Shown here: positions 1-23,475 of the stretch, in pieces
Position numbering within the stretch: position 1 is the stretch's first letter
How the letters are laid out: each line of letters opens with the position of its first letter
Source: Promethearchaeota archaeon
GTDB lineage: Archaea > Asgardarchaeota > Lokiarchaeia > Sigyniarchaeales > SOKP01
Reading direction: 5' to 3'
DNA length: 23,475 bases
NCBI GenBank assembly: GCA_018238625.1
Contig: JABCSY010000062.1
Location: forward strand, 1-23,475
Made by a program: the position numbers and the translations under genes
The notes under the pieces: model-generated
The model's input: only the letters and a program-made list of their open reading frames with translations
Told to the model about the DNA's origin: nothing
The model's database searches: none

Positions 1-20
1 ATGGGAATGATTGCATTCAT
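1..20 (-). CDS. Possible 5' end of a gene running off the window (M-N-A-I-I-P-...)
   Basis: The minus strand reads ATG AAT GCA ATC ATT CCC AT from 20, with TTTTAA about 21-26 nt upstream. MxAIIP resembles the first strand of nucleotidyltransferase folds, but only 6 codons are visible. Confidence 0.3.
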
Positions 21-217
21 ATTATTAACATACCAAGGTCTTAAAACTTAAGTTGTTAAGTTATCATTTTTATTAAAAATATGGAGTGTCTCGAAAATAA
101 GAAATTAATCTTTTTTTTTTTTTCAAATTTACATCTAATTTGACCCTATAATTCAAATTTTCTGGGATAATTTTAAATTATTAAAGGTTTAGTAGATTGA
201 ATATTAATTTGTGCTCA

Positions 218-739
218 TTAAAGTACCATGTTTTGCTTTACTTCACGTACCATGCTTTGTCCTTCTTTATTAATCTGAGAAATTATTTCTCTTAATATCT
301 CGGTAATTTCAATACCTTTTAATTCACTTGAGATATAAAGCATCGATAGTACTTCTCTTGCTAAAGTTGTAAGGTTCTTCATATCGTCAATAGGAATTCT
401 AATTCCTAGTGCTTTAAGATCCTTTTGCGTTTGTTTTTCTTGTTGTCTAATAGCAATTAGAAAGTCATTCTTTCGTCCTTTCCATAATTCTGATACAGTT
501 CTAATAGACAAGATATATCTTTTAGTGGGACTCTTTAGCCCATGAATCTCATTTGCGAACCCTAAAGGTTTAGAGTTCCTTATTGCTTCTAACCCAAAAC
601 TTCTGTTAAATTTATTTGTTTTATCGAGCTTTTCTTTCATTTTCGAAATTTCGGACGTCAATTGTTCAATTTTTAACGACAATTTTTCAAATTTTTCGAG
701 GAATAATTCCCTATCAATAAGATTCTCACAATCGCTCAT
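218..739 (-). CDS. Hypothetical protein: N-terminal coiled coil plus possible PC4/YdbC-like nucleic-acid-binding beta domain
   Basis: 173-aa ORF with heptads at aa 10-45. The segment YILSIRTV...FLIAIRQ...GIRIPIDDMKNL resembles the PC4 pattern (xIR...Gi.l), followed by a helix. The fold is inferred. Confidence 0.55.
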   Translation of the reverse strand: MSDCENLIDRELFLEKFEKLSLKIEQLTSEISKMKEKLDKTNKFNRSFGLEAIRNSKPLGFANEIHGLKSPTKRYILSIRTVSELWKGRKNDFLIAIRQQEKQTQKDLKALGIRIPIDDMKNLTTLAREVLSMLYISSELKGIEITEILREIISQINKEGQSMVREVKQNMVL

Positions 740-887
740 TTAAGAAGCTACCCAAATATTATGTATTATATGATTTGATTTAGTATTTAATAAAATTATT
801 TATTAAAGGATTAATCTCTCTAGCTTTTGTAATTTATAACAATAGAAATTTGAATAAGAAAAAAGAGAAAATTATTTTTTATTATTT

Positions 888-2198
888 TTAAAAAGCGTCG
901 AAATCTTGGTCATCCGATTCTTTTTGCTCTGAAATTTCTTTTGAAAATGGTTCAATTTCTTCTTCAGTTGAATTTAATTCTTCATAGTCTTGTTCTTTTT
1001 CATGTTCTGGAGTAGTCATAGGCTCTTTCAATTTTTCTACAAAATCGACAGGACTTAAAAGATCTTTAACCTCTTTATCTATCTTTTCTTTGAACTCTCT
1101 TTCGTTTAGTACATATTTCTTAATTTCAACAAATCCTAAACTTATTAGTACGATAAGAAAGAACAACAAAACGCCCCAATTTTTTACCAGGTTTACAATT
1201 GAACTGTCTAATACATTAATAGTTACAGCAAAACTGAAACCGCTAAATAAGTTATAAGGATAGTTGTGAATAAATTCGTATGCTACTTTTGAAAACACTA
1301 ACCAAATTAATATTGAATCAATGCCAATTCGTTTTAATTTTAGTTTTTTACTTAAAATTTCGGCTTGAGAACCCATTAAAGTGCTAATCGCATATAATAG
1401 TATGAATAAGTCCAGAAATAGCATGATAATTTGAGTTGCTATCGATGTACGATCTCCACCTATGTTTTTTATGGCAAAAAAGATTTTTACAAGTAGAAAA
1501 AAAGTATAAATGACAACAGAAAGCGAAAACATCCCTAGCCAAGCGTTAAATATTTTTTTAAATATGTATATAACCCCGACTAGGATAAACGCTATAATTA
1601 CAAGCCCAACTAAAATAACTACAAAATTTAAAGTGTCATAAACGTCTTGAGTAAATGTGAAACCAATAAGAGCTCCAATACCTTGTGATTCTGATAAATA
1701 TAGGCCTAACAAAAGTATGGAAAATATTGAACCGCCAACAAATTCAACGCTTCTGTAAAATGAGCTTTGTACGCGTCTTTTAAAACTATCGTCTAATCTT
1801 TTACTTGTAAGATAAGCACCGTATAAGATAAACCACGACGTAAAGAAAATGTAAGATATTATTGAAAATAAGAAGAGTATTACTAATATTGGTATTAATA
1901 CGACCATTAAAGGAAGTGTAAAGATAAATATCAATAATACTTTCCATGCGGCAATTTCCTTCACGTCTTTTTTAGTAAATAGCGAATACAAAAAAGTAAA
2001 CACTAAAAACGTCAAAAATGGCACGTAAATTACTACACCTATTAAATCAAATAAATCTATTTGATTACCAAGAATTTGAATTGAAAATTGAAAAGGTAGC
2101 TGGATAATTGTAATACTCACAAGAAGCCAAATTACCAGAATCAAATATTTCCGATTTTCTTTTAATCCTAATTTTTTTAAATTTTCAATAGTATCCAT
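888..2198 (-). CDS. Polytopic membrane protein of unknown function with an acidic C-terminal tail
   Basis: 436-aa ORF with about 10 hydrophobic segments and an E/D-rich low-complexity tail (EHEKEQDYEELNSTEEE...DDQDFDAF). Confidence 0.8.
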   Translation of the reverse strand: MDTIENLKKLGLKENRKYLILVIWLLVSITIIQLPFQFSIQILGNQIDLFDLIGVVIYVPFLTFLVFTFLYSLFTKKDVKEIAAWKVLLIFIFTLPLMVVLIPILVILFLFSIISYIFFTSWFILYGAYLTSKRLDDSFKRRVQSSFYRSVEFVGGSIFSILLLGLYLSESQGIGALIGFTFTQDVYDTLNFVVILVGLVIIAFILVGVIYIFKKIFNAWLGMFSLSVVIYTFFLLVKIFFAIKNIGGDRTSIATQIIMLFLDLFILLYAISTLMGSQAEILSKKLKLKRIGIDSILIWLVFSKVAYEFIHNYPYNLFSGFSFAVTINVLDSSIVNLVKNWGVLLFFLIVLISLGFVEIKKYVLNEREFKEKIDKEVKDLLSPVDFVEKLKEPMTTPEHEKEQDYEELNSTEEEIEPFSKEISEQKESDDQDFDAF

Positions 2199-2366
2199 AA
2201 AAAAAAGATAGACTTCGAATATTTAAAATTTTTTAATATCATACCTCCGAGAGAATATTAAATACACAAAAATTGATGTTTAGTTTTCTATAAGTCCATT
2301 ACAATAAATTTTTAAAAACATGCTCGATCTAATATTTAAAATTGTTCTAAGTTTAATGTGATTTGT

Positions 2367-2847
2367 TTGATATTGCAAACAGAATTTTGGTTTTTTAATT
2401 GAGTTGCAGAATCTGCGGGAATATTTGTCCTTATCACCGGATTCATTGCTCTAACTTGGCTTGGATTTGAAAGAAAACGAAGAGGATCGTTTTTAAAGAG
2501 AAAAACCGAAGAGGATAAAAAATTTGACATTACTAAATTTTTACGAGTGTTATCCTATCTTGGGTTAATCGTTGGTATCCTCGATGTTTGGGCTGGCGCT
2601 GCAGGTTTAATTTTAGACATCCCACCGAGCTTTAAATTGGATTAACCCTAAATTAGCTTTGATTATAATTTTCATTGTTGTTATGGCAGTAGTTGCACTT
2701 ACAGCAAAATTCTACATAAAAGCGTTGTAATTAATTTCTAAATTTCTCTCTTGGCCACCTGTTGCTTTCATCATAATGTTATTTAGTTTTGTCCAAGGAA
2801 TTCTACTCTGGGGATTTGGTCTAAGTATTTTCATGAATTTACTTTAA
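2367..2847 (+). pseudogene. Degraded membrane-protein gene
   Basis: The + strand reads LILQTEFWFFN*(TGA 2400)VAESAGIFVLITGFIALTWLGFERKRRG...GLILDIPPSF. A frame change near 2635-2641 continues WINPKLALIIIFIVVMAVVALTAKFYIKAL*(TAA 2728)LISKFLSWPPVAFIIMLFSFVQGILLWGFGLSIFMNLL*(2845-2847). A T13 tract follows. Confidence 0.75.
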
Positions 2848-2848
2848 A

Positions 2849-2861
2849 TTTTTTTTTTTTT
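2849..2861 (+). terminator. Oligo-T (T13) archaeal-type terminator
   Basis: The T13 run begins 2 nt after the final stop of the pseudogene. Confidence 0.5.
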
Positions 2862-3095
2862 AATCATCCTTGTGATAATAACTTCTAAACCTTATCAACT
2901 CAAATAGATCGTAGATAAAATGAATTGCCTTTATAAATAATTAATATTTATAGAAAAGTTTTATAAAAGAAAAAGAGATTTACAATATATAAGGTCGTAA
3001 TAATTAAGAAAAAATCTTATCAAAAACTTGAGATCCGAATAGAAAGCTTAAAAAAAGTTATATTTTAAATTTAAATATAGAAAAGGTGGGGAAAA

Positions 3096-3758
3096 GTTAG
3101 CATAGATTGGGAGCGTGCTGAATTGGCACCGCAAAAAAACCAGAAGGTAGAGGGTAGAATCTTATTAGATTTACGCGCAAAAATTAATGAATTAGAAAGA
3201 GACTTAGTTAAGTACAAAGAAGATCTAAGAAACAAAATAGAAGTTTTAAAAGAAACTCAAAATAAATTAAGTGGTAGAGAAAAAAGCCTTGTCAAAATTA
3301 GTGAAAAGTTTTCATCAGCTAAAAAGAATTTAGACGGTGTTTCTGAGGATAAATTAAATGTTGATATAGAATTAACAAGATTAAAGCCAAAATATGACGA
3401 AATTAAAGAAAAAGCGTTAAGAGCAAACGAAAATATTGAAAGATTAGAAAGTGAATTGAGGTTTTCGACAGAAAAAGTAGCCGAGATGGAACAAAAATTA
3501 ATATTCAAAGAAAAAGAGATAAAAAACAATAAAAACGATATGGAAAAAAGAAAAAACGAAATTGATGTCTTAAACGGAAAATTCAAAGAGAATCGAGAAG
3601 AAACAAAGGAATTGATTGATAAAATAAAATCTCTTGAAACTCAGCTTTCAGAAGTTAAAACATCACCTATGATTTTGGAACGAATAAGAGACGTAATGAT
3701 GCATAAAGGCTTTCTTGCCGATAGGGAACTCGATCTTATATTTAAGGAATTTGAGTAA
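3096..3758 (+). CDS. Coiled-coil protein, paralog A (start extended upstream of the TTG at 3123 in the ORF track)
   Basis: Long K/E-rich heptad region. In-frame upstream codons encode V-S-I-D-W-E-R-A-E, which align without gaps to the N-terminus of paralog B. C-terminal motif MMHKGFLADREL. Confidence 0.8.
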   Translation, partial: VSIDWERAELAPQKNQKVEGRILLDLRAKINELERDLVKYKEDLRNKIEVLKETQNKLSGREKSLVKISEKFSSAKKNLDGVSEDKLNVDIELTRLKPKYDEIKEKALRANENIERLESELRFSTEKVAEMEQKLIFKEKEIKNNKNDMEKRKNEIDVLNGKFKENREETKELIDKIKSLETQLSEVKTSPMILERIRDVMMHKGFLADRELDLIFKEFE

Positions 3759-3913
3759 TATAAGGATATTTTATAAATTTTTTATCTTGAAATCTATTTT
3801 TAAACTTGAATATTTACGATTAAAATATTAACTTGAAAAGATTAAATATCTTGTAGCATAAAAATATTAATATAAAAAATACAATAAAAAAAATTCGTAA
3901 TGGTGTGAGAAGT

Positions 3914-4666
3914 ATTTCGGTAGATTGGTCAAAAGCAACCGAGAAACCTGATAAAAAGCAAGCCGTAGAGGGGCGTTTTTTATTAGATCTTAGGTCAAAA
4001 ATTGATGATTTGGAACAAAAACTAAAACAAAAGGAACAAAAAATAGAGAAGTTATCTAAGGAACTAAATGGTACCAAGGAAAAATTATCAGAAAAAGAAA
4101 AAGATTTAACTGAAAAAATTCAAGAATTATCGAAGACTAAAATAGAAATAACCGCTATAAAAGAAGATTTAACCAATTATGAAGCAGAAATTAATAATTT
4201 AAAATCAAACAAATCTAGCTTAGAGCAGAATTTAGAAGCTGATAACGAAAAAATAAGAGATTTCGAAAGCAAATTAGATAATACCTTGAAGAAATTAGAG
4301 GAGTTAGAACCAAAAGTCGGGGGTCTAAAGGAAGACTACGAACAAAAAGAAAGAGAGCTCGAGGGCGTTAAAAAAGATCTACAGCAAACAATTTCAGATA
4401 AATATATTGAGATTGAAAGTTTGAAAAACGAATTGACTGACCAGATTAACACTAAGGAAAGTCAAATAATAGACGCCAAAAATGACCTTGAGGCAAAAAA
4501 CAAAGAAATTGAGGCGATTGAACTTAAAATTAATTCTTTAGAGGATTATATTGAAGAATCAAAAGGGGCGCCCCAAGTTATAGAAGGAATCAAGGAACTT
4601 ATGTCCCACAAAGGCTTTTTGAGTGACAAAGAGTTAGAAGACATCATCGACAAACATCAAGAATAA
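3914..4666 (+). CDS. Coiled-coil protein, paralog B (start either GTG 3905 or ATT 3914)
   Basis: Heptad-rich ORF with N-terminal motif SVDWSKA...VEGRFLLDLRSKI and C-terminal motif MSHKGFLSDKEL, both shared with paralog A. Confidence 0.8.
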   Translation: MSVDWSKATEKPDKKQAVEGRFLLDLRSKIDDLEQKLKQKEQKIEKLSKELNGTKEKLSEKEKDLTEKIQELSKTKIEITAIKEDLTNYEAEINNLKSNKSSLEQNLEADNEKIRDFESKLDNTLKKLEELEPKVGGLKEDYEQKERELEGVKKDLQQTISDKYIEIESLKNELTDQINTKESQIIDAKNDLEAKNKEIEAIELKINSLEDYIEESKGAPQVIEGIKELMSHKGFLSDKELEDIIDKHQE

Positions 4667-4787
4667 AAACTAAGCTCTTATATCTATTAATTTCTCTGGT
4701 AAATAATCTCTATGAAAATTCACTTTCGTAAGAAAGCGTTAAAAAAGTGCTTACTATATCATCAATTCCCGAGGAGATGTCATAAAA

Positions 4788-6071
4788 ATGGTCTACTTAG
4801 TCTTATTACAAACGTTATCGGCAGAAGAATTTTACATCTTATTTTTTAAAATTATCGTATCGTTTTTCTGTGGTTTTCTTATTGGGATCGAGCGCACAAG
4901 AGTAAGCGCGCAATATGGTGCCCGGGACCACATCTTTTTTTCTATGATTTCTACATCTTTAATTATATTACACGACAAATTTCTCCCCGTATCAGAGGGT
5001 TTTACGTTAATTATAATGTTTTTTGGAGGGATGATAGTTTTTCTATTGATCGGAAGCGTTTATAGATTGTTTCGCGAAAACGATCCCGGATATACTACTA
5101 CACTATCAATGATATTAGCTATGGTCGTTGGAACGATATGTTATTACAATGAATCCTTTGCCATTGTCATTTCCGTAATATTTTTAATTATTCTTTCCAC
5201 GAAAAAGCAATTTTATAAAATACGAAAATTAAAAGATGTTGAATGGACAGGAACAGTTGAATTTATAGCAATCGTAGTCTTGCTTTACATTTTGATTCCA
5301 GACAATTTTCTGATTTTTGAAATTAATGTTAAACCAATAGTATTAGTTTTCATTATAATTTTAGCTGTAAAATATTTTAGTTACTTTATACTAAGGAGCA
5401 CAAGTGAGAAAAATCTATACTATATTTCTTTTTTAGGAGGTTTTGCTCATAGTGAAGCTACAACCGTTGAATTAGCTGAAGCTGGCGCGTCATCCTCAGC
5501 TGTTTGGCTAGTAATTCAGACTATGTTAATTAGAATGATAATCGTTTTAATGATTACTCCTACTTTACTATTCTATGCCTTGTTCCCAATTCTAATCACA
5601 TCTTTTATTGGATTAATCGGGTCATTTTTAATATTAAGAAAAAAAGAAACTCAATTAACTTTAGATAAAATCAAAAACCCTCTCTCAATTAAAGGCGCTT
5701 TAATCTTTTCGGGAACATATCTAATTGGTTTAATAATATCGATCGTTTTGAGTTTTTTTGAAATAAATATTTTTGCTTATTATATTATTGTGTTTGTGAT
5801 CGGTTTTCTTTCCGGTGGTGCGTCCTCTCTGTTTGTAGCAACAGCATTTTATAAATCCTTAATTAACGAAGGGAATGCATTAGTGATGTTAAGCATTGGT
5901 TTATCGGCTGCGATAATAAATAAGATCTTCTATTCAACTCGAGCATTGAAGGAAGATAAAAATAAAAAAGTATATGTCATTCATCTCGTCTTTTACATCG
6001 TCATAACTATTTTTCTGTTAATCACGATGACCTTTTTAACGATAATTACATCCAATTTATCAATCTTCTGA
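4788..6071 (+). CDS. MgtC/SapB family membrane protein with C-terminal DUF4010-like domain
   Basis: GFLIGIER...GARDH and PGYTT match the MgtC signature (GxxIGxER...GxRT, GxTT). LGGFAHSEATT and NPLSIKGALIF match DUF4010-type motifs. SD GAGGAG at 4771-4776. Confidence 0.8.
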   Translation: MVYLVLLQTLSAEEFYILFFKIIVSFFCGFLIGIERTRVSAQYGARDHIFFSMISTSLIILHDKFLPVSEGFTLIIMFFGGMIVFLLIGSVYRLFRENDPGYTTTLSMILAMVVGTICYYNESFAIVISVIFLIILSTKKQFYKIRKLKDVEWTGTVEFIAIVVLLYILIPDNFLIFEINVKPIVLVFIIILAVKYFSYFILRSTSEKNLYYISFLGGFAHSEATTVELAEAGASSSAVWLVIQTMLIRMIIVLMITPTLLFYALFPILITSFIGLIGSFLILRKKETQLTLDKIKNPLSIKGALIFSGTYLIGLIISIVLSFFEINIFAYYIIVFVIGFLSGGASSLFVATAFYKSLINEGNALVMLSIGLSAAIINKIFYSTRALKEDKNKKVYVIHLVFYIVITIFLLITMTFLTIITSNLSIF

Positions 6072-6101
6072 AGATAAAGAAAATAATCAAATGATTAGAT
6101 A

Positions 6102-7178
6102 ATGGTTAAACTCAGTTGGGAAAATAAGGCAAATATTTCTGAAAATATTAAGGATTTAAAAATAAGATATTTCAATTATTTTAAACCTGTGGATGTGGGA
6201 ATTGGAGATTTAAAAGGCAATAATTGGAAAAATTTGCTATTTTGGGGGGAAAACCTCAATGTGCTTCATTATTTAACGAATAATTTCTCTGGAAAGATCG
6301 ATTTAATTTATGTTGATCCCCCCTTTTTCTCAGGAACGGATTACAGAATCAAAATCGAGGAAGATGGGAATCAATACGATTCGATTGCATATTTTGATCA
6401 TTGGGGTAAAGATCTTGATTCTTACTTACAAATGCTTCGCGACAGGATTGTTTTATTTAGGGAATTGTTGTCAATAAATGGGTTGCTGTTTATCCACTTA
6501 GATTGGCACGCAAGTCATTACGTTCGAGTGTTGTTAGATGAAATTTTCGGTGCAAACCGATTTGTCAACAGTATAGTTTGGTATTATTACAATAAATATT
6601 CGGCTGGGAAGAAGAGCTTGCCGAGGGCTCACGATGACATCCTAGTTTATTCTAAATCCGCTAACTATACTTTCAATGAGCTCAGAATCCGTCGTAAAAA
6701 ACCAATAAAGCAGCTAAAAAGAGTGATGGTTGATGGCGTTTTAAAAAATGCTAAAGACGAGAAGGGGCACGTTATTTATAGGGTTGTAAAAGATAAAAAA
6801 ATGGACGATGTGTGGAAAATACCATGCATGCAACCTGCTTCTAAGGAGTGGACAGGGTTTCCTACGCAAAAGCACCACGATTTGCTCGAACGAATAATTA
6901 AAATTGGAAGCAACGAAGGCGATCTAGTAGCTGACTTTTTTTGTGGTTCCGGAACAACTTTATTAGTTGCCGATAAATTAAATAGAAGATGGATCGGAAG
7001 CGACATATCCGAATACTCAATTTATCTAACTCGCAAGAGATTACTTAATTATAGAAAAAATATAATTGACCCAAAGATTGAGCCTTTTGAAATTTACGCT
7101 CATTTTGATGAACAAAAAAAGAATTTAATATCATCTGGTTTTTTTGAAAAAGATTTGAAAATAAAAAGAAAAAAATAG
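6102..7178 (+). CDS. Site-specific amino-methylating DNA methyltransferase (m6A/m4C), beta class, Type III Mod-like
   Basis: Motif IV IYVDPPF precedes motif I DFFCGSGTT. Also FPTQK, the GENL motif, and an N-terminal LSWENK similar to the Mod LxWxxK. Confidence 0.92.
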   Translation: MVKLSWENKANISENIKDLKIRYFNYFKPVDVGIGDLKGNNWKNLLFWGENLNVLHYLTNNFSGKIDLIYVDPPFFSGTDYRIKIEEDGNQYDSIAYFDHWGKDLDSYLQMLRDRIVLFRELLSINGLLFIHLDWHASHYVRVLLDEIFGANRFVNSIVWYYYNKYSAGKKSLPRAHDDILVYSKSANYTFNELRIRRKKPIKQLKRVMVDGVLKNAKDEKGHVIYRVVKDKKMDDVWKIPCMQPASKEWTGFPTQKHHDLLERIIKIGSNEGDLVADFFCGSGTTLLVADKLNRRWIGSDISEYSIYLTRKRLLNYRKNIIDPKIEPFEIYAHFDEQKKNLISSGFFEKDLKIKRKK

Positions 7179-7192
7179 AGTTTAATTAATCT

Positions 7193-8620
7193 TTACTTTG
7201 GATAAATTATATTCCATCCTAGATAGTTAGAAAGAGCTTCAAATACTATTTCACCTACTTTATTTAATGAAGAGGCTACGTGGTGAGCAAAACCTTCTTT
7301 ACATAATGTCTTTAAAACATCTTGTAAATTAGGTATTTCTATCACTCCATAACCTCCAAAAGTTTCTAAAGGGTCATCTGTATAATTTCCTTCCACTAAA
7401 AGGGCTTTAATCTCTCCGAAAACATCGTCAGTTTCAATCCTTAATAATGTACACGGTTTACTTTTAATTCTTCCTTGAATAGCTCCAAAACTATGGTCAT
7501 CGCCTTTAAGATCTGAAATAATGGGGTGAATTGTCATCTTGGTTTCTTCAAAGAATGATTTTGGAAGATTACTGCAGTGAAAAAGAACCATTTTATTAGG
7601 ATCGTCGCCGTAATTATTGTTCCAATCTAAAATTGCCGAAGGCGTTTCGGTTGCAACTTGCAAAATATACATACCAACTAAGCCCGCAATATCTACTTCA
7701 CAAGCTGCGGGTACTAAACCTTCACTGAACATGCTCATGACTGCACAGGGAACGATCCCAAAATTGTCCTGAATGCTTGGCCAACATTGAAAAGCAAAAC
7801 CGTCCAATTCGTTTTCCAATACCCAATTCTCGACGACAACTGCTAGTTTTGCTAATTTTAATATGCCGTCTTCTGGAAATGTTGTAGTTGGTGTATAATC
7901 CTTAATGAGTTGAATTTTTTCCTTTACTTTAGGATCGTCATCTGGTAATCTACTAATTTCTCCAAAAATTTCTGATAAATCAATTGGTTCGATCGTAATC
8001 CCGTGTAATTGTAAAATTTTCTCGCTATATCTCACTGTTTCAAAAGCGTTAGGTCTTACGCCTATTTGCCCAAATCTGGCGTTTTTGAGTTTCTTTACGA
8101 TTTTACAGACTCCTTCAAATTTTATTATATCTGCTTTAAAAGCATCAGAGTTAATAGGACATGTATGCGTCTCGGTTAATGTAAATGGAATTCCGTGCTG
8201 ATATAGAACGCTACAAACGGATAGTTTTCCGCAGAATGCGTCTCGTCTAAATTTTCGATTCATTTTGTCGACTTCATCAGATGAAGCTTGAATAAGGATT
8301 GGAACATTTAAATCAGATAGTTTCAGAGTGTTAGCAAAAGCTTTCTCGTCAGAAAAATTAGGTAAGCACAAAATTATACCCGCTATTGAATCTTTATTAT
8401 CTCGAAATAATTTAGCACATTTTTTTGCGTCGGAATAAGATTCTACTACGCCATCTTTTGTATCGCTCTCGCTTAAAATAACGTAACCAAACCCTAATTC
8501 TTTCAATACACTTATAATTTCTATTCGTCCTTCTTTAGCAAGATGGTCTGGGAAAACATCTCTATTACCGACGATAACTCCAAAATGGGTTTTGGATTCT
8601 TTTTTATTTATAAATGACAT
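7193..8620 (-). CDS. L-fucose/L-arabinose isomerase family protein
   Basis: Characteristic motifs RRDAFCGKLS, GVRPNAFETVRYSE, QCW, ACEVD, LFHCSN and GFAHH. Confidence 0.88.
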   Translation of the reverse strand: MSFINKKESKTHFGVIVGNRDVFPDHLAKEGRIEIISVLKELGFGYVILSESDTKDGVVESYSDAKKCAKLFRDNKDSIAGIILCLPNFSDEKAFANTLKLSDLNVPILIQASSDEVDKMNRKFRRDAFCGKLSVCSVLYQHGIPFTLTETHTCPINSDAFKADIIKFEGVCKIVKKLKNARFGQIGVRPNAFETVRYSEKILQLHGITIEPIDLSEIFGEISRLPDDDPKVKEKIQLIKDYTPTTTFPEDGILKLAKLAVVVENWVLENELDGFAFQCWPSIQDNFGIVPCAVMSMFSEGLVPAACEVDIAGLVGMYILQVATETPSAILDWNNNYGDDPNKMVLFHCSNLPKSFFEETKMTIHPIISDLKGDDHSFGAIQGRIKSKPCTLLRIETDDVFGEIKALLVEGNYTDDPLETFGGYGVIEIPNLQDVLKTLCKEGFAHHVASSLNKVGEIVFEALSNYLGWNIIYPK

Positions 8621-8774
8621 AGAATAAAATTATTGTAATTAAATTATTTAGATAAATATTTTTGTAAATATATTTTTTTTTATAAAATCTTTTGACGAGT
8701 ATATTTTTTCAGAAAATTTTCTTTACATTAAATAAGGAGTATTTGAATGTAGGAACTCAAATTGAATTATCTCT

Positions 8775-9194
8775 TTATAATTTTAAATAACCATTTAAAA
8801 ATTCTTGGAACTTAGTTTTAACTTCTATAGAAATATGATGTTCCATTTCACACGACAACTCCTTAATGAGTTTGATATCTTTAATTTTTAAAACTTTTTT
8901 GAAAAAGATTTCCAATATAGCTTTTGTTTCACTTAAATGCTGAGCAATTAGTTTTCCTTCTTTAGTTAGTCTAATTGGACTTCTCGGTTTCCATACTATT
9001 AAATTATTCTCTTTTAGTTTATATAAAATTCCACTTACGCTTGCTGGATTAACATTTAATTTTTCTGCAATTTCTTTGTTATTAACCCACGCTCCTTTTT
9101 TAGTGAGAGAAATTGCATAGATTTCGCATAGATACCTCTGGTATGTTTCTGGTACATCATATATCGAGAGGTTAGCTTTATTCTTGTTGTTCAT
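8775..9194 (-). CDS. DtxR/MntR-family transcriptional regulator (wHTH plus dimerisation domain, no FeoA/SH3 domain)
   Basis: HTH VNNKEIAEKLNVNPASVSGILYKL, wing IRLTKEGK, and SCEMEHH in the dimerisation domain. Confidence 0.88.
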   Translation of the reverse strand: MNNKNKANLSIYDVPETYQRYLCEIYAISLTKKGAWVNNKEIAEKLNVNPASVSGILYKLKENNLIVWKPRSPIRLTKEGKLIAQHLSETKAILEIFFKKVLKIKDIKLIKELSCEMEHHISIEVKTKFQEFLNGYLKL

Positions 9195-9218
9195 AATAAT
9201 AAGTTTTTTTTTAAAAAT

Positions 9219-9228
9219 AAAAAAAAAA
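9219..9228 (-). terminator. Oligo-T (T10 on minus strand) terminator of the feoAB operon
   Basis: A10 run on the + strand directly beyond the stop of ORF 9231..9713. Confidence 0.45.
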
Positions 9229-9230
9229 GT

Positions 9231-9713
9231 TTATTTTAAATAATTATCTCTATTTTTCCACAATAACATTATGTAAATCGACCCGATTCCAAGAAAGATT
9301 TCTGTTCGTATGCCTTCTGTAAAGATAAAGTCTTCCCATACAGTAATATCTACGAGACCTTGCAGAGCAAAATCGACCAAATTAGCAATCCATTCAATAG
9401 CAAATAAAGTTCCGATTCCCAAAGCTAAAATTCCTGCTCCAATTAAAAACCCAAATCCAGAGAGAGTTCCTTGTTTTATTTGTGGAACGCCATAAAGGAA
9501 TATCACGGCAATTAATAAATTAATTAACGCTTTAGCTAAATGATCTAGAAATGAACTCTCCCATATTGCATCACCTGGCGAAGAAAATAGGAAAATTAAT
9601 GGTTCTTCTAATGGTATGTGTATAAATTCTACTATTGAAACAATTAAGAAGGCAACTCCGAATAATAATGCTACAATACTAAAAGAAGATCGTTTTAATT
9701 CTATGATTTCCAT
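9231..9713 (-). CDS. Feo-associated membrane protein of unknown function (about 4 TM helices)
   Basis: 160-aa hydrophobic ORF whose ATG (9713) directly abuts the feoB stop (9714-9716). Confidence 0.8.
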   Translation of the reverse strand: MEIIELKRSSFSIVALLFGVAFLIVSIVEFIHIPLEEPLIFLFSSPGDAIWESSFLDHLAKALINLLIAVIFLYGVPQIKQGTLSGFGFLIGAGILALGIGTLFAIEWIANLVDFALQGLVDITVWEDFIFTEGIRTEIFLGIGSIYIMLLWKNRDNYLK

Positions 9714-11759
9714 TTAGAAATAGACACCTCCAATTAAATTGATTATCAACGCTAAAATGTAACCTAAACCTATACCATAAGTAGCAGAAACTAAAGCCCA
9801 TTTTTTTGAGCCGGTTTCTTTATATACAGCACCTATATGAGCAACACATGGAGTATACAGCAAAACAAATACAAGATATCCGTATACTAATGCAGGCATG
9901 GCAGCAACAGCAACAGCACCGGGTACTGCTAAATTATCGAATACAAATTGACCCAATCCTGCTGGTTCTTCTTCACCGGTTAAAATCAATCCAAACGCTG
10001 CTACAACAACTTCTTTAGCTAAAAATCCAAAAACAATTCCGATAGCAGCAATCCAGCTCCATTTTAGTGGTGCAAATAAAGGTTGAAAGAACTTTCCAAC
10101 TCCAGCAAGCAAGGAGTATTCAGGATCAACGCCCCATGCTAATGTCCCTGTATTAGGATCAATTCCAAAACTTTGGAGAAGCCACATAATAACGACAACA
10201 GCAAAAATTATCGTTCCTGCTTTCTTAATAAATTCTCTTCCTCGTTCCCACATGTGAATTCCAGTGTATTTTGCTGTAGGCATGCGATAATCCCCTAATT
10301 CTAATATAAATGGAGATGTTTCACCTTTAAAAACTACTTTACGGAAAAATAACGCTAGCAATATTGCAATGACGATTCCAAGAGCATATAAACTAAATAT
10401 TATTGTACCAGTTGAGGCGTTTCCTAATACATATCCTCCTAATAAAACATAAACAGGTAATCTTGCGCCACAAGAAATATTTTGATTAACCATAATTGTA
10501 GTTAAACGATCTTGTTCGTTTTCTATAGCCCTACAAGACATAACTGCGGGAATATTACATCCAAACCCCAACATCATTGAAACAAAAGACCTTCCGTGTA
10601 GACCGAGTTTATACATTAAACGATCCATGTTAAAAGCAGCTCGAGCCAAGTATCCAGAGTCTTCTAGAAAAGATAAGACCAAAAACATCGTAAATATTAA
10701 AGGTACGAATCCTAAAACGGCCCCAAAACCTCCAAATATCGCTTCATTTATGAAAGATTTTATGAAAGCTATCCACCAAATGTCTTCAGGTATACCAGAG
10801 GTTAGCAATGGAAGCCATTCTTCAAATATTAATCCAACTAGAGTTATCATTGGAGCTGATGCCCTAAAAGTGATTTCAAACATCCCCCACATTATCAACA
10901 AAAAGATCGGAATTCCGAAATATTTGTTTAAAAAGACTCTATCTAATATATCTGAAGATGTGACCACTCCTTTTTCTCGCTTGTATGTTTCTTTAATAAT
11001 TTCTCCGATTTTATTATATCTCTCACCCGCTAAATCGAATTCTTCAGTACCAGATAAAATCCGCTTCATTTTTTCCTCGACAACTATTCCTCCATCAAAA
11101 GTATACAATTCTTTTTTAACTTCTTTATCGTTTTCAATGAGTTTTATTGCAGCCCATCTTCTTTTATCAGAAAGGAATTTAGGAAGATTATTTTCAAGGA
11201 TTTCTGTAGCTTTTTTTATTTTCTCCTCTAACTCGCTAGAATAATGAATAATTTCAACGCTTTTTCTTGCTAATTTATTATCTTTAACATAGCTTTCGAT
11301 TGTATTTCTTGCTTCTTTTATGCCTTTACTTTTGATTGCTACTGTTGGTATAACAGGAGCTCCCATTAACTGTGATAATCGCTCAACATCAATGTTAATT
11401 TTTCTTTTTTCTGCTGCATCCATCAAATTTAATATAAAAATCACCGGGATTCCTAGTTCTTTCAATAAAAATGCTAGATAAAGATTTCTTTCTAAATTCG
11501 TTGCGTCTAAGATATCGACAATTAAATCAGGTTTTTCATTTACAATAAAATTTCTGGCAATCATCTCATCAATAGCAGCCGGAGATAAAGAATAGACACC
11601 TGGAAGATCGATTACTTCAATATTTCCCATTTTACCTGTTTTCTTTTCCACAGTAACTCCAGGCCAGTTTGCAACATGACCAGTTTCTCCAGTTAATTCG
11701 TTAAAAAACACTGTTTTTCCAACATTTGGATTTCCAATTAACGCTAAACTTTTAGACAT
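9714..11759 (-). CDS. feoB: Ferrous iron transporter B
   Basis: G1 GNPNVGKT, G2 NWPGVTV, G3 DLPG, G4 NLMD. Membrane motifs LEDSGYLAR, GFGCNIPA and YTPCVA. The start is placed at MSKS (11759) because a GAGGT SD lies about 10 nt upstream and the 11795 start would overlap feoA. Confidence 0.97.
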   Translation of the reverse strand: MSKSLALIGNPNVGKTVFFNELTGETGHVANWPGVTVEKKTGKMGNIEVIDLPGVYSLSPAAIDEMIARNFIVNEKPDLIVDILDATNLERNLYLAFLLKELGIPVIFILNLMDAAEKRKINIDVERLSQLMGAPVIPTVAIKSKGIKEARNTIESYVKDNKLARKSVEIIHYSSELEEKIKKATEILENNLPKFLSDKRRWAAIKLIENDKEVKKELYTFDGGIVVEEKMKRILSGTEEFDLAGERYNKIGEIIKETYKREKGVVTSSDILDRVFLNKYFGIPIFLLIMWGMFEITFRASAPMITLVGLIFEEWLPLLTSGIPEDIWWIAFIKSFINEAIFGGFGAVLGFVPLIFTMFLVLSFLEDSGYLARAAFNMDRLMYKLGLHGRSFVSMMLGFGCNIPAVMSCRAIENEQDRLTTIMVNQNISCGARLPVYVLLGGYVLGNASTGTIIFSLYALGIVIAILLALFFRKVVFKGETSPFILELGDYRMPTAKYTGIHMWERGREFIKKAGTIIFAVVVIMWLLQSFGIDPNTGTLAWGVDPEYSLLAGVGKFFQPLFAPLKWSWIAAIGIVFGFLAKEVVVAAFGLILTGEEEPAGLGQFVFDNLAVPGAVAVAAMPALVYGYLVFVLLYTPCVAHIGAVYKETGSKKWALVSATYGIGLGYILALIINLIGGVYF

Positions 11760-11775
11760 TTTTTTCTTTACCTCA

Positions 11776-11994
11776 TTAAAGTATTTCAACCTCAATTAAT
11801 TTACATTCGGATTTCCGTAGACTAAGATTGTAGTTTTTGATTTCTAATTCTAAAGGATCTCCTAAAGGCGAAGCTCGAATTACTTGTATTAATTCACCTG
11901 GAAGTACTCCCATTTTACCAACAATACTGCCTATTGATTTTTCAACAGAAATAATTCTAGCTTTTGTGTTAAATGGTAAGTCAGTTAAATTCAT
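11776..11994 (-). CDS. feoA: Ferrous iron transport protein A
   Basis: 72 aa with the SH3-like FeoA signature MGVLPG...SPLGDPLE...LSLRKSE, directly upstream of feoB. Confidence 0.95.
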   Translation of the reverse strand: MNLTDLPFNTKARIISVEKSIGSIVGKMGVLPGELIQVIRASPLGDPLELEIKNYNLSLRKSECKLIEVEIL

Positions 11995-12035
11995 TTAATT
12001 CAGACCTTACATTTTTCTTTTTTTTTTTTTATAAA

Positions 12036-12049
12036 TTAGGTATGCCTAA
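12036..12049. promoter_or_regulatory. DtxR/SirR-type operator TTAGG-TATG-CCTAA upstream of feoA
   Basis: Palindrome with perfect 5-bp arms, matching the TTAGG-N4-CCTAA core known for DtxR-family (SirR/MntR) boxes. Two DtxR-family genes are in the locus. Confidence 0.8.
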
Positions 12050-12082
12050 AAAGGCAAATTATAGTTACAAAAGAAACTATTG

Positions 12083-12100
12083 TTTTTAAATCTTATCTTT
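12083..12100 (-). promoter_or_regulatory. Putative BRE/TATA of the feoAB operon
   Basis: The minus strand reads AAAGATAAGA-TTTAAAAA, about 35 nt upstream of operator 1. Confidence 0.45.
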
Positions 12101-12183
12101 GAATTGCAGTAATTATTTGTAGATCTTTAATTTAACTTTCAGATTATAGATTTAAATTTATAATTTGGTCATAGATTGAATAC

Positions 12184-12196
12184 AAAAGATTTATAT
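12184..12196 (+). promoter_or_regulatory. Putative BRE/TATA of the feoC-like/dtxR operon
   Basis: AAAAGA-TTTATAT lies about 16 nt upstream of operator 2, so the predicted transcription start falls inside the operator. Confidence 0.5.
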
Positions 12197-12211
12197 CTAT
12201 TCAAAGAGTTT

Positions 12212-12235
12212 ATAATTTAGGTATAACTAAATTAT
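12212..12235. promoter_or_regulatory. Second DtxR-type operator ATAATTTAG-GTATAA-CTAAATTAT
   Basis: 24-bp palindrome with one mismatched pair. Its core TTAGGTATAACTAA matches operator 1 at 12 of 14 positions. Confidence 0.8.
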
Positions 12236-12259
12236 TTTAAAAACAAAAGAAAATATGAA

Positions 12260-12562
12260 ATGAATAAAATTAACTCAAATTTATACATTAAAGTCATTCG
12301 GAAGATCATAGAAAAGGGTGTGTCTAGTCCTCATTTTATTGCTCAATCTTTAGAGATATCTGAAGAATTATTAAATGTGGTAATACATTCACTATTAGAA
12401 AAGGGATATTTAAACTACATCGATGATAAAGAGTTTAAAAAGGAAGCGTCGTTACATTGTAAGTTTTGCCCTTATGCTAAAGATTGTTCTGAAAATCTAC
12501 CTTCTGTTTTTTATGAACTATCGGAAAAAGGAAAAAATATCACAAAAAATTATAATAATTAA
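12260..12562 (+). CDS. FeoC-like winged-helix protein with a Cys cluster
   Basis: HTH IAQSLEISEELLNVVIHSLLEKGYL, a CKFCPYAKDC insert in the wing, then YELSEKG. Located in the feo locus. Confidence 0.8.
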   Translation: MNKINSNLYIKVIRKIIEKGVSSPHFIAQSLEISEELLNVVIHSLLEKGYLNYIDDKEFKKEASLHCKFCPYAKDCSENLPSVFYELSEKGKNITKNYNN

Positions 12563-12581
12563 AACAAGGATTTTACAAAAT

Positions 12582-13265
12582 ATGCCAAAATTAAGCAACA
12601 AAAGAAATAGAAGAAGGTTTAATAGAAGAGAAAAAGAAATGAATTATCATCTTAACTTAAATAAAAATAATAGTTACCATTATAAACATGAAAATTTTAA
12701 GGAATTAGAAGAAGATCTACTGAAAGTTATTTATAAAGGAAAAGATCATAAGGTATCAAATAAATATTTAACCGAATTCTTCAATAAAAGAAATGTACCA
12801 TCTCATAGAATTATAAAACATTTACATAGAAATGCTTTTTTACATTTTTATAATAATTCTGTTTCTCTTACTCCAAATGGGATATTAATTGCTAAAGAAA
12901 TACAGAAAAGGCATAATAAGATAGAGAATTTTATAAAAGGAAAAGGAATGGTCTGTGATGCTCATGAGATGGCTCATATCCTTGAACATGAGCTCACTAC
13001 AGAAACCATTCAAAAAATTATAAAAGCATCAGAATTAAAAGAGAAAGGAAGACCTTTAATTAACTTTTTATTACCATTTGGGACAATTGTTGGTTTAGAT
13101 TTGCCTAATTGTAAAGTCTGGACGAAATTGATAAGTATTGGGATATTTCCAGGTCAAAAAATCCATATTATTGAGAGAAATTCAACTAATTTTCTAATTG
13201 AAGTAAAAAATAGTAGAGTAGCTATAGATAAAATCCTAGCAAACGGTATACTCTTAATTCCTTGA
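12582..13265 (+). CDS. DtxR-family metal-dependent regulator with C-terminal FeoA/SH3 domain (divergent N-terminus)
   Basis: LTPNG...KRHNKIE...AHILEH, and FeoA-like LISIGIFPGQKI...RVAID. The start is probably ATG 12582 (AAGGA upstream) or 12639, not 12423. Confidence 0.82.
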   Translation: MPKLSNKRNRRRFNRREKEMNYHLNLNKNNSYHYKHENFKELEEDLLKVIYKGKDHKVSNKYLTEFFNKRNVPSHRIIKHLHRNAFLHFYNNSVSLTPNGILIAKEIQKRHNKIENFIKGKGMVCDAHEMAHILEHELTTETIQKIIKASELKEKGRPLINFLLPFGTIVGLDLPNCKVWTKLISIGIFPGQKIHIIERNSTNFLIEVKNSRVAIDKILANGILLIP

Positions 13266-13324
13266 AATATCACACCTACCTCCAATTTAACATTTGCTAA
13301 AAGAAAGTTTTTCAAATAGTTTAA

Positions 13325-14218
13325 TCAAGGATTATTCTTGATAAATTCTACAATAACTTCTGCCAGTTCAGGACCTTTATCTTCTTGAACAAAATGGCTT
13401 GCGTTTTTAATTGTTATATGATTTTGTCCAACAGCTCCAGGAACGAGCGCTTGCCAAAACCTATCGCCTCCTCGAGTAATTGGATCCTTATCAGAAAACG
13501 CTGTTAAAAAGGGTTTTTTCCATTGTTTAAAAAGTTCAATAGCTTTTTTATTCGCTTCGTGCTCCGGATCATCGATACTTATTGGAACTAAAGACGGTAG
13601 TATCCGAGCGCCAGCTTTAAAAGAATCGTCAGGAAAAGGCGCGTCATACCCATTTAAAACCTCTTTAGACAATTTAGTGGTGGTTCCACCCTGTATAATA
13701 AATTTGATGTCAAAAGAAGGTGAATTTCTAGAAAACTCCCGCCAATTAGTAAAAGCCTCAGACATCCTTTGTTCACCGGTTGGTAACCCCCCATTTGATA
13801 AAACTATTCTATTAAACCGATCCTGATTTTCAATAGCAAGCCTTAAACCTATTAAAGATCCCCAATCTTGACAAAATAAGGTAATGCTTTGAAGATCGAG
13901 TAGTTGTAGCCATTTTGTCATCCATTCTACATGTTTAAGATATGTGTGGTCGTTTTGTTCAGTTGGTTTGTCTGAACGGCCAAATCCTACTAAATCTGGC
14001 GCTATAATTCTAAATCCTGCTTTCACCAGAATAGGAATCATATGTCTATATAAAAAACTCCATGATGGTTCACCATGCATTAATAAAATGATGTCTACTT
14101 GTTTAGGTCCCTCGTCTAAATAGTGGATTTTGATTCCATCTACTTCAATAAAATGTGGTTCAAATGGAAAGTCGGGGAGGTTATCAAACCTCTCTTCAGG
14201 TGTGTTTAATAATTTCAT
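13325..14218 (-). CDS. Haloalkane dehalogenase (alpha/beta hydrolase, HLD-I-like)
   Basis: TPEERF, HGEPSWS, PDLVGFGRSDKP, nucleophile elbow CQDWG, catalytic acid DPIT and ASHFVQED. Confidence 0.92.
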   Translation of the reverse strand: MKLLNTPEERFDNLPDFPFEPHFIEVDGIKIHYLDEGPKQVDIILLMHGEPSWSFLYRHMIPILVKAGFRIIAPDLVGFGRSDKPTEQNDHTYLKHVEWMTKWLQLLDLQSITLFCQDWGSLIGLRLAIENQDRFNRIVLSNGGLPTGEQRMSEAFTNWREFSRNSPSFDIKFIIQGGTTTKLSKEVLNGYDAPFPDDSFKAGARILPSLVPISIDDPEHEANKKAIELFKQWKKPFLTAFSDKDPITRGGDRFWQALVPGAVGQNHITIKNASHFVQEDKGPELAEVIVEFIKNNP

Positions 14219-14361
14219 TTTTTCCTTAGCCTATTGAATTTTTAATTTTTGTAAATTGTATTAAGTTAATCAAAAACCTTATTTATATAAAAAATAATTC
14301 TTTTTTGATTTTATTGAATTATACTAAAAATTAAGATTAAATTGTTTTCTATTCTTGATCG

Positions 14362-15651
14362 ATGATTTTTGTTAGCTTACTAATTAGTGTAAAAAGAATG
14401 TTTAATAGATTTTGGGAAGAGAAAATATTCCGAATCGCTATTTTACTTCATTTATTTTATTACCTTTTATCAATAATCTTGTTTTTTACGGTTCTTTCCG
14501 AAAAGAACGATTTTTTAATATTTTACGAATCAGGCAAGATTTTCCTCAATGACATTAACAATCTTTATAATCAAACGTATTATCTTTGGGATTTTCGATA
14601 CTTTCCTTTATCGGCACTATTCTTTGTTCCTTTTTCACTTATAGATTTTAGATTAGCGTTTGTATTGTTTAATACGCTAAATTTATTTTTGAATTTTCTA
14701 ATTATCATGCTTTTATATAAGATAATTAAAAGAGTTCGCGGAAAAGACCACGAACAAAACGATAAAAGAATAATACTCTATATCAGTATATATTTAATGG
14801 GAGTGCCTCACGTTTTAAACTACATCTACGGGCAGATCAATTTGTTTATCACTTTGTTTATTTTAATTTCCTTGATAATTTTTCTTACCTATAAAAGCAA
14901 TGTTTGGCAGTTTATCGGGAGCTTTATCTTAGGTGTTAGTATTATAATTAAACCAACATCGATCTTCCTTATCCCTTTCTTGTTAATATTACATTTTGAC
15001 TTAGAAAAAAGAAAGCTTAAAATCGACTTTTCTAAAAGTTTTATAAGAATTTTTGGTGTAATATTACCTGTTTTGTCTAATTTCGTTCTATTTGCCGCTT
15101 TTCCTAAATTATGGGAAGACTTTTTGGAAACTAACTTTACCGGAAGCAATCCTATTGCTTTAAATTTTTCTTACAGTTTAACAAAACTCATTACTAACTT
15201 CTGTTATCTTTATAATATTCCATTTAGTCAATTAACGATACTTCTTGTCTCAGTTGGGTTTTTTGGGGGTATTGGATTTATTATTTTCGTTTCAATAAGG
15301 AGAAAACAAAATTCTATCTTATATGGTTATACATTTGGTATTTTAATTATGCTTCTTACGTATTTTGATTCTTGGGACCATCATCTCTTAAACTTGACGC
15401 CTCTTTTGATAATTATTATCTTTAATCTCCCGAGAAAGACTGAGTTGTTGAATTACATAAAACCTAGTCTATTCTTCTTCAATTTTTTTGATATCCTATT
15501 TGTTGGAATTTGGTATTTGACGTATCCTCTATTTCCCTATAATTTTGTTGGCACATTTTTTCTAATCTTAGCACTTTTCGGAGTTATAAAATACTGTTTA
15601 GTTAAAAATAAAAAATCAAAAAATGTTGAGGTTGGTATCCATGAAGGTTAG
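14362..15651 (+). CDS. GT87/DUF2029-like polyprenol-phosphate-sugar glycosyltransferase (GT-C), paralog 1
   Basis: NDFLIFY after TM1, FRYFPL, GQIN, IIKP and DSWDHH motifs, about 10 TM helices. Alternative start at 14398. Confidence 0.8.
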   Translation: MIFVSLLISVKRMFNRFWEEKIFRIAILLHLFYYLLSIILFFTVLSEKNDFLIFYESGKIFLNDINNLYNQTYYLWDFRYFPLSALFFVPFSLIDFRLAFVLFNTLNLFLNFLIIMLLYKIIKRVRGKDHEQNDKRIILYISIYLMGVPHVLNYIYGQINLFITLFILISLIIFLTYKSNVWQFIGSFILGVSIIIKPTSIFLIPFLLILHFDLEKRKLKIDFSKSFIRIFGVILPVLSNFVLFAAFPKLWEDFLETNFTGSNPIALNFSYSLTKLITNFCYLYNIPFSQLTILLVSVGFFGGIGFIIFVSIRRKQNSILYGYTFGILIMLLTYFDSWDHHLLNLTPLLIIIIFNLPRKTELLNYIKPSLFFFNFFDILFVGIWYLTYPLFPYNFVGTFFLILALFGVIKYCLVKNKKSKNVEVGIHEG

Positions 15652-16363
15652 AAGAACAAATCTTTTTGCAAGTACCGCTCTTATTTTAATTTTTATGGGG
15701 AGTTTCACATCAAACGTAATTGCTTTAGATTATAGTATTGGTTTTAGAGCAGGCGATCAATTATTTTGGAAATGCAATATATGTAATATTAACAAAATGA
15801 ACGTGCTTTTTGGGGAGGGTTGGAGAGACGCGGGATTGTTTGAAAACCTAAGCCAAGGAAAAAGGATGAGATGGGACATTAATACAATCGAACAAAATTC
15901 CACAACAATATTAGCATCAGTTAATGTATGGATGTGGCAAAATGAAGGGAGTTGGGGAACTCTTGACAATATATCAGAATCTTCATATTTAAAAGATCCA
16001 AGCCAATATCCCGCCAATTTTAATTTTTCAAATTATTTGCCTTTTGTACCTTTCTGGTTACCCGTTCCGATTGGCGATTATTTAGGGGAAATGAAACTGA
16101 GTGATTTGTACGACGTTGATAATCGCGTTTTACCAACTTTAAATGTTCAACCTAATATTCCCACTGAAAATGTTTATATAATTGCGGTCTATAACCTAAA
16201 TGGGATTTTAAGCTCTTTTAAATTATATACAACCGGTAATGTAGTCGTCATTGATATTTCACTTGATAACATCCCTCTATATGTATTACCTTCCACAATA
16301 GGTTTAATTAGTGCATTTTTAATTGTTATTTATTTATATGTAAAGAGAAAACGAAATATATAA
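15641..16363 (+). CDS. Secreted, membrane-anchored surface protein
   Basis: Signal peptide MKVRRTNLFASTALILIF...VIA, a beta-rich body, and a C-terminal IPLY + TM helix + KRKR. GAGGT SD before ATG 15641. Confidence 0.8.
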   Translation: MKVRRTNLFASTALILIFMGSFTSNVIALDYSIGFRAGDQLFWKCNICNINKMNVLFGEGWRDAGLFENLSQGKRMRWDINTIEQNSTTILASVNVWMWQNEGSWGTLDNISESSYLKDPSQYPANFNFSNYLPFVPFWLPVPIGDYLGEMKLSDLYDVDNRVLPTLNVQPNIPTENVYIIAVYNLNGILSSFKLYTTGNVVVIDISLDNIPLYVLPSTIGLISAFLIVIYLYVKRKRNI

Positions 16364-16391
16364 CCTTTTATTACAATTTATTTAAATTGAC

Positions 16392-17705
16392 ATGGATTTT
16401 AAAGCGTGTTTTACCCAAGTTAAGAATCGTTCTGTAGAACTATGGAAATTTAAATTCTTCAGATATTGTATATTTCTTCACATGTTTTATTTTATATTTT
16501 CAATACTTATGACATTGTTCGTATTCAGAGAGCAAAGTGATTTCTACGTATATTATAGAGTTGGAGAAATTTTTGTTAACGATCCTGCTAACCTTTACAA
16601 CCCTGCAAATTATGCCGACATTTGGCCTTTTAGGTATCTCCCTCTTTCTGCGCTACTCTTTGTTCCTTTTTATCTAATGGGTTTTGAATTAGGTTTTATT
16701 GTTTTTAATTTAATCAATTTAATTTTAAACGTTTTAATCTCTATAATTCTTTATAAATTAATACTCTTGATTAGAAGAGAAGATCACGAGAAAGAAGAAA
16801 ATAGAGTAATACTGTACATTTGTCTTTACCTTATTGGATTACCGCAGGTATTTAATTACATATTAGGTCAAATTAATTTATATGTTACTCTACTTATTTT
16901 ATTATCTCTGTTTATTTTTCTTAAATATAACGATATCAAATGGCAATTTCTCGCAAGTTTTCTATTAGGAATAAGTATTATAATTAAACCAACGACTATA
17001 TTTATGATTCCCTTCCTAATTATGCTCAATTACGACTATAATAATAAAAAATTAAAACTTGATTTTACTAAAAGCTTTCTTAGATTAATTGGCGTTGTAT
17101 TGCCTTTGTCTCTAAACTTTATAATGTTTTTAATTTACCCGAGTTTATTAAGTGGGTTTTTAGAAACTAATTTTACAGGTTCTGAAACAGTGCTTTTAAA
17201 CCATTCTTTTAGCATTACAAAACTCATATCTAATTTCTTCTTATATATTGGGGTTCCCGCTACCGAATTAAGCGTTTTACCTATTTTTTTAAGCGTTTTG
17301 CTCATTTTGGGAAGCATAAGTTTAATTCTCTATGTATTTAGAAGATTTTACATAAACAGTTTAATTTACGGATACACTTTCGGTATTTTAATAATGTTCC
17401 TTGCTTACTTTGACTCATGGGACCATCATCTTCTCAATTTAACGCCGCTTTTAGTTGTTATATTGTTTAATTTGCCAAGAAACTCAGAATTAACCAGAAA
17501 GTATATTAAACCGGGCTTTTTCTTTTTGAGCTTCTTTGATTTGGTTTTTATGGGAATATTTTGGCTAACAAAACTGTTTTTTACTGATATGTTTTTTCCA
17601 TTTAATTTCGCTTCAACAATATTTTTAATTCTTATTTTTGTAGGGATTGGTCATTATTGCTTACAAAAGGAAAATAACGAAAAATCATATAAGGTAAAAG
17701 CTTAA
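16392..17705 (+). CDS. GT87/DUF2029-like glycosyltransferase (GT-C), paralog 2
   Basis: SDFYVYY, FRYLPL, GQIN, IIKP and DSWDHH motifs. Collinear with paralog 1, with long identical blocks (ETNFTGS, YFDSWDHHLLNLTPLL). Confidence 0.8.
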   Translation: MDFKACFTQVKNRSVELWKFKFFRYCIFLHMFYFIFSILMTLFVFREQSDFYVYYRVGEIFVNDPANLYNPANYADIWPFRYLPLSALLFVPFYLMGFELGFIVFNLINLILNVLISIILYKLILLIRREDHEKEENRVILYICLYLIGLPQVFNYILGQINLYVTLLILLSLFIFLKYNDIKWQFLASFLLGISIIIKPTTIFMIPFLIMLNYDYNNKKLKLDFTKSFLRLIGVVLPLSLNFIMFLIYPSLLSGFLETNFTGSETVLLNHSFSITKLISNFFLYIGVPATELSVLPIFLSVLLILGSISLILYVFRRFYINSLIYGYTFGILIMFLAYFDSWDHHLLNLTPLLVVILFNLPRNSELTRKYIKPGFFFLSFFDLVFMGIFWLTKLFFTDMFFPFNFASTIFLILIFVGIGHYCLQKENNEKSYKVKA

Positions 17706-17779
17706 ATAATTTCAATTCTAAATTTTACATGAAATATTAAATAATAATAAACGAATCCAAAAGGCTCTTTAATAAAAAA

Positions 17780-18484
17780 ATGGTCCAAGAATATTTTATT
17801 ATACTAATGCCAGCATTTTTATTGGGAATATTACACACACTCATTCCCTGCGAAGATAAAGCAATTTTCTTTTTTTGGTCGTTTGGAATAGCAAAGACGC
17901 CAAAAAAGAGTATTTATATCTTAATGCTTTATGGATTGGGATTGATTACTTCTAATATGATTATTGCATCAGTTACGGTTTTTATCACCCAAGTCCCAAG
18001 ATTTATTATACCCAGTTTTACACCAGACCCTGTAGTTATTAATTTCTTTGGAGCGTTTACATCTATGTTTGCGGGGATATTTTTTTTATTCTTCATTACA
18101 AGACGGGACTACTTGCCTCATTCTAAATATTTTAAGGACATTCCAAATTTAGATTGGGAATCAAAGAAAACGCCTTATGTTTTTGGAATCATAGCAGGAT
18201 TTGCTCCTTGTATATTTGAATTAATGATGTATTCTCAAGCTTTTCAATTATCTCTTGGATATGGATTCATAGAAGGTCTATTAGTAGTATTTTATTTCTC
18301 TGTAGGCACTTTTGTGGGATTGTTTCCACTTGCTTTAGCTAAACAAGGTACTTCGCTTATAGTTAAGCCAAAAGAAAGCAGAAAGAACACAATTTATTAC
18401 ATTATGCTACTAATAATTATAATTTTTAATACAACGGTTATGGTACTATCGCTTTTAGGAGTTTCTGTATTTCCAATCTTATAA
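17780..18484 (+). CDS. Six-TM membrane protein of the CcdA/DsbD_2/NicO(UreH, RcnA)-like superfamily
   Basis: GILHTLIPCEDK in TM1, GIIAGFAPC in TM4, and FSVGT in TM5. Confidence 0.65.
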   Translation: MVQEYFIILMPAFLLGILHTLIPCEDKAIFFFWSFGIAKTPKKSIYILMLYGLGLITSNMIIASVTVFITQVPRFIIPSFTPDPVVINFFGAFTSMFAGIFFLFFITRRDYLPHSKYFKDIPNLDWESKKTPYVFGIIAGFAPCIFELMMYSQAFQLSLGYGFIEGLLVVFYFSVGTFVGLFPLALAKQGTSLIVKPKESRKNTIYYIMLLIIIIFNTTVMVLSLLGVSVFPIL

Positions 18485-18699
18485 GACCCTATCGGGTTTA
18501 TTGGATTTATAGCTTTTTAAGTGATTAAATATAAACTAATGGTTTTTTTATATTTTTGATTCAAAAAATTAAAAACTTATCAATAATTCAAAAAAATCAA
18601 TCAATCAATAGTTGGTCTCATAAAATAATTTATATCAGTATTTTTATATACATTACAAACAAATCTATATTTTTCAACAATTATGGAGATAATTAGATA

Positions 18700-21069
18700 A
18701 TGGAATGCAAATTCTGCGAAAGTCAAAACATTTCTTTTACCTGTGAGAAATGCAAGTCAAGTTTTTGCATCCATCATATGGCTACAACGGAAAGCTGGCT
18801 CTGTAAAAAGCATGGAATACACTATTCAAAAGCAAGCGCCGCTGAAAAGTTTTATAAATGTACCGTTATTGAAAATAGTACGTGCCCTGAGTGCGAAGCG
18901 CTTTTAAGGTTAGAGAGACTGTCGTCTGGTCAATATTATTTAGAGTGCACGGATGAAACTTGTGCCTGGAACTCCTATTTAAAATCCCCCGGCTTATTTT
19001 TTCCTACTAAAGAACAATTAGCAAGAGAAGCAACTAAGTATAATTTAATTAAAGGATATCGGTTAAATTTATGTCGTAGGTCTTTAAAAAGGATAATCGG
19101 AAAAGAAGTTTGTCCTAATTGCTTTTTAGAATTTTTAAAGAGAGCACCAATCGCTAACTTCTCTACGATTATAGAGTCTTTTAATATATCCGCCCAACAA
19201 ATGATAAAATTAATTAATCGATACATCGACGAAGAGCGAATATATGGCATAATTGATCAGAAGGACCAAATGTTTTATTACATTTCGTACGAGATGAGAG
19301 AAAAAATTCTTTCAAAAATACAAAATAAGGGTATTTTGAAAGTAGCTGATTTAGCCGCCATGCTTGACATGAGTTCTGAAATAGCCATTAAAGTCATATA
19401 TAAATTAATAAGTCAATTTCAGATAAAAGGTTCATTCTCACAAACTAAGCATTTTTATTACACTCAAAAACATATTATGGATAATTTAATCAAAGAAATA
19501 AATAAAAAGGGAAGGATTTCGTTAGATAAGCTTGCGAAAGTTTTCGATATTCCAAAGGAACTATCAAAATCATTTTGCGTCAATTTAATGAGAACTAATG
19601 CCGTTACCGCGTTTTTTGCTGATCGTGGCAACGAAATTATTACATCTGATAGAATTTATAAAGAAATTAAAGATTTTTCTAAAGAAAACGGATTGTTTGA
19701 ACTAAATAAGCTTGCAAAAAAGTTAAAGATCGCAGTAGAACTCGCGAGGAAATCGCTCCACGACCTTATCAAATCGGGTTCGGTAAAAGGAATTTTCACT
19801 CAAAGAAGAGAATTTATGACGCGAAAATACCTTGAGGATAAAATAAAAGAACTAGCAAGAGCATATAGAACTATGCCTTTGAGAGAATTATCGAATCGAT
19901 TGGGGGTAACTGAATCCAGTATAGAAGAAAATCTAGCTCAATTAATTGGGAGGGGCGACATTGATGGTTACATTGACATGCATAAGAGAATTTTTATGGC
20001 TTATAGCGTCCCTCGAACACAAACAGGATCAACTCGCACGAAACAGAAAAAACCACAATCAATTGACGGGGGTAAAATTGAGGTTGTAAGGGATTACGAT
20101 TTTGAAGGTGGACAGTTACATTTCAAAGTAGCCGTTAGAAATAAGAGCAGTATGGCGATTAATAACGTTAAAGTTCTATTGGACGCACCCTCAAGTTATA
20201 AGATAAAACAACCATTAATTAATATACCTGTTATTGAAGCTAATAATAGTAGGGGAGTTGATTTTTATCTTGAACCAAAACAATGCGGAACATCGTCGAT
20301 CGGGGGTGATGTTATCTATAAGGACGCCCAAGGCACCAAGCACACTTTATATATCAAAAAAAGAGATGTAGAAATCAAATGTCCCTTAGTTTGCACTTCT
20401 ATGAGTACAATAGAGGATTGTCAAGTCGCAATACAAACTTTAGGAAACGACGCACGAGCGTTTTTAATCGCCGACTTAGATCCGCGATTAGCTTTTAGAG
20501 GAGCAATAAGAACTCTAAAAAACTTTGACACCAGCGCTGTTACTTCCCATGAAGGTTCAGATGCTAAAGGAAATTACGAAGGAGAGGCGTGGTTTTGTTC
20601 GGAAGCAAAAAATACTGGAGGGAGAATTATAACGAGAATTTACGTTTCCGAGATGAGTCAATCGTTAGAAGTAAGAGTCTGGTGTGGAAACCCAGGACAG
20701 CTTACAGGATTTTTAGCAAAAATTATCGAAATTCTCTTTGAGGAAATTAATATCATTCGGAAGATTAAGTCCGAAGAAAGGGAGAAAACCATTGATATTA
20801 TGGCAATCACTCAAAACTTAGCAGAAGTTAGCGATTATTGTATGCTAAGATGGAAAGCGCAGAATATAAGAAATAAACTACACGATACTTTTATTCGATT
20901 ACGTAAAGTAATAGGAGAAAAAGAAGCGATCTTAGGTAGAATTGAGTTTTGGTTGACACAGTTGAATAAGTACGGCAAAGACGATAAAATTAGCGATGAG
21001 GACGCCGATAAACTGGTGAACGATGTTGAAAAATTCAAAAACATTATTGCTCGAGCCATAAAATTGTGA
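18700..21069 (+). CDS. Multidomain protein: zinc fingers, five tandem winged-helix (PCI/DDRGK1/UFL1-like) repeats, adaptin-appendage-like Ig and platform domains, helical tail
   Basis: 789-aa ORF with GGAG SD. It has 16 candidate Cys/His ligands in aa 3-141, ~60-aa repeats in aa 141-436, a beta sandwich in aa 459-560 and an alpha/beta domain in aa 565-680. Domain calls are by motif recognition. Confidence 0.75.
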   Translation: MECKFCESQNISFTCEKCKSSFCIHHMATTESWLCKKHGIHYSKASAAEKFYKCTVIENSTCPECEALLRLERLSSGQYYLECTDETCAWNSYLKSPGLFFPTKEQLAREATKYNLIKGYRLNLCRRSLKRIIGKEVCPNCFLEFLKRAPIANFSTIIESFNISAQQMIKLINRYIDEERIYGIIDQKDQMFYYISYEMREKILSKIQNKGILKVADLAAMLDMSSEIAIKVIYKLISQFQIKGSFSQTKHFYYTQKHIMDNLIKEINKKGRISLDKLAKVFDIPKELSKSFCVNLMRTNAVTAFFADRGNEIITSDRIYKEIKDFSKENGLFELNKLAKKLKIAVELARKSLHDLIKSGSVKGIFTQRREFMTRKYLEDKIKELARAYRTMPLRELSNRLGVTESSIEENLAQLIGRGDIDGYIDMHKRIFMAYSVPRTQTGSTRTKQKKPQSIDGGKIEVVRDYDFEGGQLHFKVAVRNKSSMAINNVKVLLDAPSSYKIKQPLINIPVIEANNSRGVDFYLEPKQCGTSSIGGDVIYKDAQGTKHTLYIKKRDVEIKCPLVCTSMSTIEDCQVAIQTLGNDARAFLIADLDPRLAFRGAIRTLKNFDTSAVTSHEGSDAKGNYEGEAWFCSEAKNTGGRIITRIYVSEMSQSLEVRVWCGNPGQLTGFLAKIIEILFEEINIIRKIKSEEREKTIDIMAITQNLAEVSDYCMLRWKAQNIRNKLHDTFIRLRKVIGEKEAILGRIEFWLTQLNKYGKDDKISDEDADKLVNDVEKFKNIIARAIKL
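19120..20007 (+). repeat. Five protein-level winged-helix repeats of about 60 aa (180 nt)
   Basis: GILKVADLA (aa 211), GRISLDKLA (271), GLFELNKLA (331) and RTMPLRELS (390). Wings IYGIID (181), IKGSFS (242), VTAFFA (302), VKGIFT (362) and IDGYID (421). Confidence 0.8.
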
Positions 21070-21155
21070 TTATTTTTTCTAAAAACATTTATAAGTGTTA
21101 TGGCGAATTTATATTATTAAGATAGAAGAAGAGAAAAAATAAAAAGTGGAAAATT

Positions 21156-21581
21156 ATGCCAATAATTTCATTCTCAATTAATGAAAACCTAAAGCAATTT
21201 ATTAATAAACTAGTATCGAAAAATCAATACGAAAACAAATCTAAATTAATAAGAGATGCCTTATTAAGGCTAATGTCAGATATAGAGTTCTCAAATTTAG
21301 AGTCACAGGGAGAATCTTACGGAGAAACAATTCCAACTACTAAAAGAATTATTGGAAATATGATAATTGTAACTCCTCACGATCCAAATATTCAGAGAAA
21401 ATTAAATAAGATTGAGAGTAGATATAACGAGCAAATAGTAAATAAGAATCAACACTTTCAAGGAGAAAATCTAATAATTTTTATGATTTTTGAAGGAACT
21501 GTACATGATTTTCAAAGTATTGTAGTTGATGTAAATGGAATTGAAGAAATTAAGAATTTCCGTTATTTGATTATAAATTAG
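21156..21581 (+). CDS. NikR-like ribbon-helix-helix regulator with an ACT-like C-terminal domain
   Basis: MPIISFSINENL...YENKSKLIRDAL is an RHH signature, followed by IIGNMIIV...IFMIFEG. Most canonical Ni ligands are absent. Confidence 0.8.
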   Translation: MPIISFSINENLKQFINKLVSKNQYENKSKLIRDALLRLMSDIEFSNLESQGESYGETIPTTKRIIGNMIIVTPHDPNIQRKLNKIESRYNEQIVNKNQHFQGENLIIFMIFEGTVHDFQSIVVDVNGIEEIKNFRYLIIN

Positions 21582-21657
21582 ACTAAAATATAGCGTTCAA
21601 TATTATACTCTTTTTCAATATTACATTCACCTATTTTTACAATTACGCTACAACATT

Positions 21658-21692
21658 CCTATAGCTTTATTTAAAACTTATCAAGCTATAGG
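21658..21692. promoter_or_regulatory. Inverted repeat CCTATAGCTT-N15-AAGCTATAGG
   Basis: Perfect 10-bp arms between the NikR-like gene and the Fe-S gene. Function unknown. Confidence 0.6.
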
Positions 21693-21766
21693 CGTAACTT
21701 TAATAAATATATCTAATTTAATTCAGTAATTTGATGTTTTATTTTAGTAGAATTTAAACGAGAAAA

Positions 21767-23475
21767 ATGATTGAAAAAGAAGACAATATATACCGAAAGC
21801 TACAACAGCAATTAGATACTTTACCCATAGGCTTTCCTGCGACGAAATCAGGCGTAGAAATTCGATTGTTAAAATTTTTCTTTACTCTTGAAGAAGCAGA
21901 AATTGCTATTAACATGCGATTTATACCCGAATCTGTGAAAAAGATTTATCGTAGGGTTAAAAAAATAGTAAAATCCGTAGAAGAACTTAAGCACATTTTA
22001 GACAGAATGTATCATAAAGGTGCTATCAATCTAAAGAGAGAGATGGACGAAAATGGGGAAGAGATACTATATCACCTCGCCTTTTTAGCAGTAGGCATGT
22101 ATGAATATCAAGTAAAGTCGATTACAAAAGAATTTTATGAAGATATCGAGCTATACTTTGAAGAGGAATACCGAGATGAAATCGTAAGCACTAAAATCAA
22201 CCAATTACGAACTATTCCAGTTGAAGAAAGCATCACGCCAGAACACAATATTGCCACATACGACGAACTAAAAACAATAATTAAAAATACAGAGAAGATC
22301 GCTATAATGGATTGCATATGCCAAAAAGGGAAAGATCTAATCGGCGAATCGTGTAAACAGACGAATATACGCGAGCACTGCTTCGCTCTAAATAATTCTG
22401 CTCAACATGTCGTAGATATAAATAACGGAAGATTTATAACTAAGGATGACGCTTTAAACACACTTAAAAAAGCGCAAGAAGAAGGCTTAATTCTTCAACC
22501 TGGAAACGCTCAAGATCCGAATTTCATTTGTTGTTGTTGTGGATGTTGTTGCGATCTTATAACAAATTTAAAGAAACTTGAACGCCCTTGGGAAATGTTT
22601 TATTCTAATTATTACGCTACTGTTGATTCAGGCTCATGTATCGGCTGTGAAACCTGTTTAAATCGGTGTCAAATGGATGCTATTTCGATGGTCGAAGGTT
22701 TAGCCGTTGTTGAGCAAAAATTATGTATCGGGTGTGGTAATTGCGTAACAACTTGCCCAGAACAAGCAATAACGCTCGTAAGGAAAGATAAGGAGATGAT
22801 ACCTCCCAATACTACAACAGATTTATACTTAAAAATAATGGATAAAAAAGATAGAATAATACTAAGTTTGACACATGATAACCAAGAAATATCTCAAGAA
22901 GAAATCGCTAAAAAAATCCATCTATCCCAACCTTCCGTTGCTATACGTATCAAAAAACTCAAGGAGCGAGGATTTATTGATCGTATTATTGGTGTGAATC
23001 TAAATAAAGTTGGATTAAGCGTAGCGATGGTACAAGTAACGTCTACCAATACCGCCAGAGTTTTGAATGTGCTCCGTGATTGCCCGTTTTTCTTAAATGG
23101 ATTTGTTATATCAGGAAAAGAAAATTTAGTTCTTAAAAGACAAATGCAAGATACTCATAATGAAATGGTTCAAGCACAGATCAAACAGGCTTCTCTAGTG
23201 AAGTCTATGAGGGACGCATGGGTTTCTGCCATATCAGCTATGAATACTGGAATGGGTGGTTTTACAGAAATTATAATGAATGCTGAGACAAATACCGCTC
23301 AAATTCAGCAGTTAGATGGTGCGGTTAGATCATCTGTTAGTGGAGCGTATTCTGCTAGAGATGCTTTTGGAAGAGTTATAGAAGATGTTGGTTTTGCAGG
23401 TTCTGAAGTTATGAATCAGTTTGGAGATATAGTAGGCAGAGGAGGCAGGCAACTTTATGAAACAGCCTATACAAC
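21767..23475 (+). CDS. 4Fe-4S dicluster protein (21767 to ~22849), continuing in frame into an Lrp/AsnC fragment and an unrelated segment; 3'-partial, no stop in the window
   Basis: Translated by hand: MIEKEDNIYRKLQQQLDTLPIGFPATKSGVE...CICQ...ICCCCGCCC...CIGCETCLNRCQ...CIGCGNCVTTCP...PPNTTTDLYLKIMDKK, then open for 569 codons to the window end. Probably absent from the ORF track because it has no stop. Confidence 0.85.
   Translation, partial: MIEKEDNIYRKLQQQLDTLPIGFPATKSGVEIRLLKFFFTLEEAEIAINMRFIPESVKKIYRRVKKIVKSVEELKHILDRMYHKGAINLKREMDENGEEILYHLAFLAVGMYEYQVKSITKEFYEDIELYFEEEYRDEIVSTKINQLRTIPVEESITPEHNIATYDELKTIIKNTEKIAIMDCICQKGKDLIGESCKQTNIREHCFALNNSAQHVVDINNGRFITKDDALNTLKKAQEEGLILQPGNAQDPNFICCCCGCCCDLITNLKKLERPWEMFYSNYYATVDSGSCIGCETCLNRCQMDAISMVEGLAVVEQKLCIGCGNCVTTCPEQAITLVRKDKEMIPPNTTTDLYLKIMDKKDRIILSLTHDNQEISQEEIAKKIHLSQPSVAIRIKKLKERGFIDRIIGVNLNKVGLSVAMVQVTSTNTARVLNVLRDCPFFLNGFVISGKENLVLKRQMQDTHNEMVQAQIKQASLVKSMRDAWVSAISAMNTGMGGFTEIIMNAETNTAQIQQLDGAVRSSVSGAYSARDAFGRVIEDVGFAGSEVMNQFGDIVGRGGRQLYETAYT
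22838..23134 (+). other. Lrp/AsnC-family regulator segment, C-terminally truncated, embedded in frame in the terminal ORF
   Basis: MDKKDRIILSLTHDNQEISQEEIAKKIHLSQPSVAIRIKKLKERGFI is an Lrp HTH, followed by VNLNKVGL...CPFFLNGFVISGKENL. The RAM domain breaks off after the SG turn. Confidence 0.8.

Follow-up and report, generated by a model that had tools for sequence, protein, structure and literature searches.

Starts at AUU, AUA and AUC are rare under translation table 11. Bacterial examples are infC and pcnB, in which an AUU codon stands behind a Shine-Dalgarno (SD) element and its use in initiation serves regulation. In eukaryotes initiation also occurs at the near-cognate codons CUG, GUG, ACG, AUU and AUA, and eIF1 regulates its own synthesis through the poor context of its start codon. 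Mitochondria initiate at AUA and AUU, which depends there on modification of C34 in tRNA-Met together with an altered genetic code. Among archaea, the aIF1 of S. solfataricus was reported to discriminate against AUU (PMC4705826, PMC6237735), and a single 'rare ATT start codon' has been proposed for the tubulin gene AtubA of the Asgard family Kariarchaeaceae (PMC13394414).

Here we have studied two paralogous coiled-coil genes, A and B, in a window of 23,475 nucleotides (the whole stretch of DNA that was analysed) from a lokiarchaeial genome, G000. We think it likely that both are SD-led genes started at near-cognate codons and that they are one instance of a start-codon rule relaxed across the genus. 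According to this model, A and B would be real, expressed-type genes with SD-led translation, in which GGUG(A/G) of the mRNA pairs with UCACC at the 3' end of 16S rRNA and the pairing brings the P site to a codon 11-12 nt beyond the first G. A near-cognate codon there would then accept initiator Met-tRNA; it would be AUU in the B lineage and, in the A genes of G000 and the four genomes closest to it, a GUU derived from AUG and then AUA/AUU. About one third of the GGTG-led genes of this genome would start at AUU, AUA, AUC or ACG, including those of uS4 and of the fidelity factor aIF1. That methionine initiation truly takes place at these codons we infer from the sequence comparisons described below.

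Such starts would resemble the bacterial ones in that the SD places the 30S subunit, the initiator tRNA reads a codon with a single mismatch and a fidelity factor discriminates. In bacteria, however, a handful of genes per genome is concerned, usually regulatory ones, whereas here the habit would reach housekeeping genes such as that of uS4, and the machinery is archaeal (aIF1/aIF2) in place of IF3. The case of AtubA is similar: an ATT precedes the annotated start, a plausible ribosome-binding site is well spaced and a conserved N-terminus is restored. It is described there as one gene with a rare start in another Asgard lineage, whereas the pattern reported here is genome- and genus-wide, extends to ATA, ATC, ACG, CTG and GTT, and is backed by statistics. 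With eukaryotes the lineage would share the set of near-cognate codons and the eIF1/aIF1 gatekeeper, but positioning would occur via SD pairing, with no scanning or Kozak context; eukaryotic near-cognate codons moreover serve mostly uORFs and N-terminal extensions, whereas here they would be the only start that a housekeeping protein has. As in mitochondria, Met-tRNA would accept AUN codons as starts, although ATA and ATT remain ordinary internal isoleucine codons in this genome and the anticodon arm of its initiator-like tRNA is standard.

Table 1. Features of the start regions of paralogs A and B (positions in the window)
Feature	Position	Strand	Remark
In-frame TAG closing the frame 5' of paralog A	3078..3080	+	sequence
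GGTG Shine-Dalgarno element, paralog A	3085..3088	+	11 nt from first G to GTT; complementary to 16S 3' end ...GGATCACCTCCT
GTG, out of frame (GTG GGG AAA AGT TAG), unusable as start	3086..3088	+	
GTT, likeliest initiation codon of paralog A	3096..3098	+	orthologues: ATG, ATA or ATT here
ATA (Ile of S-I-D-W), alternative near-cognate start of A	3102..3104	+	17 nt from GGTG start, a spacing seldom used
TTG, first canonical codon, start given by ORF lister	3123..3125	+	TTA in G008, G020, G016
Paralog A coding region, 220 codons + stop	3096..3758	+	coiled-coil protein; N- and C-terminal motifs conserved
Mini-ORF ATG GTG TGA overlapping SD of B	3900..3908	+	most other B orthologues: ATG AAG GTG TAA
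GGTG Shine-Dalgarno element, paralog B	3902..3905	+	12 nt from first G to ATT
GTG, in-frame alternative canonical start of B	3905..3907	+	only in five closest genomes; GTA in other ATT-bearing B orthologues
ATT, conserved start position of paralog B	3914..3916	+	19/31 B orthologues
Paralog B coding region, 250 codons + stop	3914..4666	+	

The first-pass annotation had drawn attention to the absence of any canonical codon ahead of the conserved N-terminus of A. A re-reading of the sequence agrees with this: after the TAG the frame runs AAA AGG TGG GGA AAA GTT AGC ATA GAT TGG, with no ATG, GTG or TTG as far as S-I-D-W and none before TTG 3123. The SD-like GGTG it had noticed is also found, separated by 7 nt from GTT 3096 in A and by 8 nt from ATT 3914 in B, and the two N-termini align without gaps over 21 residues (V-SIDWERAELAPQKNQKVEGR in A, I-SVDWSKATEKPDKKQAVEGR in B). 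Could both genes simply start at canonical codons, TTG 3123 for A and GTG 3905 for B, with the similarity upstream being residual untranslated sequence? Both codons are in frame and were returned by the ORF lister, and GTG 3905 is kept in the five closest genomes. Most genes in this genome need no SD; most have no GGTG, so that the lack of an SD ahead of GTG 3905 does not disqualify that codon. We nevertheless consider this explanation very unlikely. In three relatives TTG 3123 is TTA, and in two of these, G008 and G020, the next 60 codons include no canonical one. The nine codons before 3123 encode the most conserved motif of the family, which in a third, ATG-started paralog (C) is translated. 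The dN/dS ratio of A among G000, G008 and G020 is 0.07-0.32 over the first 30 codons and 0.21-0.31 over the full length, and the motif codons change synonymously between clades; the codons just after the proposed start of A are under purifying selection. For B, the orthologues that bear ATT and have GTA in place of GTG have no alternative start.

The near-cognate reading of A would also fail if the sequence itself were at fault. One base less in GGGGAAAA would give GTG followed by three codons and S-I-D-W, which is the layout of B, and in G000 the frame of GTG 3086-3088 meets a TAG after four codons. A one-base assembly error, a real frameshift, programmed frameshifting, transcriptional slippage or decay of A to a pseudogene could each be imagined, but we regard all of these together as extremely improbable. 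The four closest relatives (G008, G020, G028 and G016) carry GGTGGGCGGAA-GTT, of equal length and identical spacing and with the same offset of the GTG frame, in sequence without a homopolymer; a GTT placed identically in five genomes is not an assembly error. The bases at both starts, of which the first-pass annotation had wanted 3096-3098 confirmed in raw reads, were compared with assembled Logan contigs of metagenome and metatranscriptome runs. Three DNA runs, each from a different study, gave contigs that span both start regions, and within 3085-3098 and 3900-3916 these contain neither substitutions nor indels. An assembly error at GGGGAAAA was rejected on the basis of these contigs and of the sequences of the relatives. 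Programmed frameshifting or slippage from GTG 3086 was likewise rejected, there being no conserved slippery site (GGGGAAAA is GGGCGGAA in the four relatives) and no constant frame relation: the offset of the SD-embedded GTG to the start position is 10 nt in some orthologues and 11 nt in others, so no common frameshift model fits. The 220-codon frame of A is intact, with dN/dS of 0.2-0.3. An RNA run, X17, left the start region of A uncovered and says nothing either way.

An alignment of orthologous 5' regions had been set beforehand as the test of near-cognate initiation, and its outcome was as predicted. Behind a conserved SD, the position of the M of M-S-[IV]-D-W is ATG, TTG, GTG, ATT, ATA, CTG or GTT in 77 orthologues from three paralog clades of one genus, and a canonical codon stands there in 33 of them. 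The A clade (25 genomes) has ATT in 9, TTG in 7, GTT in 5, ATA in 2, and ATG and GTG in 1 each; the B clade (31 genomes) has ATT in 19, ATT/ACG in 2 (where an additional codon separates the ATT from the motif), TTG in 8 and ATG in 2; and the C clade (21 genomes) has ATG in 7, ATT in 6, GTG in 5, TTG in 2 and CTG in 1. As related genomes are not independent, fewer evolutionary events lie behind these counts than the figures suggest; the counts cover the loci that match the motif pattern, which leaves aside L011, L023, L076 and the 14 out-of-genus loci L081-L094. In the C gene of G000 itself (on contig C93) the ATG directly precedes S-I-D-W (ATG-TCG-ATA-GAC-TGG), with AGTGA 7 nt upstream. Among the non-canonical orthologues, the stretch from the upstream stop to the codon contains no in-frame ATG, GTG or TTG in 16 of 16 cases for A, 15 of 21 for B and 4 of 7 for C, and in G027, G002 and G031 the frame of A opens just one codon ahead of the ATT (GGTGAG TAA AAA ATT). 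Near-identical leaders of the form GGTGGGCGGAA are followed by ATG in G014, by ATA in G013 and by GTT in the four relatives already named, and in G024 an ATT follows GGTGGGCGAAA, one base off that leader. The GGTG is kept in all A orthologues irrespective of frame. Across the orthologues the distance from SD to codon is constant while the reading frame of the SD varies, so the element acts as an SD and not as coding sequence.

More support for the near-cognate reading comes from the genome as a whole. The 16S rRNA ends in GGATCACCTCCT, and in canonical genes GGTG peaks at -13 to -10 from the ATG. We scanned for GGTG 10-13 nt before head codons lying at least six codons upstream of any canonical codon, and found it before 50 of 1941 near-cognate codons (ATT 22/909, ATA 15/706, ATC 7/255, ACG 6/71), as compared with 18 of 10603 other sense codons (Fisher p about 1e-26). 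Control codons had no peak (AAA 1/1386, AAT 1/870, TTT 0/850, TAT 0/534, TTA 0/844). The 50 sites are spread over 41 contigs, stand against 98 canonical sites with GGTG at the peak spacing, and have SD flanks, spacing and operon context like those of canonical SD-led genes. The genes affected include those of actin, Ras/Rag-type GTPases, TFB, uS4 and aIF1. When 20 candidates were checked, the first canonical codon fell within a Pfam match in 12 (AFOR_N twice, Ras twice, IF-2B, Gtr1_RagA, GCHY-1, AhpC-TSA, HIT, DUF1326, DeoC and ATP-synt_D). For uS4, 24 genomes of the genus were compared at the codon that precedes the conserved GDPRR: 12 have ATC, 2 have ATA and 10 have ATG. Among 20 genomes from beyond the genus, 19 have ATG there and 1 has TTG. 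Of the two readings offered earlier, these data support that of a lineage with relaxed start selection, although control of individual genes may also play a part. In 800-kb samples of two genomes from outside the genus, G044 (2/292) and G060 (3/333), no SD spacing peak was seen for near-cognate codons; the ratio of near-cognate to canonical sites is 50:98 in G000 and 2:17 in G044, a difference that is suggestive only (Fisher p = 0.06). A few individually plausible ATT starts do occur in these samples. Our literature search found no report of a comparable genome-wide pattern.

These numbers bear also on the exact codon of A, where we infer GTT 3096. GUU has two mismatches to AUG, and the GTT of A is the sole GTT candidate in the genome (1/216), whereas ATA, a single-mismatch near-cognate, is found at 15 other sites. 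Is A then initiated at ATA 3102, the isoleucine codon of S-I-D-W? We think this rather unlikely. The spacing between the ATA and the first G of the GGTG is 17 nt, and GGTG precedes only 3 of 2032 first ATGs at -22 to -17, compared with 65 of 2032 at -13 to -10. In addition, it is the GTT that occupies the exact place of the ATG, ATA and ATT of the orthologues behind the same leader.

The situation of B is more complicated. As had been noticed, GTG 3905 overlaps the last G of the GGTG; it is in frame, three codons 5' of the ATT, so that in this genome a canonical codon does stand between the in-frame stop and the conserved coding sequence and ATT is not forced as the start. Perhaps B is translated here mainly from this GTG, giving M-R-S-I-S-V-D-W and bypassing the ancestral ATT, while A remains non-canonical. 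The change from GTA to GTG is specific to the five-genome subclade, and in the B gene of G016 the GGTG has decayed to GGCG, as would be expected were the SD no longer needed. We take this as a genuine possibility, with the weight of the evidence somewhat against it. No SD lies at the proper distance before GTG 3905, and in three C orthologues GCGTGA is the sole upstream element for an ATT start, its GTG being out of frame behind a TGA. A contig from an RNA library spans the start of B and begins 28 nt before ATT 3914; it covers 19 nt or more ahead of the GTG, and so does not indicate a leaderless GTG start. This is weak evidence, as the contig belongs to a relative, with 13 differences over 157 nt, and may reflect DNA carry-over. 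The conserved SD argues for a leader. ATT 3914 is the codon that we favour for B in this genome.

What could allow such starts? Translational coupling or reinitiation was rejected as the cause: an upstream ORF ends before 13 of the 50 near-cognate sites and 39 of the 98 canonical ones, and an in-frame stop at most two codons away is about equally common in both groups (30/50 and 68/98). An unusual initiator tRNA was rejected as well, since the anticodon arm of the initiator-like tRNA has the standard form GGG-CUCAUAA-CCC. Aragorn returned only 13-19 tRNAs, with tRNA-Met(CAT) not among them, a shortfall due to the long insertions in many of the tRNA genes here. Absence of aIF1 can also be ruled out, for G000 has two SUI1 genes. 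Such genes were found in 49 of the 61 genomes searched, and as the misses fall in incomplete and complete genomes alike they are no evidence of absence. A simple link between the start codon of aIF1 and near-cognate use does not hold either: in G060 only ATA/ATT is available to aIF1 before the Zn-knuckle, yet the 800-kb sample of this genome has no peak (3/333).

Within the genus, ATT is the sole available start of aIF1/SUI1 in 11 of 11 genomes examined. A and B contain no initiation-factor domain; the arrangement of infC, in which an AUU-started gene encodes the factor that discriminates against AUU, would be found in aIF1/SUI1 and not in A or B. It may be that AUU, AUA, AUC and ACG are routine starts in this lineage and CUG and GUU tolerated, that the AUU-started aIF1 acts as a negative feedback like that of infC and eIF1 which holds stringency low, and that near-cognate codons spread through the proteome as a result; ATG in C, ATT in B and GTT in A would then form a graded, aIF1-sensitive expression set. 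We offer this as a tentative proposal, which could well turn out otherwise. The weaker starts of A and B would be expected to lower their expression relative to that of the ATG-started paralog. An AUU-started aIF1 would be an archaeal counterpart of infC and eIF1 autoregulation, of which our literature search found no report. A natural archaeal lineage with near-cognate starts in a third of its SD-led genes would offer a ready-made system for probing the start-codon stringency of aIF1, aIF2 and the ribosome, and would bear on differences in stringency along the line leading to eukaryotes.

The function of A and B was looked for in sequence matches and neighbouring genes. All matches to coiled-coil families named in Pfam (Fez1, Filament, Crescentin rod, SMC-like) are under the gathering thresholds, a PDB sequence search gave coiled-coil noise only (E >= 8e-4), and neither these searches nor the neighbours in the window (MgtC/DUF4010, a DNA methylase and a fucose-isomerase-like gene) supply a specific clue. 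The habit matters for annotation all the same. Because it would be genus-wide, standard gene finders limited to ATG, GTG and TTG would place the starts of many proteins of the lineage wrongly or drop their N-terminal parts, and the genes hit include those of 'eukaryotic signature' proteins, which are commonly expressed and structurally solved. Public calls of the coiled-coil family studied here already begin within or after the conserved motif (P0013 with "LSVEGS...", P0014 with "MLDLRS...") or miss 50-100 residues.

The sequence from 2900 to 4100 and its translations bore out every detail of the two start regions in the first-pass annotation, which had proposed near-cognate starts at GTT in paralog A and at ATT in paralog B. 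In A, the frame after TAG 3078-3080 reads K R W G K V S I D W E R A E L, where V is GTT 3096 and L is TTG 3123; 7 nt separate GGTG 3085-3088 from GTT, and GTG 3086 is out of frame and runs into a TAG after four codons. In B, 8 nt lie between GGTG 3902-3905 and ATT 3914, and three codons 5' of this ATT stands the in-frame GTG 3905, from which the product would begin M R S I S V D W. The starts called by an ORF lister are TTG 3123 in A and GTG 3905 in B. The window corresponds to contig C193 of the source genome G000 (4.29 Mb, 201 contigs), and paralog C of the same genome starts with ATG TCG ATA GAC TGG, with AGTGA 7 nt 5'. The N-terminus of the family is therefore M-S-I-D-W, and the position of this ATG is occupied by GTT in A and by ATT in B. 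The proteins are coiled coils with a conserved N-terminal motif of roughly 30 residues and a C-terminal G-F-L-[ST]-D-[KR]-E-L. No Pfam family scored above threshold for A or B, and their homologues bear generic names or "hypothetical protein [Promethearchaeota archaeon]"; these names, with the actin and Ras/Rag GTPases of the genome, mark G000 as Asgard, and its placement in the class Lokiarchaeia is that of the first-pass annotation.

Coordinates of the features discussed
Feature	Location	Strand	Locus	Remarks
Paralog A	window 3096..3758	+		
Paralog B	window 3914..4666	+		
Mini-ORF overlapping SD of paralog B	window 3900-3908			ATG GTG TGA, three codons
Downstream neighbours	window 4788-7178			MgtC/DUF4010 membrane protein and N6/N4 DNA methylase; they provide no functional connection with paralogs A and B
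Paralog C	G000:C93, 1507-2430		L002	307 aa; same N-terminal motif; Ser/Thr/Asn-rich coiled coil; C-terminus Cys-rich, zinc-ribbon-like (C-P-M-C-G ... C-K-K-C-G)
Eukaryotic-signature/core sites in G000 (examples)	C47:16712-, C138:27527+, C183:3905-, C109:50253+, C36:40176-			
uS4	G000, C200:5377	+	L042	ATC before conserved G-D-P-R-R; stop one codon 5'
Genus-type aIF1/SUI1	G000:C22:35797-36012	-	L034	orthologues L181-L190
Second SUI1 gene	G000:C60:41226-41441	-	L033	Pfam 75 bits vs 56 for the other
Long tRNA genes in G000 (examples)	C111:334-471, C22:37153-37281, C22(+) ~10404			

The tandem A-B pair and paralog C were found throughout the genus in a search of 61 relatives, 36 of them from the same genus. 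Alignment of orthologous 5' regions, which had been suggested as a check, placed ATG, ATT and GTT, and also TTG, GTG, ATA and CTG, at the M-S-[IV]-D-W position of the 77 orthologues in which the SD-proximal codon was scored (L011, L023, L076 and 14 out-of-genus loci, L081-L094, did not match the motif pattern and were left out). The A clade (25 genomes) has ATT 9, TTG 7, GTT 5, ATA 2, ATG 1 and GTG 1; the B clade (31 genomes) ATT 19, ATT followed by an extra ACG codon 2, TTG 8 and ATG 2; and the C clade (21 genomes) ATG 7, ATT 6, GTG 5, TTG 2 and CTG 1. An in-frame canonical codon upstream is absent from 16/16, 15/21 and 4/7 of the respective non-canonical orthologues, and in the others, all of the B and C clades, the SD contains an embedded GTG. 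The single CTG (L056, G033:C65) stands behind AAAGGTGAAACAAA, with an in-frame stop two codons 5' and no canonical codon. An identical leader, GGTGGGCGGAA, precedes ATG in G014, ATA in G013 and GTT in G008, G020, G028 and G016, and in G024 ATT follows GGTGGGCGAAA, which differs from it by one base. Sister B orthologues carry ATG and ATT behind GGTGA (G035 and G001), and three A orthologues have a frame that begins a single codon 5' of ATT (GGTGAG TAA AAA ATT). The GGTG/GTGA element keeps a constant distance to the start-position codon but not a constant reading frame, and thus behaves as an SD, unlike a coding GTG.

Which codon is used in G000? For paralog A, ATA 3102 is a better codon than GTT 3096 but sits at a poor SD spacing of 17 nt, whereas GTT combines optimal spacing with positional homology to the orthologue starts. 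We consider GTT the probable start and ATA an unlikely one, other options accounting for the remainder; with either codon, A is by its sequence without a canonical start. For paralog B, initiation at GTG 3905 is a possibility of some weight, but this codon is derived and limited to the five closest genomes, whereas ATT 3914 is ancestral and SD-led and is somewhat favoured as the start. Where G000 has the mini-ORF, ATG AAG GTG TAA stands in the majority of the remaining ATT-type B orthologues; it is not universal, being ATA in G011 and missing from G024 and G016.

One base less in GGGGAAAA of A would produce the layout of B (GTG, three codons, S-[IV]-D-W), which made it necessary to rule out a misassembly or a genuine frameshift before anything else. 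The GTT clade (G000, G008, G020, G028, G016) shares the same spacing without a homopolymer, and contigs of three DNA runs from three studies, covering 3073-3113 and 3893-3933, are free of substitutions and indels in both start regions. No model of frameshifting from the SD-embedded GTG fits, since its frame offset varies between orthologues. Paralog A instead appears from its conservation to be a gene that is maintained and translated while lacking a canonical start: its 220-codon frame is intact, with pairwise dN/dS of 0.21-0.31 over the full length and 0.07-0.32 for codons 1-30, although TTG 3123 is replaced by TTA in G008, G020 and G016 and, in the A orthologues of G008 and G020, the 60 codons that follow include no canonical one.

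The starts of A and B, confirmed as an observation and supported in their interpretation, open onto a relaxed start-codon rule for the whole genus, which the sequence comparisons support and which we did not find in print. A gene-caller-independent scan of G000 covered 3123 stop-to-stop frames with a minimum length of 150 codons. The distance from GGTG to the first ATG has its peak at 10-13 nt (65/2032 frames), in agreement with the 16S 3' end GGATCACCTCCT. Among head codons, scored in frame within the first 40 codons and no fewer than 6 codons ahead of any canonical start codon (ATG, GTG, TTG), GGTG at -13 to -10 preceded ATT in 22/909, ATA in 15/706, ATC in 7/255 and ACG in 6/71 cases; the counts were 1/1386 for AAA, 1/870 for AAT, 0/850 for TTT, 0/534 for TAT, 0/844 for TTA and 1/216 for GTT, the one being paralog A. 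All non-near-cognate sense codons together gave 18/10603 (near-cognate odds ratio 15.5, p about 1e-26). This genome-wide peak supports the earlier proposal of relaxed start selection in the lineage. The 50 near-cognate sites are spread over 41 contigs and resemble 98 canonical GGTG-led sites in SD flanks, spacing (11-12) and operon context; an in-frame stop lies at most 2 codons 5' at 30 of them, and at 43 the distance downstream to the first canonical codon is 10 codons or more. Of the 20 sites run against Pfam, 12 have the first canonical codon inside the domain match (match start vs first canonical codon, in residues: Ras 5 vs 46, IF-2B 15 vs 66, AFOR_N 3 vs 24). Gene finders restricted to ATG, GTG and TTG would shorten several eukaryotic-signature and core proteins. 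An SD-proximal ATT or ATA lies upstream of the first canonical codon in actin, two Ras-family GTPases, a Gtr1/RagA-like GTPase and TFB. Public calls of the coiled-coil family (P0004-P0014) are often short at the N-terminus: what is apparently one gene on a 60-kb contig is given by two sources as 229 aa (LSVEGS...) and 222 aa (MLDLRS...), neither with S-I-D-W, and other calls have 146-200 aa.

The clearest control for lineage-wide near-cognate starts is ribosomal protein uS4. At the conserved Met of M-G-D-P-R-R (loci L095-L140, genus and outside), 24 genus genomes have ATC 12, ATA 2 and ATG 10, and 20 that belong to the class but to different families have ATG 19 and TTG 1; these counts omit three outside loci that did not match the pattern, and 7/30 genus genomes gave no hit. 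Samples of 800 kb from two outside genomes, G044 (2/292) and G060 (3/333), had no near-cognate peak and a few plausible ATT starts, so the strong habit appears, on these two genomes, specific to this genus. Full-text literature searches found no description of genome-wide near-cognate starts in Asgard archaea; for a Kariarchaeaceae tubulin, a passage of PMC13394414 puts forward one "rare ATT start codon" together with an RBS, a gene for which a passage of PMC13371889 uses a different predicted start.

How might such codons be accepted? In the reading with most support, SD:anti-SD pairing would set the P site 11-12 nt past the first G of GGUG, and initiator tRNA would then be taken on AUU, AUA, AUC or ACG with two of three base pairs, or in paralog A on GUU with a G-U pair and one Watson-Crick pair. 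Since Sulfolobus aIF1 is reported, in passages of PMC4705826 and PMC6237735, to reject AUU complexes, the cause is likely to be an altered aIF1, aIF2 or P site. In G000 the anticodon arm of the initiator-like tRNA is standard and SUI1 genes are present. In 11/11 genus genomes the genus-type aIF1 has no ATG, GTG or TTG between an in-frame TGA and the Zn-knuckle C-x2-C-SFPK-x-LCIC (TGA AAA A[AG]G AGT ATT AAA ... ATT TGT), which leaves ATT as the sole plausible start. Outside the genus, TTG, ATG or GTG is present there in 7/10, and ATA/ATT alone in 3 (G056, G059, G060). An AUU-started aIF1 recalls the autoregulation of infC (AUU) and eIF1 (poor context), and by analogy similar feedback may act on it. 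The second SUI1 gene has GAG GTG AAA ACA GAA ATT before the knuckle, its SD containing an in-frame GTG and ATT standing at SD-optimal spacing; it is a paralog or foreign, the estimated contamination of G000 being 7.6%. Aragorn reported just 13-19 tRNAs and no tRNA-Met in G000. The initiator-like tRNA gene on C22 seems to be interrupted past the T-loop, and many tRNA genes of this genome measure 95-138 nt and contain internal insertions, which are likely introns, some of them outside the anticodon loop.

Follow-up and report, generated by a model that had tools for sequence, protein, structure and literature searches.

A single-chain homologue of the DDRGK1/UFL1 winged-helix rod of the UFM1 ligase in a putative Promethearchaeota adaptor

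The UFM1 ligase is an unusual E3, in that its winged-helix (WH) rod is built from two proteins, each of which provides half of one domain. Whether a continuous version of this backbone exists in archaea is the question raised by a locus on contig JABCSY010000062.1 of a Promethearchaeota archaeon (assembly GCA_018238625.1), of which a stretch of 23,475 nucleotides, hereafter referred to as the window, was analyzed. A first-pass annotation had read positions 19120–20007 as a tandem WH array with junctions of the DDRGK1/UFL1 type, and had suggested that the array may resemble the backbone which eukaryotes split between these two proteins. The array corresponds to residues 141–436 of the predicted protein P0001, whose translation spans positions 18700–21066 on the forward strand (Table 1). 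Kinship of such a rod with DDRGK1/UFL1 is already known from databases and papers. Asgard proteins that combine UFL1, adaptin and Vps28 modules were described by Liu et al. (2020, bioRxiv 10.1101/2020.10.19.343400) and Makarova et al. (2024, PMC10936438), and an Asgard origin of UFL1/DDRGK1 was proposed by Picchianti et al. (2023); the supplementary text of PMC10183829 makes no mention of Asgard. P0001 shares the domain combination of the described proteins (E3-UFM1-ligase/HTH-PCI, adaptin appendage and a Vps28-C-like bundle) and is a member of this class.

Table 1 Features of P0001 and its conserved neighbours, with positions in the window
Feature	Positions	Strand	Basis and remarks
DsbD_2-like membrane protein, conserved neighbour upstream of P0001	17780..18484	+	Pfam, 39.5 bits
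Putative adaptor gene P0001, 789 aa	18700..21069	+	ORF list and translation; zinc modules, five WH, appendage, helical bundle
Predicted zinc-binding region, residues 1–140	18700..19119	+	Cys/His conservation, alignment of 15 orthologs
WH1, residues 141–196	19120..19287	+	PCI 26.3, DDRGK 24.2 bits; best counterpart is the full DDRGK1 WH
WH2, residues 197–256	19288..19467	+	Complete WH where eukaryotes have the composite pWH'/pWH, favoured register
Helix 2-helix 3 turn of WH2, residues 222–225	19363..19374	+	DDRGK1 alignment stops at 221, UFL1 alignment starts at 224
WH3, residues 257–316	19468..19647	+	Aligned to UFL1 WH1, favoured register
WH4, residues 317–375	19648..19824	+	Aligned to UFL1 WH2; most basic repeat, net charge +7
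WH5, residues 376–436	19825..20007	+	PCI-type WH closing the array; PCI 37.1 bits, E 3.7e-9
Basic, poorly conserved linker, residues 437–459	20008..20076	+	Mean identity 0.43, net charge +5
Adaptin/COPI-type appendage	20077..20685	+	Beta-sandwich 460–559, alpha/beta platform 564–662; model pLDDT 87.4
Helical bundle, residues 665–788, Vps28 C-terminal-domain-like	20692..21063	+	Pfam VPS28 (PF03997), marginal score
Weakly NikR-like (RHH + NikR_C) protein, conserved neighbour downstream of P0001	21156..21581	+	

An AlphaFold2 model of residues 141–440, based on a 23-row alignment (mean pLDDT 92.1, pTM 0.76), contains five consecutive WH units, each with the order helix-strand-helix-helix-strand-strand. 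No more than 0–2 residues separate the terminal strands of WH1 to WH4 (residues 191–194, 252–255, 312–315, and 371–374) from helix 1 of the unit that follows, which begins at residues 197, 256, 316, and 375, respectively. The five peptides cited in the first-pass annotation for direct wing-to-helix continuity and for a PCI-type end were all found in the translation (residues 182–215, 252–275, 306–323, 371–384, and 408–426), and the model bears out the continuity at all four junctions. The last unit, WH5, is also the most PCI-like of the five, and two profile searches of the PDB matched it to CSN4 (1ufm) at E 0.15 and 0.04. In the model it is preceded by WH4 and not by the helical-repeat part of a PCI domain, which is absent there. 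WH4 itself reached 22.1 bits with Ribosomal_S25, which is below the cut-off. The rod as a whole carries a net charge of +14 (pI 9.5). Internal repetition was assessed by comparing the Smith-Waterman score of each repeat pair with 500 shuffles. Five of the ten pairs (WH1-2, 2-3, 2-4, 3-4, and 4-5) scored above chance, with at most two of the 500 shuffles reaching the observed score. For the pair WH1-WH4 the observed score was reached in 22 of 500 shuffles, and the pairs WH1-3, WH1-5, WH2-5, and WH3-5 were at chance level (144–316 of 500).

Searches with the whole protein against the three Pfam families to which the first-pass annotation had pointed all exceeded the respective cut-offs. PCI scored 80.8 bits over five stretches (cut-off 22), E3_UFM1_ligase (PF09743) 67.1 bits (cut-off 23.2; residues 225–435 on profile positions 22–235 of 272), and DDRGK (PF09756) 63.1 bits over four stretches (cut-off 27.8). 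The DDRGK matches were confined to profile positions of about 99–188, which are the WH part, while positions 1–98 remained unmatched. The same three families were also found in the diverged orthologs P0122, P0123, and P0124 (53.3 bits with E3_UFM1_ligase for P0122). When a profile of 15 orthologs was compared with the PDB, an engineered DDRGK1-UFL1 fusion (8b9x_A) was matched at E 1.6e-14, with residues 142–348 collinear with residues 13–225 of the chain. The DDRGK1 and UFL1 motifs named in the first-pass annotation are present in an alignment of P0001 to 8b9x_A. The rod model likewise found 8b9x first in Foldseek (E 7.1e-15, TM 0.61 normalized to the query and 0.69–0.70 to the target, rmsd 4.6–4.8 Å), followed by UFL1 chains from 60S complexes at about 1e-12. 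Among solved structures, the DDRGK1-UFL1 fusion was the best match in sequence as well as in fold.

A better fit to the WH arrays of SelB, ESCRT-II or transcription factors, which would have spoken against this kinship, was seen neither in Pfam nor in the PDB profile search nor in Foldseek. SelB WH1–4 (1lva) followed at E 1.6e-6 with TM 0.23/0.26, about nine orders of magnitude behind 8b9x, and ESCRT-II at E 3.4e-4 with TM 0.23/0.30 (3cuq_B; about eleven orders behind) and at E 4.6e-3 (1xb4_C). No SelB or ESCRT-II chain was matched at E ≤ 1 by the 15-ortholog profile, and the ESCRT-II family EAP30 scored 14.1 bits against a Pfam cut-off of 26.8. The C-terminal WH1–4 of SelB and the subunits Vps22/25/36 share a tandem WH arrangement with P0001, but match it far more weakly. 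Sequence profiles and predicted structure both show homology of the rod with the scaffold that DDRGK1 and UFL1 form in the eukaryotic UFM1 ligase, and in P0001 it is present as a single chain.

Human DDRGK1 (UFBP1) and UFL1 (8b9x; 8ohd and 8qfc on the 60S subunit) share with P0001 tandem PCI-type WH domains, in which the wing leads directly into the next helix 1, and the sequence match is collinear through the DDRGK1-to-UFL1 junction. In the 15-ortholog profile search, DDRGK1 alone (217–296) aligned to residues 141–221 and UFL1 alone to residues 224–345. Residue 224 corresponds to UFL1 residue 27, at which the partial WH of UFL1 begins according to published accounts (PMC10702826, PMC9627666), and the Pfam E3_UFM1_ligase match starts at residue 225. 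As DDRGK1 extends to residue 221 and UFL1 resumes at 224, an intact archaeal WH would occupy the site of the eukaryotic composite WH. This unit, WH2, is complete in one chain in the model (helices 197–210, 215–222, and 226–240; strands 212–214, 244–246, and 252–255), with a pLDDT of 92–95 for each 10-residue block.

The register of the repeats is partly ambiguous. After removal of WH1, the profile still placed residue 224 on UFL1 residue 27, but DDRGK1 moved onto WH2, and a single sequence without WH1 aligned with a shift of one repeat (WH2 on the DDRGK1 WH) at 28.2 bits versus 28.4 bits unshifted. The WH3–5 segment likewise aligned in a shifted register, and the best Pfam DDRGK stretch in P0001 is 200–281. 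Single repeats could not be told apart by their position on the UFL1 profile, as WH2, WH3, and WH4 all fell on positions 115–170. Taken together, these comparisons favour rather than prove the register in which WH2 is the counterpart of the eukaryotic composite WH.

Several features set P0001 apart from the eukaryotic proteins. The archaeal rod is a single chain in which the WH at the split site is intact, and it has five WH domains whereas the eukaryotic scaffold, made of two chains, has seven. UFL1 begins with a partial WH that needs completion by DDRGK1 in an obligate heterodimer, which is not the case in P0001. UFL1 also has a WH4, a WH5 and a helical C-terminal region that are lacking in P0001, where a linker, the appendage and the Vps28-C-like bundle follow residue 436. 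Compared with DDRGK1, P0001 has a Cys/His-rich N-terminus instead of the transmembrane anchor and the long helix, and the DDRGK motif is lost, with IDQKDQ aligned where 8b9x_A has IDDRGK. The N-terminal helix of UFL1 (residues 1–25) binds UFC1 and is needed for ligase activity (PMC10702826); no counterpart was found in P0001, whose alignment to UFL1 starts at UFL1 residue 27. The P0001 loop at residues 222–225 is six residues shorter than that of the fusion, which already lacks UFL1 residues 1–26, and therefore leaves no space for this helix. The suggestion that the rod resembles a continuous version of the WH backbone split in eukaryotes is hence supported for the scaffold, without the ligase-specific parts. 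Among 24 shorter database relatives there was no evidence of natural split forms; at least nine of them carry “partial” in their names, and contigs shorter than 4 kb account for most of the remainder.

The rod is flanked by further modules on both sides. In the N-terminal region, C3, C6, C15, C18, C23, H26, C35, C54, C62, C65, C83, C125, C138, and C141 are invariant in the 15 orthologs, and H38 and C88 are kept in at least 90% of them. The type of the zinc modules yielded sub-threshold leads (Zn_ribbon_Top1, 11.4 bits; AN1 finger 1wfe, E 0.75), and zinc-module Atlas scores were 0.75–0.79 against a lead level of 0.9. On the C-terminal side, the linker (residues 1–21 of the C-terminal model) has a pLDDT below 50. 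The modelled appendage found COPI 9qpq_H (9.8e-10), beta2-adaptin 1e42 (5.6e-9), gamma-COP 1pzd (9.5e-9), alpha-adaptin 1w80 (1.1e-8), and BBS9 6vbu_9 (2e-7) in Foldseek, all with a probability of 1.0, while the Pfam families Alpha_adaptinC2 (15.3 versus 27.6 bits) and GAE (17.1 versus 27 bits) stayed below their cut-offs. It has the beta-sandwich followed by an alpha/beta platform that is common to the appendages of AP2 alpha/beta2 and COPI beta/gamma, and the alignment to BBS9 extended over 401 columns of the C-terminal GAE-platform-helical region known from BBS2/7/9, including the helical part. P0001 differs from the AP2, COPI and BBS proteins in having neither a trunk nor a beta-propeller, and the low TM values (0.23–0.40) and rmsd of 12–27 Å indicate that its subdomains are oriented differently. 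The bundle matched VPS28 at 25.3 bits in the whole protein and 29.2 bits as a fragment (cut-off 24.5; profile positions 87–182 of 188). The ortholog P0122 scored 29.4 bits, P0123 and P0124 had no match at E ≤ 1e-4, and the Vps28 structure 2j9w was matched by the 15-ortholog profile at E 0.56. The assignment of the bundle as Vps28-C is thus marginal, and the N-terminal core through which the ESCRT-I subunit Vps28 binds Vps23 is missing from P0001.

The P0001 family is conserved in Promethearchaeota. We found 80 related loci in Promethearchaeota genomes (66–97% identity) and 318 database relatives, the best 120 of which share 74–99% identity with P0001. The closest database cluster is 99% identical, and relatives carry names such as “PCI domain-containing” and “DUF2042 domain-containing”. 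Of the 80 loci, 74 have the DsbD_2-like gene upstream in the same orientation (73 of these within 600 bp), and 76 have the NikR-like gene downstream, likewise in the same orientation (73 within 600 bp). The latter scored 18.3 bits with NikR_C, below the cut-off, and matched NikR structures at E 0.0024. Since all 80 loci are close kin, this conserved synteny may merely reflect inheritance, and the DsbD_2-like, NikR-like and GT87 neighbours are uninformative with respect to ESCRT or ubiquitin-like systems.

On balance, we consider it somewhat more likely than not that P0001, with its DDRGK1/UFL1-type rod, is a cytosolic adaptor, non-catalytic and ESCRT-0/I-like, and that the eukaryotic pair arose by fission. 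Judged by domain content and models, an ESCRT-linked adaptor without catalytic activity is the most likely role of the protein. The five PCI-type WH domains would form the stiff and basic central rod of a cytosolic Promethearchaeota adaptor of ~90 kDa, acting as a scaffold without catalysis and not as a UFM1 ligase. The rod and the zinc modules may hold a client or a large partner, short motifs would bring further partners to the adaptin-type appendage, and the Vps28-C-like bundle may couple the assembly to ESCRT-II/III. P0001 would then serve as an ESCRT-0/I-like cargo adaptor, a role already suggested for Asgard fusion proteins of this kind, and the DDRGK1/UFL1 pair would derive from the fission of such a chain within a WH domain. 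We infer each of these functional steps from domain kinship. Asgard proteins combining Vps28-C with an adaptin appendage and HTH/PCI domains have been described as “functional analogs of ESCRT-0” (Makarova et al. 2024 mBio, PMC10936438).

It is unlikely that P0001 is instead a true scaffold-type E3 for an Asgard ubiquitin-like protein (Ufm1-like or ubiquitin), with WH1-WH2-WH3 as the minimal ligase and the zinc modules in place of the E2-binding helix. The minimal eukaryotic ligase consists of WH1', the composite WH and WH1 (PMC9627666), which is the segment best matched here, Ufm1 homologues are reported from nine Asgard clades (PMC12962969), and the N-terminal Cys/His sites are invariant. 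However, the UFC1-binding helix has no counterpart, UFC1 is reported from eukaryotes only (PMC10183829), the zinc modules match known types only below threshold, and no UFM1, UBA5, UFC1 or other E1, E2 or Ubl gene was found within the 23-kb window.

A ribosome- or RNA-associated factor, whose basic rod would sit on the large subunit or on RNA in the way UFL1/DDRGK1 do on the 60S subunit while the appendage recruits others, appears slightly less probable still. It would fit the UFL1 chains from 60S complexes among the Foldseek matches, the positive charge of the rod and of WH4, and a similarity of residues 592–787 to NCBIfam “Sel_Asgard” (35.3 bits, below the cut-off of 132). The C-terminal region of UFL1 and the long DDRGK1 helix make up most of the ribosome clamp, but both are missing from P0001. 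The weak eS25-like matches of WH4 also agree with this role, but these and the SelB similarity (TM 0.23–0.26) are of a generic WH kind, and no ribosomal or translation genes occur near P0001 in the window.

A DNA-binding transcription regulator composed of tandem wHTH domains and zinc ribbons is very improbable: Lrp/ArsR family occurs among the automatic names of some database relatives, HTH_DeoR reached 25.0 bits with the whole protein (other HTH families E 0.005–0.3), and the zinc-ribbon leads are of the Top1 type, but PCI, DDRGK or UFL1 outscores the transcription-factor HTH families in every repeat (the best family for WH4 being Ribosomal_S25), the structural neighbours are UFL1 and DDRGK1, and the C-terminal half bears a trafficking-type appendage. 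We give just as little credence to a PCI- or ESCRT-II-type assembly subunit that oligomerizes via its WH sheets and has no special tie to UFL1/DDRGK1, as PCI is the top Pfam family and CSN, proteasome-lid and Vps25/Vps36 chains are among the Foldseek matches, but these matches (E 3e-4 to 7e-3, TM 0.18–0.30) contrast with those of 8b9x (7e-15, 0.61–0.70), EAP30 is below its cut-off, WH4 and not helical repeats precedes WH5, and the WH domains of UFL1/UFBP1 have themselves been placed in a PCI-like class (PMC9627666).

As databases and papers already record the general kinship, the gain over earlier work is incremental; locating the split between DDRGK1 and UFL1 on the WH array seems to be new relative to the accounts of Liu et al. 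(2020) and Makarova et al. (2024). Tentatively, the P0001 family could preserve the UFM1 ligase scaffold as it was before fission, although we regard this as doubtful. An ESCRT-linked Asgard rod would have been cut in the helix-turn-helix turn of a WH domain. Of the two fragments, the N-terminal one would have acquired a membrane anchor and the C-terminal one an E2-binding helix at its new free end. If true, this would explain the instability of DDRGK1 and UFL1 when each is alone, and the ancestral job of the rod would have been UFM1-independent client handling in membrane remodelling. A natural single-chain scaffold in the closest archaeal kin of eukaryotes would offer a simple origin by gene fission and a handle on the role of UFL1/DDRGK1 before UFM1 conjugation existed, and the rod may serve as a stable scaffold model that can be expressed in bacteria. 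For Asgard biology, it adds detail on one putative ESCRT-associated multidomain adaptor.

The tandem winged-helix (WH) array resides in a 789-residue protein and was divided here into five units (see table); the G+C content of the window is ~30%. An AlphaFold2 model of residues 141–440, obtained from a 23-row alignment (mean pLDDT 92.1, pTM 0.76), also consisted of five units, each with the order helix-strand-helix-helix-strand-strand. Helix 1 in this model begins 0–2 residues after the last strand of the preceding unit, in agreement with the first-pass annotation, which had described each wing as running directly into the next repeat; the five peptide strings quoted there were all found in the protein translation. 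Repeat likeness was above chance in five of the ten pairs (score reached by ≤2 of 500 shuffles) and borderline for WH1 and WH4 (22 of 500), and the four pairs at chance level in this shuffle test each joined WH1 or WH5 with a non-neighbour.

Coordinates of the array protein and of its parts (structural assignments outside the array from the predicted model)
Feature	Nucleotides	Residues	Strand	Remarks
ORF of array protein	18700–21069	789 in total	+	
WH array	19120–20007	141–436	+	
WH1		141–196	+	
WH2		197–256	+	
WH3		257–316	+	
WH4		317–375	+	
WH5		376–436	+	
Linker		437–459	+	basic, weakly conserved, low model confidence
Beta-sandwich		460–559	+	predicted
Alpha/beta platform		564–662	+	predicted
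Helical bundle		665–788	+	predicted

Relatives of the array protein stem almost exclusively from Promethearchaeota (Asgard) genomes. A word-indexed search retrieved 318 of them, the best 120 being ~789 residues long and 74–99% identical, under the names ‘PCI domain-containing protein’, ‘DUF2042 domain-containing protein’ or ‘hypothetical’. A relative is encoded in 123 stretches of species-representative genomes, 80 of which (66–97% identity) were kept. Of 1.84 billion cluster representatives searched exhaustively, 502 matched at E ≤ 0.001, including only three full-length orthologs with <50% identity (P0122, 46%; P0123, 43%; P0124, 40%); the majority of the remaining matches were confined to residues ~455–700. 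Contig DATKTW010000042.1 (locus L007), filed under Nanopelagicaceae bacterium, carries a full-length, 85% identical copy of the Asgard gene, probably through a binning error. The WH array, the appendage module or both recur in other architectures (P0134, P0137, P0142, P0150, P0171, P0189), for example with a double zinc ribbon and PCI, in arrays opening with DDRGK-like and then UFL1-like matches, or in very long proteins that also contain BNR or DUF11 domains. Rod and appendage are modules that are widely shuffled among proteins.

All three Pfam families named in the first-pass annotation scored above their cut-offs on the whole protein: PCI with 80.8 bits (cut-off 22), E3_UFM1_ligase with 67.1 (23.2; residues 225–435 on profile positions 22–235 of 272) and DDRGK with 63.1 (27.8). 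When the repeats were scanned one by one, PCI scored best for WH1 (26.3; DDRGK 24.2), WH2 (19.0; UFL1 18.8) and WH3 (19.0), and Ribosomal_S25 for WH4 (22.1; DDRGK 18.6, UFL1 17.6). WH5 reached 37.1 with PCI, which bears out the PCI-type end assigned to the last repeat. The top PDB sequence match of the single protein was 8b9x_A, an engineered human DDRGK1-UFL1 fusion (E = 5.5e-6, residues 142–344 versus chain 14–222), and a 15-ortholog profile (A2) raised this match to E = 1.6e-14 and 56.5 bits (142–348 versus chain 13–225). With the same profile, DDRGK1 by itself aligned to residues 141–221 (8ohd_C residues 217–296, E = 1.4e-5) and UFL1 by itself to 224–345 (E = 9.2e-4), and no ESCRT-II or SelB chain appeared at E ≤ 1 among all PDB sequences. 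Superposition gave the same picture, as 8b9x_A/B ranked first in Foldseek (E = 7.1e-15, TMq 0.61, TMt 0.69–0.70, rmsd 4.6–4.8 Å over 247–254 columns), followed by the UFL1 chains of complexes on 60S (1.1e-12 to 3.4e-11). SelB (1lva; 1.6e-6, TM 0.23/0.26), RNA polymerase III RPC82/RPC62 (yeast, human) and TFIIIC, and then ESCRT-II (3cuq_B; 3.4e-4, TM 0.23/0.30) and Vps25 (1xb4_C; 4.6e-3) came later. The array thus did not fit ESCRT-II, SelB or transcription-factor repeats better than DDRGK1/UFL1. It is near-certain that the single-chain WH rod is homologous to DDRGK1/UFL1.

As described in PMC9627666 and PMC10702826, the human complex contains seven PCI-like WH domains, and the first helix of each contributes to the backbone. 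UFBP1 (DDRGK1) ends in a full and a partial WH, UFL1 starts with a helix (1–25) and a partial WH (27–58), the partial domains of both proteins form one composite WH, and the crystallised fusion DDRGK1:207-305-UFL1:27-200 has four WH domains. On the archaeal chain, DDRGK1 aligns as far as residue 221 and UFL1 from 224 onward (Pfam UFL1 match from 225); in the model, this place is the WH2 turn between helix 2 (215–222) and helix 3 (226–240). Because the two alignments meet in this turn, an intact archaeal WH sits where the composite domain is. The register is not unique, since the repeats are alike. Without WH1, the single sequence shifted by one repeat (WH2 on the DDRGK1 WH, WH3 on the composite WH, WH5 on UFL1 WH2) with 28.2 bits versus 28.4 for the unshifted register, and a WH3–5 query also adopted the shifted one. 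With a profile lacking WH1 (A4), UFL1 residue 27 was still aligned to residue 224 in 8ohd_A, 8qfc_B, 8c0d_A and the fusion; DDRGK1 fell on WH2 and half of WH3, at a total score of 44.2 bits instead of 56.5. The Pfam DDRGK match spans WH1 and half of WH2 in the three diverged orthologs, and the best DDRGK stretch in the window's protein is 200–281. As these register tests disagree, WH2 is favoured, but not proven, as the counterpart of the composite WH. The part of the first-pass proposal that concerned an unsplit backbone stood in both registers: the chain runs on unbroken at the point of the eukaryotic split.

The rod is rigid, with zinc modules before it and an appendage plus helical bundle after it. 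Among the Cys/His of residues 1–140, 14 are invariant in the 15-ortholog alignment and 2 more are nearly so, a pattern compatible with three or four putative zinc sites. The model of residues 437–789 (pLDDT 87.4, pTM 0.78) matched appendage domains best in Foldseek (COPI 9qpq_H, 9.8e-10; beta2-adaptin, gamma-COP, alpha-adaptin), with low TM-scores of 0.23–0.40, and the appendage is the most conserved portion of the protein. BBSome BBS9, BBS2 and BBS7, which ranked after the appendage domains, share in their C-terminal part the beta-sandwich, platform and helical order of residues 460–788 (20077–21063); their matches had E-values of 2e-7 to 2.6e-5 over 349–414 columns at TM-scores of merely 0.18–0.23. 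The bundle fell on Pfam VPS28 positions 87–182 barely above the cut-off (25.3 versus 24.5 bits), with weak support from diverged orthologs and the PDB. Platform and bundle (residues 592–787, 20473–21060) also aligned with positions 2–194 of 195 of NCBIfam NF045535 ‘Sel_Asgard, putative selenocysteine system protein’, far under its cut-off (35.3 versus 132 bits). Asgard selenocysteine gene clusters may therefore include a free-standing paralog of this module.

We lean slightly toward reading the protein as an ESCRT-linked, non-ligase WH-rod scaffold or adaptor homologous to DDRGK1/UFL1; the functional part of this reading is tentative and perhaps less likely than not. The protein would be a scaffold or adaptor and not a UFM1 ligase, in which rod and zinc modules would keep hold of a client or of a large partner, the appendage could be a hub for partners with short motifs, and the Vps28-C-like bundle might contact ESCRT-II/III. 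These roles of rod, appendage and bundle follow the published reading of such Asgard fusions: Makarova et al. (PMC10936438) propose that Vps28-C, where it is combined with HTH/PCI domains and an adaptin appendage, may yield ‘functional analogs of ESCRT-0’, and Hatano et al. (PMC9192718) report Asgard Vps28-Vps22 contacts in two-hybrid. A true Ubl ligase scaffold is unlikely, despite the kinship of the rod. The UFC1-binding N-terminal helix of UFL1, which ligase activity requires (PMC10702826), had no counterpart in the 8b9x_A alignments, and the loop of the archaeal chain has six residues fewer than the junction of a fusion from which this helix is already missing. Whereas UFL1 has WH4/WH5 and a C-terminal region, and DDRGK1 a membrane anchor and a long helix, all of these are absent from the archaeal protein, the DDRGK motif is not retained, and no E1, E2 or ubiquitin-like gene was found in the window. 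According to Picchianti et al., UFC1, UFM1, UFSP2 and C53 were seen in eukaryotes alone; later, Koestlbacher et al. (PMC12962969) described homologues of Ufm1 from nine clades of Asgard archaea. A role as ribosome or RNA factor, for which the rod is suitably basic (net charge +14), is quite improbable, with SelB well behind DDRGK1/UFL1. A DNA-binding regulator built on the WH repeats is highly improbable, transcription-factor HTH families scoring below the best families for every single repeat. Equally improbable is a PCI or ESCRT-II-type subunit, notwithstanding the PCI score: CSN and proteasome-lid subunits matched the rod at 2e-3 to 7e-3, and ESCRT-II EAP30 stayed below its Pfam cut-off (14.1 versus 26.8 bits).

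In 74 of the 80 loci, the array gene is immediately preceded on the same strand by one for a DsbD_2-like membrane protein, and in 76 a weak NikR-like gene follows it immediately (73 within 600 bp in each case); two GT87 glycosyltransferase genes farther upstream each occur in 66. None of these conserved neighbours points to ubiquitin-like or ESCRT systems. Because all 80 loci are close relatives, their conservation may reflect inherited order and not functional linkage. Between a fucose-isomerase-like gene and the first GT87 gene, the window carries a ~5.5 kb insert (8775–14218) with a DtxR-like repressor, a 160-aa ORF, FeoB, a DtxR-C/FeoA protein and an alpha/beta hydrolase; the gap is 5742 bp here versus a median of 168 bp (range 78–5423) in the 38 loci with both flanks. 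None of the 80 loci contained a match to the Feo and DtxR genes. Two ORFs that overlap in different frames (12260–12562 and 12423–13265, +) precede and form the DtxR-C/FeoA gene, whose DtxR-type N-terminal DNA-binding part may have been displaced through a frameshift or a wrongly called start. The ORF at 21767–23473 (+), which runs past the window end, combines a 4Fe-4S dicluster protein with AsnC/HTH_24 (residues 358–404) and an unmatched tail. Homologs in 25 loci match until ~residue 361 in 23 cases and never beyond 364, and it may be a read-through or a two-gene fusion in this genome.

Within its family, which is already described and of known kinship, the gene is unexceptional, and PF09743, PF09756 and PF01399 are already attached to the array protein in databases. 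An Asgard chain intact through the split site was not found in the literature available, which covers subscription papers incompletely; the Appendix figures of Picchianti et al. may show it. The modest new detail is that the Asgard chain is unbroken at the site where eukaryotic DDRGK1 and UFL1 are split.

Follow-up and report, generated by a model that had tools for sequence, protein, structure and literature searches.

A single-chain Lokiarchaeal protein with a UFL1/DDRGK1-like winged-helix array, a predicted coat-type appendage and a predicted Vps28 C-terminal domain

This locus raises the question of whether a single archaeal open reading frame encodes a genuine protein that unites parts resembling the eukaryotic UFM1 ligase with parts resembling vesicle coats, and what kind of protein that would be. 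The window analysed here is a stretch of 23,475 nucleotides of contig JABCSY010000062.1, and the ORF, which comprises 789 codons and a stop, lies at 18700..21069 on the forward strand, to which all of the following coordinates refer; it occurs as a single copy in the 4.29-Mb assembly. Its product begins with a Cys/His-rich head and five winged helices (WHs); a variable linker then leads to a beta sandwich, which is followed by an alpha/beta domain and a helical tail. This anatomy had been proposed in the initial annotation and is borne out by conservation and by structure models, and the domain limits given there (residues 1-141, 141-436, 459-680 and 681-789) are off by only a few residues. 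In comparisons with four orthologues, synonymous sites are saturated (pS 0.70-0.88) and pN is 0.035-0.19 in each folded domain. Because of these values, and because a single frame of approximately 790 amino acids is kept in 63 of the 68 genomes of its own family, the ORF is not a chance reading frame. The initial annotation had suggested a survey of other genomes for the same architecture; the full-length form occurs as one chain in those 63 genomes and in 6 of the 7 genomes of a related family, it was found in these two families only, and identity across the 120 clusters listed is 74-99%. The full-length arrangement is lineage-specific and need not be the form from which UFL1/DDRGK1 directly descend.

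The head (residues 1-138; 18700..19113) is recognised by ligand conservation and by short beta hairpins in the model of the N-terminal half. Across 123 full-length sequences, sixteen Cys/His positions (C3, C6, C15, C18, C23, H26, C35, H38; C54, C62, C65, C83, C88; C125, C138 and C141) each show a conservation of 93% or more. The first eight follow the pattern C-x2-C-x8-C-x2-C-x4-C-x2-H-x8-C-x2-H, a second ribbon is formed by C62-x2-C65...C83-x4-C88, and C54, C125, C138 and C141 are further conserved positions. Pfam returned only sub-threshold matches on the head (Zn_ribbon_Top1, E 0.29). The flexible linker or hinge (residues ~437-459; 20008..20076) is the sole poorly conserved stretch of the protein, with a column identity of 0.35 compared with 0.70-0.88 elsewhere and a pN of 0.27-0.46 against four orthologues; the model of the C-terminal half has low confidence only at its residues 1-16, which correspond to residues 440-455 of the protein (pLDDT <50).

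Between the head and the hinge, the AlphaFold2 model of the N-terminal half (mean pLDDT 90.3) contains exactly five winged helices of the H-E-H-H-E-E type, which span residues 139-194, 197-255, 256-315, 316-374 and 375-434. The whole protein matches the Pfam families PCI (8.7e-23, four stretches), E3_UFM1_ligase (2.7e-18, residues 225-435) and DDRGK (3.5e-17). When the family profile is compared with PDB sequences, DDRGK1/UFL1 sequences take the first seven ranks, and the top match is an engineered chimera, 8b9x_A, which aligns collinearly (E 1.2e-20, profile 139-351 to chain 14-232); other PCI proteins come next, from E 2.9e-5. The same chimera is the sole match of the window protein alone (residues 130-439; 7.7e-7), and this alignment is continuous through the chimera's junction. 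Structure comparison gives the same order: Foldseek places 8b9x first (1.8e-14, target TM 0.70), followed by UFL1 on the 60S subunit (4.6e-12 to 1.3e-10), and the next WH arrays are those of SelB (2.9e-6) and Pol III RPC82 (7e-6). In VIA-align, 8b9x_A superposes on model residues 132-377 (Z 15.2, rmsd 3.5 A, 241/256 residues) and UFL1 29-247 on 226-435. The WH of CSN4 fits WH5 closely (Z 12.2, rmsd 1.1 A on 374-437, 64 residues). PCI proteins of the COP9 signalosome, the proteasome lid and eIF3 share the WH subdomain with the archaeal protein; however, they have a helical-repeat subdomain before it, whereas the archaeal model has none and shows tandem WHs as in UFL1. The array is therefore specifically UFL1/DDRGK1-like and not a generic wHTH series, and the UFM1-E3-like repeats named in the initial annotation are confirmed by the gap to the best other PCI protein in the profile search and to SelB in Foldseek.

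Some automatic annotations imply that the array belongs to a multi-wHTH DNA-binding regulator; one source uses the names 'DNA-binding Lrp family transcriptional regulator' and 'ArsR family', and small regulators are encoded by neighbouring genes. There are weak Pfam matches to HTH_DeoR, HTH_11, MarR, AsnC and IclR (E 1.6e-5 to 0.3); over the whole protein, HTH_DeoR alone exceeds its cut-off (25 vs 21 bits), and none of its stretches does so individually. However, the HTH models trail the PCI, UFL1 and DDRGK models by 12 to 17 orders of magnitude, the structures that match best are WH arrays of protein scaffolds, and the C-terminal half resembles a coat appendage followed by a Vps28 C-terminal domain (Vps28-C), with no effector-binding domain. 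We consider a DNA-binding regulator very improbable.

The human UFL1-DDRGK1 pair and the chimera 8b9x, which is DDRGK1(207-305)-UFL1(27-200), have the same order of PCI-type WHs as the archaeal array: WH1', the WH at the subunit interface, and then WH1-WH3 of UFL1. WH1 (residues 139-196; 19114..19287) is the counterpart of DDRGK1/UFBP1 WH1', as indicated by Pfam DDRGK and by the profile; WH2 (197-255; 19288..19464) is intact in the model and, in the collinear alignment, occupies the position of the eukaryotic composite pWH'/pWH; and WH3-WH5 (256-436; 19465..20007) are the counterparts of UFL1 WH1-WH3 in both profile and structure alignments. The array is thus an unsplit homologue of DDRGK1 WH1', the composite WH shared by DDRGK1 and UFL1, and UFL1 WH1-WH3. 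In the eukaryotic ligase, two subunits are joined by the composite WH, whereas the archaeal protein is a natural single chain.

The archaeal chain is collinear with the C-terminus of DDRGK1 and then with the N-terminus of UFL1: DDRGK1 206-286 aligns with profile positions 137-218 and UFL1 27-254 with positions 221-439. Pfam DDRGK gives 42 bits on WH1-2, with model position 181/188 reached at residue ~220; the Pfam E3_UFM1_ligase match begins at model position 22, which is residue 225; and UFL1 residue 29 falls on model residue 226 in VIA-align. The switch between the two matches falls within WH2, in the turn that links its helices 2 and 3 (residues 221-226; 19360..19377), and we infer that this turn is the fission point. 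WH1 alone scores 32.6 bits with Pfam DDRGK and the other repeats score no more than 19 bits. Single WHs do not fix the register, which depends on alignments spanning several repeats: DDRGK1 alone (8c0d_B) fits best on WH4-5 (model residues 303-412); Pfam E3_UFM1_ligase applied to WH2 alone aligns with model positions 124-175 instead of 22-60; and the best DDRGK stretch in the whole protein, 200-281, lies one repeat later.

The eukaryotic pair has its composite WH at the position of the intact archaeal WH2, which suggests gene fission. We lean slightly towards the view that one gene of the Asgard type, encoding a single-chain array, was split within WH2, between helices 2 and 3, and that its two parts became DDRGK1 (UFBP1) and UFL1. 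The obligate nature of the eukaryotic heterodimer and its composite WH would then be a scar left by the fission, the new free N-terminus of UFL1 would later have acquired the E2-binding helix, and an existing scaffold would thereby have become the UFM1 ligase, having previously been joined to coat-appendage and ESCRT-I-type modules. If this is true, the Lokiarchaeal protein is the natural counterpart of the chimera engineered by crystallographers, and its intact WH2 bears on why the eukaryotic ligase is an obligate heterodimer sharing one WH. We did not find this reading of the collinearity as gene fission in the literature searched.

Could the archaeal array itself act as a ligase scaffold? 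Beyond the shared WHs, the archaeal protein does not contain helix alpha1, WH4-5 or the C-terminal domain of UFL1, its array stopping at the equivalent of UFL1 ~254, nor does it contain the membrane anchor, the long N-terminal helix or the UFM1-binding region of DDRGK1; in place of these parts, it carries the Zn head, the appendage and Vps28-C. According to Banerjee (2023) and Makhlouf (2024), the N-terminal helix of UFL1 is essential for UFC1 binding and activity, and the chimera, which resembles the archaeal protein in being a single chain without this helix, showed neither UFC1 binding nor ligation (Banerjee, 2023). No counterpart of the UFC1-binding helix is present in the archaeal array: the alignments pass from DDRGK1 ~286 to UFL1 ~27 without an insertion, and the junction loop is six residues shorter than that of the chimera, which leaves no room for a UFL1-type helix. 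A working E3-like scaffold for an archaeal ubiquitin-fold modifier (proto-UFMylation), in which WH1-WH3 would activate a charged E2 in the manner of the minimal UFL1/UFBP1 module, nevertheless has several points in its favour. WH1-WH3 correspond to the three WHs of the minimal catalytic module (Peter et al., 2022, preprint), and three E2-like genes of the genome pass the Pfam cut-off for UQ_con. Moreover, a structure-based search has reported Ufm1 homologues in nine Asgard clades (Koestlbacher et al., 2026), and a modifier partner that is invisible to Pfam may therefore exist. Against such a scaffold stand the continuity of the alignment where the essential helix would be expected and the Zn fingers that occupy the region N-terminal of WH1', where DDRGK1 binds UFM1. 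In addition, the best Pfam Ufm1 match in the genome is noise (E 0.16, a 43-aa frame with a stop), and Pfam UFC1 has no match there, its control being silent in every genome searched. We regard a working ligase scaffold as quite unlikely, and the initial description of the array as 'modifier-ligase-like' was overstated.

A different role is suggested by the ribosome. The array could dock on the large subunit as that of UFL1 does, and the appendage and tail would bring other machinery, e.g., at a membrane or translocon. In the human complex, every WH except UFBP1 WH1' contacts the 60S subunit (Makhlouf, 2024). Ribosome-bound UFL1 chains are the best structural matches after the chimera, and weak Pfam Ribosomal_S25 matches occur on the WHs. 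The main ribosome anchors of UFL1, however, namely WH4-5 (on uL1) and the C-terminal domain (at the tRNA sites), are missing, and there are no ribosomal-protein genes as neighbours within the window. The partner of UFL1 WH1-2 is eL13; Pfam eL13 has no match in the genome, but its control was silent everywhere, and this result is uninformative. A dedicated ribosome-associated factor seems unlikely, although it overlaps with the client-binding part of the explanation that we prefer, i.e., a non-catalytic adaptor.

What follows the hinge is predicted to be an appendage. In the model of the C-terminal half (mean pLDDT 89.9), a sandwich at ~460-559 precedes an alpha/beta domain at ~564-662 and, at 665-788, a long helix with three more helices after it. 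Among the Foldseek matches listed, the best 18 are all AP2 alpha/beta2, COPI gamma/beta or BBSome appendages (1.6e-10 to 6.4e-6), aligned over ~240 columns that cover both subdomains, and generic Ig folds (TRAP, ApaG, GH20) rank lower, mostly with ~105-125 columns. The beta-sandwich subdomain (residues ~460-560; 20077..20379) is identified by the model, Foldseek and VIA-align, with Pfam matches below threshold on the isolated piece: GAE_BBS1 with 17.2 bits (cut-off 27; E 0.0064) and Alpha_adaptinC2 with 15.7 bits (cut-off 27.6; E 0.018). The platform subdomain (~561-664; 20380..20691) has no Pfam family, and its best VIA-align match is the AP-4 beta4 appendage 2mj7 (Z 13.4, rmsd 2.7 A, 118/141 residues). 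AP2 beta2 and AP2 alpha align over 207 and 210 residues (Z 13.2 and 12.6), although, taken by itself, the Ig subdomain fits Ig domains of GH20, complement and transglutaminase no worse than it fits appendages (Z 12-13). On the basis of these models, the sandwich and the alpha/beta domain form a two-part appendage of the adaptin/COPI/BBSome type, as the initial annotation had claimed. The ears of AP2 alpha/beta2, AP-4 beta4, COPI gamma/beta and BBSome BBS9/BBS7 likewise place the sandwich before the platform behind a flexible hinge. However, adaptor ears sit on the HEAT/solenoid trunk of a heterotetramer, whereas the archaeal appendage is preceded by the hinge and the WH array; sequence identity to known ears is 8-13%, and the two subdomains are oriented differently relative to each other (rmsd 6-10 A if superposed together). 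The segment at residues ~455-700 also recurs behind other heads (Zn-ribbon, wHTH, TPR, Ig, FG-GAP, NHL and BNR) in at least 41 scanned proteins among the 150 representatives listed. The initial annotation had named two outcomes that would speak against it, namely domains matching only generic wHTH regulators and CARDB/S-layer Ig domains, or an ORF not conserved as one protein. Because the array is UFL1/DDRGK1-specific and the appendage matches extend over two subdomains, the first is not what we observed, and conservation of the single chain answers the second.

The helical tail (20692..21066), which the initial annotation had noticed and left unnamed, consists of a long connecting helix and a Vps28-C-like four-helix bundle (residues 695-787; 20782-21060). 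Pfam VPS28 scores 31 bits on it (cut-off 24.5; E 2.7e-7; model positions 89-182/188), 2j9w_A is matched with E 7.2e-4, and in VIA-align the yeast Vps28 CTD 2j9u_A superposes with Z 13.1 (rmsd 2.1 A, 93/94 residues), although helical bundles reach high scores by chance and CheA P1 attains Z 11.9 on the tail. Sequence and model together identify the tail as a predicted Vps28 C-terminal domain. Vps28-C ties the protein to the ESCRT literature and not to coats alone. The N-terminal core of Vps28, the steadiness-box half that binds Vps23, is absent here (~88-182/188 model positions are matched); a separate 208-aa protein of the same genome weakly matches VPS28 positions 3-150. Candidate partners, Vps22-like EAP30, Vps25-like, Vps4 and Snf7, are encoded in one cluster of the genome, and according to Hatano (2022), yeast two-hybrid assays show binding of Vps22 by Lokiarchaeota ESCRT-I (Vps28 and/or Vps23).

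The C-terminal part of the protein also matches NCBIfam NF045535 (Sel_Asgard), over residues 592-787 and the full model length (E 1e-8, 35 bits), and SelB supplies the next-best tandem-WH structure after UFL1/DDRGK1 (2.9e-6), as would be expected of an accessory of the selenocysteine system that combines a SelB-like array with a Sel_Asgard-like C-terminus. The NF045535 score of 35.3-38.1 bits is, however, well under the curated cut-off of 132 bits. The true NF045535 member of this genome lies on contig C107, adjoins SepSecS and scores 226.6 bits, and BLASTP and hhalign comparisons with it gave almost nothing. Moreover, SepSecS is present in many families without a full-length orthologue, e.g., in 65 of 76 genomes of family f9 and in all 6 of family f21. 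A selenocysteine accessory is extremely improbable.

The initial annotation knew of no such fusion from characterised archaeal proteins. Asgard proteins uniting Vps28, adaptin/COPI appendage and UFM1-ligase/PCI-like domains are, however, already in print (Liu et al., 2020, preprint; Makarova et al., 2024). It has been proposed that such proteins take part in membrane remodelling that depends on ubiquitin, or that they are analogues of ESCRT-0 (Liu et al., 2020, preprint; 2021; Makarova et al., 2024). The domain combination is the same, as compared by published text and not asCOG by asCOG, and the present protein has the combination by which Makarova et al. (2024) describe the class, namely Vps28-C and an adaptin appendage to which HTH/PCI, TPR or Ig domains are added, the additional domains being WHs (HTH/PCI) here. 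Since the family and the fusion have already been catalogued as Asgard eukaryotic signature proteins, this is not a new kind of system. The distribution of the class is called patchy, whereas the present family is nearly constant within its own family of genomes (63/68). A longin domain is said to be often present in the class (Makarova et al., 2024); among the matches listed, we found no longin fold, and the sole alpha/beta domain fits appendage platforms best. As an example of the catalogued fusion, the present protein is of value as a clean case with high conservation and a confident model. It raises the question of what the UFL1/DDRGK1 scaffold did before UFM1 conjugation existed, for here the scaffold has no E2-binding helix and is fused to a Vps28-C module and an appendage hub.

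One conserved chain thus carries a Zn-binding head, five PCI-type WHs, a hinge, a two-subdomain appendage and a Vps28-C bundle. We believe, by a modest margin over doubt, that in Lokiarchaeia it works in the cytosol as an adaptor or scaffold without catalytic activity, and we infer this function and its mechanism by analogy. The rigid WH array and the head would hold a client, most plausibly, by analogy with UFL1, the large subunit of the ribosome or some other sizeable complex, and the appendage, given freedom by the hinge, would act as a hub for partners that carry short motifs. Through its Vps28-C bundle, the assembly would be coupled to ESCRT-II; according to Makarova et al. (2024), Vps28-C of such Asgard proteins is proposed to reach ESCRT-II, the proteins acting as ESCRT-0 analogues. 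The link to ESCRT would likewise follow by analogy.

At the locus itself, no ESCRT or ubiquitin genes adjoin the ORF in the locus comparison. The syntenic neighbours, DsbD_2-like, GT87-like and NikR-like, are kept in 9 of 9 own-family loci and in 0 of 2 sister-family loci. RNA-library contigs start at 18662-18697, and such starts cannot fix a transcript start. Putative expression signals, read from the sequence only, comprise a TATA-like TTTATATA at 18643-18650, a GGAG at 18685-18688, 11 nt upstream of the ATG, and a terminator-like T-run immediately 3′ of the stop codon at 21073..21078.

A single ORF at 18700..21069 on the + strand encodes the 789-aa protein, exactly where the initial annotation had placed it, and the gene is single-copy in the 4.29-Mb assembly (201 contigs, estimated to be 98% complete). 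A TATA-like TTTATATA at 18643-18650, a GGAG located 11 nt 5′ of the ATG, and a T-run directly 3′ of the stop codon, all on the + strand, were read from the sequence only. In the AlphaFold2 model of the N-half (residues 1-439, 25-row alignment, mean pLDDT 90.3), exactly five H-E-H-H-E-E winged helices (WH1 to WH5) occupy residues 139-194, 197-255, 256-315, 316-374 and 375-434. The C-half model (residues 440-789, 40-row alignment, mean pLDDT 89.9) starts disordered and continues with a beta sandwich (~460-559) and an alpha/beta domain (~564-662), after which come a 50-residue helix and three further helices. The linker, residues 437-458, is the sole variable stretch, with a column identity of 0.35 compared with 0.70-0.88 in the rest of the protein. 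Comparison with four orthologues showed saturation at synonymous sites (pS 0.70-0.88), with non-synonymous values of 0.035-0.19 for the folded domains against 0.27-0.46 for the linker. The models, the column conservation and the selection on the folded parts thus bear out, for each domain, the anatomy of zinc-finger head, five WH repeats, linker, sandwich, alpha/beta domain and helical tail that had been proposed from the sequence. Of 123 full-length sequences, at least 93% retain each of the 16 Cys/His residues in the head, to which no family could be assigned: its Pfam matches had E values of 0.2 or worse, and its profile matches in the PDB 0.37 or worse. The first eight of these ligands may resemble an AN1/HIT-type cross-brace.

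The WH array most closely resembles the two subunits of the eukaryotic UFM1 ligase, DDRGK1 (UFBP1) and UFL1. Pfam models matched the whole protein as PCI (8.7e-23, in four stretches), E3_UFM1_ligase (PF09743; 2.7e-18, residues 225-435 on model positions 22-235) and DDRGK (3.5e-17). When a profile of the family's N-half was compared with all PDB chain sequences, seven DDRGK1/UFL1 sequences topped the ranking, and PCI proteins of the proteasome and COP9 appeared from 2.9e-5 only. The top match (E 1.2e-20) was 8b9x_A, an engineered DDRGK1(207-305)-UFL1(27-200) chimera, which aligned collinearly (profile 139-351 with chain 14-232); DDRGK1 alone fell on profile positions 137-218, and UFL1 27-254 fell on 221-439. 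This chimera was also the sole PDB match of residues 130-439 of the window protein alone (7.7e-7), in an alignment that crosses the junction. Foldseek likewise ranked 8b9x first for the array (1.8e-14, target TM 0.70) and ribosome-bound UFL1 second (4.6e-12 to 1.3e-10), and the next tandem-WH arrays were SelB (2.9e-6), Pol III RPC82/62, and ESCRT-II (about 5e-4). In VIA-align, 8b9x_A superposed on model residues 132-377 (Z 15.2, rmsd 3.5 A, 241 of 256 residues), and UFL1 29-247 fell on 226-435. In the ESM Atlas, eukaryotic E3_UFM1_ligase fragments were retrieved with the array at 0.79 and 0.76, both below the 0.9 level that counts. Across the phylum, PF09743 matches of 50-72 bits all lie within the ~790-aa family; 62 of the 68 genomes of the window's family have a match, mostly in this range, and matches in other families reach 20-35 bits in different architectures. 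The DDRGK and E3_UFM1_ligase families were both found on one chain in 8 of 41 scanned relatives.

Because WH arrays in general can be aligned collinearly with one another, the register of the match was tested. The DDRGK score per repeat was 32.6 bits for WH1, above the cut-off, followed by 19.0 for WH2, 15.4 for WH4 and 12.6 for WH5, with no match for WH3. A WH1-2 piece scored 42 bits with DDRGK and brought position 181 of the 188-position model near residue 220, and a WH2-3 piece placed UFL1 model position 22 at residue 225. Three observations count against the register being unique: the best superposition of DDRGK1 alone (8c0d_B) is on WH4-5, PF09743 on WH2 alone favours model positions 124-175, and the best whole-protein DDRGK stretch (200-281) lies one repeat later. 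Because single-repeat matches shift between positions, we consider single repeats not to be register-specific, whereas multi-repeat alignments are. Since the Pfam models, the family profile compared with PDB sequences, and the structural superposition all agree, we place the changeover from DDRGK1 to UFL1 at residues ~221-226, where WH2 turns from helix 2 into helix 3.

UFBP1 closes with half a WH in the human complex, the other half opens UFL1 after helix alpha1, and the composite WH built from the two halves keeps the subunits together (Peter et al. preprint; Makhlouf et al. 2024). In the archaeal protein, WH2 is intact at the same position, without room for an alpha1 helix, and the junction loop has six residues fewer than that of the chimera. 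For crystallisation, Banerjee et al. fused DDRGK1 207-305 to UFL1 27-200, and the fusion lacking alpha1 neither bound UFC1 nor supported ligation; the archaeal protein is in effect the natural counterpart of this inactive ΔN form. Because a WH cannot originate as separate halves encoded by two genes, the simplest history is that a single-chain array underwent fission on the eukaryotic stem, giving rise to UFL1 and DDRGK1. This idea was not found in the literature searched, outside which lay the appendix figures of Picchianti et al. and the Liu 2021, Makarova 2024 and Picchianti 2023 supplements. The unsplit WH2, and what it implies for the origin of the UFL1-DDRGK1 heterodimer, is the point that we did not find in print.

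The full-length protein has a narrow range. A word-indexed search returned 318 proteins at E <= 0.001, and the 120 matches listed were all 735-795 aa long, with 74-99% identity and 97-100% query coverage; most came from Loki-/Promethearchaeota MAGs, and their source labels read 'PCI domain-containing protein' or 'DUF2042 domain-containing protein'. Exhaustive searching of representatives clustered at 50% identity returned 502 matches at E <= 0.001, of which three were full-length relatives (40-46% identity) and many others, of 260-2169 aa, had only residues ~455-700 in common with the protein. In a phylum-wide sample of 301 genomes, 63 of the 68 belonging to the window's family carried the full-length form, as did six of seven from a sister family (42-45% identity). 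Two more families of the same class had an N-half relative only, and outside these families there was just the ~455-700 module or weak WH matches. The names Thor-, Heimdall-, Odin-, Hermod- and Hodarchaeota, which sources attach to proteins of 74-82% identity, were set aside because they conflict with this survey, in which the full-length form is confined to two related families. In the two additional families, proteins of ~725 aa have the zinc head and WH array in common with the protein (24-27% identity over residues 2-427) and end in further WH repeats, not in an appendage and Vps28-C. Because these proteins have head and array without the C-terminal domains, the head-plus-array unit is older than its fusion to the appendage.

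For the C-half, the first 18 Foldseek rows listed were appendages of AP2 alpha and beta2, COPI gamma/beta and the BBSome (1.6e-10 to 6.4e-6), and they aligned about 240 columns, i.e., both subdomains. Generic Ig folds (TRAP, ApaG, complement, GH20) stood further down the list, with TRAP, ApaG and GH20 aligning just ~105-125 columns. An independent VIA-align search of 48,161 chains matched the platform with the AP-4 beta4 appendage (Z 13.4, rmsd 2.7 A, 118/141 residues) and both subdomains with AP2 beta2 (Z 13.2, rmsd 5.9 A, 207 residues), AP2 alpha (Z 12.6, rmsd 9.1 A, 210 residues) and gamma-COP (Z 10.7, rmsd 8.5 A, 213 residues). By itself, the sandwich does not discriminate, as Ig domains of GH20, C3 and transglutaminase reached Z 12-13. 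Pfam GAE_BBS1 and Alpha_adaptinC2 both remained below their cut-offs, and alpha-adaptin appendage clusters in the ESM Atlas reached 0.76, under the 0.9 level that counts. Among 41 scanned proteins out of 150 listed representatives, the heads in front of the ~455-700 module included double Zn ribbons, HVO_0163-type wHTH (10 proteins), TPR, Ig, FG-GAP, NHL and BNR, and 15 of the 41 had no Pfam match at 1e-5. This variety fits a constant output module behind variable client-binding heads.

The tail scored 31 bits with Pfam VPS28, above the cut-off (model positions 89-182 of 188), and matched the Xenopus Vps28 C-terminal domain at 7.2e-4 in a profile search. On the yeast Vps28 domain, it superposed with Z 13.1 and an rmsd of 2.1 A over 93 of 94 residues, against a helical background that must be considered high because CheA P1 reaches Z 11.9. 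A Vps22-like/Vps25-like/Vps4/Snf7 cluster is located elsewhere in the genome; a complex prediction for tail residues 665-789 and the Vps22-like EAP30 protein, run without controls, gave no verdict on binding either way (score 0.00, mark 0.32). Outside the ESCRT cluster, contig C107 of this genome (locus L017:15021-19505) encodes a protein of 208 aa that matches VPS28 weakly (model positions 3-150, 20 bits, below the cut-off), beside genes for L34e, L14e, cytidylate kinase, an EMC3/TMCO1-like insertase and SecY.

Pfam, profile, Foldseek and VIA-align comparisons therefore support the initial reading of UFL1/DDRGK1-like winged helices joined to a coat appendage, which the Vps28-C tail sharpens. 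The accompanying view that the fusion was an unknown one was wrong, because Liu et al. and Makarova et al. 2024 have described it in Asgard archaea. According to Liu et al., such proteins have a predicted role in ubiquitin-dependent membrane remodelling. The Asgard proteins in Makarova et al. 2024 combine Vps28-C with an adaptin appendage and often a longin domain, plus TPR, Ig or HTH/PCI, and these authors propose for them an ESCRT-0-like role with Vps28-C as the route to ESCRT-II. We believe that the protein is most likely a non-catalytic adaptor, as predicted from its domains. The head and WH array would bind a client, which may be the large ribosomal subunit, the hinge would present the appendage hub and the Vps28-C module, and the latter may couple to ESCRT-II.

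Three E2-like genes are present in the genome, and Pfam detected no Ufm1 there. Neither UFC1 nor eL13 was matched by Pfam, but the control genomes were silent for both as well. Because Ufm1 homologues were detected by structure in nine Asgard clades (Koestlbacher et al. 2026), the genome may carry a Ufm1-type modifier that is invisible to Pfam. A specific link to Sel_Asgard and the selenocysteine system was rejected: BLASTP of the protein against the genome's true Sel_Asgard member gave no match, hhalign gave a probability of 3.9% over the last 44 residues only, and the distribution of SepSecS does not track that of the full-length orthologue. The true NCBIfam 'Sel_Asgard' member (227 aa, 226.6 bits, without a Pfam family) is on contig C107 (L017:4363-6557), directly downstream of SepSecS and following two NUDIX genes, and its final helices bear a weak resemblance to the Vps28-C-like terminus of the 789-aa protein.

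Metatranscriptome contigs from three runs of two studies, 90-95% identical to the window, cover about 18662-21398 piecewise and leave the upstream gene uncovered; as they show neither transcript start nor strand, and DNA is possible in such libraries, they hint only weakly at transcription of the gene in close relatives. The remaining genes of the window, which has no tRNAs, are unrelated: coiled-coil proteins, MgtC, a DNA methylase, FeoB with iron regulators, and a hydrolase, as well as a pair of GT87 paralogues and one protein each of DsbD_2-like membrane, NikR-like and Fe-S/HTH type. The DsbD_2-like, GT87-like and NikR-like neighbours are syntenic at 9/9 loci of the family and 0/2 of the sister family. 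The paralogous GT87-family membrane glycosyltransferases (14362-15651 and 16392-17705, +) flank a 246-aa ORF of no known family and are followed by the DsbD_2-like gene, in a block that is syntenic within the family. The NikR-like gene (21156-21581, +) encodes a ribbon-helix-helix protein of 141 aa whose C-terminal domain is NikR-like (sub-threshold matches); it adjoins the gene at all nine family loci, twice on the opposite strand, and is missing from both sister-family loci. The long ORF at 21767-23473 (+), which is cut off by the end of the window, has a Cys-rich region together with two 4Fe-4S ferredoxin motifs and a wHTH of the AsnC/MarR type, and past ~residue 450 its translation looks unrelated to the remainder, which may reflect a fusion or a mis-joined frame. 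At 3123-4666 (+), two adjacent ORFs of 211 and 253 aa gave coiled-coil-type Pfam matches (Fez1, CENP-F, ATG16, crescentin rod), all below cut-offs, and may encode filament or coiled-coil proteins.

Follow-up and report, generated by a model that had tools for sequence, protein, structure and literature searches.

Does an archaeal gene encode an appendage of the kind carried by eukaryotic vesicle coats and, if so, to which cellular machinery might its product belong? The question is raised by a reading frame in a 23,475-nucleotide stretch of DNA from a Promethearchaeota archaeon (GenBank contig JABCSY010000062.1; hereafter "the window"), in which a sequence-only reading had proposed a prokaryotic homolog of coat appendages. 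The ears of adaptins, COPI and the BBSome are hubs of eukaryotic vesicle traffic, and their occurrence in Asgard archaea bears on the origin of the endomembrane system. In this report, we describe a protein in which an ear is followed by a bundle like the C-terminal domain of Vps28 (Vps28-C), and which is predicted to be an ESCRT-linked adaptor. We give this statement as a whole a probability of roughly 0.55. The structural description, together with the identity of the protein with a class already in print, is very probably correct; the predicted adaptor function is more tentative, with odds that fall slightly short of even.

Domain organization of the protein

Nucleotides 20074-21066 of the window, where the ear had been proposed, correspond to residues 459-789 of a single intact open reading frame on the forward strand (18700..21069), which comprises 789 codons and a stop in the ORF list and its translation. 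The encoded protein is composed, in order, of zinc ribbons, a winged-helix array, a hinge, an ear made of a sandwich and a platform, and a Vps28-C-like bundle. About three zinc-ribbon-like CxxC motifs can be seen in the translation of the Cys-rich N-terminal region (residues 1-145; 18700..19134, + strand, as are all of the features below), and two relatives, P0127 and P0129, match Pfam DZR/Zn_Ribbon_1 at the same end. The region is therefore a putative zinc binder. It is followed by winged-helix repeats of the PCI/UFL1/DDRGK1 type (residues ~142-435; 19135..20019), assigned from Pfam and PDB matches, and by a short, hypervariable hinge (residues 441-458; 20020..20073) that is modeled with low confidence (pLDDT 56-76 over the first 20 residues of the model).

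An AlphaFold2 model of residues 441-789 (pLDDT 94) has three parts. The first, an Ig-like beta sandwich of the adaptin-ear/GAE/TRAP-beta type (residues 459-562; 20074..20385), has eight strands over residues 460-559, in agreement with the Ig strand pattern previously discerned at residues 459-560. The second is a contiguous alpha/beta, TBP-like/helix-grip platform (residues 563-694; 20386..20781), which spans residues 564-690 in the model and bears out the TBP-like fold anticipated for residues 565-680. Helices do follow the platform, as had been proposed, but they form a four-helix, Vps28-C-type bundle (residues 695-789; 20782..21066) and not a hairpin. The last helix of the platform continues unbroken into the bundle, such that a single helix of 51 residues joins the two.

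The ear

The sandwich-then-platform fold is shared with the ears of AP-2 (beta2 and alpha), AP-4 (beta4) and COPI (gamma and beta; PDB 1e42, 3h1z, 1w80, 2mj7, 1r4x, 1pzd and 9qpq_H for the set), as is its position after a flexible linker toward the C-terminus of a larger scaffold. The likeness to coat appendages thus stands at the level of the fold, but not at that of sequence: 8-13% of residues are identical to those of these ears, and matches to the ear families of Pfam fall below their cut-offs. None of the ear or COP platform families (Alpha_adaptinC2, B2-adapt-app_C, Alpha_adaptin_C, COP platform) reaches its gathering score in the protein, and the platform families are absent both from its four matches and from the 25 families listed. 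Alpha_adaptinC2 stays below threshold, with 13.8 bits where 27.6 are required (E 0.074), its lowest E-value among 82 relatives being 9.3e-4; weak matches to it and to GAE_BBS1 occur in 17/82 and 16/82 family members, respectively. Searches of all PDB chains with the protein (phmmer) and with a profile of the 82-member alignment (hmmsearch) returned no adaptin, COPI, BBS or Vps28 chain; besides winged-helix proteins, their only matches were a single Ig domain from a glycosidase and arrestins at E>=0.002. Among language-model neighbors, an archaeal cluster ranks first and the adaptin and COPI ear clusters follow at 0.80-0.85, which we regard as a lead only.

Other features set this ear apart from its eukaryotic counterparts. 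The angle between its two domains differs (rmsd 6-9 Å over both). Adaptin and COPI ears follow a HEAT-repeat (alpha-solenoid) trunk and a long clathrin-binding hinge; both elements are absent here, where the 440 residues before the ear hold zinc ribbons and winged-helix repeats and the hinge has 18 residues. Eukaryotic ears end the chain, whereas the Lokiarchaeal ear has a further domain after it. It also has signature residues of its own, namely N481, P526, C529, D542 and C561-P562, which are near-invariant in the sandwich across the family alignment, and K637, the best-conserved residue of the platform (76/82 members). In adaptin ears, the ligand site of the platform is built on a conserved tryptophan. 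The two tryptophans that might play this part here, W631 and W661, are retained as such in 41/82 and 31/82 members; these counts speak to conservation only.

The parallel with BBS2, BBS7 and BBS9 (PDB 6vbu, chains 2, 7 and 9) holds for the sandwich-platform-helical order, but a beta-propeller is absent here, and the helices after the platform resemble Vps28-C. Altogether, the earlier core inference of a coat-ear-like fold holds in the model, although it is not new, and the interpretation built on it is partly supported. The resemblance might instead be convergent, with a common Ig domain of the CARDB/DUF11/TRAP-beta type and a helix-grip domain giving a generic fold unrelated to the adaptin, COPI and BBS ears. 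We consider this improbable.

The Vps28-C-like bundle

The bundle superposes on the C-terminal domain of yeast Vps28 (PDB 2j9u_A) with an rmsd of 2.0 Å over 93/94 residues, and the two share both the four-helix fold and their size. Pfam VPS28 is matched above its cut-off at profile positions 88-182 of 188; the protein is the best VPS28 match in its genome. The family also passes its cut-off in 10/82 members of the alignment, and an ortholog of 45% identity scores 36.7 bits. Unlike yeast Vps28, the protein lacks the N-terminal, ESCRT-I core-binding half, which assembles with Vps23 (profile positions 1-87 are unmatched), and its bundle is fused to the ear via the continuous helix. The yeast partner of Vps28-C, the NZF finger of Vps36, has no known equivalent here. 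A separate, weakly Vps28-like gene in the genome covers VPS28 positions 3-150. A complex prediction for residues 690-789, run with an alignment and the genome's Vps22-like protein but without controls, gave a score of 0.00 and a mark of 0.32, and it weighs neither way.

Relation to a published class

The architecture is already known: it has been in print since 2020 and is catalogued as asCOG cog.003836/003822. The fusion of an ear with Vps28 is described in a preprint that predicts ubiquitin-dependent membrane remodeling (Liu et al. 2020) and again in mBio (Makarova et al. 2024), where supplement file 9 lists cog.003836/003822 and flags the class as a component of the ESCRT/ubiquitin system. 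The latter paper suggests ESCRT-II as the binding partner of Vps28-C and regards the fusion proteins as functional analogues of ESCRT-0. Hatano et al. (2022) report, from yeast two-hybrid assays, that Lokiarchaeal ESCRT-I (Vps28 and/or Vps23) interacts with Vps22. A full-text literature search for "cog.003822" found no paper; the term occurs only in the supplement of Makarova et al. (2024).

Our protein has the same domain order as the asCOG class and differs from it in no substantive way. Many of the Lokiarchaeota genes listed there measure 2370-2373 nt, and the gene studied here measures 2370 nt. Across its full length of 789 residues, the protein shares 94% identity with P0006, a protein that its source assigns to a Loki_b31 genome, and the supplement contains a cog.003836 gene of 2370 nt under this genome name. 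We infer that the protein belongs to this very asCOG from its architecture, its length and the genome name, not from an accession match. The architecture itself is thus not a discovery, and what we add to the published class is modest: statistics for the fold of each domain, residues that mark the family, the high variability of the hinge, the observation that ESCRT synteny is not conserved, and a BBS2/7/9-like paralog.

A second archaeal ear, "Meth_adaptin" (arCOG15284), shares the Ig and TBP-like parts and sometimes has zinc ribbons, according to Makarova et al. (2024), who link this module to ESCRT systems. There, its genes are placed in methanogen Vps4/ESCRT-III neighborhoods and have GOLD or transmembrane parts, whereas the present gene lies outside an ESCRT locus and has winged-helix and Vps28-C parts.

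Conservation and gene context

We found 321 homologs, the best 120 of which are 74-99% identical over residues 441-789. The gene is single-copy and highly conserved in its order, with full-length orthologs in 36/40 and 3/3 sampled genomes of two families (39/43 together). Across 88 orthologs, column entropy is 2.48 bits in the hinge and 0.31-0.77 in every other part.

Genes for Vps22-like, Vps25-like, Vps4 and Snf7 proteins share one locus in the genome, the first two lying at L005:6483-7199 and 7205-8101. The present gene is not within an ESCRT locus, and conserved ESCRT synteny is lacking. DsbD_2-like and NikR-like neighbors are kept within one family only, and two distant orthologs are flanked by genes of unrelated kinds (histidine kinase, GNAT, purH, transglutaminase-like, acyl-CoA dehydrogenase); the gene neighborhood gives no functional clue.

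Two further candidates were set aside. The label of NCBIfam NF045535 (Sel_Asgard, "putative selenocysteine system protein") was dropped; residues 592-787 match positions 2-194 of its 195-position profile at E 1e-8, but with 35.3 bits against a curated cut-off of 132, and there is no in-frame stop. Judged by sequence, the protein is a homolog of the Sel_Asgard domain and not a member of the family. A 285-residue ORF in a genome of the same genus (L034), which might have been a stand-alone platform-Vps28-C gene, most probably reflects an artefact of the assembly or the strain: a transporter-like N-terminus runs there into the final ~198 residues, where the contig ends and with the same downstream genes.

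Possible function

Tandem PCI-like winged helices are shared with human UFL1-DDRGK1, and the sequence matches are significant: Pfam E3_UFM1_ligase at 2.7e-18 (67.1 bits, cut-off 23.2), DDRGK at 3.5e-17 (63.1 bits, cut-off 27.8), and the DDRGK1-UFL1 fusion of PDB 8b9x (chain A) at E 5.5e-6 over residues 142-344. Further, the genome has ubiquitin-like genes. The protein might thus act in a ubiquitin-like modifier pathway as an E3 scaffold akin to UFL1, with the array as its working part and the ear and bundle only positioning it in the cell. However, PCI outscores UFL1 on the same repeats (8.7e-23, above its cut-off), and the array may accordingly be no more than a generic winged-helix scaffold. 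Zinc ribbons stand where UFL1 has its UFC1-binding N-terminal helix, the C-terminal halves of the two are unrelated, and the N-terminal half is less conserved (0.77 bits in the same 88 orthologs) than the ear, rod and bundle (0.31-0.61). Neither Ufm1 nor UFC1 of Pfam is matched at E<=0.01 in this 97.9%-complete genome, but because the UFC1 model matched none of 14 control genomes either, its absence is a weak negative and not established. On balance, such a scaffold seems unlikely.

Least likely, and improbable indeed, is a DNA-binding regulator with a C-terminal sensor or oligomerization module, as in module-bearing archaeal HTH proteins; here, the winged helices would contact DNA. In its favor, homologs are annotated in some sources as "DNA-binding Lrp family transcriptional regulator", 8/40 distant module-bearing proteins have HTH_HVO_0163_N ahead of the module, alone or together with HTH_24 or an ArsR-type HTH, and HTH_24 is matched in 22/82 aligned members. 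Against it, the repeats of the protein itself reach E-values of 1e-17 to 1e-23 with winged-helix families that bind proteins (PCI, UFL1, DDRGK) but stay at 0.015-0.3, below threshold, with HTH families that bind DNA, and neither the ear nor the Vps28-C bundle has a known role in transcription.

We favor an adaptor that would be an analogue of ESCRT-0/ESCRT-I. In the modeled structure, the short variable hinge after the winged-helix array leads into the adaptin/COPI-type ear, whose last helix forms a rigid 51-residue rod running into the Vps28-C-type bundle. The bundle could dock on the cell's ESCRT-II, for which a Vps22/Vps25 locus exists in the genome; the ear may serve as a protein-protein interaction hub, by analogy with adaptin ears, and the zinc ribbons and winged-helix array may hold cargo or a further partner. 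Selected proteins would in this way be brought to the ESCRT membrane-remodeling machinery without a canonical ESCRT-I. The rigid coupling of the ear to an ESCRT-I-type docking domain makes the protein a good candidate for testing the published idea of cargo delivery from archaeal ears to ESCRT.

Evolutionary implications

True homology of this ear to eukaryotic coat ears, with a set of ear-bearing proteins already diversified in Lokiarchaeia before eukaryotes arose, is a speculative proposal that we hold to be rather doubtful. Were it correct, and both this ear and that of a propeller-ear paralog of common stock with those of adaptins, COPI and the BBSome, the module would be older than the proto-coatomer radiation, and its earliest ties would have been to ESCRT. 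A propeller-ear protein resembling a proto-BBSome component would perhaps be older than that radiation as well.

The same genome encodes, on contig C146, a paralog of 609 residues in which a beta-propeller, a linker, a GAE sandwich and a platform follow one another in the manner of BBS2/7/9. The platform of this paralog is modeled with a pLDDT of 45-84. A literature search found no published description of this propeller-ear protein. Its top eight PDB matches are all BBSome subunits.

Gene and domain organization

The feature at 20074-21066 lies within an open reading frame of 789 aa (18700-21069, + strand) that has zero internal stops. It covers codons 459-789 and so makes up the last 42% of that gene rather than a separate gene. 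The window is low in G+C (24-38%). In the front half of the protein, a Cys-rich region occupies the N-terminus, and an array of winged-helix repeats follows. In the back half, Pfam recognizes VPS28 at aa 690-781 (profile positions 88-182 of 188; 1.5e-5, 25.3 bits vs a cut-off of 24.5) and GAE_BBS1 at aa 474-512 below threshold (E 0.042). In a search of the source genome, this gene gave the best VPS28 match (27.6 bits). Further, the NCBIfam model NF045535 (Sel_Asgard, “putative selenocysteine system protein”) matches aa 592-787 (20473-21060; E 1e-8) over its full 195 positions, although the score of 35 bits is sub-threshold against a cut-off of 132. This match suggests that small stand-alone proteins exist as a family in which half a platform is joined to a Vps28-C-like bundle.

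Predicted structure and fold relationships

A structure of aa 441-789 was predicted from an alignment of this region with 81 relatives (82 sequences; mean pLDDT 94.0, pTM 0.70, pLDDT at least 90 in 304 of 349 residues). After a low-confidence linker (aa 441-458), the model contains eight beta strands (aa 460-559), a short strand, helix, strand, helix and four-strand meander (aa 564-662), a single 51-residue helix (aa 665-715), and three further helices (aa 720-738, 743-755 and 766-788). Foldseek returned 54 PDB matches at E<=1e-3, and all of ranks 1-13 are coat appendages, each with 232-251 aligned columns: the COPI leaf 9qpq_H (4.1e-10, the best), the AP-2 beta2 ears 1e42_A and 2iv9_A (5.5e-10 and 5.2e-9), gamma-COP (1pzd, 1r4x and 5a1u_E), and AP-2 alpha ears. 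BBS9 (6vbu_9) stands at rank 14 (1.1e-6). An independent VIA search of 48,161 chains gave as its four top entries the AP-2 beta2 ear 3h1z_A (13.6; 201 residues; positions 14-241), the AP-2 alpha ear 1w80_A (13.5; 206; 11-239), the platform-only AP-4 beta4 ear 2mj7 (13.4, rmsd 2.7; 117; 123-249), and the yeast Vps28 C-terminal domain 2j9u_A (13.1, rmsd 2.0, 16% identity; 93/94; 255-347).

The beta-adaptin-like ear proposed in the sequence-only reading is therefore borne out in the model. The helical hairpin proposed to follow it is instead a Vps28-C-like bundle, by both the 2j9u_A superposition and the above-cut-off VPS28 match. Thus, the view of the feature as a coat-appendage homolog holds for its core and fails for its tail.

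At the sequence level, the bundle is adequately supported but the ear only weakly. When all 82 aligned members were scanned against Pfam at E<=0.1, Alpha_adaptinC2 was matched by 17 (best 9.3e-4), GAE_BBS1 by 16 (best 4.9e-3), and DUF11 and VPS28 by 10 each (best VPS28 8.5e-7); an ortholog of 45% identity reaches 36.7 bits for VPS28. None of the 25 Pfam families shown for these members is a platform family. Identity to the appendages at Foldseek ranks 1-13 is 10-13%, the alignment profile found no adaptin, COPI, BBS or Vps28 chains in the PDB, and phmmer against PDB chains gave no match for the back half of the protein. In a language-model comparison of aa 455-690, an archaeal cluster (0.94) is followed only by adaptin, AP-3 and COPI ear clusters (0.80-0.85), similarities that the tool rates as no more than leads. 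A less probable account of the likeness to coat ears is a convergence of folds.

Conservation and the hinge

Across the 82 members, N481 and P526 are invariant, and C529 (81), P562 (79), C561 (78), K637 (76), D542 and G471 (74 each) are conserved. W631 and W661, which the sequence-only reading had suggested checking as a platform peptide-binding pocket, are tryptophan in 41/82 and 31/82 members, respectively, and are therefore not the best-kept residues. Distant members retain C714 (20839-20841) in 75% of cases. Between C529 and C561 (aa 529-562, 20284-20385) lies the beta hairpin (aa 541-550; entropy 1.21) that is the most variable one between close orthologs. The cysteines may be disulfide-bonded, may bind a metal, or may simply be buried.

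Mean per-column entropies over 88 near-full-length orthologs are 0.77 bits for both the zinc-ribbon and the winged-helix parts, 2.48 for the 18-residue linker (aa 441-458, 20020-20073), 0.61 for the sandwich, 0.57 for the platform, 0.31 for the connecting helix and 0.56 for the bundle. The lowest value, 0.12, belongs to aa 711-720; the rod and the first bundle helix are under the strongest selection. The layout is thus one of scaffold, variable hinge and conserved ear, a miniature version of the trunk-hinge-ear plan; the hypervariable linker that joins the winged-helix array to the ear is rich in Lys, Thr and Gln and corresponds to an adaptin hinge in shortened form.

Distribution of the gene and its module

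The gene encodes a real, conserved protein. Of 3477 candidates from a word-indexed search with aa 441-789, 321 proteins passed E<=1e-3. The top 120 of these share 74-99% identity, are mostly 787-791 aa long, come, where named, from Lokiarchaeota/Promethearchaeota and other Asgard bins, and usually bear the label “PCI domain-containing protein”. When 201 genomes of the phylum were sampled, 45 contained a match at E<=1e-10. Orthologs of full length, at 44-94% identity, occur only in two families of one order (36/40 and 3/3 genomes, counts that leave out the source genome); elsewhere in the sample, only the module at aa ~455-690 matches, within other proteins. The ear module is more widely distributed than the gene that carries it here.

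An exhaustive HMMER search of 1.84 billion cluster representatives with the same region found 494 proteins at E<=1e-3; 151 of them pass E<=1e-10 and 12 pass E<=1e-30. Most distant matches span only query positions ~19-240, that is, the sandwich and platform. We scanned 40 of the 150 matches listed with Pfam. The module was preceded by HTH_HVO_0163_N-type HTH domains in eight, by winged helices of PCI (5/40) and/or UFL1 type (3/40), by FG-GAP repeats, alone or along with Ig arrays, in four (and by Big_13 only in one more), by TPR in one, by a Ras-like GTPase in one, and by no known family in 16. Ten module-bearing matches were looked up, and all eight that carry names are from Asgard bins.

Relation to the published class and possible function

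The fusion of ear and Vps28-C is already known, having been described in the 2020 preprint of Liu et al., and is not new here. Makarova et al. (mBio 2024, PMC10936438, and its preprint) describe an adaptin appendage of IG plus TBP region across archaeal ESCRT systems, and the listing for cog.003836/003822, the asCOGs holding this fusion in their supplement, includes many Lokiarchaeota genes of 2370-2373 nt flagged as ESCRT/ubiquitin components. One 2370-nt cog.003836 gene is listed there for a genome named Loki_b31, and our protein shares 94% identity, across 789 aa, with one that its source names as from a Loki_b31 genome. We place at about 90% the probability that the structural description and the identity with the published class are correct.

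Whether the 789-aa protein is an ESCRT adaptor is a more tentative matter, to which we give slightly less than even odds. What the analysis shows directly is how the domains are ordered and folded, how conservation is distributed along them, and that the genome contains ESCRT-II. A role in ubiquitin-dependent membrane remodelling was predicted in the preprint of Liu et al. (2020); PMC10936438 proposes ESCRT-II binding and terms these proteins functional analogues of ESCRT-0; and Hatano et al. (Nat Commun 2022, PMC9192718) report two-hybrid interaction of Lokiarchaeal ESCRT-I (Vps28 and/or Vps23) with Vps22. The source genome has, outside the window, a eukaryote-like ESCRT locus with EAP30/Vps22-like, ESCRT-II/Vps25-like, Vps4 and Snf7 genes, a weak stand-alone Vps28-like gene, and ubiquitin-like genes. 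In such an adaptor, the bundle would dock on ESCRT-II and the ear would recruit partners via surfaces of the platform, the sandwich or both, while cargo or another complex would be bound by the zinc ribbons and winged helices.

Less probably, the protein could instead be a UFL1-like ligase scaffold. Its winged-helix repeats (~aa 140-435) match Pfam PCI (8.7e-23), E3_UFM1_ligase (2.7e-18) and DDRGK (3.5e-17), and aa 142-344 match the DDRGK1-UFL1 fusion 8b9x_A by phmmer (E 5.5e-6). The Pfam Ufm1 and UFC1 models had no match in the source genome, although the UFC1 model also matched none of the control genomes. A DNA-binding regulator is, in our estimate, the least probable reading.

Genomic context

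Upstream of the gene, on the + strand, lie a DsbD_2-type membrane protein (17780-18484) and, within 14362-17705, two membrane glycosyltransferases of the GT87 family (429 and 437 aa). These are paralogs that look like a tandem duplication, with a 246-aa protein lacking a Pfam match between them. Downstream, also on +, are a 141-aa RHH and NikR_C-like protein (21156-21581) and an Fe-S (4Fe-4S dicluster)/HTH protein that leaves the window (21767-23473). By tblastn, the DsbD_2 neighbour accompanies 22 and the 141-aa neighbour 20 of 23 same-family ortholog loci, and both adjoin an ortholog of 58% identity; neither was found beside two orthologs of 43-45% identity, whose neighbours are unrelated. 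We read this neighbourhood as inherited synteny, not a functional operon.

The Fe-S protein has an AsnC/MarR-type winged HTH at aa 358-407 and then a Gln/Ala/Gly/Ser-rich tail; its homolog at a contig-end locus of a same-genus genome (L034) ends at 379 aa, and the longer frame could be a fusion, read-through or assembly join. At that locus, a 285-aa frame (L034:3354-4211, -) combines a transporter-like N-terminus with the C-terminal ~198 residues of the ortholog (88% identity) and shares the same downstream genes. It lies at the end of contig C11, and a full-length copy exists in the same genome; an artefact of assembly or strain is more probable than a stand-alone gene. The window also holds an iron-uptake cluster (8775-13265) of FeoB (693 aa), a DtxR-type repressor (139 aa) and an Fe_dep_repr_C plus FeoA protein.

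Other proteins with ear domains in the source genome

Outside the window, searching with an ear HMM picked out a 609-aa paralog (E 2.7e-24; C146:5622-7478, equivalent to L002:4998-6827; - strand). Its model (pLDDT 73.9; propeller confident, platform weaker) runs from beta-propeller through disordered linker, sandwich and platform to zinc ribbon. The top eight PDB matches of this model are without exception BBSome subunits (4.6e-17 to 4.3e-13), namely BBS9 (4.6e-17), BBS2 (3.1e-16) and BBS7 (6vbu_7, 2.3e-15), aligned over 536-708 columns; ordinary WD40 proteins score ~1e-11. Weak Pfam matches to BBS2_Mid and Beta-prop_BBS7 were seen. Judged by titles and the start of abstracts, no paper on a BBSome-like protein in Asgard archaea/Lokiarchaeota was found, and “BBS” is absent from the text of the 2024 ESCRT paper of Makarova et al. 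and its supplement file 9. The paralog has 75 homologs, all Asgard where named.

The sandwich of the ear recurs in two further proteins of this genome. One, of 332 aa (contig C177, L003:5037-6035, +; Alpha_adaptinC2, E 0.0076), is encoded next to a DUF4443 gene, beyond which lies a Prok-JAB (deubiquitinase-type) gene. The other is a 435-aa SNAP/TPR protein (contig C32, L004:4998-6305, -) with a TRAP_beta/NPCBM_assoc/DUF11-type Ig domain.
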